Notes: generated by a model from the letters alone, not told the origin. Positions 1 through 50,435 are shown, numbered from the stretch's first letter. The stretch: 50,435 bases of DNA from Bacteroidales bacterium (GCA_040775045.1 JAXGTH010000004.1:1-50435); one strand, 5' to 3'. Made by a program: numbers and translations.

Positions 1-173
1 GCTGCCGCCTGCATGCATGGATATGATGCCCGGCTGGGCCTGGGCACCACCCTGACAATAAACCATATGGTCGATACAATACCGAGCAGGATGAACATGG
101 CCTTCCCCGACGGACGCCGCGAAAGAAACCATTCCTTCTCTTTCCGGAGGTTGAATTTAGGCACAAAGCGCAT
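1..173 (-). CDS. N-terminal fragment of a protein running off the window edge, resembling the N-terminus of Bacteroidota DUF362-domain proteins
   Basis: Not in the ORF track. The reverse strand from ATG at 173 reads MRFVPKFNLRKEKEWFLSRRPSGKAMFILLGIVSTIWFIVRVVPRPSRASYPCMQAA with no stop. I recall the WF..RV.P.PSRA.YPC motif from DUF362-containing proteins; the domain itself lies outside the window. Confidence 0.5.
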   Translation of the reverse strand, partial: MRFVPKFNLRKEKEWFLSRRPSGKAMFILLGIVSTIWFIVRVVPRPSRASYPCMQAA

Positions 174-322
174 GGTCGTGTGATTTTATATATAAATGTA
201 GACAATATTTATACCCTGATGGTTGGCAGGCTAATATTTTTTGGGTTTCGTTTGAATAATTGAAAAAAAATTCCGTTCTTTGCACTCCGTTTTTTGAAGG
301 CTAAACCGTAAAGCATAAGAGG

Positions 323-562
323 ATGTCAAGAATTTGCGAAATAACAGGAAAGAAAATGATCGTGGGGAATAGTGTTTCACACTCCAACATAAAGACCAAG
401 AGAAAGTTCTACCCTAACCTGCAGACCAAGAAATTTTATATCCCGGAAGAAGACAGGTGGGTCACGCTGAAGGTTTCAGCAGCCGGCATCCGCACCATCA
501 ACAAGGTCGGGATCACCGAGGCACTTAAGGATGCCAGGGAAAAGGGATTTTATAAGGGCTGA
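323..562 (+). CDS. rpmB: 50S ribosomal protein bL28
   Basis: 79 aa, basic; [28 protein letters not shown] is the L28 signature. Confidence 0.97.
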
Positions 563-584
563 TAACCCGCTAAAAGATATCTGC

Positions 585-617
585 ATGCTGCCATGGTACC
601 ATGGCAGCATTTTTTTT
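585..617 (+). terminator. Intrinsic terminator after rpmB
   Basis: Perfect 26-bp palindrome ATGCTGCCATGGTACCATGGCAGCAT (585-610) followed by a T run. Confidence 0.85.
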
Positions 618-697
618 ATCCATGATCCTGCTCCCTTGCTTATCTTAAAATAATGAGGCCCGGAAAACGTTATTTTTTACAATAAATGCATTTAGGT

Positions 698-705
698 TAT
701 TTTTG
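698..705 (+). promoter_or_regulatory. Bacteroidota sigma-70 -7 element (TAnnTTTG)
   Basis: TATTTTTG ends 6 nt before the ATG at 712. Confidence 0.6.
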
Positions 706-711
706 CACAGC

Positions 712-1374
712 ATGAAAGATCTTGCCACCCTGGGGTTGTTCCTGCCGATGCTTTTGTTCACCTGTACATTATCCGCACAGGAAGCGGAAGATTATGATAC
801 CGGCGAGCTCGTGCAGTTCTCAGGTGTGATCCTGACCTCCGACAGCCTGAGGCCCATCCCCCTGGCACATATCATCGTGACCAACAGCATGCGGGGCACC
901 GTAAGCGATTTCAGCGGGTACTTCTCTTTTGTCGCCAAGAAGCAGGATACGGTGCAATTTTCAGCTGTGGGCTTCAAACCCGGCAAATTCATCATCCCCG
1001 ATACCATCAACAACAACCGTTATTCGATGATACAGGTGATGTCGGCCGACACCATTTACCTCACCGAAACGGTGATCTATCCCTGGCCTACCAAAGAACA
1101 GTTCAAGGAAGCTTTCCTTACCCTGGAGATCCCCGACGACGATCTGGAGATCGCACGCAAGAACCTCGACTCAAGGCAGATGCTGGCCAAGTCACGCAAC
1201 ATGCCTGCCGAAGGGAGCATCAATTATAAATACATGGTCCAGCGGCAGGTCGACAAGTTGTACTATAACGGGCAAACCCAGCCCATCTCTATCCTGAATC
1301 CCTTTGCATGGGCCAAGTTCATCAAAGCATGGAAAGACGGGGATTTCAAGCGCAAACCCGAGAATGAACCCTAA
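712..1374 (+). CDS. Exported protein with a carboxypeptidase-like regulatory domain (CarbopepD_reg_2-like)
   Basis: Signal peptide, then FSGVI..PIPLAHI..RGTVSDFSGYFSF..DTVQFSAVGF. ATG 712 preferred over TTG 703. Confidence 0.8.
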   Translation: MKDLATLGLFLPMLLFTCTLSAQEAEDYDTGELVQFSGVILTSDSLRPIPLAHIIVTNSMRGTVSDFSGYFSFVAKKQDTVQFSAVGFKPGKFIIPDTINNNRYSMIQVMSADTIYLTETVIYPWPTKEQFKEAFLTLEIPDDDLEIARKNLDSRQMLAKSRNMPAEGSINYKYMVQRQVDKLYYNGQTQPISILNPFAWAKFIKAWKDGDFKRKPENEP

Positions 1375-1389
1375 GCCAGAACAGCACGG

Positions 1390-3930
1390 ATGATCCATCA
1401 ACACATAAAAAATCTTATCCTTACGCTGATCCTGGGCCTGTCAGTGCTCTTCTCATTTTCGCAGGAGAAGGCCGTGGTCTTCGGCACCGTAAAGGATGAG
1501 GGCGGCAAGGCTGTTGAATATGCAAACGTGGCCGTTACAGGTTATGCCGGCGGTGTGGCTACCGACAGCCGTGGCCGGTTCGAACTATCGGTACCGGCCG
1601 ATACCGAGCTTACGCTGGTGGTGTCGTTCATCGGGTACGAAAAGCGGATGTTCAGGGTTTTTCTTCAGCCAGGGCAACGCGAACAGCTCGACGTGGTCAT
1701 GGAAATTTCGGCCGAGCAACTTCCCGACATTGAAGTGGTCGACAAGCAGATCAGGCATACCAACCTGCAGCGGCTCGATCCGAAGATCGCCACACAGATC
1801 CCTACCCTTGCCGGCGGTGTGGAAGACATCATCAAGACCATGCCGGGGGTGACCAGCAGGAATGAGTTGAGTTCGCAATACTCGGTGCGGGGCGGGAATT
1901 TCGATGAAAACCTCGTGTATGTGAACGGTATAGAGATCTACAGGCCTTTCCTGATCCGTTCAGGACAGCAAGAGGGCCTCAGCTTTGTGAACTCCGCCCT
2001 TGTTGGCTCAATCCTGTTCTCCGCCGGGGGATTTGAAGCCAAATACGGAGATAAGATGTCGTCGGTCCTGGACATACAGTATAAGAAACCGACCACGATC
2101 GGTGGATCGTTCCAGGCCAGTTTGCTTGGTGCCGAAGCCCATGTGGAAGGGATCTCCGGTAACCGGAAATTCACCTACCTGGCAGGAGCAAGGTACAAGT
2201 CGAATTCATACGTGCTGAGCGCGCTGGAAACAGAAGGGGATTATAAACCCAATTTTGCCGACGTGCAGACCCTTTTCTCATACCGGATCAACCCGAAAAT
2301 GGAACTGTCGTTCCTTGGCAACTATGCAAGGAATTCATATCGCGTAGAGCCCTCCAGCAGGCAAACGGAATTCGGAACGGTGCAGGAAGCATACCGGCTG
2401 AACATTTATTTCGAAGGGCAGGAACTCGACCGCTTCGAGAACTATATGGGCGCCCTGAGCCTTGATTATTACCCCGTGGAAAAACTCAAGCTGCAGTTCA
2501 TCGGATCGGCTTTCCAGACACGGGAGAGCGAGACTTTCGACATCCTGGGCGAATACTATATCGGCAGGCTCGAAAACCAGATCGGCGACGAACAATTTGG
2601 CGATGTGGTGGAGGCACAGGGTGTAGGCGGTTTTCTCGACCATGCCAGGAACTATCTGCAGGCAAGTGTTTACAATTTGGAGCATAAGGGCTATCTCGAC
2701 CTTGGCAAGCACTATGTGCAGTGGGGCGCAAGTTACCAGCACGAGATCATCAATGATAAGCTCAACGAGTGGGAACTGGTCGATTCGGCCGGCTACACCA
2801 TCCCCGAACCCCCGTTCACTGTCGGGGACCCGGCACCCGTGTTCAATCCCCGGCTGGAGATGTTCTCTGCTTACCGCACGGATACGGCCTTTCATTCGAA
2901 CCGTTTTTCGGCCTTCGCCCAGAATACATGGAACATCAGGTTCGGCGAGGCCAACGCCTATCTTGTGGCAGGGGCCAGGATAAGTTACTGGGATGTAAAC
3001 AGACAGTTCATCTTCAGCCCGAGGGCCACACTATCGGTCCAGCCCAGGTGGAAGAATGATATCCTTTTCCGTTTCTCGGCAGGATATTACCAGCAGCCCC
3101 CGTTTTACCGAGAACTGAGAGACCTGGAGGGACGCATCAATCCGGAGGTGAGGGCACAGAAATCCATCCATTTCGTGGCCGGCATGGACTGGGATTTCAT
3201 GGCATGGAACAGGCCATTTAAGTTTGTCGCAGAGGCCTACTACAAAATCCTCGACGATCTGGTGCCTTATACGGTCGACAATGTCAGGATCAGGTACTAT
3301 GGCGACAACCTTTCCAACGGTTTTGCCTATGGACTTGACCTGAAGGTGAACGGCGAGTTCATCAGGGGCATCGAATCATGGGCAAGCCTCTCGCTGCTCA
3401 AGACGATGGAAGACATTGAGGGGGATCATTACTGGGAATACTACAATGAGGATGGTGAGGAGATCATCCCTGGCTATACCGAAGACCAGGTGGTTGTTGA
3501 CAGTGCAGAGATCTTCCCCGGTTATATCCCCCGGCCAACCGACCAGCATGTGAACTTTGCATTGTTCTTCCAGGACTATATCCCCCGCAATCCCACCTGG
3601 AGAATGCATATCAAACTCATTTTCGGGAGCAGGGTCCCCTTCGGGCCACCCAACTCGCCGAAATATGAGCATGTTTACCGCATCCCTCCCTACCGGCGGG
3701 TCGACATTGGCTTTTCCAAACAGCTCATTGGTGCGCATACCAGCTTCGGACCCAAAAATCCCCTCCGGTTCATTGAGTCTTCCTGGATCAGCCTCGAGGT
3801 GTTCAACCTTTTCCAGATCTCGAATACCATTTCCTACATCTGGGTGAAGGATAAGGACGGACGCGAATATGCCGTACCGAATTACCTCACCCCCCGCCTG
3901 TTCAACCTGCGCCTGGCAGTGAACTTCTGA
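1390..3930 (+). CDS. TonB-dependent outer membrane receptor with N-terminal carboxypeptidase-like regulatory domain
   Basis: 846 aa; signal peptide, VSFIGY domain, plug motif PGV..YSVRGG..N.VYVNGI, GGFEAKYG, C-terminal Phe strand. Confidence 0.9.
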   Translation: MIHQHIKNLILTLILGLSVLFSFSQEKAVVFGTVKDEGGKAVEYANVAVTGYAGGVATDSRGRFELSVPADTELTLVVSFIGYEKRMFRVFLQPGQREQLDVVMEISAEQLPDIEVVDKQIRHTNLQRLDPKIATQIPTLAGGVEDIIKTMPGVTSRNELSSQYSVRGGNFDENLVYVNGIEIYRPFLIRSGQQEGLSFVNSALVGSILFSAGGFEAKYGDKMSSVLDIQYKKPTTIGGSFQASLLGAEAHVEGISGNRKFTYLAGARYKSNSYVLSALETEGDYKPNFADVQTLFSYRINPKMELSFLGNYARNSYRVEPSSRQTEFGTVQEAYRLNIYFEGQELDRFENYMGALSLDYYPVEKLKLQFIGSAFQTRESETFDILGEYYIGRLENQIGDEQFGDVVEAQGVGGFLDHARNYLQASVYNLEHKGYLDLGKHYVQWGASYQHEIINDKLNEWELVDSAGYTIPEPPFTVGDPAPVFNPRLEMFSAYRTDTAFHSNRFSAFAQNTWNIRFGEANAYLVAGARISYWDVNRQFIFSPRATLSVQPRWKNDILFRFSAGYYQQPPFYRELRDLEGRINPEVRAQKSIHFVAGMDWDFMAWNRPFKFVAEAYYKILDDLVPYTVDNVRIRYYGDNLSNGFAYGLDLKVNGEFIRGIESWASLSLLKTMEDIEGDHYWEYYNEDGEEIIPGYTEDQVVVDSAEIFPGYIPRPTDQHVNFALFFQDYIPRNPTWRMHIKLIFGSRVPFGPPNSPKYEHVYRIPPYRRVDIGFSKQLIGAHTSFGPKNPLRFIESSWISLEVFNLFQISNTISYIWVKDKDGREYAVPNYLTPRLFNLRLAVNF

Positions 3931-4050
3931 TAACAACGACATTTCCATCCAATACGGAACCGGAAAATCGTGATGATCCCCTGAACTTTTTTATGTTTTT
4001 ATTGTTATTTATAATGAATCCAAATAATAACCATAAAAACTTTTGTAACA

Positions 4051-4662
4051 ATGAGTAAATTTAATTTTCCCGACCTGCCATACGACTTCAACGCACTGGA
4101 ACCGCATATCGATGCAAGGACCATGGAGATCCATTATACCAAGCATCACAAGGCATATTTCGACAAGTTCATTGCAGCCATCGAGGGAACCCCGGCGGCC
4201 GGTATGGACCTGGTCGACATTTTCAGGGATATTGAGAACCAGCCTGTTGCCGTAAGGAACAACGGGGGCGGTTTCTTCAATCATACCTTGTTCTGGAACA
4301 TCATGAGTGGCAACGGAGGCGGGAAGCCCGAGGGCAAGCTGGCCGAAGCCATCATGAATGCTTTCGGATCATTTGAAGCTTTCAGGGATCAGTTCAACAA
4401 TGCTGCTGCCAACCGTTTCGGGAGTGGATGGGCATGGTTGTGCACCGACTCCGCAGGCAAGCTAGAAGTATGTTCAACCGCCAACCAGGACAATCCCCTC
4501 ATGAAGGGCATTGGATGCGGCAACACTCCCATTCTGGGGCTCGATGTGTGGGAACATGCCTATTATCTTAAATACCAGAACAGGAGACCGGAATATATCG
4601 ATGCATTCTGGAACGTTGTGAACTGGAAGGCCGTTGCCGAAAACTACGAAAAGGCATTATAA
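4051..4662 (+). CDS. sodA: Fe/Mn-family superoxide dismutase with Mn-type signature
   Basis: [31 protein letters not shown]. Confidence 0.93.
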
Positions 4663-4730
4663 GGGCGTCTCTATTTTTCATAGGCGTTGTTATTAGTTCT
4701 TAATAACAATTTTTGATTTGGGTTAATTGC

Positions 4731-4765
4731 AAAAGCCCCGCCGGTGAGGACCGCGGGGCTTTTTT
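4731..4765. terminator. Bidirectional intrinsic terminator between convergent sod and rocD
   Basis: AAAAGCCCCG-C-CGGT-GAGG-ACCG-CGGGGCTTTTTT hairpin flanked by A and T tracts. Confidence 0.85.
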
Positions 4766-4797
4766 ATTCCTGTATGCCGGTAATCCCGATCCGGCTG

Positions 4798-6030
4798 CTA
4801 GAATGACAGTATCGATTGCCTGATCAGGCCGATGGCCTCATGGAGCTGTTCTTCATTGATGACCAGCGGAGGCGCGAAGCGGATGATATGATCATGGGTG
4901 GGTTTTGCCAGCACACCGTTTTCCTTCATGGCCAGGCACACATCCCACGCCGTCTTATTACCCTTGGGTCTGATCACGATGGCATTAAGCAGGCCTTTTC
5001 CACGGACCGTTTCGATCATTTCCGACTGGATCTTTTTCATTTCCGACCGGAATACTTCGCCCAGCCTGGCTGCATTCTCGGCCAGTTTTTCTTCCCTGAT
5101 CACCTCGAGGGCTGCAATGGCAACCTTTGCTGCCACAGGGTTTCCACCGAAGGTGGATCCATGCTGTCCCGGTTTGATGCAGAGCATCACTTCATCGTCG
5201 GCCAGCACAGCCGATACGGGATAGACACCCCCCGAGAGGGCCTTGCCCAGGATAAGGATGTCGGGCCTTACATTCTCATGATCGCAGGCCAGCAGCTTGC
5301 CTGTCCTGGCGATGCCCGTCTGGACTTCGTCAGCGATGAAGAGCACATTGCGCTTTTTGCAGAGGGCATAGGCCTTTGCCAGGTAACCATCGTCGGGTAC
5401 ATACACGCCGGCCTCTCCCTGTATGGGCTCCACCAGGAAAGCCGCTACGTTCGGATCCTGCAATGCATCTTCAAGTGCGGCAATATCGTTATAGGGTACC
5501 ACGATGAAGCCCGGAGTATAGGGGCCGAAACCTCCCCTCGCATCAGGGTCGGTCGACATGGAGATCACCGTGATGGTGCGACCGTGGAAATTGTTCTCAC
5601 ACACAATGATCTTCGCCTGGTTTTCGGGAATGCCTTTCTTGTCATATCCCCAGCGGCGCGCCAGCTTGATGGCGGTTTCATCGCCTTCGGCCCCGGTATT
5701 CATGGGCAGTACCTTATCGTATCCAAAATATTCGGTGACATATTTTTCATACACCCCCAGCACATCGTTGTAAAATGCCCTGGAAGTAAGCGTCAGCGTG
5801 TTGGCCTGGTCAGTCAGCGCCTGAACGATCCTCGGGTGGCAATGACCCTGGTTTACTGCCGAATAGGCCGAAAGAAAGTCAAAATACCTCTTTCCTTCCA
5901 CATCCCATACAAAAACGCCATCCCCTTTTGATAATACTACAGGCAAAGGGTGGTAATTATGAGCGCCGTACCTGTCTTCCAAATTCATTGCTTCTGCCGA
6001 ACTCAATGTTGCCGTTTTTTTTGATTCCAT
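4798..6030 (-). CDS. rocD: Ornithine--oxo-acid transaminase
   Basis: [40 protein letters not shown] lysine in [17 protein letters not shown]. Start moved to MESKK (6030). Confidence 0.95.
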
Positions 6031-6060
6031 AATGTAAAGAGATTTTAACTGGTTTCCCTG

Positions 6061-6068
6061 CAAAGATA
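6061..6068 (-). promoter_or_regulatory. -7 element for rocD
   Basis: TATCTTTG on the minus strand, 30 nt upstream of the ATG. Confidence 0.6.
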
Positions 6069-6110
6069 TGCATTATCCGTGCATGAATTATTTAGAATGG
6101 TAATAAAGAG

Positions 6111-7208
6111 CTAAAACAGGTGTCGAAAAGGAAGGAACAGCCATTCGAAGAAACGCTGCAGGAATGGCCTCCTGAGCCATTCATCATAATTAAAAGGGAC
6201 ACTGTTCTGCATACAGGTATCGATATGGGTGAGGATCTGGCTACTGATCTCCTCGTCCTCGCCCACCATGATGATCTCGTGCTGGTACCTGAAACTGCGG
6301 TAGTCAAAGTTTGCCGAACCGATGGCAAAGGTCCTGTCGTCGACCAGCATTAGTTTTGCATGAAGGTTGTGCGGGGCATAAAGTAGGAATTTCACCCCGT
6401 TCCTGTGGAGCATGCCCAGGTACCTGCCCCTGACCAGGTCGACCATGTGAACATCGGAGTTGAGGGGCGTGATCACGATCACTTCCACCCCGCGCTTCAC
6501 GGCATCCGTCATGGCTTTGCGCAGCATGAAACCCGGCAGGAAATAAGGACTTTCGACCACCACACGTTTGTTAGCCGCCCTGAACATGGCAACATACTTC
6601 TTTTTGATCTTCTGCCGGGTGATGGAAGGCACATCCCGGATGATCTCGAAATTTCCGCTCCTGATCAGCCTCGTCAGGTGAGGCTTTTTGAAGGTATAAC
6701 GGTTATAGAGATTGAAATCCTGGTTGAAGACCTTGAGCAATTGTTTGTTCAGCGTTTTATCATCAAGCCTCAGCATGGATTCACACCAGTTCAGGGAATA
6801 GCCCGAAATATTGGCAGAACCGATATAGGAAATATGGTCATCGATAAGCAGGAACTTCCTGTGGTTGCGCCGGTGATTCTTGGTAAAAAGATCGATGAAG
6901 AACTTGATCTTCATGAAGAACCTGACTTCTCCCCCGGCTTCCGTAAGTTCACGGAAGAAGGACTGGGAAACCTGGGCTCCCCATGAATCGATCAACAGCC
7001 TGACCTTAACCCCTTTGCTGGCCTTCTGTATGAGCACATTTCGAAAGCGTTCGCCGATGGCATCGTTACTGTATTTGTAGGTTTCGATGCAAATGCTCTC
7101 CCTGGCCTGCGAAAGATCATTGAGCATGGCATTGAAATACTGCCAGGGGTCATCATAAAAAACGGCCCTGGCCTTATCCCTTGTCTTTCCCTCTTCTGCC
7201 ATGGTCAT
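6111..7208 (-). CDS. Phospholipase D family cardiolipin synthase without N-terminal TM anchor (ClsB-like)
   Basis: Two HKD motifs (HRKFLLID..GSAN; HAKLMLVD..GSAN) and SPYF. Confidence 0.85.
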   Translation of the reverse strand: MTMAEEGKTRDKARAVFYDDPWQYFNAMLNDLSQARESICIETYKYSNDAIGERFRNVLIQKASKGVKVRLLIDSWGAQVSQSFFRELTEAGGEVRFFMKIKFFIDLFTKNHRRNHRKFLLIDDHISYIGSANISGYSLNWCESMLRLDDKTLNKQLLKVFNQDFNLYNRYTFKKPHLTRLIRSGNFEIIRDVPSITRQKIKKKYVAMFRAANKRVVVESPYFLPGFMLRKAMTDAVKRGVEVIVITPLNSDVHMVDLVRGRYLGMLHRNGVKFLLYAPHNLHAKLMLVDDRTFAIGSANFDYRSFRYQHEIIMVGEDEEISSQILTHIDTCMQNSVPFNYDEWLRRPFLQRFFEWLFLPFRHLF

Positions 7209-7216
7209 TTGATAGG

Positions 7217-7960
7217 TTAAAGGCTCCTGAACAGCTTCATCAGGTCTTCCTTCTTTCTGAAAGATACGGGTACCCTGGAATTATCGTCCATGATGAGCAT
7301 ACCACCCTCCTGCTTGTCATAACGCTTGACGTGGATCAGGTTTATAAGGTGGGACTGGTGTACGCGGTAAAAATTAAAGTCCTTGAGTATTTCATTATAA
7401 TCCTTAAGGGTTTTGGAAACCGTGATCCTTTCACCGTCGGCGGTAAAGAAATGCGTATAGTTCTTTTCCGACTCGCACCGTATGATATCCTTCAGCATAA
7501 GGATATGGACGCTCTCCGCTGTCTTGAGCACGATCTTTTTCGTGTTGTTCAGGTCAAGGTTCTCAAACAATGCATGCAATCTTTCCGACATATTTTCCCT
7601 TTCGATCAACACCCTGGCTTTCTGGACCGCATTGGCCAGTTCATCCGGGTCGAGGGGTTTAAGGATATAATCAAGGGCGCTGAACTTGATGGCTTTTATG
7701 GCAAACTCTTCAAAGGCCGTAATGAAGATAACCAGGAAGTTGATGTGTCCCAGTTTTTTCAGCAGGTCGAAGCCGGTACCATCTGCCATTTTTATATCGA
7801 GGAGCAGCAGGTCGGGTTTATGCTGTTCCAGCACTTTCAGTCCGCTCCTCACACTTTCGGCAGTTTCGATCACCTCCACGTCAGGGCAATAGGCCTTCAG
7901 CATGCCGAGGATCGTCTCCCTGGCATTCTTTTCATCATCGATCACGATCGTCCTGATCAT
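7217..7960 (-). CDS. LytTR-family response regulator
   Basis: Receiver domain IDDE..LDIKM..ITA..DYILKP plus LytTR FYRVHQSHLIN. Confidence 0.95.
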   Translation of the reverse strand: MIRTIVIDDEKNARETILGMLKAYCPDVEVIETAESVRSGLKVLEQHKPDLLLLDIKMADGTGFDLLKKLGHINFLVIFITAFEEFAIKAIKFSALDYILKPLDPDELANAVQKARVLIERENMSERLHALFENLDLNNTKKIVLKTAESVHILMLKDIIRCESEKNYTHFFTADGERITVSKTLKDYNEILKDFNFYRVHQSHLINLIHVKRYDKQEGGMLIMDDNSRVPVSFRKKEDLMKLFRSL

Positions 7961-8078
7961 ATCAGTTGGAGTTTTGTTCTACCCATTTCCGGACGCTGTA
8001 AAGGTAATAAAACTGTTTGAATAGTAAGAGGATGATCAAGGCTGTTGATCGCCGACAGGGCAGTCGAATGGAAAAATA

Positions 8079-11000
8079 TCATCGGTGCCTGAATGGCAGG
8101 AGCAACACCACGCGGGTACCTGTTGCATTGCCGCTGTCATCATGCAGGTCGTTAATCTCCAGTTGTATTTTTTGCGTCATGATCATATTCAGCGATTCTA
8201 TCCTTTTGCTGACAATATCCTGTCCCATCGACTTGTGCAGTTTATCGCGGTTTTTATTCATTTCCTGTGATTTTTTACGCCCGATGCCATTATCCTCCAC
8301 AACCACTTTAATGATAGTGCCAGCCCCGGAGATGATGAGCCTGAGCTTACCTCCCTCACCCTTATGCTGTAGTCCGTGTTCGATGGCATTCTCGAGGAAA
8401 GGCTGGATCAGCAGGGGCGGGATGAGGGTGGATTCGGGTATGATCTCGTCACTGATCTCAATACTGTATTCAAACATACGGTTAAACCGCATCCTCTGCA
8501 GATCAAGGTAGTATTCCAGTGCTTCGATCTCCTTATCCAGATGGATGAAATCCTCCGTCGAGCCATAAAGGGTATGCCTGATCAGTTTGGCGAAGCTTGT
8601 AAGATACCTGCCGGCTTCGTGGGGCTGATTATTGTACATGTATCCCTGGATGGCCAGCAGGGCATTGAATACAAAATGCGGGTTCATCTGTAACCTGAAC
8701 ATCCGCTGCTCGGTCTTTGCCAGCTCTAAGGTATTTCTTTCCTTGATCATCCGCTGGCGCCTGAAAAACAGGAAGATCCCTGCAAAGGAAACAGCGAAAA
8801 GGAAAATGAGCAGGATCATGAAACCTACGGTCTGGGTGTAATGCTTCCTTATGGTAAATCTTATCATCACAGGGTTTTCGTTCCATATCCCGTGAACACT
8901 GCCCGCATTCACATACAGAGTATAGTCGCCGGGGGGAAGGTTCAGCAAATTGGCCCATGGGTTGTTCGTCTGGACCATATGGTCATGATAATTCGAAAGC
9001 ATGTAGCGGTACCTGACACCTTCCCTTGCACGATAACTGATCCCCATAAAGTTAACCCTGATGTTGTTCTGGTCATGTGCCAGGACATAGTGGTCACTCA
9101 GGGTGGTATCCCTGCCGTTGATCTGCACCCCTTCGATCCTGATCATGGGTGGTGCAAGATGTGGTTTCAGTTTCAGCGGATCGAATGAGATCAGTCCGTT
9201 TCCTGTCCCAAGCCAGATGTAACCGTCATGCATGCCGATACTGTTGATCTCGCGTGAGGGCAGGCCATCGCTAACGCCATAACCTTCAAGTTCATACCGA
9301 GTGTAAGTATGATCAAATTTGATACGGTTTAACCCATCCCTGGTCCCGATCCACAGTACGGTATCGTTTTGAGCAAACATGGCCCTCACCGAATTCCCGA
9401 TAAGACCTTCGTCCATGGCCAGGTGATCCAGCACGCTGTCGCCGCGCAGGAACAACACACCATAGGCAGAAGTGCCAACCACCATCAGCTCACCTAAACG
9501 GCAGACCGCCCCGATCCTTTCACCAAGGAGGGGAGATGAATTCCCAAAGTAATGTTCCACCCCGCCGGAATAGCGATACAGTCCGTAAAGGGTCCCCAGC
9601 CAGATGCTTTTATCCCTGTCGTGCCATATGGCATAAACCCTCCGGGTTGAATCTGTTTTCGTGAAAGAGCGTAATTGACCATCCTTGTATATACAGAGGC
9701 CCCATACCTTGCTCGCCAGGAGAATGGTATCGCCCAGGCCTTTCTGGACTATTGTTGTGGTGATGACCGTATCGGGAGGCCTGGGGAAGCCGGCAGGGTC
9801 ATACCTGATATGTTCCGTTGACGATAACCAAAGGTAGCCATCCTCATCAACCGCAATGGACCTGATCCGGTCATATACCCCTTCAATCTTTACTTTGCGG
9901 AGATCACCGGCCAATCCGTTGCCGAGCTTTCCTGTATATAAAGCTTTGTCCTGGCTGCTGAACCATATGCGGTTACCTGTAATCGCAATATCCATCACGT
10001 TGAGCCTGCGGTCGTCTCCCGGCAGCGTAAACATGTTGAAATCGATACAGGAAGAATAGAACACCCCATGGCCCTCGGTGCCCATCCAGAAATTCCCTTC
10101 CCTGTCCTGGGCCATGCTGGTGATGGTATACCCGTCCAAAAGATGCCGCGCATTGTTCTTCAGCCAGTTCCCTTCGAACACGTACACCCCCCTGCCGTAT
10201 TTCTTGCTCACCCAGAGCCTCCGCTGGTCGTCGGCCATGAGCGAAAGTACTTCTTCATCAAATTCCCGCTCACTGACTATCATGTCATTCTTGATGTGAT
10301 AGCAATGCTTACCGAAACTGACCACCCAGGCATTTTTCCCTGCCCTGGCAAAATTGCGGTGAAAGCGCAGGTGGTCAAATGACTGGTGGATATAGTATCC
10401 CGCGCCGGTGGTGCAGAGTTTACGGCCTGGCGTGCAGGACGCAGGCGCCTTGCTCACCATGGTCATGAAATGATCCCCACCAAAGTCCTCAAAATAAAGA
10501 TAACATGAATCCGCCTCAATGGGTGAGACGTCGCGGTCGATCCTGAGCCTGCCCTGAGGATCGATCGTATAGATCCCCCCCCTCCTTGGCGACAATTTTA
10601 TCGTCCCGGAGGAATCGACATACATTTTATGGAAGAAACTATCGCGAAGGTACCTTGAGATCACACCGTTAAATTCATAAGCCCTCACGTTTCCGTCCTC
10701 GAAATAACTCAGCAGCCCGTTGTTGGACAGGAACCAGATGCGGCCGGTCATGTCCTGGTAAAGCTTAAGGATGACATTCGCCGCTAATCCCTCGGTGACA
10801 TTATAGCTGGTAAACTCCCTGCCATTATACTGGCATACGCCATTGTCGGTGGCAAACCACATGATCCCGTTATCAGCCACCAGGATATCATACACATAAT
10901 CGCTGGGCAAACCTTCCTCTTCCGTCAGCCTGCTGAATACCGGATCCTGGGCCATGCCATGGAAACATGAAATCATTACCATCAGGGTAATGGCTGACAT
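8079..11000 (-). CDS. LytS-type sensor histidine kinase with extracytoplasmic beta-propeller (Reg_prop) and Y_Y_Y domains
   Basis: Repeated GL.S..V/I..D..G..W.GT motifs, YRY..LPPGDY, one TM helix, QMNPHFVFN, QPFLENAIEHG, EDNGIG. Start about 11000 (or 11030), not 11348. Confidence 0.9.
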   Translation of the reverse strand: MSAITLMVMISCFHGMAQDPVFSRLTEEEGLPSDYVYDILVADNGIMWFATDNGVCQYNGREFTSYNVTEGLAANVILKLYQDMTGRIWFLSNNGLLSYFEDGNVRAYEFNGVISRYLRDSFFHKMYVDSSGTIKLSPRRGGIYTIDPQGRLRIDRDVSPIEADSCYLYFEDFGGDHFMTMVSKAPASCTPGRKLCTTGAGYYIHQSFDHLRFHRNFARAGKNAWVVSFGKHCYHIKNDMIVSEREFDEEVLSLMADDQRRLWVSKKYGRGVYVFEGNWLKNNARHLLDGYTITSMAQDREGNFWMGTEGHGVFYSSCIDFNMFTLPGDDRRLNVMDIAITGNRIWFSSQDKALYTGKLGNGLAGDLRKVKIEGVYDRIRSIAVDEDGYLWLSSTEHIRYDPAGFPRPPDTVITTTIVQKGLGDTILLASKVWGLCIYKDGQLRSFTKTDSTRRVYAIWHDRDKSIWLGTLYGLYRYSGGVEHYFGNSSPLLGERIGAVCRLGELMVVGTSAYGVLFLRGDSVLDHLAMDEGLIGNSVRAMFAQNDTVLWIGTRDGLNRIKFDHTYTRYELEGYGVSDGLPSREINSIGMHDGYIWLGTGNGLISFDPLKLKPHLAPPMIRIEGVQINGRDTTLSDHYVLAHDQNNIRVNFMGISYRAREGVRYRYMLSNYHDHMVQTNNPWANLLNLPPGDYTLYVNAGSVHGIWNENPVMIRFTIRKHYTQTVGFMILLIFLFAVSFAGIFLFFRRQRMIKERNTLELAKTEQRMFRLQMNPHFVFNALLAIQGYMYNNQPHEAGRYLTSFAKLIRHTLYGSTEDFIHLDKEIEALEYYLDLQRMRFNRMFEYSIEISDEIIPESTLIPPLLIQPFLENAIEHGLQHKGEGGKLRLIISGAGTIIKVVVEDNGIGRKKSQEMNKNRDKLHKSMGQDIVSKRIESLNMIMTQKIQLEINDLHDDSGNATGTRVVLLLPFRHR

Positions 11001-11120
11001 ACGGATTCGGAAATTTCTCAGGTCGGGCATGGCTGCACAGAATGCGTGCAATATAATCAAAATTCTGCCAGGCAGTCCATGCGGCAGGGCTGTATCTTTT
11101 GCAGATAGCATTTTCCTGTT

Positions 11121-11128
11121 TATCTTTG
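11121..11128 (+). promoter_or_regulatory. -7 element for yicC-gmk-nadD
   Basis: TATCTTTG 20 nt upstream of ATG 11149. Confidence 0.65.
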
Positions 11129-11148
11129 CCTTTATAAAACAATGGATT

Positions 11149-12024
11149 ATGATAAGGTCGATGACCGGTTTCGGGCGCAGCACCCTTGAATTGCCTGATA
11201 AAAATATTACGGTGGAGCTAAAATCGCTTAACAGCAAACTTCTTGATGCCAGCCTCAGGTTACCCCAGCGATACCGCGAAAAGGAAGGGGAACTGAGGTT
11301 GCTGCTGACCACCGCTCTGGAAAGGGGCAAGATCGAGCTGAACATCACGATCGATCAGAACGGCGAAACGGGGAATTACACCTTCAACCATAGCCTTGCC
11401 CGGCAATATTACCGTGAAATGAAGACATTATCGGTGGAGTTCGGGCTGGAGCTCGACGGGAATACGGTCAATACCATCGTTCGCATGCCGGATGTGCTGA
11501 AAGCCGAGCAGGCCGAGCTGGGTGAGGAGGAATGGGAAATGGTCCTTGATAAGGTAAAGGAAGCCTTACAGGAACTCGATAACTTCCGGCAGGAAGAAGG
11601 GGCAGTGCTTGAACAAGACCTCAGTGCCAGGACCAGGGCGATCGAAGGTCTTCTTGACCGGGTCGCACCCCTCGAAGGAACCAGGATCAAAGTCCTCAGG
11701 GAGCGCCTGAAGAAGCAACTCGAAGAGTCATTTGCAGCAGGAACTGTCGACAAGAACCGCTTTGAGCAGGAAATCATCTATTATCTCGAGAAACTGGATA
11801 TCACAGAGGAAAAAGTAAGATTGAGGAAACACTGCCGGTATTTCACCGAAACCCTTGCCGAACCGGGTTCCAACGGGAAGAAACTGGGATTCATTTCCCA
11901 GGAGATGGGCCGTGAGATCAATACGCTGGGATCCAAAGCCAATGATGCTGAAATACAAAAACTGGTGATCCTCATGAAGGATGAACTGGAAAAGATCAAG
12001 GAACAACTGTTCAATATCCTCTGA
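11149..12024 (+). CDS. yicC: YicC/YloC family endoribonuclease
   Basis: MIRSMTGFG start, KLDITEE, GKKLGF..QEMGREINTLGSK; directly upstream of gmk. Confidence 0.93.
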   Translation: MIRSMTGFGRSTLELPDKNITVELKSLNSKLLDASLRLPQRYREKEGELRLLLTTALERGKIELNITIDQNGETGNYTFNHSLARQYYREMKTLSVEFGLELDGNTVNTIVRMPDVLKAEQAELGEEEWEMVLDKVKEALQELDNFRQEEGAVLEQDLSARTRAIEGLLDRVAPLEGTRIKVLRERLKKQLEESFAAGTVDKNRFEQEIIYYLEKLDITEEKVRLRKHCRYFTETLAEPGSNGKKLGFISQEMGREINTLGSKANDAEIQKLVILMKDELEKIKEQLFNIL

Positions 12025-12593
12025 TGGAAGGGAAAATGCTCATATTCTCCGCTCCTTCCGGCGCTGGCAAAACCACCATCGTCAGGGCCATGCTGGACTT
12101 TTTCCCTGAGCTGGAGTTTTCGGTTTCGGCCTGCAGCAGGCCGAGGCGTGAGACGGAGGTCGACGGCAGGGATTACTATTTCCTGGGTGTGGAAGGATTC
12201 AAAAAGAAGATCAGCGAGGGAGCATTCCTTGAGTGGGAAGAGGTTTATAAAAACAACTATTACGGCACCCTCAGGTCGGAAGTTGACAGGATATGGGCGG
12301 CAGGCCGTCACGTCATCTTCGACGTGGATGTTTACGGAGGTATCAACATCAAGCGGCAGTTTGGCGATAACGCATTATCGGTTTTCGTGATGCCTCCATC
12401 CATGGAAATACTCGAGGAAAGGTTGAGGAAAAGGGCAACGGATGATGAAGCAAGTCTCGGCAAGCGGCTCGAAAAGGCACGCCACGAGATCGGCAAGGCC
12501 GGCGAATTCGATATCGTCCTGCGCAATGATGATCTCGACAGGGCGACAGAAGAAGCAAAACAGATTGTTGCAGGATTTCTCCATGAAAAATAA
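12024..12593 (+). CDS. gmk: Guanylate kinase
   Basis: APSGAGKTT P-loop, EVDGRDYYF, FLEWEEVY..YYGT. Confidence 0.96.
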   Translation: MEGKMLIFSAPSGAGKTTIVRAMLDFFPELEFSVSACSRPRRETEVDGRDYYFLGVEGFKKKISEGAFLEWEEVYKNNYYGTLRSEVDRIWAAGRHVIFDVDVYGGINIKRQFGDNALSVFVMPPSMEILEERLRKRATDDEASLGKRLEKARHEIGKAGEFDIVLRNDDLDRATEEAKQIVAGFLHEK

Positions 12594-13173
12594 ACCTCCA
12601 AAGACCGGGCTTTTTTTCGGGTCGTTCAACCCCATCCATACCGGGCATATGATCCTGGCCGAATACATGGTTGAATATGCCGGCCTTAAAGAGGTTTGGT
12701 TCGTCGTTTCCCCGCAAAACCCGCTTAAAGAGAAAAAAGGCCTGCTGGCCGACCATCACCGGCTGGCCATGGTGAACATAGCGATAGAGGACGATGCACG
12801 CTTCCGTTCCAGCAACATCGAATTCAAGATGCCGCAGCCAAGCTATACCATCGACACGCTGGCCTATCTCTCGGAAAAGTACCCCGATCACCGCTTTGTG
12901 CTTATCGGCGGCACCGATATCCTTCCCAGTTTCCATAAGTGGAAAAACTACAGGCAACTCCTCGAACAATACGAACTGTATATTTATAACCGTCCTCATT
13001 ACGATCCTGGCGAATACCGTCAACATCCTGGCATCAGGTTCTTCGATGCCCCGCTTTTGGAGATCTCGGCCAGTTTTATCCGCGATTCGATCAAAAAGGG
13101 AAGGGAAGTCAGGTATATGCTGCCGCAAAAGGTTCATGAATATATCAGGGAGATGCACTTTTACGAAAAGTAA
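12583..13173 (+). CDS. nadD: Nicotinate-nucleotide adenylyltransferase
   Basis: FFGSFNPIHTGH, PSYTIDT, ISASFIR. Start moved to ATG 12583, overlapping the end of gmk. Confidence 0.95.
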   Translation: MKNKPPKTGLFFGSFNPIHTGHMILAEYMVEYAGLKEVWFVVSPQNPLKEKKGLLADHHRLAMVNIAIEDDARFRSSNIEFKMPQPSYTIDTLAYLSEKYPDHRFVLIGGTDILPSFHKWKNYRQLLEQYELYIYNRPHYDPGEYRQHPGIRFFDAPLLEISASFIRDSIKKGREVRYMLPQKVHEYIREMHFYEK

Positions 13174-13213
13174 AGAATCCCCGGTTGAAGTTACGATTTT
13201 GGGTCAGGGGCTG

Positions 13214-13879
13214 TCAGAAATAAAAGATCTCACTACCCTTCTGTGACTCATGTTTTTTTATCAGTGCAGGATCCAGCCCGTTCATGATCACCTCATAGAT
13301 TCCGCTTTCCAGGTCCTCCTGCTCAAATTCCAGCCTGATGGGTTCGTCTCCTGCCAGCAGGTTGATAGCGGCCCGCAGTTTCTTCGCAATGAATCCCGAG
13401 CTGTCACGGTCCATTTCCAGTTTAACATATTCCTTTCCCGGGTCGTCCTCTATCACCCTGAATCCAAGCATCTTATTGTACTTTAAGGCCGTGGTGTTCG
13501 ATTTCAGGATAGTAGCCCTTGGCTTTATATCCCATATGGCTACGCCAAGTTCCGCAAAGATCAACGTACAGAGGGTCGGGATATGGGTCTTGCGATAGTA
13601 CTTATTCCAGATGAAGATCCCCGTTTCCATGGTCTTTTTGTCCCAGTTTATATCCTTGCCGTTGATCAGGCCGATTTTCTTTCCCTTGTATTCGATGATG
13701 AAATAGAGATTGTTGTTATTGTTAACGGAGAGGAACCATTTCTTTTGCATCCCGGGGGTGATATGTTCCCGGTAAACCATGTATTTCCTGATACTTTCAT
13801 GGTTCCTCCACTTCCGGACCAGTTCGATATCTTCCTCGCGCAGACGGATAAACCTGATACTGTATTTCGATATGATCAT
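13214..13879 (-). CDS. GNAT (RimJ/PseH-like) N-acyltransferase
   Basis: DIELVRKWRN..IRKYM..IT..QKKWF, IGLI, N..ALKYNKMLGF. Start moved to MIISKY. Confidence 0.75.
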   Translation of the reverse strand: MIISKYSIRFIRLREEDIELVRKWRNHESIRKYMVYREHITPGMQKKWFLSVNNNNNLYFIIEYKGKKIGLINGKDINWDKKTMETGIFIWNKYYRKTHIPTLCTLIFAELGVAIWDIKPRATILKSNTTALKYNKMLGFRVIEDDPGKEYVKLEMDRDSSGFIAKKLRAAINLLAGDEPIRLEFEQEDLESGIYEVIMNGLDPALIKKHESQKGSEIFYF

Positions 13880-13910
13880 GGCAATGAAGTATGAATAATA
13901 AACTTGACGG

Positions 13911-13976
13911 CAAAAATAGTCAATATCCTTCGATGGTGAAGTTGCTGATGCCATCATCACAAATAAACTATCTTTG
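13911..13976. promoter_or_regulatory. Divergent promoter pair (GNAT / radical SAM 1)
   Basis: TATTTTTG on minus (13911-13918) and TATCTTTG on plus (13969-13976). Confidence 0.6.
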
Positions 13977-13999
13977 TGACCGCCACAAAGCCTCATCCG

Positions 14000-15367
14000 A
14001 TGAGACAACGCAAACTCATCCTGATCAACCCTTTCAACCAGCTTACCAAGCACGGCCTGTACGATACCCATGCCATGTCGCCGCCCCTGGCCCTGGGTAT
14101 CATCGCAGCACTCACCCCTGCCGGATGGGATATAGAGATCATCGATGAGAATTTCGAAGATTTTTCGTTCCGGGAAGCTGACCTTGTGGGGCTCACGGCG
14201 GTAACGGCAAACATCAACAGGGCCTATGAGATATCATCAAAATATCGCGAAGCTGGCATTCCAACCGTAATCGGGGGTATCCATGCTTCCATGTTGCCTG
14301 CTGAAGCGCAGGAATATGTTGATGTGGTGGTGACAGGTGAAGCCGAGAGCGTATGGGAAACGATCATCAAGGATTTCGAGAGCGGGTCACTAAAAACCCT
14401 GTATCGTGGCGAATTCCTGCCCATGAAAGGGGCACCGCTGCCAAGGCGCGACCTGTTCCATCCGAATTATACCTATGCAAATATTCAGACTACCAGGGGA
14501 TGCCCGATGAACTGCGACTTTTGTTCGGTGCATACCTTCAATGGGAGCAGGTACCGTCAAAGGCCCGTGGAAGAGGTGCTCGACGAACTGGAAACCATAC
14601 CGCATGAGCTGGTCTATTTCGTCGACGATAATATTATAGGTTATTCACGGCAATCGGCTGAGCGGGCCATCAGGCTTTTCAAGGGCATGATCGAAAGGGG
14701 GATCAGGAAGGACTGGTATTGCCAGGCCTCGCTGAACGTAGCCGACAATGAAGAAGTGCTCAAATACGCGTCTGAGAGTGGTTGCCGCATGATCCTCATC
14801 GGCATCGAGTCGGAAAAGGAGGAACAGCTGCAGGAAGCCAATAAAAAGCTGAACCTCAGGATGGGCATAGAGAAATACCAGGAAGTCTTTGACCGCATCC
14901 ACAGGCATGGCATCAGCGTGCTGGGCGCCCTGATCTACGGCCTTGACTCCGATACTAAAGATGATCTGTACGACAGGACACGGTTCGCCATAGAGAGCGG
15001 CATGGATGCCATGCAGGCCACCATCGTCACCCCCCTGCCCGGGACAGGATTGTATAAACGTATCGCTGAAGAAAAGCGCCTGCTTTATACCAATTATCCG
15101 GACGACTGGCAGCATTACCATTTTCTTGAAGCGGTGCACAGGCCTGCAAAGATGGAACCGGAGGAGTTCATGGAGGCGATGTTCGATAACTGGTCGGTCA
15201 TGTACGACGATAAGCTCCTCCAGAAAAAGATGTTGCGCACCCTTAAGGCTACAAGAAATCCCAGGGCTGCAGCATGGGCCTATCTGTCCAACGTCGAAAG
15301 GCATAATGTATGCTTCGCAGGGAGGAAAGCCCCGCTCGACCCGAATCTGCTTTTGAGGAACCTTTAG
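14000..15367 (+). CDS. Cobalamin-binding radical SAM protein, paralog 1
   Basis: LINP..PPLALGIIAALTP, GGIHAS, VVTGEAE B12-binding domain; TTRGCPMNCDFC; VDDN; GIES; TPLPGT. Confidence 0.9.
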   Translation: MRQRKLILINPFNQLTKHGLYDTHAMSPPLALGIIAALTPAGWDIEIIDENFEDFSFREADLVGLTAVTANINRAYEISSKYREAGIPTVIGGIHASMLPAEAQEYVDVVVTGEAESVWETIIKDFESGSLKTLYRGEFLPMKGAPLPRRDLFHPNYTYANIQTTRGCPMNCDFCSVHTFNGSRYRQRPVEEVLDELETIPHELVYFVDDNIIGYSRQSAERAIRLFKGMIERGIRKDWYCQASLNVADNEEVLKYASESGCRMILIGIESEKEEQLQEANKKLNLRMGIEKYQEVFDRIHRHGISVLGALIYGLDSDTKDDLYDRTRFAIESGMDAMQATIVTPLPGTGLYKRIAEEKRLLYTNYPDDWQHYHFLEAVHRPAKMEPEEFMEAMFDNWSVMYDDKLLQKKMLRTLKATRNPRAAAWAYLSNVERHNVCFAGRKAPLDPNLLLRNL

Positions 15368-15375
15368 GGCGGGGA

Positions 15376-15425
15376 GGAATAGAGTATAAGGAACAAGGAA
15401 TAAGAATAAGAATAAGAATAAGAAT
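15376..15425 (+). repeat. Purine-rich short tandem repeats: degenerate heptamers then (GAATAA)4-GAAT
   Basis: GGAATAG AGTATAA GGAACAA, then GAATAA x4 at 15398-15421; the last partial unit supplies the ATG at 15424. Confidence 0.9.
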
Positions 15426-16725
15426 GGCGCGGAGGAGGTTTGCACGGGATGTTGTCGGGGTATTCAACAGCAATGTATTTTCCATTGCTGCCGGCTTTGT
15501 GGCTGGGATCATCCTTGCGCGGGTGCTGGGGCCCGACAGGTACGGGACCTTCACGGCGCTGGTGATCATCCCCATGATCGTGGTGAGCATCACCCACCTC
15601 GGGATACGGGGATCGGCCATCTTTCACGTCGGCAAGGGGAACTTCGACCGTAACGAGCTGGTATCTTCCATCATCGTGTTGATGCTGATCGCCTCCTTCC
15701 TGGGGATGCTGATCTCCGGCATCGTATACTGGATATATGACGAACCCGATTTTACCCTCTTGCTGGTGAGCCTGGTGCTGCTCGTCATCCCCGGACGTTT
15801 GGGGATCATCTATTTCGGGGGCATCTTCCTGGGCAACGACGAGATCAACAGGGCCAACAGGATGAACTGGATCACCAATGCCATCAACCTGGCATTGATT
15901 GCCCTGCTCGTCTGGGCTCTGGGACTGGGTATCACCGGAGCCGTGCTGGCCTTCCTGGTATCGGGCAGCATCGTGGCACTTTACGGGCTTATCCTCCTGC
16001 TCCGCGATTACCGCATCAGGCTGCGATTCCACAGGAAGATCATCATCAGCCTGCTGAGGCTCGGCATACTCTTTTCCGTCTCATTCTTTATCCTGCAGCT
16101 GAACTACCGAATCGATATATTACTACTCGAAAAGCTGAAGGATGCAGCAGAGGTAGGCATTTATTCCGTCGGGGCATCCATTGCAGAGCAGTTATGGCAA
16201 CTGCCCCTGGCTGTGGGCATCGTGGTGTTCAGCCGCACGGCTAACACTGAGGACCGTGAGGCTATGGTGCAGACCACCGGGGTGCTCCTCCGGCTTTCCT
16301 TTCTTTTCTCGGTGTTGCTGGCGGTTGTCATGTTCTTTATCGTCCCCTTCCTGGTACCATTGCTTTTCGGTGATGAGTACATACCCAGCATACGGGTCAT
16401 CCAGCTTATCCTGCCGGGCATCATCATGGTGGTGATGTTCAGGATCCTGAGCGGCCACCTTGCCGGCCTTGGCAGGCCCGAGATCACCCTGTACGCTTTC
16501 CTGCCGGCCCTGGTGCTCAATATCCTCCTGAACCTCTGGTGGATCCCCGGATATGGCGGACAGGGGGCGGCGATGGCTACCAACGTCAGCTACAGCCTCG
16601 GATCGATCGCTTACCTGGTGGCATATTCCAGGATCCTCAAGGTTCCGGTCAGGCACATCCTGCTGGTGAGAAAGAACGATTTTCGCAAACTGAAAGAATT
16701 GATAAAAAAGGGTTGGCAACCCTAA
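15424..16725 (+). CDS. Wzx-like (MOP superfamily) oligosaccharide flippase
   Basis: ARVLGPDRYG, many TM helices, RIDILLL..VGIYS, LLFGDEY, LNLWWIP.YG..GAAMAT. Confidence 0.88.
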   Translation: MARRRFARDVVGVFNSNVFSIAAGFVAGIILARVLGPDRYGTFTALVIIPMIVVSITHLGIRGSAIFHVGKGNFDRNELVSSIIVLMLIASFLGMLISGIVYWIYDEPDFTLLLVSLVLLVIPGRLGIIYFGGIFLGNDEINRANRMNWITNAINLALIALLVWALGLGITGAVLAFLVSGSIVALYGLILLLRDYRIRLRFHRKIIISLLRLGILFSVSFFILQLNYRIDILLLEKLKDAAEVGIYSVGASIAEQLWQLPLAVGIVVFSRTANTEDREAMVQTTGVLLRLSFLFSVLLAVVMFFIVPFLVPLLFGDEYIPSIRVIQLILPGIIMVVMFRILSGHLAGLGRPEITLYAFLPALVLNILLNLWWIPGYGGQGAAMATNVSYSLGSIAYLVAYSRILKVPVRHILLVRKNDFRKLKELIKKGWQP

Positions 16726-16742
16726 TAAGGTTGGCAACCCTA
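16711..16742. repeat. Direct repeat of a near-palindromic 14-mer
   Basis: GGTTGGCAACCCTA at 16711-16724 and 16729-16742 with spacer ATAA. Confidence 0.85.
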
Positions 16743-16749
16743 TTATTGC

Positions 16750-16757
16750 TATTTTTG
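16750..16757 (+). promoter_or_regulatory. -7 element for the sulfotransferase
   Basis: TATTTTTG ends 7 nt before ATG 16765. Confidence 0.55.
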
Positions 16758-16764
16758 CCGGCGC

Positions 16765-17973
16765 ATGAAAGAATTCTATACGGAACTGGACCAGCGGGAA
16801 ATCCTTATCGGTCAGCGGGAAAGGCATCTCGATGCCCGGCAGCTGAAAGATATTCCCGTATTTTTCGTGGTGGGCAGGCCCCGTTCCGGCACAACGCTGC
16901 TCAGGACCCTCTTTGATGCACATCCCAACGTGACCGTTCCGCCCGAATGCCAGCTCATCATCAACCTGTACCCGAAATACGGGAGGATAAACAACTGGTC
17001 GCCAGGAAACCTGGAGCGTTTTTACCTTGACCTGCAATCGCAATGGCGTTTCGACCTCTGGCCCCTCGATCCCGACAGGCTGCGCCGCAGCCTGATGGCA
17101 TGTGAAGGCAAAAACACCTATGGAACCATCTGCAAGGTGGTATACCATGAATACCGGTCCATCTTCAAACACGGCATCCTGATGGCCATCGGCGATAAAA
17201 ATCCGGGCTACACGATCTATACTTCCAGGTTGCTGAAAATTTTTCCAGAGGCCAGGTTCATCCATATCGTGCGTGACTACCGCGATAATTTCGTTTCGAT
17301 ACGGAACGTGGATTTCGAATTGCCGTTCATCTCCCTTACGGTGAGCAAATGGCGGTACTTTGTGAAAAAGTTCAGGCAGGCCGCTGAAAAACATCCCGGA
17401 ACCCATCTTGAGATCAGGTACGAAGACCTCGTTTCCGACCCTGAACACCAATTTGCGCTGCTATGCCGGTTCATCGGGATCCCATATAGCGAGAAACCCT
17501 TCGACTTCTACAAGAAGAGCGAAGAGGTACTGAAGATATATCCCAGCGACCTCATCCTGAAATACCATTCCAGCCTGCTGAAGAAGATCAATCCCGGCAG
17601 GACAGGGCTGTGGAAAGACCGGCTTACCGAAGGCGAGCTGAGGGTGGCCGATGCCTGTGCAGGGAAATACGCCGTGCTTACAGGCCACGGGAAGATCTAT
17701 CCAAGGCCAGGGGCCGCTGCTCATCTGCGAAGCTTGCCGGGAAGGTGCTTCGCCTGGCTCCTCTACCTGCTGACCCGCATCATCGACCACTTTCCCTACC
17801 GCATGCGCATGACGATCCTCAGCAAGGCACCACTTGTGGTCGGGCGTTTTTACCTCAGCATTTTTAACCGGAAAAAATTACGCGAACTCGACGAGAAAAT
17901 GAATAGAAAACCTTTACCGGAAGAAGGCAAGACCTATTCCGGCATCAGGCCGGCAGCCGGTCAGCACCTATAA
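16765..17973 (+). CDS. PAPS-dependent sulfotransferase family protein
   Basis: 5'-PSB loop VGRPRSGTTLL..HP, GDKNP, FPEARFIHIVRD.RD, IRYEDLV.DP. Confidence 0.9.
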   Translation: MKEFYTELDQREILIGQRERHLDARQLKDIPVFFVVGRPRSGTTLLRTLFDAHPNVTVPPECQLIINLYPKYGRINNWSPGNLERFYLDLQSQWRFDLWPLDPDRLRRSLMACEGKNTYGTICKVVYHEYRSIFKHGILMAIGDKNPGYTIYTSRLLKIFPEARFIHIVRDYRDNFVSIRNVDFELPFISLTVSKWRYFVKKFRQAAEKHPGTHLEIRYEDLVSDPEHQFALLCRFIGIPYSEKPFDFYKKSEEVLKIYPSDLILKYHSSLLKKINPGRTGLWKDRLTEGELRVADACAGKYAVLTGHGKIYPRPGAAAHLRSLPGRCFAWLLYLLTRIIDHFPYRMRMTILSKAPLVVGRFYLSIFNRKKLRELDEKMNRKPLPEEGKTYSGIRPAAGQHL

Positions 17974-18891
17974 TACCTTTTTTATGGTAAACGGGGGTTT
18001 TTTGTTCTGCACCATGTAGATCCTGCTCAGGTACCCCCCGATGATGCCCAGGCTGAAAACGATGATCCCCGTGCTGAAAAGAATGGCAACGATCGTGGAG
18101 GTATAACCGGGTACCGTAACATTGAAGAGCCACTTCTGCAGGATGAACCTCAGGCCAAACAGGAAAAAGACCATCGACATGAGCAGCCCGCCATATACCA
18201 TGAGCTTGAGGGGGATGTTCGTATAAAAATAGGTGAGGTCGGTCACCAGCATGAAAAGTTTCCGGGCGGTATAACCCGAGCGCTTTGCCCTGCGCCGGTG
18301 GTGTTCTACTTCCACAAAGGCAAAATCATTGGTATGCCATAACAGCAACTGGTCGATGAAAACAAAATGTATGGCATGCTCCAGCAGCCTGTCGATGATC
18401 TCTTTCCTGATGAGGCGGAACGATGAGCCCTTACCCGTCCCCTTCAGCAAAAGCCTTGAAGTGGATCGCATAGAACGGCTGCCCATGTTCCTGAGGCGTG
18501 AATGCTGCTTCTTCCTGAAGATGGCATAAACGATGTCGGGCTCATCCTCCCTGTACCTGTCGATCAGCTTCAGGATCTCCTCAGGGGGATGCTGCAGGTC
18601 GTCATCGATCGTGATCACCATATCACCCCTGGCAAAGCCGAACCCGCAAATGGTTGCATTATGCTGACCGTAATTGCGGTGTAACTTGATGGCTGTCACC
18701 ATTCCGGGATGGTCCTGCTTGAGCTTTTTCAGCACCTCCCAGCTGTTGTCCTTGCTGCAATCCTCAACGAAAACCATCTCGAAAGAGGAACCGAGCTTAT
18801 CGAAAACCGCCTTTGTCCTGATGAAAAGTTCTTCCAGCGTGTCTTCGCTGTTGTATACCGGAACAACAACTGAGTATTCGGGTTTTGACAT
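17968..18891 (-). CDS. GT2 polyprenol-phosphate glycosyltransferase (ArnC/GtrB-like)
   Basis: SVVVPVYN, EDCSKD, RNYGQH, TIDDDLQHPPE, two C-terminal TM helices, IGGYLSRIY. Start moved to MSKPEY. Confidence 0.88.
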   Translation of the reverse strand: MSKPEYSVVVPVYNSEDTLEELFIRTKAVFDKLGSSFEMVFVEDCSKDNSWEVLKKLKQDHPGMVTAIKLHRNYGQHNATICGFGFARGDMVITIDDDLQHPPEEILKLIDRYREDEPDIVYAIFRKKQHSRLRNMGSRSMRSTSRLLLKGTGKGSSFRLIRKEIIDRLLEHAIHFVFIDQLLLWHTNDFAFVEVEHHRRRAKRSGYTARKLFMLVTDLTYFYTNIPLKLMVYGGLLMSMVFFLFGLRFILQKWLFNVTVPGYTSTIVAILFSTGIIVFSLGIIGGYLSRIYMVQNKKPPFTIKKVL

Positions 18892-18914
18892 AAGTGCATG
18901 GATTACAAACAACA

Positions 18915-18992
18915 CAAATATAGATAATATTCCACGATTCGCTTCCCTGGTCATCAGCACCATGTAGTTTTGATCTAATTTCACTAACTTTG
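18915..18992. promoter_or_regulatory. Divergent promoter pair (GT2 / pepP)
   Basis: TATATTTG on minus (18915-18922) and TAACTTTG on plus (18985-18992). Confidence 0.55.
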
Positions 18993-19025
18993 CTGATCCT
19001 GAAATGCAATCATAAAAACGAAAAT

Positions 19026-20414
19026 ATGTTCAAACCAGAAGTTTATGCCGCCAGGAGAAAGCGGCTGAGAGAAATGTTGTCGGGTGGTGTCGTGCTGCTG
19101 CCAGGCAATGCCGAAGCATCCATGAATTATCCTGCCAACACCTACCATTACAGGCAGGACAGTGATTTTCTCTATTATTTCGGACATGACCACGACGGCC
19201 TGTCGGGGATCATCGATGTGGACGAAGGAAAGGAAATCCTTGTGGGAGATGATGTGAGCATGGACGACATCATCTGGATGGGGCCACAGCCACTCATGAA
19301 AGACCAGGCCCTTCAGTGCGGCACCGAGCATACCCTGCCGGGTGCCAAACTCCCTGCATACATACAGGATGCCCTCAAAAAGGGCCGCAAGGTACACATC
19401 CTCCCGCCATATCGTGGCGACCGATGGCTTTCGCTCGAAGGGATCTTCGGCATGAGCCACGGTGAGATCAGGAAATATGTTTCCGAAGAACTGATCAGGG
19501 CCGTGGTAAAGATGCGATCCGTAAAGGATGCGTTGGAGATCGCCGAGATTGAAAAAGCCATCGACACAGCCTATATCATGCATACCACCTCCATGAAGAT
19601 GGCCATGCCCGGTGTGGTCGAGCAGGAGATCGCAGGGACCATCGAGGGCATTGCCCTCGCCCACGGTGGACCCGTTTCTTTCCCCGTGATCCTCAGCGTC
19701 GACGGCCAGACACTGCACAACCATCATCACCATAACGTGCTGAAAGAAGGCCGCATGATGGTGACCGATGCCGGATGTGAAACCTCCATGCACTATGCCA
19801 GCGACATCACCCGCACCGTCCCGGTGGGAGGGAAATTCAACACCCGCCAGAAAGAGATCTACGAGATCGTGCTGAAAGCCAATATGGTGACCATCGAGGC
19901 CATCAGGCCCGGGATCTTCTACCGGGATGTACACCTGCTGGCTGCCCGTACCATCGCTGAAGGGCTGAAGGCATTGGGCATCATGAAAGGTGATACGGAA
20001 GAGGCCGTCAGGCAGGGTGCTCATGCCCTTTTCTTCCCTCACGGACTGGGGCATATGATGGGCCTCGACGTGCATGATATGGAAGGCCTGGGTGAAAACT
20101 ACGTGGGGTACGACGGCACCGTCAAGCGCAGCGAACAGTTCGGGCTGGCCTTCCTGAGGTTCGCCAGGAAACTGGAACCGGGTTTCGTGCTCACTGATGA
20201 GCCGGGCTGCTATTTTATCCCTGCCCTGATCGATCTCTGGAAGAGCGAAGGCAGGTTCACCGAATTCATCAATTACGACAAGACAGAGCTGTATAAGGAC
20301 TTTGGCGGGGTGAGGATCGAGGATGATATCCTGGTGACGGAAACCGGACACAAGGTGCTTGGAAAACCCATACCAAAGACAGTAGAGGAGGTAGAGGAGA
20401 CGATGACAGGGTAG
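19026..20414 (+). CDS. pepP: Xaa-Pro aminopeptidase (M24B), paralog 1
   Basis: YRQDSDFLY, DAG..YASDITRT, HGLGHMMGLDVHD, EPG, GVRIEDD. Confidence 0.9.
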   Translation: MFKPEVYAARRKRLREMLSGGVVLLPGNAEASMNYPANTYHYRQDSDFLYYFGHDHDGLSGIIDVDEGKEILVGDDVSMDDIIWMGPQPLMKDQALQCGTEHTLPGAKLPAYIQDALKKGRKVHILPPYRGDRWLSLEGIFGMSHGEIRKYVSEELIRAVVKMRSVKDALEIAEIEKAIDTAYIMHTTSMKMAMPGVVEQEIAGTIEGIALAHGGPVSFPVILSVDGQTLHNHHHHNVLKEGRMMVTDAGCETSMHYASDITRTVPVGGKFNTRQKEIYEIVLKANMVTIEAIRPGIFYRDVHLLAARTIAEGLKALGIMKGDTEEAVRQGAHALFFPHGLGHMMGLDVHDMEGLGENYVGYDGTVKRSEQFGLAFLRFARKLEPGFVLTDEPGCYFIPALIDLWKSEGRFTEFINYDKTELYKDFGGVRIEDDILVTETGHKVLGKPIPKTVEEVEETMTG

Positions 20415-20437
20415 AACAACGAAGAACAAACAACGAA
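20414..20437 (+). repeat. Short degenerate heptamer run
   Basis: GAACAAC GAAGAAC AAACAAC GAA starting at the pepP stop. Confidence 0.55.
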
Positions 20438-20459
20438 TTATGATCAATACAATCAAGTG

Positions 20460-20705
20460 ATGGATAAGATCAAAAGGGCAATCAGGATCATGAATATCGT
20501 CCGCATCGTGGCGATCGTGCTGGTGGTAGCCTCCGGGATCCTTTATTTCACTGCCAGGGAATATGCTTTCTATCCTGCCATTGCAGGCTTTGCCATCATC
20601 GCCCTGATCAACCTTCCCCTCAACATCTGGCTGGCCATGAAAAGGGAAAGGATGAAGAAGGAACATCTCAGGAAGTTTGACCAACAGGAAAAGGATGACC
20701 GCTAA
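20460..20705 (+). CDS. Small two-TM membrane protein of unknown function
   Basis: Two hydrophobic helices and a charged tail; fills the gap between co-oriented genes and overlaps the next start. Confidence 0.7.
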   Translation: MDKIKRAIRIMNIVRIVAIVLVVASGILYFTAREYAFYPAIAGFAIIALINLPLNIWLAMKRERMKKEHLRKFDQQEKDDR

Positions 20706-21489
20706 TATCCTCTACAAGGGCAGAAAGATCTGGTACCGTGATAAAGGGAAAGGGCAGGTGATCGTGTTGCTGCACGGTTTCCTCGAAAACATGGGCATGT
20801 GGGATTATTTTACCCGGAAGTTATCGGATCATTACCGCGTGGTCACTATCGACCTTCCCGGCTTTGGGCGCAGTGAATGCATCCACCGCGTTCATCTCAT
20901 GGAGCAGATGGCCACAGCGGTGAACAGGGTGCTGAAGGAACTGGAAATTACTAAATGCCTGATGATCGGGCATTCCATGGGAGGCTATGTCACACTGGCC
21001 TTTGCTTCGAAATACCCGCGAAAGCTGAAAGCTTTCGGGCTGCTGCATTCTCATGCCCTGGCCGACACCCCGGAGGGGAAACTTAACCGCAACAGGGCCA
21101 TCAACATTGTCAGCTCCGATCACGGCAATTTCATCATGAACTTCTTCCCCGAACTCTTTGCCCCGGCCAATGTGCAACGTTTCGGCAAGGAGATCGAAAA
21201 AATGTACCATGAAGCCCTGAAAACATCGCCCAAGGCCATCATCGCTGCCCTGGAAGGCATGAAATACCGTACCGACAAACTCGATGTGCTGGTAAAGTCG
21301 AGGGTACCGGTGCTTTTCATTCTCGGAAAACAGGACAGCCGGGTACCTTTTGAGAAGACCCTGGCACAGGCCGCCCTGCCCGCCGACGGCGAGATCATTG
21401 TCCTGAGCGACGTAGGGCACATGGGACATATAGAGCAACGTAAAAAGACGCTGAAAGCCATCGAGGGCTTTGCGGAAAAAGTATTCTGA
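20695..21489 (+). CDS. Alpha/beta hydrolase
   Basis: LLHGF, DLPGFG, nucleophile elbow GHSMGG, GKQD, GHM. Confidence 0.9.
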   Translation: MTANILYKGRKIWYRDKGKGQVIVLLHGFLENMGMWDYFTRKLSDHYRVVTIDLPGFGRSECIHRVHLMEQMATAVNRVLKELEITKCLMIGHSMGGYVTLAFASKYPRKLKAFGLLHSHALADTPEGKLNRNRAINIVSSDHGNFIMNFFPELFAPANVQRFGKEIEKMYHEALKTSPKAIIAALEGMKYRTDKLDVLVKSRVPVLFILGKQDSRVPFEKTLAQAALPADGEIIVLSDVGHMGHIEQRKKTLKAIEGFAEKVF

Positions 21490-21557
21490 GGGTCCGGCAT
21501 GCCAGAACAGCCTGTGTTAAGCAATGTTAATTCTTTACCCCTTTGTTACGAAATGTA

Positions 21558-21565
21558 TATTTTTG
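21558..21565 (+). promoter_or_regulatory. -7 element for the TMTC-like/KAS III unit
   Basis: TATTTTTG 40 nt upstream of ATG 21606. Confidence 0.55.
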
Positions 21566-21605
21566 TTCCCGATTCCAGGTAAAAAAGCACTAAGCTGTCG
21601 TCATT

Positions 21606-23642
21606 ATGGTAAAAGAACTGAAGGATCCGGCCCGTAGGGTTTCTGACAGGAACACCAGGATATTTTTTGTGGTTTTCATCATCGCATTCACCTTTATCCT
21701 TTACGGGAATACGGTCAGGAACGGATATTCGCTCGACGATTACATCATACAGGGTGTGGATACAGAGCTTTCGGGCAATTTCCTGAAATCCCTCAGTGAA
21801 ATCTTCACAACCACATACACCACGGTAAACACCGGCGACGGCATCGAAAAATCCTTCGGGTACCGGCCGGTGGTACGCCTGGTCTTTGCCGTGGAATATG
21901 CCATCTTCGGGGCCCGACCCGGCATCGGGCACTTCATCAACATCCTCTTCTACCTGGCAGTGGTGCTGTTGCTTTACCGCATCCTGCAACGCATCTTCAG
22001 GGGATACAATATCTGGTTCCCTTTTGTGATCACCTTACTTTTCATGGCCCACCCGGTCCATACCGAAGTGGTGGCCAGCTTGAAGAACAGGGACGAGTTG
22101 ATCAGCATGTTTCTATCCCTGCTGACACTCCTGCTGCTGCTGAAATACAGCGACAGGGGCAGGACACGGCACCTTTTGCTGGGCCTTTTGCTGTATGTGC
22201 TGGCTTTCCTTTCGAAGCCGACCGCCCTGGCATTCTGGCTGGTCTTCCCGCTCACGCTCTATTTCTTCACCGGCATGAAGATCAGGAGGATCCTGCTCAT
22301 CACGGGCCTTATCACACTGATGATCGTGATCGGGGGGATGATGCCTTTCTGGTTCCTCGACAGGGTAAGGGATGTTTCCATGGTCGACAACCCCCTGTAT
22401 TTCGAGGATAATTTCTGGAACATTCTGGGCACGGGTATGTACAGCCTGCTGTATTACCTGAGGCTCCTGGCAGTGCCCCACCCCCTCCTGTATTACTATG
22501 GTTACGACATGATCCCGGTGGTGAACCTTGCAAACCCCTGGGTAGTCCTCAGCATATTGCTTCACCTTGCCCTGCTGGGCATTGCCATCCTGAAGTTCAG
22601 GGAAAAGCATGTGATCTCATACGCCATACTCTTCTACCTGCTCACCATAGCCATGTACAGCAACATCGTTCAGCCGGTGCCGGGTATCATAGGCGAACGT
22701 TTCCTGCTGGTGCCCTCCATCGCTTTTGCCATGGCCCTGGCATGGGTGCTCTTCATGATCTTTAAGGCGGTGCCTACATCAACCTCCATCAGGGCAAGCC
22801 GGATTTTCTTCGTGACGGTCTTCACTGTCCTTATTCTTATCCCGTACACCTGGAAGACCATCGACAGGAACAGGGACTGGGCATCTGAAATCTCGCTGTT
22901 CCGGGCCGATGAGAAGCATCTCGACAGGTCGGTGAAGGCCCATGACCTCATGGGAACGATCATCATGCGCAACGTGGAGCGGGAACTGGCCAAACAGGTC
23001 AATGTGGCGAAATTCCTGATGCCGCAGATCAGGCAATCCATCGGGCATTTCGAAAGTGCCGTGGAGATCTGGCCCGGTCATGCCTCCTCCTGGAAGAACC
23101 TGGGCATGATCTATAACAATCCGAGGATTGCCGAGCATTTCCTTGCCAGTGGCGATACGCTCGAATACCTGCATTTTAAAAAGAAGGCCGTTTCGTCCTT
23201 CAAACAGGCACTGGTCCTGGAACCCGGCGACGGCAAGGCGCTGTTCAACCTGGGATTTACCTACGAGAACACGGGCAGGATGGATTCTGCCATGTTCTAT
23301 TACGAAAAATGCATCCGGCACAACCCCGGTATCATCAACCCGCGTTCGCGGCTTGCCGACCTGAAATTCATGATGGGCGATGTACAGGAGGCCATCAGGC
23401 TGAACAGGGAGATCATCCGTATCGACCCGATGGAGGCCCTGCCTTATGTAAGCTTCGGCAACTATTACATGATCATGGGCGATACGCTGAAAGCCATCGA
23501 AAGCTACGAGGAAGCCGCCAAAAGGAATACACGTCCCGAAGTGTTCGCTTTCCTTGCGGAATACTATTCCGGTGAAGGGAACGAAGAGAAAGCCCGGTAC
23601 TACCGTAACCTATACAACCAGGCCACGCGGCCGCAACCATGA
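21606..23642 (+). CDS. TMTC-like GT-C membrane glycosyltransferase with C-terminal TPR repeats
   Basis: LYGN..YSLDD, YRP, LFMAHPVHTEVV..RDEL, LSK, GERFL..PS, RNRDW, then TPR helices (ALFNLGFTY, PYVSFGNYY). Confidence 0.8.
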   Translation: MVKELKDPARRVSDRNTRIFFVVFIIAFTFILYGNTVRNGYSLDDYIIQGVDTELSGNFLKSLSEIFTTTYTTVNTGDGIEKSFGYRPVVRLVFAVEYAIFGARPGIGHFINILFYLAVVLLLYRILQRIFRGYNIWFPFVITLLFMAHPVHTEVVASLKNRDELISMFLSLLTLLLLLKYSDRGRTRHLLLGLLLYVLAFLSKPTALAFWLVFPLTLYFFTGMKIRRILLITGLITLMIVIGGMMPFWFLDRVRDVSMVDNPLYFEDNFWNILGTGMYSLLYYLRLLAVPHPLLYYYGYDMIPVVNLANPWVVLSILLHLALLGIAILKFREKHVISYAILFYLLTIAMYSNIVQPVPGIIGERFLLVPSIAFAMALAWVLFMIFKAVPTSTSIRASRIFFVTVFTVLILIPYTWKTIDRNRDWASEISLFRADEKHLDRSVKAHDLMGTIIMRNVERELAKQVNVAKFLMPQIRQSIGHFESAVEIWPGHASSWKNLGMIYNNPRIAEHFLASGDTLEYLHFKKKAVSSFKQALVLEPGDGKALFNLGFTYENTGRMDSAMFYYEKCIRHNPGIINPRSRLADLKFMMGDVQEAIRLNREIIRIDPMEALPYVSFGNYYMIMGDTLKAIESYEEAAKRNTRPEVFAFLAEYYSGEGNEEKARYYRNLYNQATRPQP

Positions 23643-24658
23643 TGAAAAGTTATATCAGGGCCATCAGCTACCACCTGCCCGGGCAGGCGCTCACCAACGA
23701 AGACCTGGCGAAGGAATTCCCTGGACTTAAGATCGACGACCTCACGAGGCTCACGGGTGTGCGGACGAGGTATATCGCCAGGGAAGAGGATACCGCCGCC
23801 GACCTGGCCTATGCGGCTGCCCTGCGTCTTTTTGAAGAACACCGGATCAGCCCCGGTGATATCGACCACATCATCTTCTGCGCCCAGGGAGCCGATTACC
23901 TGACCCCATCGACAGCCTGCCTGCTGCAGGACCGCCTGGGCATCCCCACCAATGCCGGCTCACTGGATATCAACCAGGGCTGTACGGGATACATCTACGG
24001 ACTGAGCACCGCCAACGGGCTGATCGCCACCGGCAATGCCAGGAATGTGCTACTGCTCACCTCGGTGAACATCTCCGAACTTATCCATCCGAAAGACAAG
24101 AGCGATAAGGCCATCTTCGGCGACGGCGCCGCCGCCACGCTGGTCAGCGCCGCCAATGACATGCCCGACTCGTATATCGGTGATTTTGTGTTTGGCACCG
24201 ATGGCAGCGGCTACGAGGCCATCATCATCAAAAACGGCGGGGCACGCTATCCCTACTACAAATATCCATCGGACGATTACACCGATGCTTCGGGCAATAT
24301 CCGCAACGACCGCAACTTCTATATGAACGGCGCAGCCGTGTTCACCTTTTCCGTGGAGAAGGTCCCCGTGATGATCAGGCAGCTTTTAGCGAAGGCCGGC
24401 ATCGGCCCTGAGGATGTTGACCTTTATGTGCTGCACCAGGCCAACCAGATCATCCTTGAGAGCATCTTCAGGAAAATGAAGATTCCGGAGGAGAAGCAAC
24501 TGTTCCACCTCGAAAATTGCGGCAACACGGTATCTTCGACCATCCCCATCGCACTGTACCATGCCATTGACGACGGTAAGCTTAAGCGGGGGGATACCCT
24601 GATACTTGCCGGATTTGGGGTGGGATTCTCCTGGGCGGGATGTGTGGTGAGGTATTAG
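23639..24658 (+). CDS. KAS III / FabH-like ketoacyl-ACP synthase 1
   Basis: Cys-His-Asn triad (NQGCTGY, LHQAN, CGNTVSS), FGDGAAAT, GFGVG.SW; ATGA overlap with the upstream gene. Confidence 0.9.
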   Translation: MMKSYIRAISYHLPGQALTNEDLAKEFPGLKIDDLTRLTGVRTRYIAREEDTAADLAYAAALRLFEEHRISPGDIDHIIFCAQGADYLTPSTACLLQDRLGIPTNAGSLDINQGCTGYIYGLSTANGLIATGNARNVLLLTSVNISELIHPKDKSDKAIFGDGAAATLVSAANDMPDSYIGDFVFGTDGSGYEAIIIKNGGARYPYYKYPSDDYTDASGNIRNDRNFYMNGAAVFTFSVEKVPVMIRQLLAKAGIGPEDVDLYVLHQANQIILESIFRKMKIPEEKQLFHLENCGNTVSSTIPIALYHAIDDGKLKRGDTLILAGFGVGFSWAGCVVRY

Positions 24659-26700
24659 GATTTGTCAAGCAGCAACCTTATCCCTTCCTCCACCAGCTGG
24701 TTCACGCTGCTGTCCTTCAGGAAGGATTCGATGGGCCACTCCACCCCAAAATGCCTGCTCACATCACGCTCGAGGCTGACGGCCATGATCGAGTCCAGCC
24801 CGTAAGATGAAAGGGGCTTGTCGGGATCGATGCTTTCAGGAGCGATTTTCAGTTGCCAGGCGATCCAGCTGATCAGCCAATCATGCAGGTAGCCCGGGCT
24901 AAAGTCTACCATGGGAGCGATGTTGCTTATCTCCGGATCTATCTCCCTTGAAGCCACAACTTTCAATTCTTTGTTGATCCATGCTTTGCGCATGGCCTGT
25001 CTCCTGACCTTTCCGCTGGTGGTTTTCAGCAGGCTTCCGGGGCTGACCAGAACGATTGCAAAGGCTTGTATGCCATGCTCTCCGACAACGGTATTCATAA
25101 TGGCCGCAAAAACCTCATCAGCATTCAGGCTCCTCATGGCTGTACGTTCCAGTTCCTGCACAATGACCAGCCTTTCCTCCTGCCCGATCTCCACAGAAAA
25201 TGCAGCGCAGGAATCTGTCCTGAGCGCATCATGGCTGTTGCCGGCAGTATATTCGATATCTGTGGCAAAAAAGTTGCTTCCTCTGATGATGATCAAATCC
25301 TTAAGCCTGCCGGTAATGTAAAGCTGTCCATCATGGATAAAACCCAGGTCGCCGGTCCTCAGCCAAGGCCCGTCACCTGTCCCTTCAATAAATGCGTTGA
25401 ACCTTTCGGTGGTTCTTTCCGGATCATCCCAGTATCCTTTAGCCACCGAAGGGCCTTTCAACCATATCTCTCCGATCTCATCAATAGCGGCAGGCCTTTT
25501 GCTTTCCGGATCGATGATGGCAACGCTCATGCCCAGCCATGGGAAACCGCAGGCAGTAAACACCCGGTCATGCTTTCTACCGGAGGGGACGATCCTCCCT
25601 TTTTCCAGCGCCACGGCATCGAGGCTCAGGTAAACAGGTTCCTTGCTATGATCCCCTCCGGTAGCGATCAGAACAGATTCGGCCAGGCCGTAGCACGGAT
25701 AAAACTGCCGCTCACTGAAGGATGCTGCACTGAACTTGCCGGCAAAGGATGCAAGGGTATCCCTCCTGACCGGCTCCGAACCGCAGAACATTGTAGTGAC
25801 CGATGAAAGGTCGAGTTTTGACAGTTCATCGTCTGGGATCCTGGATATGCAATACTCATAGGCGAAGTTGGGCCCGCCGGCATTGGTGGCCTTGTATTTC
25901 GTGATGTTCCTGAACCAGCAAAGCGGGTCCTGTATGAATTTCATGGGAGGGATGATCACATTTGTGGCCCCAAGATAGGCCGGTTGTATTAGACAGCCGA
26001 TAAGCCCCATATCATGAAAATTCGGCAGCCAGTTGACCCCGACCAGGTTTTCATCAAATCCAAAGGACCTCTTAATGCATTCCGAATTATGAATTATGTT
26101 GGCATGGGTAAGCACAACACCATTTGGTTCGCCTGTCGACCCTGAGGTGTACTGAATCATGGCAAGGTCATTGCCGTTAAGCCCTGGATCTGCCCATTCA
26201 TCCGACATCTTGTCCGCCACATCCTCAATAGCCAGCATGACCAATTCCCCAAGTTCAGGGATATCCCCCGTCAGGGCTTCGAGATCCTTCTTTATCTTCC
26301 TGGTGGTCAGAATTACTGACGGCTGTGCATTGCCTATTATTGCCCTGAAGCGCCGGTTTATCCTTTTCTTCCTGGGCGGATACGCCGGAACAGCAATCAT
26401 CCCTGCATAAAAACAACCATAAAGTGCCAGGATGAAATCGATCCCTGTCGGGAATAAGAGCAGCACACGGTCACCCCTTGAGCCTATCCCGCAAAGAGAT
26501 GCGGCAATGGCTTTCGACCTGACCGAAATGCCAGCACAGCTGACTCTTTCCCTTTCGTTTTCACCATCCTCGAGAAAAACATATACCGTTTTATCCGGTG
26601 TTCTATCAGCATGATGTTCAATCACGGAAACAAGGTTATCCCGCAGCAGATTTATCCCTTTATCGTTCGAGATCATCATTTGTATCTGGTCCTTACCCAT
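24655..26700 (-). CDS. Fatty acyl-AMP ligase (FAAL) fused to a C-terminal phosphopantetheine carrier domain
   Basis: QYTSGSTG, WLPNFHDMGLIG, PCYGLAES followed by a FAAL-type insertion, LRTGDLGF, GRLKDLII, KTTSGK, and YGLDSI near the C-terminus. Confidence 0.88.
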   Translation of the reverse strand: MGKDQIQMMISNDKGINLLRDNLVSVIEHHADRTPDKTVYVFLEDGENERERVSCAGISVRSKAIAASLCGIGSRGDRVLLLFPTGIDFILALYGCFYAGMIAVPAYPPRKKRINRRFRAIIGNAQPSVILTTRKIKKDLEALTGDIPELGELVMLAIEDVADKMSDEWADPGLNGNDLAMIQYTSGSTGEPNGVVLTHANIIHNSECIKRSFGFDENLVGVNWLPNFHDMGLIGCLIQPAYLGATNVIIPPMKFIQDPLCWFRNITKYKATNAGGPNFAYEYCISRIPDDELSKLDLSSVTTMFCGSEPVRRDTLASFAGKFSAASFSERQFYPCYGLAESVLIATGGDHSKEPVYLSLDAVALEKGRIVPSGRKHDRVFTACGFPWLGMSVAIIDPESKRPAAIDEIGEIWLKGPSVAKGYWDDPERTTERFNAFIEGTGDGPWLRTGDLGFIHDGQLYITGRLKDLIIIRGSNFFATDIEYTAGNSHDALRTDSCAAFSVEIGQEERLVIVQELERTAMRSLNADEVFAAIMNTVVGEHGIQAFAIVLVSPGSLLKTTSGKVRRQAMRKAWINKELKVVASREIDPEISNIAPMVDFSPGYLHDWLISWIAWQLKIAPESIDPDKPLSSYGLDSIMAVSLERDVSRHFGVEWPIESFLKDSSVNQLVEEGIRLLLDKS

Positions 26701-26748
26701 CTGTCTGGTATCGTTCTAAACAAAGTTTTTCATGCCTTACGGATGCGG

Positions 26749-28152
26749 TCAGAGATCCCTTTCAACCCCACTGATAAGCTCCGGAAAAGTATTGGCCATT
26801 GTCAGGATCTCCTTTTGCGATTCAAAAACAAGGTTGCGCATATGAAGGTTAGAAGAAAAAGCCCATGCAGCCGTGCCCGGGTTCTTCGTGATCTTCATGG
26901 TTTTAAGGAACTTGCGCTTGAGTGTCTTCAAGTCATAAAGTCTTTCCCAGTTCTCCTGAACCGACTGTTGAAAATCATGGGCTGACATCTGCTGAGGCTC
27001 GAAAACTGCCTCAGTATAGTTATACCTTTCCCAGTCTTCCGGGTAATTGGTATACAACAAGCGTCCTTCATCAAGGAACCTGTTGTACAGCAGTGTCCCG
27101 GGCAGGGGCGTCAGGATGGTTGCCTGCATGATATCGATATCGGCACTGAGCATATAACTGGTCCGGTTGTACATGGTTTCAGGCGTATCGTTTTCAAGGC
27201 CAAAAATGAAGGCTCCCATCACTGCAATTTCGTACCGGTGAATCTTGCGGTAGACTTCCGCATACCGGTCAACACCTATCCTCAGGTTTACACTTTTATT
27301 GGCTTTCTCCAACTGGTCGATCAGTTCAGATTCGATGCCCAGGAAGATCAGCTTGCATCCGCTCAGGGCAGCCCATTTCAGCAGCTCTTCATCCTCGGCG
27401 ATATTCATGCTGGCAGAACCGGCCCATTGCTTTTGGGCTCCTCTTTCAACGATGCCCCTGAAGAATTCCAGGGCATGGTTGCGTGCTGCCCTGCTGTAGC
27501 CCACAAAGTTGTCGTCGACGATATATACCCGCTCCTTGTCGATGGCGGCAAAGTCATCAACCGATTTCCCGACATTACGCAGGCGGTATTTGCTCCCGTT
27601 AAAAGTATGCACCGAGCAGAACTCGCATTTCATCGGGCATCCCCGTGTGGTCTGCATGCTGCCGAATTTATAATCTGGATGGTAGAGGTCGATCCGTGGA
27701 GAGGGAGAATTGGCCATTGCCGGCAACTTTGCATGGTAAAAGCGCTGCAGGCGCCTGTGAATGAAATCGTCGATGACCCTGGCCCAGATGTCCTCGGCCT
27801 CCCCGATCACCACTGCATCCACATATCTAGAAGCCTCCTCCGGCAACATGGAGGCATGTATCCCGCCGATCACGGTTGGGACCCTGTTCTTCCTGTACTC
27901 TGTAGCAATTTCGTAACAACGGTTGATCGTCGCCGTGAGGGAGGTCAGTCCCACAAGGTCGGCATCACGGTATTCGAAGGCCGTGAAATTCTCATCGAGG
28001 ATCTCCACCTCCCAGTCGGGGGGTGTCAGGGCTGCAATGATGCCCAGAGCCATGGGAGGATATATCGAATCAGGGTCAAGCTTCAACCCCTGCCGCCTTC
28101 TGTTTACGGGGTTGACGAGGAGTAATTTATATTTCTTCTTTTTTCCTGGCAT
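26749..28152 (-). CDS. Cobalamin-binding radical SAM protein, paralog 2
   Basis: LVNP..YPPMALGIIAALTP, GGIHAS, IGEAE, TTRGCPMKCEFC, VDDN, GIESE, TPLPGT. Confidence 0.9.
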   Translation of the reverse strand: MPGKKKKYKLLLVNPVNRRRQGLKLDPDSIYPPMALGIIAALTPPDWEVEILDENFTAFEYRDADLVGLTSLTATINRCYEIATEYRKNRVPTVIGGIHASMLPEEASRYVDAVVIGEAEDIWARVIDDFIHRRLQRFYHAKLPAMANSPSPRIDLYHPDYKFGSMQTTRGCPMKCEFCSVHTFNGSKYRLRNVGKSVDDFAAIDKERVYIVDDNFVGYSRAARNHALEFFRGIVERGAQKQWAGSASMNIAEDEELLKWAALSGCKLIFLGIESELIDQLEKANKSVNLRIGVDRYAEVYRKIHRYEIAVMGAFIFGLENDTPETMYNRTSYMLSADIDIMQATILTPLPGTLLYNRFLDEGRLLYTNYPEDWERYNYTEAVFEPQQMSAHDFQQSVQENWERLYDLKTLKRKFLKTMKITKNPGTAAWAFSSNLHMRNLVFESQKEILTMANTFPELISGVERDL

Positions 28153-28183
28153 CTGGGATCACCTCTGGCGGGCACAGTCAATA

Positions 28184-29602
28184 TTACCTGAACGGGCTGG
28201 ATTTCAGCAGTTCACGGTTACTCTCATCAAGTCCGAAAATGTCTTCAATATTTTTCCTCGGGCGGATACCCTCATAAACGAGATTGTAATACTGAAGGTT
28301 AGAACCGTACGACCATATTGCGGCCAGCGGGCTCCTGGTCTGTTTGAGTGTACGCAGGAACTTCTTTTTCAGGATATGGTCGTTATACAGGGCATCCCAG
28401 TTCTTCCGGACCTCTTTCATGAACACCTCCCGGTTCATGTTCCGGTGCTCGAACACCACATCCACGAAATCATAACGCTGCCAGTCGCCGGGGTAATTGT
28501 TATACCTGATCTTGCCTTCGGCCTCCATCCTCCTGTAAAGGCCAGTGCCCGGAAGGGGGGTCAGCACGGTGGCCTGCACGGCATCGATGGCCGCATTATT
28601 GATGTATTCCGTGCGGCGGGCCATGGTCTCCGGGGTGTCGCTTTCCAGCCCGTAAATGAATGCCCCCAGCACACTGATGCCGTATTTGTGGATCTTCCTG
28701 AACACCTCGTCGTAATGGTCGATGCCGATCCTGATGTTGAGCTTTTTGTTCGTTTCCTCGAGCTGGTCGATGCGCTCCGATTCTATGCCGAGCAGCACCA
28801 TCACACATCCCGCTTTGGCCGCCAGTTCCAGCACCTCCTCATTGTCGGCGAAGTTCATGGATGCGGAGCAGAACCACTGTTTCCTGATGTCCCGCTCGAT
28901 CATCCCCCTGAACAGGTCGATGGCGCGCTGCTGCGAACGTTTCCCGTAACCGATGAGGTTGTCGTCGACGAAATAGATCTTGTCATGTTCAATCGTCTCA
29001 AGTTCATCCAGCACCTCTTCCACCGGCCTTACCCTGTAGCGGTCGCCGTTGAACTCATGCACCGAACAGAAGTCGCATTTCATCGGACATCCCCGGGTGG
29101 TCTGTATGCTTGCAAAACGGTAATTCCTGTTGAAGAGATGGCGGGCCGGATAAACGGCATTTTTGAACGGGAGAAGTTTACCATGATAAGCGGGTTTAAG
29201 CCTTCCCTGCTCAAAATCCCCGATCACCGATCTCCATACGCTCTCCGCCTCGCCCGTGACCACCACGTCGACATACTTTTGAGCTTCTTCGGGCACCATG
29301 GAGGCATGGATGCCACCCAGTACGGTGGGGATCCCTTTCTCACGGTAAATCTGCGCAAGCTCGTATGCCCTGGTCACGCTGGAGGTAAGCGCCGTGAAGC
29401 CCACCAGGTCAGCATCCCTGTATGAGAAACGCTCCCAGTTCTCATCCATGATCTCCACCTCCCAGTGTTCCGGGGTGAGGGTGGATACAATACCCAGGCC
29501 AATGGGCGGGTAGATCACATGGCTGTGGAGGATCAGCCCCTCCCGGATGGTACTGAGCGGATTGATGAGCAGCAATTTGTATTTTTTCTTCTGCACCGGC
29601 AT
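28184..29602 (-). CDS. Cobalamin-binding radical SAM protein, paralog 3
   Basis: LINP..YPPIGLGIVSTLTP, GGIHAS, TGEAE, TTRGCPMKCDFC, VDDN, GIESE, TPLPGT. Start moved to MPVQKKK. Confidence 0.9.
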   Translation of the reverse strand: MPVQKKKYKLLLINPLSTIREGLILHSHVIYPPIGLGIVSTLTPEHWEVEIMDENWERFSYRDADLVGFTALTSSVTRAYELAQIYREKGIPTVLGGIHASMVPEEAQKYVDVVVTGEAESVWRSVIGDFEQGRLKPAYHGKLLPFKNAVYPARHLFNRNYRFASIQTTRGCPMKCDFCSVHEFNGDRYRVRPVEEVLDELETIEHDKIYFVDDNLIGYGKRSQQRAIDLFRGMIERDIRKQWFCSASMNFADNEEVLELAAKAGCVMVLLGIESERIDQLEETNKKLNIRIGIDHYDEVFRKIHKYGISVLGAFIYGLESDTPETMARRTEYINNAAIDAVQATVLTPLPGTGLYRRMEAEGKIRYNNYPGDWQRYDFVDVVFEHRNMNREVFMKEVRKNWDALYNDHILKKKFLRTLKQTRSPLAAIWSYGSNLQYYNLVYEGIRPRKNIEDIFGLDESNRELLKSSPFR

Positions 29603-29608
29603 GGCCAA

Positions 29609-29764
29609 CAAAGTTAAACATAATATCATGTATCACGGGCAACAGTTTTGTGGTGACCGCACGCCCGGCAGCAAAAGGAAAAGATACATGTTCTTTCTGT
29701 ACGGATTTATTATCAATTGAGAAAACCTGATGCGCCATACTCAATGCAATTTTTTTTACTTTTG
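29609..29764. promoter_or_regulatory. Divergent promoter pair for rSAM3-rSAM2-FAAL (minus) and ACP-KASIII-SDR (plus)
   Basis: TAACTTTG on minus (29609-29616) and TACTTTTG on plus (29757-29764). Confidence 0.65.
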
Positions 29765-29776
29765 CAAAAAACAGAC

Positions 29777-30028
29777 ATGCAGCATATGGTTCCAATCGAG
29801 GAATTTATCGTAAAGGTGGAGAATGAGTTCGAGGACATGGAGAAGGGTATGCTTTCCCCCGACAGCGTGATCCGTGAACACTTCAACTGGGATTCGATCA
29901 ATGCCCTGATCTTTATCGCCCACGTGAACGTGGAATATGACGTGGTGATCACTGCCGACGACCTGATGAACTCAAATACGGTGCGCGACCTTTATAACCT
30001 GGTATCATCAAAGGCTCAGGCCGCATAA
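29777..30028 (+). CDS. Acyl carrier protein, pathway-specific type
   Basis: Acidic, about 80 aa, WDSI phosphopantetheine site, TVRDLY. Start 29777 or 29786. Confidence 0.88.
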   Translation: MQHMVPIEEFIVKVENEFEDMEKGMLSPDSVIREHFNWDSINALIFIAHVNVEYDVVITADDLMNSNTVRDLYNLVSSKAQAA

Positions 30029-30037
30029 TTCAGCCCC

Positions 30038-31096
30038 ATGGCTATTTTCAGCATCCCTGACATTCATGTTGCAGGCATAGCCGCCTCGGTTCCCGCCAGG
30101 GAAGTGAGCAACAGGGACTATGAACTCCTGTCGGAAAAAGAGCAGGAATTCTTTATCAAGACCGTGGGTGTGGAATATCGCCGTGTAGCGGATCCGGGCA
30201 TGGCCACTTCCGACTTCTGCTTCGCAGCAGCGGAAAAGCTCATTGACGGGCTGGGCTGGGCACGGGAAGACATCGAACTGCTGATCTTTGTTTCGCAGAG
30301 CCGCGACTATCTCATCCCGGCCACGGCAGGCATCCTGCAGGACCGGCTCGGGCTCCCGAAGTCATGCGCAGCGCTTGATGTGAGCCTGGGCTGTTCGGGA
30401 TATGTTTACGGCCTGTCGCTCATGGGGAGAATGATGGCAGGGGGTGCCATCCGCAAGGGGCTTCTGCTGGTGGGCGATGTCTCCACGCAGAATACTTCCT
30501 ACAGGGACAAGAGCACCTATCCCCTGTTTGGCGACGCAGGAACGGCCACCGCCATGGAATACCGCAAGGGTGCGCCCGACATGGCCTTCAACCTGCAGAC
30601 CGACGGGTTGGGGTACAAGGCCATCATCATCCCCGACGGGGGGATACGCAATTTCGCTTCAAGGGAACACTCCTTCGAATACGAGGATATTTCAGAAGGC
30701 ATCAGCAGGAACAGGCTCCACATCGCCCTCGACGGCCTTGAGGTGTTCAACTTTTCGCTCCGCGAAGTAGCACCCAATGTCAGGGCCCTGCTTGAATATA
30801 GCGGGAGAAGCATGGAAGAGATCGATTGCTTCGTGATGCACCAGGCCAACAGGCTCATGAACGAATCGATCCGGAAAAAGCTGAAGATCGAACCGGAAAA
30901 ATACCCGTATTCTATCGGCAGGTTCGGGAATACCAGTTCGGCATCCATCCCGCTGACCATCGTTACGGAACTGTCGGCCCGGGTCCGGAACAGCAAGCTT
31001 GTCATGCTTCTCTCCGGCTTTGGCGTGGGACTGTCGTGGGGCAGCGCGATCGTGACGGCCGACCGGGTCTATTGTCCTGCAGTCATCGAACTTTAA
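30038..31096 (+). CDS. KAS III / FabH-like ketoacyl-ACP synthase 2
   Basis: SLGCSGY, FGDAGTAT, MHQAN, FGNTSSASIP, GFGVGLSW. Confidence 0.9.
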   Translation: MAIFSIPDIHVAGIAASVPAREVSNRDYELLSEKEQEFFIKTVGVEYRRVADPGMATSDFCFAAAEKLIDGLGWAREDIELLIFVSQSRDYLIPATAGILQDRLGLPKSCAALDVSLGCSGYVYGLSLMGRMMAGGAIRKGLLLVGDVSTQNTSYRDKSTYPLFGDAGTATAMEYRKGAPDMAFNLQTDGLGYKAIIIPDGGIRNFASREHSFEYEDISEGISRNRLHIALDGLEVFNFSLREVAPNVRALLEYSGRSMEEIDCFVMHQANRLMNESIRKKLKIEPEKYPYSIGRFGNTSSASIPLTIVTELSARVRNSKLVMLLSGFGVGLSWGSAIVTADRVYCPAVIEL

Positions 31097-31106
31097 AATT
31101 TATCAT

Positions 31107-31856
31107 ATGTCGTTTTGCAGTCTCAGGGGAAAAACCATTTTCGTTACCGGCGCCTCGTCGGGCATCGGCATGCAGGCCGCCCTGCAGGCTGCCCGCCAGG
31201 GGGCCACGGTGTTCATCACCGGCAGGAACCGGGATAAACTCAATGAAACCCTGGATTCGCTTCCGGGAGAGGGGCACGGCATGATGGCCTGCGATCTCAC
31301 CGATGATGCCGGTCGCGCAGCACTGGTGAACGAACTGCCCGAACTCCATGGACTGGTACACTGCGCCGGCATCGTGGGCCCTACGCCGGCAAAATACATC
31401 CGGCAGGAGGATATCGACCGCATGCTGGGCATCAACTACCGGGTGCCGGTGCTGCTCACGGCAGCCATCCTGCAGAAGAAAAAGCTCCTCAACAACGCTT
31501 CGGTGGTGCTCATGTCGTCGATCGTCACGCGAAGCCCCTATTTCGGGGGCACGCTCTATGCCGGGGCCAAAGGGGCTATCGAAGCCTATACCAAAACGCT
31601 GGCCCTCGAGCTTGTCGAGCGCGGCATCAGGGTCAACTGCCTCTCGCCGGGCCTGGTCAATACGCCGCTGATCACCGATCCGGCCAAGGAATCGAACCCC
31701 GCCATCGTGGAAGACTCCATGCAAAGATACCTGGCCAAGTACCCCATGGGCGTTGGAGAAACTGAGGATGTGGCCAATGCCATCATTTTCCTGCTGGCCG
31801 ACGAGTCGAAGTGGATCTCCGGCGCCAACATCGATATGGGAGCAGTGGTGAGATAG
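31107..31856 (+). CDS. SDR oxidoreductase (FabG-like ketoreductase)
   Basis: TGASSGIG, HCAG, YAGAK (YxxxK), IRVNCLSPG. Confidence 0.9.
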   Translation: MSFCSLRGKTIFVTGASSGIGMQAALQAARQGATVFITGRNRDKLNETLDSLPGEGHGMMACDLTDDAGRAALVNELPELHGLVHCAGIVGPTPAKYIRQEDIDRMLGINYRVPVLLTAAILQKKKLLNNASVVLMSSIVTRSPYFGGTLYAGAKGAIEAYTKTLALELVERGIRVNCLSPGLVNTPLITDPAKESNPAIVEDSMQRYLAKYPMGVGETEDVANAIIFLLADESKWISGANIDMGAVVR

Positions 31857-31913
31857 AGAAACGTTGCATTACAGGTTAACACGCTTTGGCAGGCAGTGTT
31901 TCTGGGATGGAAC

Positions 31914-31948
31914 CGGGCATCAGGCACCGGGCACCGGGCATCGGGTGA
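31914..31948 (+). repeat. Heptamer tandem repeat, 5 units
   Basis: CGGGCAT CAGGCAC CGGGCAC CGGGCAT CGGGTGA. Confidence 0.85.
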
Positions 31949-31966
31949 TTGACAATAGACATTAAG

Positions 31967-33328
31967 CTATAGATTCACTATACTCCACAACTCATCTCCC
32001 CTTTTCCCTTTTCCATTTTCCCTTTTCACTTTTCCATTTTCCATTTTCATGATTCTCTCTATGTCTTCCGCCTTCACCGGGATCTGTGCGGTCAGGTTCA
32101 CCGGGCCCCCGGCAGTCACCAGGATGTCGTCTTCGATCCGGATGCCGATGTTTTCTTCACGGATATACAGCCCCGGCTCGCAGGTAAGCACCATACCGGG
32201 TTGCAGGGTGTCGTACTTTGATCCGACATCATGCACATCCAGGCCGATGGGGTGCGAAGTGCCGTGCATGAAGTATTTCATGTAAAGAGGTTTCTCCGGA
32301 TCCTGTTCCTTCACATCCGCTTCGCTGAAAAGGCCCAGGCTGATCATCTCCTTCTCCATGAGCCTGTTCACTTCCTTATTGAATGCATCGATGGTGGTAC
32401 CCGGCATGAGCAGGCCGATGGCCGCATCGTGGACCCTCAGCACGGCATCATAGCATGCCCTCTGCCTGCCGCTGAATTTACCGCCCACCGGTATGGTACG
32501 GGTGATGTCGGCTGCATAGTTGGCATATTCAGCCCCGAAATCCATGAGCAGCAGGTCACCGTCGCGGCAAACCCTGTCGTTATCGATGTAATGCAGCACA
32601 CAGCTGTTTGCCCCCGAGGCGATGATGGGCCGGTATGCATTTCCCGTGGCCCCGTTCACAGTGAATGCGTATTCGATCTCCGCCTGTACCTGGTATTCCA
32701 TCATGCCGGGCTGCAGCGAGCGCAGTACACGCTCGAAAGCCAGGCCGGTGATCTCTCCGGCTTTCCGGATCAGGCCGATCTCGGTTTCCGATTTGATCTT
32801 TCTCAGTCCGGCCAGCAGGGGTGCCGCACGCTCGAAGGTATGCAGCGGGAACCTCTCCTTCAGGTCATTGGCAAAGCGCAGGTCCCTGTATGGTACCGGG
32901 TTCGAATACTTCGGGTATTCATTCATGTTAAGGTAAACCTTCCCGGCCCACATCATCAGGTCCCTGAGGTAAAAATCAAAGTCTTTGGTCCAGTGAACGC
33001 TACTGATACCGGAAGCCTGCCGGGCTTTTTCCTTTGTGAGCTTCTGCCCCTCCCAGATGGCGATCTGCTCGCTCGTCTCCTTCAGGAAAAGCATCTCTCG
33101 CAGCTCAGGGTTGGGATGCCCGGGCGCCAGCAACAGGATTGTATCCTCCTGGTCGATGCCGCCCAGGTAAAACAGGTCCGATTGCTGCCTGAACGGGAAG
33201 TTCTGATCGCCGTTGCGCGGGTATTCATCACTGGAATGGAAGATGGCAAGGGCGCCGGAAGCCAGCATGTCGGAAAAGCGCTTCCGGTTCCCGATAAAAA
33301 AAGTCGGGTCGATAGGGTCGTATCTCAT
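31967..33328 (-). CDS. pepP: Xaa-Pro aminopeptidase (M24B), paralog 2
   Basis: FRQQSDLFY, LHY, DFGAEY..YAADITRT, HGTSHPIGLDVHD, EPGLY, GIRIEDD. Confidence 0.9.
   Translation of the reverse strand: MRYDPIDPTFFIGNRKRFSDMLASGALAIFHSSDEYPRNGDQNFPFRQQSDLFYLGGIDQEDTILLLAPGHPNPELREMLFLKETSEQIAIWEGQKLTKEKARQASGISSVHWTKDFDFYLRDLMMWAGKVYLNMNEYPKYSNPVPYRDLRFANDLKERFPLHTFERAAPLLAGLRKIKSETEIGLIRKAGEITGLAFERVLRSLQPGMMEYQVQAEIEYAFTVNGATGNAYRPIIASGANSCVLHYIDNDRVCRDGDLLLMDFGAEYANYAADITRTIPVGGKFSGRQRACYDAVLRVHDAAIGLLMPGTTIDAFNKEVNRLMEKEMISLGLFSEADVKEQDPEKPLYMKYFMHGTSHPIGLDVHDVGSKYDTLQPGMVLTCEPGLYIREENIGIRIEDDILVTAGGPVNLTAQIPVKAEDIERIMKMENGKVKRENGKGKRGDELWSIVNL
32002..32050. repeat. Heptamer tandem repeat, 7 units, inside the 3' end of pepP paralog 2
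   Basis: TTTTCCC TTTTCCA TTTTCCC TTTTCAC TTTTCCA TTTTCCA TTTTCAT. Confidence 0.9.
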
Positions 33329-33403
33329 TTCAAGGCACTATTTAAAACCAGTAAAAATAAGTCATTACCAGGGGCTTGGAGCAATTTGGAATCAGATATA
33401 TTT

Positions 33404-33411
33404 TATTTTTG
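33404..33411 (+). promoter_or_regulatory. Candidate -7 element for sdhCAB
   Basis: TATTTTTG in the AT-rich intergenic region upstream of sdhC. Confidence 0.45.
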
Positions 33412-33485
33412 TTATTCGATAAAAATACACTTATTTGGTGTATGCAGCTTAATCAATACCTTATCTCCCTGTAAAAACAACCACT

Positions 33486-34163
33486 ATGGCGAAGTTATTG
33501 CATTATTCTTCCCTCACGAAGAAATTCATTATGGCCGTTGCCGGTCTCTTCCTTGCCGTTTTCCTCATCGTTCACCTGGGCATCAATCTCTTCATGCTGC
33601 CACTCACCGAAAACCATGTTGAGATCTTTGAAACCGCAGTGCATTTCATGTCAACGAATGTCATCATCAAGGTTTTTGAGGTGGTGCTGTTCGGAGGTTT
33701 CATCATCCATATCCTCTATGGTCTGATCCTGCAGATCCAGAACTGGATAGCCAGGCCGGTGAGGTATAAGAGGGAAGGCTTTTCGCATACTTCGTTCTTC
33801 AGCAAGTACATGATCCATACGGGCATCGTGATCTTCATCTTCCTGCTGATCCACTTCATCAATTTTTATTTCGTGAAAGTCGGCTTCACGGAGGCTCCCG
33901 AAGGTCCGATGATTGTTACCAGCAACCACGACTTCTACCATATGGCCATCAACCTTTTCAGTTCCACCTGGTATTCGGTGCTTTACATCATACTGATCAT
34001 TATCCTTGGTTTTCACCTCAATCATGCCTTCCAGTCGGCCTTCCAGTCGCTGGGACTGAACCACAGCAAGTATACGCCCTTTATCAAGGCCGTGGGCACG
34101 ATCTATTCCATCGTCATCCCGCTGGGGTTCATCTGCATACCGTTCTATTTCCTGATCAGCTAA
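33486..34163 (+). CDS. sdhC: Succinate dehydrogenase/fumarate reductase cytochrome b subunit
   Basis: KKFIMAVAGLFL..HL..N, about five TMs, HLNHAFQSAFQSLG; precedes the flavoprotein gene. Confidence 0.93.
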   Translation: MAKLLHYSSLTKKFIMAVAGLFLAVFLIVHLGINLFMLPLTENHVEIFETAVHFMSTNVIIKVFEVVLFGGFIIHILYGLILQIQNWIARPVRYKREGFSHTSFFSKYMIHTGIVIFIFLLIHFINFYFVKVGFTEAPEGPMIVTSNHDFYHMAINLFSSTWYSVLYIILIIILGFHLNHAFQSAFQSLGLNHSKYTPFIKAVGTIYSIVIPLGFICIPFYFLIS

Positions 34164-34192
34164 CCTTTTACAGATAATAACACTCTTAAGAT

Positions 34193-36133
34193 ATGAAATT
34201 GGATTCCAAAATTCCCGAAGGGCCCATTGCCGAAAAATGGACGAATTACAAGGCGCATCAGAACCTCGTCAACCCTGCCAACAAGCGTAAGATCGATATC
34301 ATCGTGGTGGGTACAGGCCTTGCCGGAGCGGCAGCCGCTGCCAGTCTTGGCGAGATGGGTTTCAACGTGAAGAATTTCTGCATACAGGACAGTCCGCGCC
34401 GTGCACACAGCATCGCCGCACAGGGAGGGATCAATGCCGCCAAGAACTATCCGAACGATGGCGACAGCATCTACAGGCTGTTTTATGATACGGTAAAAGG
34501 CGGGGATTACAGGGCCCGTGAGGGGAATGTTTACCGCCTCGCCGAGCTCAGCAACAACATCATCGACCAATGCGTGGCCCGTGGTGTTCCCTTTGCCCGT
34601 GATTACGGCGGCCTGCTCGACAACAGATCCTTTGGGGGGGCGCTGGTTTCCCGCACTTTCTATGCACGCGGGCAAACTGGCCAGCAGCTTTTGCTCGGCG
34701 CCTACGGGGCACTCAGCAAGGAGATCGGCAAGGGTACGGTGAAGATGTATACCCGCAGGGAGATGATGGACCTGGTGGTGATCGATGGCAGGGCGCGCGG
34801 CATCATTGTTCGCAACCTTGTCGACGGCAAACTGGAACGCTACTTCGGCCACGCCGTGGTGCTGGCCACGGGAGGATACGGCAACGTCTTTTTCCTTTCG
34901 ACCATGGCCATGAACTCAAATGGCAGCGCCGCCTGGCAGGCCTACAAGCGTGGCGCCCTGTTCGGCAACCCCAGTTTCACACAGATCCATCCCACCTGTA
35001 TCCCGGTTCACGGCGATTACCAGTCGAAGCTCACCCTGATGAGCGAAAGCCTCCGCAACGACGGGCGCATCTGGGTACCCGGGAAAAAGGAGGATGCAGA
35101 AAAGATCAGGAAAGGGCAATTGAGACCTAACGACATCCGTGAAGAAGACCGCGACTATTACCTGGAAAGAAGGTATCCGGCTTTCGGTAACCTGGTACCC
35201 AGGGACGTAGCCTCTAGGGCTGCCAAGGAGCGTTGCGATGCAGGTTACGGGGTGGGCAGTACCGGCCTGGCCGTATACCTCGACTTTGCCGATGCGATCA
35301 AGCGGCTGGGCAAATCGGTCATAGAGGCCCGCTATGGCAACCTTTTCCAGATGTATGAAAAGATCGTGGATGAGAATCCGTACGAAACACCCATGATGAT
35401 CTACCCGGCAGTGCATTATACCATGGGTGGGCTGTGGGTGGATTATGAGTTGCAGACGACCATCCCCGGCCTCTTTGCCGGCGGAGAGGCCAACTTCTCC
35501 GACCACGGGGCCAACAGGCTTGGCGCATCCGCCCTCATGCAGGGGCTTTGCGACGGGTATTTCGTACTGCCATACACCCTGCAGAATTACCTGGCCGACC
35601 AGATCCTGGTACCACGCATCCCCACCGACCACCCCGATTTTGAAAAGGCGGAGAAGGAGGTCAGGGAAAGGCAGGAAAAACTCATGGCCATAAAAGGTAC
35701 GAAGACCGTCGACAGTTTCCATAAAAGGCTTGGTCATATCATGTGGGACTATGTGGGCATGGCCAGGAACAGGGAAGGGCTCGAAAAGGCCATCGGCCTG
35801 ATAAGGGAACTCCGGAACGAATTCTGGAAGGATGTCCGCATCCCGGGGATGATCGAAGAGCTGAACACAGAACTCGACAAAGCCCTCAGGATGGCAGACT
35901 ACCTTGAACTGGGCGAACTCATGGCGCTGGATGCCCTGGAAAGGAACGAATCCTGTGGCGGCCACTTCCGCGAAGAGTACCAGACCGAAGAAGGCGAAGC
36001 CCTCCGCGACGACATGAAATACAATTACGTGGCCGCATGGGAATTTAAAGGTGTCGGGCAGAAACCTGAACTTCACAAGGAGCCGCTGGTATTTGAAAAC
36101 ATAGAGGTAAAACAGCGGAATTATAAATCATAA
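34193..36133 (+). CDS. sdhA: Succinate dehydrogenase/fumarate reductase flavoprotein subunit
   Basis: [45 protein letters not shown]. Confidence 0.96.
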
Positions 36134-36160
36134 AGGGATAATTACGAAAAAACATACATC

Positions 36161-36916
36161 ATGGACTTCACATTAAAGATCTGGAGACAGGAAAATGCAA
36201 AAGCCAGGGGCAAATTCATGACCTACAAGGTGACCAATATCTCATCCGATGCCTCCTTCCTTGAGATGCTCGACATCCTCAACGAAAGCCTCGTCGACAA
36301 GGTGCAGTTGCCCATCGCATTCGACCACGATTGCCGTGAGGGCATCTGCGGCATGTGCAGCCTGTACATCAATGGCCGTCCGCATGGCCCCGACCAGGGG
36401 ATCACCGTTTGCCAGATGCACATGCGTAATTTCAAAGACGGGTCCACCATCGTGATCGAACCCTGGAGGGCAAGACCATTCCCTGTGATCAGGGACCTGA
36501 TGGTTGATCGTTCGGCATTCGACGAGATCATACAGGCCGGGGGATACATCTCTGTCCGCACCGGCAGTGCTCCCGACGCCAATAACATCCCTGTGAAGAA
36601 GGAACATGCCGACCTGGCCATGGACGCCGCAACCTGCATTGGCTGCGGTGCCTGCGTGGCAGCATGCAAGAACGCCTCGGCCATGCTCTTCGTGTCGGCC
36701 AAGGTATCGCACCTGGCCCTGCTGCCCCAGGGTAAGGTTGAAGCGGCCAGGAGGGTCCAGATGATGGTAGCCAAAATGGACGAGCTCGGGTTCGGAAACT
36801 GTACCAACACCTATGCCTGCGAAGCCGAATGTCCGAAGGAGATCAAAGTGACCAATATCGCCAGGATGAACAGGCAGTTCCTGGGCGCCAGGCTGGGTGC
36901 ACAGAAAATGGCCTAG
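36161..36916 (+). CDS. sdhB: Succinate dehydrogenase/fumarate reductase iron-sulfur subunit
   Basis: [32 protein letters not shown]. Confidence 0.96.
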
Positions 36917-37028
36917 GATATTGTGCTGGTGGAAACTGAACGCTCAGGTTTATAATTATCATTTTACTAACATTCCTTTTACGTTGCTGAACCCTGGGCA
37001 CTGAAAGGCATTAAGCACGCCAAGTTAT

Positions 37029-37036
37029 TATCTTTG
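37029..37036 (+). promoter_or_regulatory. -7 element for holB
   Basis: TATCTTTG ends 4 nt before ATG 37041. Confidence 0.65.
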
Positions 37037-37040
37037 CCCT

Positions 37041-38177
37041 ATGCAATTCGCGGAGATCATCGGACAGGAACAAGTCAAGAAAAAACTGATCCAGACGGTA
37101 CTGGAAAACAGGGTCAGCCACGCACAGCTGTTCCTGGGGCCCGGAGGCTCGGGAAAGCTCGCCCTGGCCATTGCCTATGCACAATATATCAACTGCCGAA
37201 ACCGCAGCGAACTCGATTCCTGCGGGGTTTGTCCCTCATGCCAGCAATTTGCCAAACTGGCGCATCCCGACCTTCACTTCTCCTATCCCATAATCATCAA
37301 CAAGAAGAAGCAAAAAGAGATTAGCAGGGATTACATCACCGAATGGAGGGAATACCTGTTTGAAAAACATTTTTATCCCGAACTGGCCGAATGGCATTCG
37401 AAGATGGAAACCGAAAAGAAGCAGGGGGTGATCGGTGCCGATGAGTGCAACCAGATCATCCGTACGCTGAGTTATAAGAGCTACGAGGGGAAATACAAGG
37501 TGATGATCATCTGGATGGCCGAAAGGCTTTACCATTCAGCCGCGCCAAAGATCCTGAAGATCCTCGAGGAACCACCCGAAAAAACCCTGTTCATCCTGAT
37601 CTCGGAAAAACAGGAGCAGATCATCAGCACCATTCTTTCACGCACCCAGGTCGTGAAGATACCCCCGCTCGACGATGATGCCATGAGCAGGATCCTCTCC
37701 ATGAAGTTCGGATATCCCGGCGAAAGTATCAGATCCATCCTGCCTTCCGCTGCGGGAAATGTCACACAGGCCATCAGCATGCTGGAAGAAAGCATGAGCG
37801 GCGAATTCTCCAGCAGCGAATTCAGGGAATGGATGCTGATGTGTTATGCCCGAAAGTACAAAGACCTCTATGACTTCGTGAGCAAGACCGCCAGAGATCC
37901 AAGGACCAGGCAAAAACAGCTGCTCACCTACGGCCTCAGCCTGTCGCGCAGCTGCCTGCTATACACGTACGGCAGAAAGGACCTCCTGAATATCGCCGAC
38001 CACGAAGAAAGGGAGTTCGTCAGCAAGATCTCCAGGTTCCTGAACCACAGCAACGCGCTCGAATACGTTTCCCTCTTCGAAGAAGCGCTGCTCCATATCG
38101 AACGTAACGGCAATGCGTCACTTGTCTTTATGGACCTCTCGGTCAGGGCGGGGAAACTCCTGAACCCTGCCCGTTAG
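37041..38177 (+). CDS. holB: DNA polymerase III delta-prime subunit
   Basis: IIGQ, SHAQLF.GPGGSGK, zinc module C..SCGVCPSC, HPDLH, LKILEEPP, TILSR. Confidence 0.92.
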   Translation: MQFAEIIGQEQVKKKLIQTVLENRVSHAQLFLGPGGSGKLALAIAYAQYINCRNRSELDSCGVCPSCQQFAKLAHPDLHFSYPIIINKKKQKEISRDYITEWREYLFEKHFYPELAEWHSKMETEKKQGVIGADECNQIIRTLSYKSYEGKYKVMIIWMAERLYHSAAPKILKILEEPPEKTLFILISEKQEQIISTILSRTQVVKIPPLDDDAMSRILSMKFGYPGESIRSILPSAAGNVTQAISMLEESMSGEFSSSEFREWMLMCYARKYKDLYDFVSKTARDPRTRQKQLLTYGLSLSRSCLLYTYGRKDLLNIADHEEREFVSKISRFLNHSNALEYVSLFEEALLHIERNGNASLVFMDLSVRAGKLLNPAR

Positions 38178-38221
38178 GAACATAAGGAGGAATTTCATAC
38201 ATTTGTGGGCCTTATTGACAG

Positions 38222-39334
38222 ATGGAAATGGACGAGAAGAATGAAAATATATTAAAGAACGATTTTATCAGCAGGGGGTGTGCCATCGCTCCCAGGATAT
38301 ACGATAAAAACGATGATATTTTCAGGCACGGGTGTTGCAAGCTCGACAGCCACGACTGGCTGGCCGATATCCCCGCTGCCGACAGCGGTGAACCATGTTC
38401 CATGGCAGAGATTCGTTTCAAGAACAGCCGGCTCGAATTTTTCCAGGCCGCACCCGACCTTGACCTGAAAACCGGCGACATTGTCGCTGTGGAAGGATCT
38501 CCGGGCCACGACATTGGCATCGTGTCACTCACGGGAGAAGCCGCCCGGCTGCAGATGAAAAAGAAGAAGGTGAACCCCGAAACCGGTGAATTCAGGAAGG
38601 TTTACAGAAGGGCCCGGGTTTCTGATATCGAAAAATGGATCACCGCCGTAAGCAAAGAGGAACACGCGAAATACAAGACGAGGGAGATCGCCGGAAGGCT
38701 CAACCTCCAGATGAAGGTTAACGATGTTGAATACCAGGGCGACAGCACCAAGGCTACCTTTTATTACACGGCCGAAGAGCGTGTCGATTTCAGGGAACTG
38801 ATCAAGGTCCTTGCCGAAGAGTTCAGGGTGAGGATAGAGATGCGGCAGATCGGGGTAAGGCAGGAAGCCAGCCGCCTCGGAGGGATCGGGTCCTGCGGTC
38901 GCGAGTTATGCTGTTCAACCTGGATGTCGAAATTCCAATCGGTGAGTACCAGCTCGGCACGCCTGCAGCAGCTTTCCCTCAACCCCCAAAAGCTGGCAGG
39001 TCAGTGTGGCAAACTGAAATGTTGCCTGAACTTCGAAAATGCCATGTACGAAGATGCGCTGAAAGAATTCCCAAGCAGCAAGATCACGCTCAAAACCAGG
39101 AAAGGGGATGCCATCCACCAGAAAAACGATGTTTTCAAAAGACTTATGTGGTACTCCTATGCCGACGACAGGTCGGACATCATGGCCATACCGCTCGACA
39201 AGGTGAAAGATATCATCCGCGACAATGAGAAAGGGAAGCTGCCCGAAAAGCTTGAAGATTTTGCTTTCGTGAGGGAAAAGAAGGTGGATTTCGAAAATGC
39301 GACCGACCAGGACGACCTCAAGCGGTTTGATTAG
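38222..39334 (+). CDS. ricT: PSP1-domain protein, RicT/YaaT family
   Basis: RVDFRELIK..RIEMRQIG, GSCGRELCC, GQCGKLKCCLNFE; TACATTTG element at 38198-38205. Confidence 0.88.
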   Translation: MEMDEKNENILKNDFISRGCAIAPRIYDKNDDIFRHGCCKLDSHDWLADIPAADSGEPCSMAEIRFKNSRLEFFQAAPDLDLKTGDIVAVEGSPGHDIGIVSLTGEAARLQMKKKKVNPETGEFRKVYRRARVSDIEKWITAVSKEEHAKYKTREIAGRLNLQMKVNDVEYQGDSTKATFYYTAEERVDFRELIKVLAEEFRVRIEMRQIGVRQEASRLGGIGSCGRELCCSTWMSKFQSVSTSSARLQQLSLNPQKLAGQCGKLKCCLNFENAMYEDALKEFPSSKITLKTRKGDAIHQKNDVFKRLMWYSYADDRSDIMAIPLDKVKDIIRDNEKGKLPEKLEDFAFVREKKVDFENATDQDDLKRFD

Positions 39335-39389
39335 CGTTACACAATATTTCAGGGGTTTTTCCCTTAATGTATCTGTAGCATTGATCCAT

Positions 39390-39866
39390 ATGATGAAGAA
39401 AAGGCTCATCCGGCTGCTGTTCATACTCCTTGTCCCGGCCCTGGCGGGATGTGGCAGGGGAAGCCTGTACAGCGAATACGCCACCATCGAAGGTGATGCA
39501 TGGAACCAGGATTCCATCCTGCATTTCGAGATCAGTGTCGATGACAGTCTCGCACTTTACGACTTCTACATCAATATCAGGAATAACACTGATTACCCTT
39601 ACAGCAACCTGTATCTGTTTTTCACTACGGGATTTCCCAACGGGCACAGCACAAAGGATACCATCGAGTTCATCCTCGCCGACAAGGACGGCCGTTGGCT
39701 GGGATCGGGCTCAGGCAGGATAAAAGAGAACCAGATATTGCTGCAGCAGGCCCTCAGGTTCCCCATCAAAGGGACCTACCATTTTTACATGGAGCAGGGT
39801 ATGCGGCAGGCCGAATTGCCCGGTATCGAGGATATCGGAATAAGCATTGAAAATCATAAACAGTGA
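39390..39866 (+). CDS. gldH: Gliding motility lipoprotein GldH
   Basis: Lipobox LAGC, RNNTDYPYSNLYLF, DT..LAD..G.WLG.G, EQGMR; ricT-gldH-PBP1A context. Confidence 0.9.
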   Translation: MMKKRLIRLLFILLVPALAGCGRGSLYSEYATIEGDAWNQDSILHFEISVDDSLALYDFYINIRNNTDYPYSNLYLFFTTGFPNGHSTKDTIEFILADKDGRWLGSGSGRIKENQILLQQALRFPIKGTYHFYMEQGMRQAELPGIEDIGISIENHKQ

Positions 39867-39897
39867 TCACAGGCCCAGCCGGCCAAAAAGCAATAAG

Positions 39898-42153
39898 ATG
39901 CCAGTAAAGAAGCGGATCAGGTTTAACTACATTGCCAGGTTATGGATCATTTACCTGGCCTTCCTCCTGGTTGTTTTCATGACCTTCTTCGGGATTTCCA
40001 GAGGATGGTTCGGTCACATGCCTTCCTTTGAGGAACTCGAGAATCCCGACCGCAACCTGGCTTCGGAGATCTATTCTTCGGACGGCTATCTGCTGGGCAC
40101 CTATTATATCGAAAACCGTTCCGACATCAACTTTAACGATTTGCCGCCACATCTGGTGCAGGCCCTGCTCGCCACTGAGGACATCAGGTTCAGGAAGCAT
40201 GCGGGGGTGGATATAAAAGCGCTGGGGCGTGTGACATACGGATTGATGACAGGCAATTACTCGGGAGGTGGGAGCACCCTGACGCAACAGCTGGCCAAGA
40301 ACCTTTTCCCCAGGGGGGAACTCACCAAATGGCAGCTTGTGGGACGTAAACTGAAGGAATGGGTTACCGCCATCAAACTCGAGAAAAACTACAGCAAGGA
40401 AGAGATCATGGCCATGTACCTCAACACCGTTTCGTTCGGCCATCATGCCTATGGCATCAAATCCGCTGCAAGGACATTCTTCAACAAATCGGTCGATTCC
40501 CTCAACCTGCAGGAGTCGGCATTACTGATCGGGGTGGTGAACGCCCCCACCTGGTACAGCCCTGTGAGAAACCCCGAACGGGCATTCGACAGGCGTAACC
40601 TGGTCCTCTCCCAGATGCTGAAATACGATTTCATCACCGATTCGGTCTACGACTCGGTCGCGAATATCCCCATCGACATGTCGCACTTCAACGTGCAGGA
40701 CCACACTTCGGGCATGGCACGTTATTTCAGGGAATACCTGCGGTCGGAGATGAAGGACTGGTGCGACAACCATTTTCGCCCCGACGGCACCCCGTACAAT
40801 CTTTACAAGGACGGGCTGCGAATATACACCACCATCGACTCGCGCATGCAGCGATATGCCGAGGAGGCCGTGGCCGAACACCTGGGCGAAGACCTGCAAC
40901 CGGCATTCTACAAACACTGGAAGGGTTATACCTGGGCACCTTTCGTGTTCGAGAAAGAAGTGATCAGGGATGAGGTGGAAAAGCTGATGGACCAGGCCAT
41001 GAGACGGTCCGAAAGGTACAGGAAGATGAGCAGTGCAGGCATCCCGGCCGACTCCATCGAGCTGGCCTTTAAAACACCGACGGAGATGACCGTCTTTTCA
41101 TGGGACGGCCCCATCGACACTGTGATGACCCCCATGGATTCGATCCATTATTACAAGTTCATCCTCCAGGCAGGCCTGCTGTCCATCGAGCCTGGTACCG
41201 GGGAGGTGAAAGCCTATGTGGGCGGCATCGATTACCTCTATTTCAAATACGACCATGCCACGCTGTCAAGAAGGCAGGTAGGTTCCACGTTCAAGCCATT
41301 CCTTTACACCCTCGCCATGCAGGAAGGTGAATTTTCACCATGTTACAGGGTTGCCAATATCCAATATACCGTCGACCTGCCCACTGGGGAAATCTGGGCA
41401 CCGAGGAATTCGTCCAGCAGCCGGGTAGGTGAAATGGTTACCCTGAAATGGGCCCTGGCCAACTCCAACAACTGGATATCGGCCTTCCTCATGAGAAGGT
41501 ACTCACCCCTGTCGGTGGTAAGGATGGCCAGGAATATGGGGGTCACCAGCAGCATCGACCCGGTGCCTTCACTGGCACTTGGTTCCTGCGACCTCAGCCT
41601 TTACGAAATGGTCGGGGCCATGAATACCTTCCCCAGCAAGGGCATGTATGTAAAGCCTGTCTTCATCACCCGCATCGAAGACAAGAACGGGAACGTGATC
41701 GAGTCGTTCATACCGGAACGGAAAGAGGCCATGAGCGAGGAAACGGCATTCCTGATGCTCGAATTGATGAAAGGTGTTGTGGAGTCGGGTACGGGTATCA
41801 GGTTAAAACTGAAATATGGGTTCAACAACCCGATCGCCGGCAAGACCGGGACCACCCAGAACCAGTCGGACGGATGGTTCATGGGCATCGTCCCCGAGCT
41901 GACCACCGGTGTATGGGTCGGCTGCGAAGACCGCAGTGCCCATTTCCGTACCATCACCCTCGGGCAGGGAGCCAATATGGCCCTGCCGATCTGGGCACTG
42001 TATATGCAAAAGGTTTACAATGACCCGAGCCTGAACTACTCGAAAGGTGATTTTGAGCCCCCGCTGAAAGAACTTTCGGTAGACCTCGACTGCAGCGAAT
42101 CTGACAAGGGTGAGGAAACGGAAAATATCGAGAGCAACGTCATCGAATTCTAA
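39898..42153 (+). CDS. Class A penicillin-binding protein (PBP1A family)
   Basis: ATED.RF..H.G, GGSTLTQQLAKN, SxxK (GSTFKP), SNN, GKTGT. Confidence 0.95.
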   Translation: MPVKKRIRFNYIARLWIIYLAFLLVVFMTFFGISRGWFGHMPSFEELENPDRNLASEIYSSDGYLLGTYYIENRSDINFNDLPPHLVQALLATEDIRFRKHAGVDIKALGRVTYGLMTGNYSGGGSTLTQQLAKNLFPRGELTKWQLVGRKLKEWVTAIKLEKNYSKEEIMAMYLNTVSFGHHAYGIKSAARTFFNKSVDSLNLQESALLIGVVNAPTWYSPVRNPERAFDRRNLVLSQMLKYDFITDSVYDSVANIPIDMSHFNVQDHTSGMARYFREYLRSEMKDWCDNHFRPDGTPYNLYKDGLRIYTTIDSRMQRYAEEAVAEHLGEDLQPAFYKHWKGYTWAPFVFEKEVIRDEVEKLMDQAMRRSERYRKMSSAGIPADSIELAFKTPTEMTVFSWDGPIDTVMTPMDSIHYYKFILQAGLLSIEPGTGEVKAYVGGIDYLYFKYDHATLSRRQVGSTFKPFLYTLAMQEGEFSPCYRVANIQYTVDLPTGEIWAPRNSSSSRVGEMVTLKWALANSNNWISAFLMRRYSPLSVVRMARNMGVTSSIDPVPSLALGSCDLSLYEMVGAMNTFPSKGMYVKPVFITRIEDKNGNVIESFIPERKEAMSEETAFLMLELMKGVVESGTGIRLKLKYGFNNPIAGKTGTTQNQSDGWFMGIVPELTTGVWVGCEDRSAHFRTITLGQGANMALPIWALYMQKVYNDPSLNYSKGDFEPPLKELSVDLDCSESDKGEETENIESNVIEF

Positions 42154-42174
42154 ACTGATCACGCAGCTTTGCCC

Positions 42175-43764
42175 ATGAAGAAGCCCTACCCCGAAAAAGT
42201 GATGCGATATTTCGGTAACCGTCTGTCAAAAACGGTTATATGGGTCAGCATGCTCATCGTTGGCGTGGTCAATTACAATTACGAGAACTGGACCGACGAT
42301 TACAAGATCATCGCATGGGATGTGAACTCCTATTATGCCTACCTCCCCATGGTCTTCATCCATCACGACATCGATCTCGATTTCGTTGATGAGGACCCGG
42401 CAACACACAAGGCTCATTTCTGGCCCGTTCCGACACCCACCGGGGGAAAAGCCATCCTGACCACCATGGGGTTATCTTTCCTTTACGCACCATTCTTTCT
42501 TGGTGGGCACCTCTATGCCCACCTCTTTGGCTACGAAACTTCGGGATTCTCCGCCCCATACCAGATCGCCCTGATCCTGAGCTGTTTATTTTACCTGACC
42601 ATTGGCCTTATTTTCCTGAGAAAGTTTCTGCGGCTTTATTTTTCGGAACCTGTCACTGCCCTGACCCTGCTTATCGTCGTGTTTGGCACCAATCTGCTGC
42701 ATTATGTCACCGATGAGCCCACCATGAGCCATGCATACAACTTTTCACTCATCTCCGTTTTTCTCTTCACGGTGACAAGATGGTACCGCAGCCCCCGTTT
42801 TGTGAACGCCGTCATTACGGGGGCACTGGCCGGACTCATCACACTCATCAGGCCTACGAACATTATTGTGATCCTTTTCCTGTTGCTTTATGGCATCACC
42901 TCTTTTACCGATCTCGGCAACAGGATCGTATTTTATTTCAGGCGATGGGGATTGCTGCTCGTCATGGTAACAGCGTTCATCATAGTATGGATACCCCAGT
43001 TCCTTTACTGGCATCATGTTTCGGGGAGCATCTTCCTGAACACTTACGGCACCGGCGGCGAAGGTTTCTTTTTCAACAATCCACAGGTCTGGCATCTTCT
43101 CTTCAGTTACCGCAAAGGATGGTTCGTTTATACCCCGGTCATGTTCGTTGCCATCCTGGGCTTTTATTTCCTCTACCGGAAAAACCGTGGTCTCTTCTGG
43201 CCCGTGCTGGTCTACCTGCTGGTGAACACCTATATCCTGGCCTCATGGTGGGCATGGTGGAACGGTGGCAGCTTCGGTCAACGTTCGTTCATCGATATGT
43301 ATGGCCTGATGGCCATCCCGCTGGCAGCGCTCCTGGCATGGGCCCTGCAGAAGAGGTTCTACACCTGGATCCCCATTGTCCTGGTCATCACCGCACTGCT
43401 CAGCCTCAACATCTTCCAGACCCTGCAATACCGCGAGAAGGCCCTTCACTTCGTGATGATGACCAAAAAATCGTACTGGGCTGTATTCCTCGACCGGACA
43501 CCGCCACAGCATTACTGGGACAACCTGGTGTATCCCGATTACGAAGCCGCCAGAAAAGGCGAGTATTATACCGAGACGGAAATACCCTACGGTCTTGAAA
43601 AACAACTGGGAATGAGAGGATACGAATATTTACGCTATCTTGAAGATTCCCTTTCCGAGGCCTGTTCTCATGGCAGTGATACCGTGACCAAAAACCTTAT
43701 CGAACAAAAAGCCCTGGAAGCATTCAGGGAAAAAGTGCATGACTACTACAACAAGGAAAAGTGA
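42175..43764 (+). CDS. Multi-pass membrane protein, probable GT-C glycosyltransferase
   Basis: First loop WDVNSYYAYL, many TMs, MSHAYNF, LIRPTN, GWFVYTP, GGSFGQR. Confidence 0.65.
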   Translation: MKKPYPEKVMRYFGNRLSKTVIWVSMLIVGVVNYNYENWTDDYKIIAWDVNSYYAYLPMVFIHHDIDLDFVDEDPATHKAHFWPVPTPTGGKAILTTMGLSFLYAPFFLGGHLYAHLFGYETSGFSAPYQIALILSCLFYLTIGLIFLRKFLRLYFSEPVTALTLLIVVFGTNLLHYVTDEPTMSHAYNFSLISVFLFTVTRWYRSPRFVNAVITGALAGLITLIRPTNIIVILFLLLYGITSFTDLGNRIVFYFRRWGLLLVMVTAFIIVWIPQFLYWHHVSGSIFLNTYGTGGEGFFFNNPQVWHLLFSYRKGWFVYTPVMFVAILGFYFLYRKNRGLFWPVLVYLLVNTYILASWWAWWNGGSFGQRSFIDMYGLMAIPLAALLAWALQKRFYTWIPIVLVITALLSLNIFQTLQYREKALHFVMMTKKSYWAVFLDRTPPQHYWDNLVYPDYEAARKGEYYTETEIPYGLEKQLGMRGYEYLRYLEDSLSEACSHGSDTVTKNLIEQKALEAFREKVHDYYNKEK

Positions 43765-43861
43765 TCATATCCTTCGGGCAACCCCTTCACTTGATAATCA
43801 CACACAACTTTGTATCTTTGCTGCTTATTTGTGAGCGAATCATTTATCTTTCCATATACTT

Positions 43862-44725
43862 ATGGCACAGGAAAAAAAAGTATCGGTGATCATCCCGGCC
43901 TACAACGAGGAAGGTGGCCTCGGCGGCACCCTCGAGCAGCTTGTGAAGGGAAAATACCACGAAAAATTCGAGATCATCGTGATCGACGACGGCTCGACCG
44001 ACCGGACCAGGGAGATCGCCGAATCCTATCCCGTGCGGGTGATCAGCCATACGGTGAACAAAGGTTACGGGGCCTCGCTCAAGACAGGCATCAGAAAGGC
44101 TGAAGGAGAGATGATCGTTTTCATGGACAGCGACGGACAACATAACCCGAAATACCTGGATAAGCTGGTGGAAATGCTTAAGGACCATGACATGGTGATC
44201 GGTTGCCGGTCGGCCGACTCATACCAGGTAAAGAACCGGAAGGCAGGCAAGAGGCTTATCCGTATTGTCGGAGAGTTCCTGGTTGAGCAGAAACTCCCCG
44301 ACTACAATTCGGGTTTCAGGGGGTTCTCGAAGGAACTTATCAGGGACATGCTCCATTTCATGCCCAACGGCTTTTCGTTTTCCACTACCTCCACCCTGGC
44401 CTTCATGAAGGAAGGGTACAACATCGGTACTTTCCCCATCGTGGTAGAGGAAAGGGTTGGCCGCCGAAGCAATGTCAGGTTCGTGAAGGACGGGACCAAG
44501 ACCCTGATGCTGCTGCTGCGCATCATCATGTTGTTCAATCCCCTGAAGATCTTCCTTCCGGCCAGCCTGATTGCCGGGGCCGCCGGGCTCACCTACGGGG
44601 TTTGGGGTTTTATCATCGCCGGCAGGTTTTCCAACGGGGCCATCATCCTCATCACCCTGGGCATGATCCTCTTTTTTATCGGCCTCATTGCCGACCAGAT
44701 TTCCCTGCTCACCCGAAAACACTAA
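43862..44725 (+). CDS. GT2 glycosyltransferase, DPM-synthase-like, with two C-terminal TMs
   Basis: [35 protein letters not shown]; TATCTTTG element at 43813-43820. Confidence 0.9.
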   Translation: MAQEKKVSVIIPAYNEEGGLGGTLEQLVKGKYHEKFEIIVIDDGSTDRTREIAESYPVRVISHTVNKGYGASLKTGIRKAEGEMIVFMDSDGQHNPKYLDKLVEMLKDHDMVIGCRSADSYQVKNRKAGKRLIRIVGEFLVEQKLPDYNSGFRGFSKELIRDMLHFMPNGFSFSTTSTLAFMKEGYNIGTFPIVVEERVGRRSNVRFVKDGTKTLMLLLRIIMLFNPLKIFLPASLIAGAAGLTYGVWGFIIAGRFSNGAIILITLGMILFFIGLIADQISLLTRKH

Positions 44726-44728
44726 ACC

Positions 44729-45463
44729 ATGAAGGAGTACCCGCCGGATTTCAGGAACAGGTGGCAGGACCGGGATGTTGAGGCACACTGGGACCGCGTG
44801 GCTTCCATTTACGTTGCCGAGAACGACAAGCTGAAAGCCACTCATGACCAGCGTTTTACCGAAAGCGTCAGTTACCTGATGCCGGAACCCGGAAACAGGA
44901 TCATCAACATCAGCAGCCGCGATTGCGAGGCCAACGATTACATCCTTAAGGGAGAAAAAACCGCAGAAGTTTACAATACCGAGATCTCCGGCGGTCTCAT
45001 GGCAGAGGCCGAGAAATACAGGCCATACGTGAAGCAGGTCAAGATCAGCACTTATTCTTCCCTGCCTTTCGAAGATGAGTTTTTCGACCGCGTGCTGACC
45101 CTCGAAACGCTGGAACACGTTGAACAGCCCCTGCAATTCCTTCTTGAGCTGCACCGGGTGGCAAAGCCGGGGGCCCGGATGGTGCTGAGTTGTCCGCCGG
45201 CCACCAGCGAGATCCCTTACCAGGTGTTCACCTTCCTCTTTGGCGGTCATGGAGAGGGCCCGCATAAGTTCCCTTCGTCAAAAACGGTGAAACGATGGCT
45301 GGAGAAGACCGGCTGGAAACTGCTGGAGCATAAAGGTACCCTGCTGGTACCGGTAGGGCCAAAATTTTTGAAAGCCTGGGGCGAAAGGCTTATTGGGGCC
45401 TGCCAGGGAACCATTATTTCGGAATTAGGGATAAGGCAATTCTTTGTCTGTGAGAAAGCCTGA
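44729..45463 (+). CDS. Class I SAM-dependent methyltransferase-fold protein with atypical motif I
   Basis: LPFEDEFFD.V..ETLEHV..ELHRVAKPG present; the glycine-rich loop is replaced by NISSRDCE. Confidence 0.7.
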   Translation: MKEYPPDFRNRWQDRDVEAHWDRVASIYVAENDKLKATHDQRFTESVSYLMPEPGNRIINISSRDCEANDYILKGEKTAEVYNTEISGGLMAEAEKYRPYVKQVKISTYSSLPFEDEFFDRVLTLETLEHVEQPLQFLLELHRVAKPGARMVLSCPPATSEIPYQVFTFLFGGHGEGPHKFPSSKTVKRWLEKTGWKLLEHKGTLLVPVGPKFLKAWGERLIGACQGTIISELGIRQFFVCEKA

Positions 45464-46772
45464 AAAAATACAGGATGTGGTCCGTGCCGGACTCTGCAAC
45501 CGTTGCGGTACCTGCGTGGGCCTGTCGGGTGGCAGGATCATTTTCAGCGACCGTACGGGTAAATACCTCCCTGAGGTGACCGATGATCCCGGCAATACGA
45601 TCAGCCGCCAACTGCTGCAGTACTGCAGCGGCAAGGGTTTCGACTTTAAGCAGCAATCAGCAAGGATTTACGGCATTGAAGCCCATCACAACGTGTTTAC
45701 GGGTACATATCGCAACATCTATATCGGCAATTGTAAGGATGAAGAAGTCAGGCGCCGCAGTGCCAGCGGCGGGATCATCTCGTCAGTACTGATCTGGTTG
45801 CTCGAAAAAGGGAAGATCGATGGTGCCGTGGTCCTCGGGATGTCGGAGAAAGAACCCTGGCTGACGAAGCCATTCATTGCAACCTCCAGGGAAGAGATCC
45901 TGGAAGCAGCCCAGAGCAAATATATCATCTCTTCGGTGAACGAGATCCTGCCTGAAATGGAAAAGTTCAATGGCAGACTGGCCTATGTCGGCCTGCCCGG
46001 ACAGGTGCAGTCGATCAGGCTCCTGCAGCAGGCCGGGCATCCGTCGGTAAAAAATATTGTTTATATCCTGGGGCCTTTCTACGGCAACACGCTGCACTTT
46101 TCCTCGGTCAGGAGTTTCCTTCGTTCCTATGGTGAAAAGGATTACAGGAAGATAAGGAAACTCCATTTCCGCTATGGCGAATGGCCCGGCAACATGCGGG
46201 TGGAAATGGAAGGGGGGCGCATCATCGAACTGCCGAAGTTCCATGCCAACTACCTCATCCCTTTCCATATTATGAAGAACAGCCTGTTGTGTACCGACCT
46301 GAGCAACGAATTCACTGATATTTCAGGGGGTGACGCATGGGCACCGGTTTATGAAGAGCGCGGAAAGGGTTTTTCGATGGTGCTGGCAAGATCTGAGAAA
46401 GGGCAATCCATCCTCGACGAGATGACCAGGGAGGGGATACTGGAGCTGGATCCCATCGATGAGAACGAAGCCATCGCCATGCATTCACATGGCTACGACC
46501 TGAAGAAAAGGGGCACTTTCATACGCATGAAATACCGCCACTGGCTGGGTAAGAAAAACCCCGACTATGGATACGTGATGAAAGGCTTTACCATTAAGCG
46601 ATACCTGATGGAGTTCGTCATCGATGCCCTTTTCATCCTGATGGGGACCAGGCTGGCAAGGTTTATCGTGGAAAGGATATCACCGCAAGTGGTGGGCAGG
46701 GTGTTCGAAAGGTCGAGAACCATATGGAAGCGCTCGACAAAAAAGATCAAAAAGTCGCAACTCAATGGATGA
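45450..46772 (+). CDS. FrhB/FdhB (F420 hydrogenase beta subunit) family protein with N-terminal ferredoxin-like motif
   Basis: CNRCGTC, SASGG, QSKY, VGLPGQ, YRxGxWPG-like FRYGEWPG, DISGGDAW. Start GTG 45450 or TTG 45444. Confidence 0.8.
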   Translation: MRKPEKIQDVVRAGLCNRCGTCVGLSGGRIIFSDRTGKYLPEVTDDPGNTISRQLLQYCSGKGFDFKQQSARIYGIEAHHNVFTGTYRNIYIGNCKDEEVRRRSASGGIISSVLIWLLEKGKIDGAVVLGMSEKEPWLTKPFIATSREEILEAAQSKYIISSVNEILPEMEKFNGRLAYVGLPGQVQSIRLLQQAGHPSVKNIVYILGPFYGNTLHFSSVRSFLRSYGEKDYRKIRKLHFRYGEWPGNMRVEMEGGRIIELPKFHANYLIPFHIMKNSLLCTDLSNEFTDISGGDAWAPVYEERGKGFSMVLARSEKGQSILDEMTREGILELDPIDENEAIAMHSHGYDLKKRGTFIRMKYRHWLGKKNPDYGYVMKGFTIKRYLMEFVIDALFILMGTRLARFIVERISPQVVGRVFERSRTIWKRSTKKIKKSQLNG

Positions 46773-47748
46773 GATGGCAACCGTAAGCACAGGGAGAGGA
46801 AGAAGGCCAGGGCGGAGGCTCAGCCCGTTCATGCTCATCAGGCTGCTGGGCATCGGCCTGTTCATTTTCATCCTCACCACCGTCGACCTGGGCGAACTCT
46901 GGAAGAACATCCGCCAGGTTAAAGTTGACTATTTCCTTTACGCCATGGCCTTTCAGCTGCTCCTGCTCCTGGCCAAGGCCCTGCGCTGGCACCTGATGAA
47001 CAATGGCAGCAGGTCGAAGGAACAGGTGGTCAGAAGTTTCGGTGAATTCCTCGAAAGCTATGCAGTCGGGGTGATCACACCCGGCAGGCTGGGCGAACTG
47101 ATGAAGGCCGGCCATGCCACCGGCAAAAAGAAAGTCCTGGAAACGGGCTTCCGTATCCTCATCGAAAGGGGCCTCGACATAGGTTTCTTCGTGATCATTG
47201 CAGGAGCAGCCTTCATGTTTGCCTATACCGGGATGATCACCGATGCGGCCGGCACCATCATCCTTGTTTCGGGAGGCCTGATCTTCCTGCTATCGATGGT
47301 GCTCATGAAGTCGAAGTCAGCCCTGAGAAGGACACAGAAAGCGCTGAACAGCATACCAGACCTGAAACTCGAGATGGAACTCAGTTTCCTCCATATCAGC
47401 AACCTGACCTATGTATCGGTGATCCTGCTCTCGGTGATCAGCAATTTCAGTGCCTTTATTTCATGTTATATGCTGGCCCTTGGACTGGATTTCGAGCTGT
47501 CGTTCCTGTTCATCTCGGGGGGTATCGCCATTGCCGGCCTGCTCAATATGCTGCCTGTCACCGTAATGGGCCTTGGAACGCGCGAAGGCACCTTCCTCCT
47601 GCTCTTCAAGCCCATGGCTGAACCGCTGATCATTGCATTCTCAGGCCTGGTGTTCCTGGTGGCCCAGTTGGGCGGGGGCCTGATGGCTTTGCTGTTAGGA
47701 CAGCTATTCCTTTACAACTCGCGCAGGGCAAAGCGGGGTAATTCATAA
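46765..47748 (+). CDS. Lysylphosphatidylglycerol-synthase TM domain (flippase-like, UPF0104) protein
   Basis: KALRW, TPGRLGEL.K, ERGLD, LP..GLGTRE. Confidence 0.85.
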   Translation: MDEMATVSTGRGRRPGRRLSPFMLIRLLGIGLFIFILTTVDLGELWKNIRQVKVDYFLYAMAFQLLLLLAKALRWHLMNNGSRSKEQVVRSFGEFLESYAVGVITPGRLGELMKAGHATGKKKVLETGFRILIERGLDIGFFVIIAGAAFMFAYTGMITDAAGTIILVSGGLIFLLSMVLMKSKSALRRTQKALNSIPDLKLEMELSFLHISNLTYVSVILLSVISNFSAFISCYMLALGLDFELSFLFISGGIAIAGLLNMLPVTVMGLGTREGTFLLLFKPMAEPLIIAFSGLVFLVAQLGGGLMALLLGQLFLYNSRRAKRGNS

Positions 47749-47781
47749 ATTTTTACCCGAGAGGGAAAAGTGCTACCCTGT

Positions 47782-49209
47782 TCATTCCCGGGCTTCTTCC
47801 TTAACGGTGCTGCGGATTTCCATAAACGCTTTGGCTACCAGCATGAAAGCAATTACGGGTAACAGCCAGATGATCCTGCCGCTGTAGCGGCCCGAAACCA
47901 CCGAAACTACCCCGAGGAAAGCGGAATTGACCACGTATAGTACGACAAAGAATATTAAAAAGGTGAGAATCTCCTTCGTCAGGTATTTCCGTGCTCTCTT
48001 GATCAGCAGAAAGGCAGCGATCACAGCCAGCGAAAGGAAAGTTATGATGCGCAGCATCACATTCTGCATGTCGTAGGTGATCCGGTAAGATTGCTGCCGT
48101 GCAGCCAGGTATTGGGTATGTTCGCGTGGAAAATATGTTTTGATGGGGTAATTGATGTGCGACTTCTCCCCGAAGGGCGTATTGGGTATAAGGTGAAACG
48201 TGATAAGTTGATTCCCAAATTCTGCGAAGGCATCGCGGATGAAGTGATTCCGGTATTTAGGGATACTAAGTACGTCATCGACCACGGTCCCGTATATGCT
48301 GTCCTTGGCCAGCCAGCAATCGGCAAAACCCTTGTACTGTTCGCAGCCATCGTAAAGGAAACTGGTATCATTCCACAGGAAATAGTGGTAGCGCGTATAT
48401 TTCGGGATCACATTCCTGTATTCACAGAGAAAGAATGAGGTGTCGGTTTCGCAACGCTCATTGACATAGTCCTCGAGGATGCCCATGGAGATCAGCCGCG
48501 CGGTATAAACCACGTTTGATACCCGCGAGTACTTGAATCCTACCCCGTATGAGGCATTTATGGAGGGTATGGATAACCAGGCGAGCAGGAGGATCAGCGC
48601 CACGGGGATGAGCCTCCGGGGATGGATCCTGATAAAATCAAAACGCCTGAAGAGATAGAAGAGGATCACCACCCCTGCCAGCGTGCCGGTGATGATGGGG
48701 ATGTTCGAGAAATGAACGATCGTGGCATAAAAGGCGATGGCGGCTATGAGGATGAACCAGTAAAAGGGAAGTTTCCTGCTCATCAGCAGGAAGGAGAAAC
48801 CTATAAACGAGATATTCACCCACATGTCGGGCATCAGGTAGCTGGCATACAGCGGCAGGCCCGTGAACAGGGAAAGGATGGCAGTGAGGATAAAGGTCAG
48901 GAAGAACGACATCTTTGGCCCGACAACCCTGTATATCACCATGTTCAGAAATGCGGTCATCACCAGGGACTGGAAGATCACGACCAGCCAGAGCGAATAG
49001 TACAGGCTGATGTGCCTCACAAGCCAGCAATAGGTTATGGGCCGGCTCACGGGGATCTGGTGATCGAGGAAACCGAAAAGGATATAGGAACCCGAATCAG
49101 GATGAAGGATGGGGTATCCGTTCTCCAGTGCAGGCTGCAGCAACAGCAGGGCCGAAAGGATGAACCACCATCCGTTGATGACGTTGACCCAGTATTTACT
49201 TTTTCCCAT
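47782..49209 (-). CDS. Multi-pass membrane protein, possible GT-C glycosyltransferase
   Basis: First loop NGYPILHPDSGSY..SRPITY, LMPD, large extracytoplasmic loop, terminal RY..R.W; directly downstream of a GT2. Confidence 0.55.
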   Translation of the reverse strand: MGKSKYWVNVINGWWFILSALLLLQPALENGYPILHPDSGSYILFGFLDHQIPVSRPITYCWLVRHISLYYSLWLVVIFQSLVMTAFLNMVIYRVVGPKMSFFLTFILTAILSLFTGLPLYASYLMPDMWVNISFIGFSFLLMSRKLPFYWFILIAAIAFYATIVHFSNIPIITGTLAGVVILFYLFRRFDFIRIHPRRLIPVALILLLAWLSIPSINASYGVGFKYSRVSNVVYTARLISMGILEDYVNERCETDTSFFLCEYRNVIPKYTRYHYFLWNDTSFLYDGCEQYKGFADCWLAKDSIYGTVVDDVLSIPKYRNHFIRDAFAEFGNQLITFHLIPNTPFGEKSHINYPIKTYFPREHTQYLAARQQSYRITYDMQNVMLRIITFLSLAVIAAFLLIKRARKYLTKEILTFLIFFVVLYVVNSAFLGVVSVVSGRYSGRIIWLLPVIAFMLVAKAFMEIRSTVKEEARE

Positions 49210-49230
49210 CGGCTTTGGATTAAACTGTTG

Positions 49231-49956
49231 CTATTTCAAATACCTTCTGCTGAAAATGTTGTATTTCAGGATACACCAGATGGCCCGGAAGCCGTCGCGG
49301 GCCCCGATCTTTTTCCCTTCCTCGTAGGTACGCCCGTAATACGAAATGCCCACCTCGTAGATCCTGATCCCCGGGAAGCGCGAGATCTTGGCTGTCACCT
49401 CCGGTTCGAAGCCAAAGCGCCTCTCCCTGAAATGGATCTTCTTCAGGTAATCGGCCCTGAAGAGCTTGTAACAGGTTTCCATATCGCTGAGGTTGAGGTT
49501 GGTGAACATATTGGAGAGGAAGGTAAGGAATTTATTGCCGATGGAATGCCAGAAGAACAGGATCCTGTGGGGGGTCCCTCCCATGAACCGCGAGCCGTAA
49601 ACCACATCGGCATGACCGGCAATGACCGGCTTGAGCAAAAGATTATATTCCTCAGGATCGTATTCCAGGTCGGCATCCTGTATGATGATATAATCTCCTT
49701 TCGCTTCCTCGATCCCACGATGGAGCGCAGCTCCCTTGCCCATGTTCACGGGCTGCTCGTAAAAGCTGATCTCGTGATCCCGGTGTGCTTCGATGTATTC
49801 TTTCACCACCTCCGCAGTGTTATCGGTCGAGCAGTCGTTCACGATGATGATCTCCTTCGCAAAACCCCCGTCGAGCCTGACATCCAACACCTTGTCGAGG
49901 ATCAGGTGGATGGTATTTTCTTCATTGTAGGCAGGGATGATGACGGAAAGTTTCAT
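49231..49956 (-). CDS. GT2 polyprenol-phosphate sugar synthase (DPM1-like)
   Basis: [58 protein letters not shown]; TACATTTG on minus at 49982-49989. Confidence 0.92.
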
Positions 49957-50034
49957 GATCGTATTATTCGCTGGCAACGGTCAAATGTATGAAATTTTGG
50001 CTTTGGAGCGCTGAAATAAGGAAGGAGAATAGTA

Positions 50035-50435
50035 TTGAGATATGAGACTTGAGGCGGGAGACTATGGGACCACAGGATTGGGTGATAGCGGATTGGGTGA
50101 TCGGGTGATATCAGATGGGATGTGATGATTGGGGGATAGAAGGATTTGATGTTTTATACAATTTAACAATATAGCAATATAACCATATAATCGTCCAACC
50201 GTCTGGCCGTCAAGCCGTTTAACCATGATAGGTAATAAGTGACCAGAGTGAGCTAGAGTGACTAAAGTTAGTGAGAATGCCTTTTTATGAGCGCAGCGAA
50301 ATGAAAAGGCCAGGTCGAACTGATCCCGAAAGCCTTATGGTTTCAGTGCTTCAGTGCCTGCCCCGAGAACTCGGTGGTTTCATGCTTATGTATGAGCGTG
50401 AGTGTGAGCCGTGAAACCATGTAACAATGAAACCA
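50035..50435 (+). repeat. Non-coding mosaic of degenerate 6-9 bp tandem repeats with one hairpin
   Basis: Examples: GGATTGGGTGAT x2; ACAATTTA ACAATATA GCAATATA ACCATATA; ACCGTCTG GCCGTCAA GCCGTTTA; AGTGACCAG..AGTGACTAA; TTCAGTGC x2; CCGTGAAA CCATGTAA CAATGAAA. Confidence 0.8.

Follow-up and report, generated by a model that had tools for sequence, protein, structure and literature searches.

Introduction

Arn (lipid A aminoarabinose) and Gtr or CsbB-YfhO are three-component glycosylation systems, and their pathway logic is one of those against which the locus described here can be read. In the mycobacterial sulfolipid-1 pathway, a sulfated sugar receives FAAL-activated methyl-branched acyl groups, and the product is delivered to the outer envelope; the corresponding gene set is FadD23, Pks2, Stf0, PapA, and MmpL8. 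The logic of the olefin synthase (Ols) is set out in the accessible part of PMC11837247, which also covers the FAAL domain of the PCC 7002 PKS (PDB 7r7f). The accessible part of a 2026 review of lipid-modifying radical SAM (rSAM) enzymes (PMC13459092) describes no cluster like the present one.

The window analyzed here is a 50,435-nucleotide stretch of a Bacteroidales genome (GCA_040775045.1, JAXGTH010000004.1). Positions 13214-31856 are best explained as one lineage-specific biosynthetic locus of about 14 genes from an uncultured Bacteroidales family, carried here by a sludge bacterium. Its role is probably to modify the cell envelope with a sugar that is both acylated and sulfated; we infer its chemistry, substrate, and acceptor. 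Judged from sequence comparisons, the gene set is conserved yet uncharacterized, and literature searches aimed at it found no characterized cluster of the same composition, in agreement with the sequence-only reading.

Results and Discussion

Extent and conservation of the locus

An initial sequence-only reading had placed a pathway of eight genes at 21606-31856. Pfam and NCBIfam searches recovered all eight at their places with the expected domains and only small start corrections, but the unit was too small: a third of the locus was missing, and its left end lies at 13214. The extension adds rSAM1, a MOP flippase, a PAPS-type sulfotransferase, an ArnC/GtrB-like GT2, and a PseH-like GNAT. ORF coordinates reproduce the gaps of 31 and 48 nt in rSAM3-rSAM2-FAAL and of 9 and 10 nt in ACP-KAS III-SDR. 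Direct reading of the sequence confirms the ATGA overlap of the GT-C and KAS III b genes, and the convergence of KAS III b on the FAAL gene proves to be a 4-nt overlap. Among the ORFs scanned across the window, none showed a PKS or NRPS domain, in agreement with the initial reading.

When the window proteins were compared with relatives' loci by tblastn, a single contiguous block was found in the four relatives with both ends covered. In G013 and G016 the order M24b-M24a-hydrolase-GTC-KAS3b-FAAL-rSAM2-rSAM3-ACP-KAS3a-SDR-GT2-SulfoT-Wzx-rSAM1-GNAT is entire and contiguous (KAS3a and KAS3b are the two KAS III genes, SulfoT the sulfotransferase, and Wzx the flippase). G019 lacks only M24b, and G004 has all genes in a rearranged internal order; consistent parts of the block occupy the covered regions of G009, G010, G011, and G018. 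Compared with these genomes, the window carries an inversion that runs from the M24a peptidase gene to the SDR gene. Housekeeping genes flank the block, yicC-gmk-nadD on one side and pepP-sdhCAB on the other. The arrangement goes beyond chance, since these genes keep their synteny in other genera, where protein identities are 45-82%. Three further genes lie within the interval:

18990-20414, plus strand: M24 Xaa-Pro aminopeptidase, M24a (Pfam Peptidase_M24 159.3 bits, AMP_N 84.4 bits)
20460-20702, plus strand: small conserved hydrophobic ORF of 80 aa in the M24a-hydrolase spacer
20677-21489, plus strand: alpha/beta hydrolase, loosely associated (Pfam Abhydrolase_1, 86.3 bits)

M24a is probably a housekeeping neighbor that the inversion brought inside; its place in relatives is beyond the block, beside its paralog M24b and sdhCAB. 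Copies of the 80-aa ORF in two related loci (L034 and L037) are 72% and 64% identical. The hydrolase is absent beside GT-C in L025 and L048.

Such reshuffling by inversion, together with gain and loss of modules among related loci, would also suit a mosaic of independent neighbors, namely a cassette for capsule-type acylation, a glycosylation system of the Gtr/Arn kind, and a set of rSAMs. We consider this very unlikely, since the rSAM paralogs are interleaved with the other modules (rSAM1 with Wzx-SulfoT, rSAM3 and rSAM2 with ACP and FAAL), these positions are kept as separate clades across genera, and the block is present or absent as a whole across the family.

Distribution and co-occurrence

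A FAAL-ACP match with at least 47% identity turned up in 16/22 genomes of the same family and in none of 18 from other families; for the rSAM family (E<=1e-100) the figures are 20/22 and 2/18. Uncultured MAGs are the source of all 67 related loci. Co-occurrence was counted in the 30 loci with 10 kb on either side of the rSAM matches; as the related loci are kin and were gathered by their similarity to the rSAMs, they do not give independent counts. The partners are ACP, KAS III a, and SDR (18 loci each), sulfotransferase (16), GT2 (15), GNAT and FAAL-ACP (14 each), Wzx (13), cysteate synthase (11), KAS III b (8), and GT-C (7). Not one of the rSAM-centered loci stands without any partner. Co-occurrence in other genomes, whose absence would have refuted the sequence-only reading, is seen in both the rSAM loci and the genome comparisons. 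The proposed tie to GT-C holds for part of the lineage only (7/30 loci, against 18/30 for ACP, KAS III a, and SDR).

In other lineages, the operon slot of FAAL is occupied by cysteate synthase (TIGR03844, 487.9 bits; cut-off 324.9), whose gene comes immediately after the rSAM2-type gene, in the same orientation, in 14/67 loci. Wzx-SulfoT diverges from this unit in L055 and L060, and the window's own genome encodes a cysteate synthase. One could accordingly imagine that the rSAMs, sulfotransferase, and flippase tailor sulfonolipids of the capnine/sulfobacin type or their acyl-ACP precursors, with FAAL, ACP, KAS, and SDR supplying the acyl chain. This seems improbable to a high degree: the cysteate synthase of the window's genome is on another contig (C45), no gene of the alpha-oxoamine-synthase type was seen among the scanned neighbors, GT2 and GT-C would be unaccounted for, and the adjacency in 14 loci of related genomes could be inherited synteny.

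Acyl module

The genes for acyl chemistry are as follows:

23639-24658, plus strand: KAS III b (Pfam ACP_syn_III_C 113.3 bits, ACP_syn_III 76 bits)
24655-26700, minus strand: FAAL-carrier protein fusion (Pfam AMP-binding 218.8 bits, DIP2-like C-domain 50.8 bits, PP-binding 48.4 bits)
29603-29785, no strand: divergent intergenic region between rSAM3 and ACP, read directly
29786-30028, plus strand: stand-alone ACP of 80 aa within ORF 29717-30028 (Pfam PP-binding, 28.4 bits)
30038-31096, plus strand: KAS III a (Pfam; PDB 4efi, E 2.3e-71)
31107-31856, plus strand: SDR, FabG-like ketoreductase (Pfam adh_short_C2, 146.8 bits)

The top PDB matches of the fusion protein are 7r7f (495 bits), the Legionella FAAL 3kxw (427 bits), and FadD32; the closest solved relatives of this FAAL are true FAALs. 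Its carrier part contains a GLDS motif, and in the stand-alone ACP Ser37 is invariant in 22/22 orthologs. The Cys-His-Asn triad is intact in both KAS III proteins. In KAS III a, the GCSG, HQAN, and GNT motifs line up with the catalytic positions, and the protein shares 44% identity with the KAS III encoded in a Parabacteroides capsule locus. KAS III b retains the triad positions and exceeds the NCBIfam NF006829 cut-off (271.1 against 249 bits). FabG-type NCBIfam matches of the SDR stay under their cut-offs.

A divergent promoter region had been proposed at 29609-29764. The divergent spacer stands, but its bounds shift to about 29603-29785, since rSAM3 most likely starts at 29602 and ACP starts at 29786; an ACP start at 29765, a Gln codon, was rejected. 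A sigma-70 scan gave 11 sites against 17.7 expected and is not informative here. The sequence TACTTTTG at 29757-29764 fits TAnnTTTG, which we take to be the Bacteroidota -7 motif.

The FAAL match to the PCC 7002 PKS domain also raises a dissociated olefin-synthase-like route to a branched terminal alkene, in which FAAL-ACP loading, KAS extension, and SDR reduction would be followed by 3-hydroxyl sulfation and hydrolase-driven decarboxylative elimination. Ketosynthase, ketoreductase, ACP, and hydrolase functions are all at hand, and the sulfotransferase matches olefin-synthase and CurM ST domains. It is at least as near to TPSTs, however, and the hydrolase is dispensable in relatives and of a generic type: its top PDB matches are generic esterases, and the CurM TE (3qit) is matched only partially (1e-10). 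GT2, GT-C, flippase, and GNAT would be left unexplained, GT2 being near the rSAMs in 15/30 loci against 14/30 for FAAL-ACP. We regard such a route as having very little probability.

Radical SAM paralogs

Three genes encode B12-binding radical SAM proteins:

13976-15367, plus strand: rSAM1 (Pfam Radical_SAM 63.3 bits, B12-binding 50.1 bits)
26749-28152, minus strand: rSAM2 (Pfam; CxxxCxxC retained)
28184-29602, minus strand: rSAM3 of 472 aa, in an ORF spanning 28184-29629 (Pfam)

The true start of rSAM1 is probably the ATG at 14000. For rSAM3, the ATG at 29602 is the most likely start because homologs have 472 aa and the sequence fits. rSAM1 is 58% identical to rSAM3 and 51-52% to rSAM2. Sequence grouping places the three in position-specific ortholog clades. 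Members of the rSAM3 clade (39 rows, support 100) open the operon and diverge from ACP or Wzx; in the rSAM2 clade (47 rows, support 99) the operon successor is FAAL-ACP or cysteate synthase; rSAM1 forms its own clade, adjoining GNAT and Wzx/SulfoT.

All NCBIfam rSAM matches are far under their cut-offs. Homologs with 30-39% identity occur in a YcaO/TOMM peptide cluster, and therefore homology does not fix the substrate class. A complex of rSAM3 and ACP was predicted with a score of 0.53 (best of three controls, 0.01), which earns a "weak support" mark; this mark is reached by 58/80 solved complexes and 2/110 mismatched pairs, and at scores of 0.60 or under by only 7/80 solved complexes and both mismatches. 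Between runs, at least 93% of contacts agree, and the partner's pLDDT is at least 83. Gene adjacency and this weak prediction suggest that the rSAMs may act on carrier-bound acyl chains. In G025, an MBOAT acyltransferase adjoins the FAAL-ACP genes.

Sugar, sulfate, and flippase genes

The remaining genes link the acyl module to glycan chemistry:

13214-13879, minus strand: GNAT N-acyltransferase, PseH-like, 221 aa (Pfam Acetyltransf_3, 31.4 bits)
15310-16725, plus strand: MOP/Wzx-type flippase (Pfam Polysacc_synt 61.9 bits, Polysacc_synt_3 57.2 bits, MatE 39.3 bits)
16765-17973, plus strand: PAPS-type sulfotransferase, Sulfotransfer_3 (Pfam, 113.3 bits)
17968-18984, minus strand: GT2 polyprenyl-phosphate glycosyltransferase, ArnC/GtrB-like (Pfam Glycos_transf_2, 102.3 bits)
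21606-23642, plus strand: GT-C fold glycosyltransferase (residues about 10-441) with C-terminal TPR (about 442-677)

The link to glycans is stronger than first proposed. The last gene of the ACP-KAS III-SDR operon is the GT2, colinear with ACP, KAS III a, and SDR in 22/26 loci having all four, and flippase, sulfotransferase, and GNAT are in the same block. The GT2 aligns over its full length with GtrB (5ekp) and ArnC (9hwj), E about 4e-42 to 7e-42; its NCBIfam scores are 169 bits for ArnC (cut-off 529) and 132 bits for PgfS. The GNAT, whose start was placed by alignment with 14 orthologs, scores 60.9 bits for NCBIfam PseH (cut-off 93.1) and matches PseH 4xpk (E 1.4e-5); the ORF runs on to 14071, but this longer form is probably not made. 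The flippase start is uncertain, with ortholog ORFs of about 435 aa, and the gene is syntenic in relatives. GT-C/TPR shows strong TPR matches and PMT_2 at 23.9 bits (cut-off 26.1). The AlphaFold model of its residues 10-441 or so aligns with Pmt1-Pmt2 (Z 18.8, 351 residues), Pmt4 (Z 17.7), and ArnT (Z 16.5), the alignments spanning 334-351 residues, and L43-D44-D45 is invariant in 11/11 orthologs. The sulfotransferase model has a pLDDT of 84.1; its closest solved folds are TPST1/2 (E about 2e-11), the olefin-synthase ST 4gox (5.9e-9), and the CurM ST (2.4e-8). PAPS supply is plausible, since the genome encodes an APS kinase.

The TPST and protein O-mannosyltransferase matches, the PgfS score, and the rSAM homologs in the TOMM cluster with ApyD-type matches would fit a protein or peptide substrate, a lipidated, glycosylated, and sulfated polypeptide built by a TPST-like sulfotransferase, a RimJ/RimL-type GNAT, a PMT-like GT-C/TPR, and RiPP-type B12-rSAMs. 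Yet the cluster spacers contain no conserved precursor-like ORF, the only conserved small ORF being the 80-aa hydrophobic protein; protease, leader-binding, and cyclodehydratase genes are absent, and the ACP/KAS/SDR/FAAL content indicates acyl chemistry. A polypeptide product is, in our estimate, most improbable.

Proposed mechanism

The reading that we prefer, with a probability of roughly 0.4, is an acylated, sulfated sugar transferred to the envelope, with every step deduced from which domains are present and how the genes are arranged. FAAL would adenylate a carboxylic acid, fatty or otherwise, and load it onto the fused carrier, malonyl-ACP extension would proceed on the stand-alone ACP by a KAS III with its intact triad, and the SDR would reduce the 3-keto group. 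Each of the three paralogous B12-rSAMs would then act on an unactivated carbon of the chain while it is bound to the carrier, C-methylation being the most likely change. The acyl group could then pass to a sugar through the PseH-like GNAT or a KAS III, the GT2 would join the sugar to polyprenyl phosphate, and the sulfotransferase would add sulfate from PAPS. Finally, the lipid-linked product would cross the membrane through the MOP flippase and be transferred by GT-C/TPR to a periplasmic acceptor.

Several observations count against this mechanism. Domain scans of the block found no amino-sugar or nucleotide-sugar synthesis genes, and therefore the sugar substrate of GNAT is guesswork; an initiating phosphoglycosyl transferase and a Wzy are likewise absent from the cluster. 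FAAL-ACP, KAS III b, and GT-C are absent from many related loci, cysteate synthase replacing FAAL in 14. The closest solved relatives of the sulfotransferase are protein tyrosine sulfotransferases, the rSAM NCBIfam scores are low, and the rSAM3-ACP prediction is weak.

The scarcity of GT-C, missing from most related loci (present in 7/30), would be easier to understand if the product were a free membrane or outer-membrane sulfoglycolipid, a sulfolipid-1 analog made by other enzymes. Here a sulfated sugar would receive the rSAM-methylated acyl groups in ester or amide linkage, the MOP protein would serve as exporter, the GT2 would act on a lipid other than undecaprenyl phosphate, and GT-C would be accessory. 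FAAL, sulfotransferase, glycosyltransferase, and exporter do occur together, and copy numbers vary: G025 has two sulfotransferase and two FAAL-ACP genes, and L051 has two sulfotransferases. We nevertheless hold a free sulfoglycolipid to be unlikely, because the GT2 aligns along its entire length with polyprenyl-phosphate glycosyltransferases, the window has no PapA-type or LPLAT acyltransferase, and GT-C, where it occurs, is translationally coupled to KAS III b.

Comparison with described systems

The claim that ACP-KAS III-SDR cassettes occur in polysaccharide loci is upheld by a homologous cassette in the Parabacteroides distasonis capsule locus NZ_OY725812.1 (identity 36% for ACP, 44% for KAS III, 35% for SDR), which adjoins an adenylating (AMP-binding) enzyme, a second carrier, and an acyltransferase (acetyltransferase). 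That locus, its function assigned by annotation, is of the Wzy type with EpsG, several glycosyltransferases, and an initiating sugar transferase, and has no rSAM, FAAL-type ligase, sulfotransferase, or GT-C.

With Ols and CurM the locus shares a FAAL-ACP loading didomain (495 bits to the PCC 7002 FAAL), ketosynthase, ketoreductase, and ACP; the sulfotransferases, too, belong to one Pfam family. However, its proteins are free-standing and type II-like, whereas Ols is one type I PKS; a KAS III takes the place of modular KS-AT, no CurM-type TE is present in the window, and glycosylation genes and rSAMs are added.

The rSAMs have the B12-binding and radical SAM architecture of HpnR/HpnP, GrsA/B, Gmm, and the ladderane rSAM (accessible part of PMC13459092), and rSAM1 has weak full-length similarity to HpnR and HpnJ (95-99 bits). 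Their scores are far under the family cut-offs of 360-650 bits, and the Bacteroidales context of FAAL, ACP, KAS III, and glycosylation is absent from the systems outlined in that part of the review.

The resemblance to sulfolipid-1 is a functional analogy only. The window has no PKS or methylmalonyl route, so that any branches would stem from the B12-rSAMs, and it differs in the sulfotransferase family member, the acyltransferases, and the exporter.

The Arn and Gtr systems are matched by the full-length alignment of the GT2 with solved ArnC and GtrB, the flippase, and the GT-C fold aligned with ArnT and PMTs. Unlike Arn, the locus has no ArnA/B-type sugar genes, and its GT2 falls well below the ArnC cut-off. 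The flippase is of the MOP/Wzx type rather than ArnE/F or GtrA, the GT-C carries a TPR domain, and the whole system is embedded among FAAL, ACP, KAS III, SDR, three B12-rSAMs, and a sulfotransferase.

Gene content and proposed pathway

The cluster spans 13214-31856 of the window and contains the following genes:

13214-13879, minus strand: GNAT protein (GNAT), start taken from alignment
13976-15367, plus strand: third B12-binding radical SAM protein (rSAM1)
15310-16725, plus strand: MOP/Wzx flippase (Wzx)
16765-17973, plus strand: Sulfotransfer_3 protein (SulfoT)
17968-18984, minus strand: GT2 glycosyltransferase (GT2)
21606-23642, plus strand: membrane protein with a C-terminal TPR domain (GT-C)
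23639-24658, plus strand: KAS III (KAS3b), ATG overlapping the upstream TGA
24655-26700, minus strand: adenylating enzyme fused to a PP-binding domain (FAAL-ACP)
26749-28152, minus strand: B12-binding radical SAM protein (rSAM2)
28184-29629, minus strand: ORF of a B12-binding radical SAM protein (rSAM3), likely start 29602
within 29717-30028, plus strand: small carrier protein of 80 aa (ACP), start 29786
30038-31096, plus strand: second KAS III (KAS3a)
31107-31856, plus strand: SDR

All genes named in the sequence-only reading, which had placed a candidate acyl pathway at 21606-31856, were recovered at their positions by ORF listing and by Pfam/NCBIfam scans. The ORF listing reproduced the gaps of 31, 48, 9 and 10 nt, and the overlap of KAS3b with the preceding GT-C gene is borne out by the sequence. 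The absence of PKS and NRPS modules also stands: no such domain occurs in any ORF scanned across the whole window. The extent assigned to the cluster was too small, as five further genes (GNAT to GT2) lie directly upstream, and two starts had to be moved. The start of rSAM3 is most likely 29602, because the homologues are 472 aa long and the sequence fits; ACP begins at 29786, since 29765 is a Gln codon. Ser37 of ACP is invariant in 22 of 22 orthologues. Between 13000 and 32500 a sigma-70 scan found 11 promoter-like sites against 17.7 in shuffled sequences, the model being uninformative for this phylum, and a terminator scan found 20 candidates against 17.8.

We give a probability of about 0.4 to our main reading, in which acyl loading and radical SAM modification are joined to the synthesis, flipping and GT-C transfer of a sulfated lipid-linked sugar. 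Here, FAAL would load an acid on its own carrier, KAS III would extend it with malonyl-ACP, and SDR would then reduce the 3-keto group. The three rSAMs would modify unactivated carbons of the tethered chain, and the acyl group would be passed to a sugar. GT2 would build a polyprenyl-phosphate sugar, and the sulfotransferase would draw on PAPS, whose supply is plausible given an APS kinase in the window's genome. Finally, the MOP protein would flip the product, and the GT-C/TPR enzyme would transfer it to an acceptor. The observed basis of this reading is the identity of the genes, their synteny, and their conservation, from which the chemistry is inferred. The absence of sugar-nucleotide and amino-sugar genes from the block speaks against it.

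Conservation of the block

Forty relatives were searched with FAAL-ACP, and their loci were then compared by tblastn with the proteins of the window. In relatives where both ends were fetched, the genes form a contiguous series: M24b-M24a-hydrolase-GTC-KAS3b-FAAL-rSAM2-rSAM3-ACP-KAS3a-SDR-GT2-SulfoT-Wzx-rSAM1-GNAT. The whole block is present in G013 and G016, only M24b is missing in G019, and G004 has the same gene set with an internal rearrangement; G009, G010, G011, and G018 contain consistent parts of the block within the fetched DNA. In the window, the segment from M24a to SDR is inverted relative to these genomes, an arrangement common to its closest relative, L034 (rSAM3 93% identical). 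Both inversion junctions are bridged by short contigs of two public runs (18662-19113 and 31488-32455).

Housekeeping genes flank the block, with yicC, gmk, and nadD to its left and a second M24 peptidase and sdhCAB to its right. The two M24 peptidases are neighbors, not members of the cluster. The alpha/beta hydrolase, which is absent beside GT-C in L025 and L048, is probably also a neighbor rather than a member. The M24 genes (18990-20414 and 31967-33328) encode Xaa-Pro aminopeptidase paralogs that are about 28% identical and adjacent in relatives; they bracket the inverted segment of the window, and one inversion breakpoint falls between them. The spacer between M24a and the hydrolase holds an unannotated hydrophobic ORF of 80 aa (20460-20702), which is kept in L034 (72%) and L037 (64%).

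Among 22 genomes of the same family, 16 have a FAAL-ACP match with an identity of 47% or more; the 18 genomes from the order's other families have none, their best match (G025) being 40% identical. For the rSAM family at E<=1e-100, the corresponding numbers are 20/22 and 2/18. A scan with an rSAM3 alignment, one genome per species, gave 67 loci, all from uncultured MAGs. They are labeled Bacteroidales, Bacteroidota or Lentimicrobiaceae, apart from three short contigs labeled Saprospiraceae (also Bacteroidota), Dehalococcoidia, and WOR-3.

Co-occurrence was counted in those 30 loci that extend for 10 kb to either side of the rSAM match. The most frequent partners are ACP, KAS3a, and SDR (18 each), followed by SulfoT (16), GT2 (15), GNAT (14), FAAL-ACP (14), Wzx (13), cysteate synthase (11), KAS3b (8), and GT-C (7); 0 of these 30 loci lack every partner. 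Of the 26 loci having all four of ACP, KAS3a, SDR, and GT2, 22 keep them colinear. These counts describe one lineage and not independent events, as the loci are kin and were collected via rSAM. The variable presence of FAAL, KAS3b, and GT-C among related loci is a second point against the main reading. The loci with full flanks carry from one to five rSAM copies. In one related MAG locus (L083:2034-11413), five rSAM paralogs stand in a row between ACP and FAAL-ACP.

Near-identical DNA occurs in runs whose labels are anaerobic digester and activated sludge (8 runs from 6 studies, at least 0.29 of words). Contigs from four of these DNA runs aligned to the window as short pieces only, and pieces at least 99% alike ranged from 35/65 to 26/33 across these runs. 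The best-matching run may be the source sample itself. There are no RNA runs among the 20 matching runs listed.

Acyl module

The adenylating domain of FAAL-ACP (Pfam AMP-binding, 218.8 bits) has only FAALs as its top PDB matches: 7r7f (495 bits), the Legionella FAAL 3kxw (427 bits), FadD32 (304 bits), and FadD23. A table of a FAAL review (PMC11837247) served to identify these entries, 7r7f being the FAAL domain of the Picosynechococcus PCC 7002 PKS. The scores are below the curated cut-offs, 406.1 against 775 bits for NF004509 and 387.7 against 975 bits for the FadD32 model NF038339. Thus, judged by these comparisons, the enzyme is FAAL-like and outside any named equivalog. The fused PP-binding domain (48.4 bits) retains the GLDS serine motif.

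Both KAS III proteins have the N- and C-terminal ACP_syn_III domains of Pfam, and their GCSG/GCTG, HQAN, and GNT motifs align with each other and with solved FabH-type chains. We take the motif residues to be the Cys-His-Asn catalytic triad. Because these positions are kept in both proteins, they look like condensing enzymes, not acyltransferase offshoots of the fold. The NF006829 model (cut-off 249 bits) scores 271.1 for KAS3b and 224.3 for KAS3a.

A similar cassette is found in a capsule locus of Parabacteroides distasonis, which contains an acetyltransferase, a carrier, an ACP, an AMP-binding enzyme, a KAS III, and an SDR; the KAS III, ACP, and SDR are 44%, 36%, and 35% identical to those of the window. 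By analogy, this cassette supports the suggestion that the acyl product of the ACP-KAS3a-SDR operon is destined for a sugar.

The genome of the window has a paralogous FAAL-ACP on contig C50, amid a LytTR two-component system, acetyl-CoA carboxylase, ComEC, and LpxB; the genes around this paralog are unrelated to the cluster. The LytTR/His_kinase pair is directly beside it (L028:13051-14876). In the window, a LytTR response regulator and a His_kinase sensor (7217-11348) lie about 2 kb to the left of the cluster, across yicC-gmk-nadD. That such pairs lie near both the cluster and the paralog may be a coincidence or may reflect shared regulation.

Radical SAM paralogs

All three rSAMs have an N-terminal B12-binding domain and a radical SAM core (Pfam) with an aligned CxxxCxxC motif, and their mutual identity is 51-58%. 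With models of the named subfamilies (HpnJ, HpnR, BchE, PhpK, ApyD, and the ladderane rSAM) they score about 70-100 against cut-offs of 251-775 bits, and the ESM Atlas returned only generic B12-rSAM clusters for rSAM3.

A quick IQ-TREE reconstruction of 122 sequences from the loci and the window, with SH-aLRT support, separates three groups. The rSAM3 clade (39 rows, support 100) contains the first gene of an operon, divergent from ACP or Wzx. The rSAM2-type clade (47 rows, support 99) contains the second gene, followed by FAAL-ACP or cysteate synthase. Members of the rSAM1 group (33 rows, support 88) are beside GNAT and Wzx/SulfoT. The tree thus suggests that the paralogs are old and that each has kept its own neighbors, which favors a role for them in three separate steps of a single pathway. 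For the same reason, it is improbable that the block is a chance mosaic of modules.

Complex prediction for rSAM3 with ACP gave a score of 0.53 (best of three controls, 0.01), which carries the mark "weak support". Among solved complexes 58 of 80 earn this mark, as do 2 of 110 mismatches; at scores of 0.60 or less, only 7 of these 80 solved complexes earn it, along with both mismatches. The prediction runs share at least 93% of contacts, with a partner pLDDT of at least 83.

Methylation is given as the commonest activity of the class in a recent review (PMC13459092, 2026). A bolder explanation, which we consider doubtful, is that the three rSAMs methylate the carrier-bound chain, or make another C-C change, for a sulfated acyl-sugar envelope lipid. 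This would be an oxygen- and PKS-independent route to multiply branched lipids in anaerobic Bacteroidales, and the product would be an analog of mycobacterial sulfolipid-1, although the enzymes making it would be unrelated. How many modifications are introduced would then depend on how many rSAM genes a locus has, and sister lineages would use the same rSAMs to supply sulfonolipid synthesis via an adjacent cysteate synthase.

More distant homologs occur in other contexts. In Clostridium, a homolog (35-39% identity) lies within a YcaO/TOMM peptide cluster, and thus at this distance the family spans different substrate classes. The plasmid matches of rSAM3 in Fulvitalea and Clostridium have no gene context in common. 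A Citrobacter portucalensis plasmid (NZ_CP134684.1, 52126-63512) carries five tandem homologs (30-35% identity) alongside genes for a GH3-type adenylating enzyme, an N-acetyltransferase, a PAP2 phosphatase, and a fatty acid desaturase. Here a cultured enterobacterium seems to have a further uncharacterized multi-rSAM cluster of lipid type.

Cysteate synthase in sister lineages

In 14 of the 67 loci, from Lentimicrobiaceae and related MAGs, the gene immediately after the rSAM2-type gene, with no change of strand, encodes a cysteate synthase (L051, L052, L055, L057-L060, L063, L064, L066, L067, L069, L071, and L073; for example, L057:12820-14115). The assignment is based on TIGR03844 (487.9 bits, cut-off 324.9). 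Here cysteate synthase stands at the operon position of FAAL-ACP in the family of the window. The rSAM-cysteate synthase unit is divergent from Wzx-SulfoT in L055 and L060 and abuts rSAM1-SulfoT-GT2-SDR-KAS3a-ACP-SulfoT-Wzx in L051, L052, and L058. The remaining neighbors are housekeeping-like, with no gene of oxoamine-synthase type seen among the scanned neighbor ORFs. Either a functional link or inherited synteny may account for the pairing of cysteate synthase with the rSAMs.

Sulfonolipid synthesis in Bacteroidota starts with cysteate synthase (compare PMC11211663). That the locus of the window tailors sulfonolipids is nevertheless improbable, as the pair of cysteate synthase and cysteate acyltransferase is not in or near it; the cysteate synthase of this genome is encoded elsewhere (contig C45:10065-11270).

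Sugar, sulfate and export proteins

Residues 36-334 of GT2 align to residues 27-326 of the 341-residue GtrB 5ekp (E 4.3e-42), and ArnC 9hwj gives E 6.6e-42; both alignments cover the whole length, including the C-terminal membrane part. The ArnC equivalog score is far below the cut-off (169 against 529 bits). From the alignments and this score, GT2 belongs, as far as its sequence indicates, to the polyprenyl-phosphate glycosyltransferase class and is not ArnC.

The GT-C protein scores just below the Pfam PMT_2 threshold (23.9 against 26.1 bits) and has a C-terminal TPR_1 match of 61.5 bits. In its AlphaFold model (pLDDT 76.9), residues 10-441 approximately form a GT-C membrane fold according to VIA-align. 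A wide VIA-align search, in which helical models may score up to about Z 13-14 by chance, gave 6p2r_B (Pmt1-Pmt2, Z 18.8, rmsd 4.7, 351 residues aligned), 9e61 (Pmt4, Z 17.7), and ArnT 5f15 (Z 16.5, 334 aligned), and the model also aligns with ALG12, AglB, PglB, and AftA. A Foldseek search of the PDB with the whole model returned TPR proteins only. D44 and D45, close to the N-terminus, are invariant in 11 of 11 orthologs; we read this pair as the acidic motif of the first external loop. GNAT is weakly PseH-like in sequence.

The sulfotransferase model (pLDDT 84.1) is nearest to protein tyrosine sulfotransferases (TPSTs), followed by the sulfotransferase domains of Ols and CurM. The TPST-like fold is a third point against the main reading, although model comparison does not determine which acceptor is used. 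A protein or peptide substrate is very unlikely, as a precursor search of the cluster spacers gave only the 80-aa hydrophobic ORF. Another explanation, in our view rather unlikely, is that the product is a free sulfoglycolipid.

An Ols-like alkene route was demoted to a minor rival of very low probability: the sulfotransferase, compared through its C-terminal part and its model, shows no greater closeness to Ols/CurM than to TPSTs, and the hydrolase is of a generic type, its match to the CurM thioesterase 3qit being limited to residues 27-127 (1e-10), far below generic esterases. The block has no AT and no modular KS for an Ols/CurM module, and some relatives lack the hydrolase. A literature search on trans-acting olefin-synthase parts found no free-standing Ols-like system among the papers listed. 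A Wzy-dependent capsule or O-antigen locus was rejected, as 13214-31856 contains no initiating phosphoglycosyl transferase, no Wzy, and not several glycosyltransferases.

Other glycan- and envelope-type genes were observed nearby and in relatives. A second glycan-type group in the window (43862-49977) includes a GT2, a methyltransferase, an FrhB/FdhB-like protein, an LPG_synthase_TM protein, and another GT2; two accompanying ORFs (42169-43764 and 47782-49209) have no Pfam family. A gene for the gliding-motility lipoprotein GldH (39297-39866) fits a member of Bacteroidota with gliding or type IX secretion machinery. In G025, from another family, a region with two SulfoT genes, two FAAL-ACP genes, the flippase, and an MBOAT acyltransferase whose 333-aa partner belongs to no Pfam family (L027:1305-12018) lies about 20 kb from the GTC-FAAL-rSAM-ACP-KAS-SDR-GT2-GNAT part.

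Comparison with known systems

Searches of the main text of articles found no literature on this gene set, and no named functional family was matched on all of its membership tests. The lipid-modifying rSAM enzymes reviewed in PMC13459092 are, by its outline, Tes, Mss, Gms, GrsA/B, Gmm, Cds, HpnH/J/P/R, Jaw5, and the ladderane enzyme; a term search of this review gave no match for Bacteroid* or FAAL. In the FAAL review (PMC11837247), a term search gave one Bacteroidetes product, corramycin, and no rSAM association.

The pathway first proposed, in which a carrier-tethered fatty acyl chain is modified by radical SAM enzymes and transferred to a glycan, glycolipid or glycoprotein, was reasonable and is partly supported; that the rSAMs act on acyl carriers is still a prediction. 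If they do, the locus would be a new kind of pathway. Apart from the proposed ladderane route, it would be the first case in which tandem cobalamin radical SAM enzymes have an ACP-bound substrate class of fatty-acid type, and it would show how strict anaerobes branch or functionalize saturated chains without oxygen or PKS. The coupling of acyl chemistry to an Arn/Gtr-like lipid-linked sugar and sulfation points to an unknown envelope molecule, which could be a biomarker lipid and could affect the interaction of cells with phages and surfaces. The varying copy numbers of rSAM, FAAL, and sulfotransferase genes are natural experiments.

In summary, the locus is real, conserved, and uncharacterized, and its predicted chemistry belongs with known kinds of envelope-glycoconjugate and acyl-carrier chemistry. 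With a Wzy-dependent capsule locus it has only the Wzx-type flippase in common, and it resembles mycobacterial sulfolipid-1 by analogy only. Its parts resemble the Arn/Gtr-type three-component glycosylation systems, the acyl cassettes of capsule loci, and the loading end of olefin synthase.
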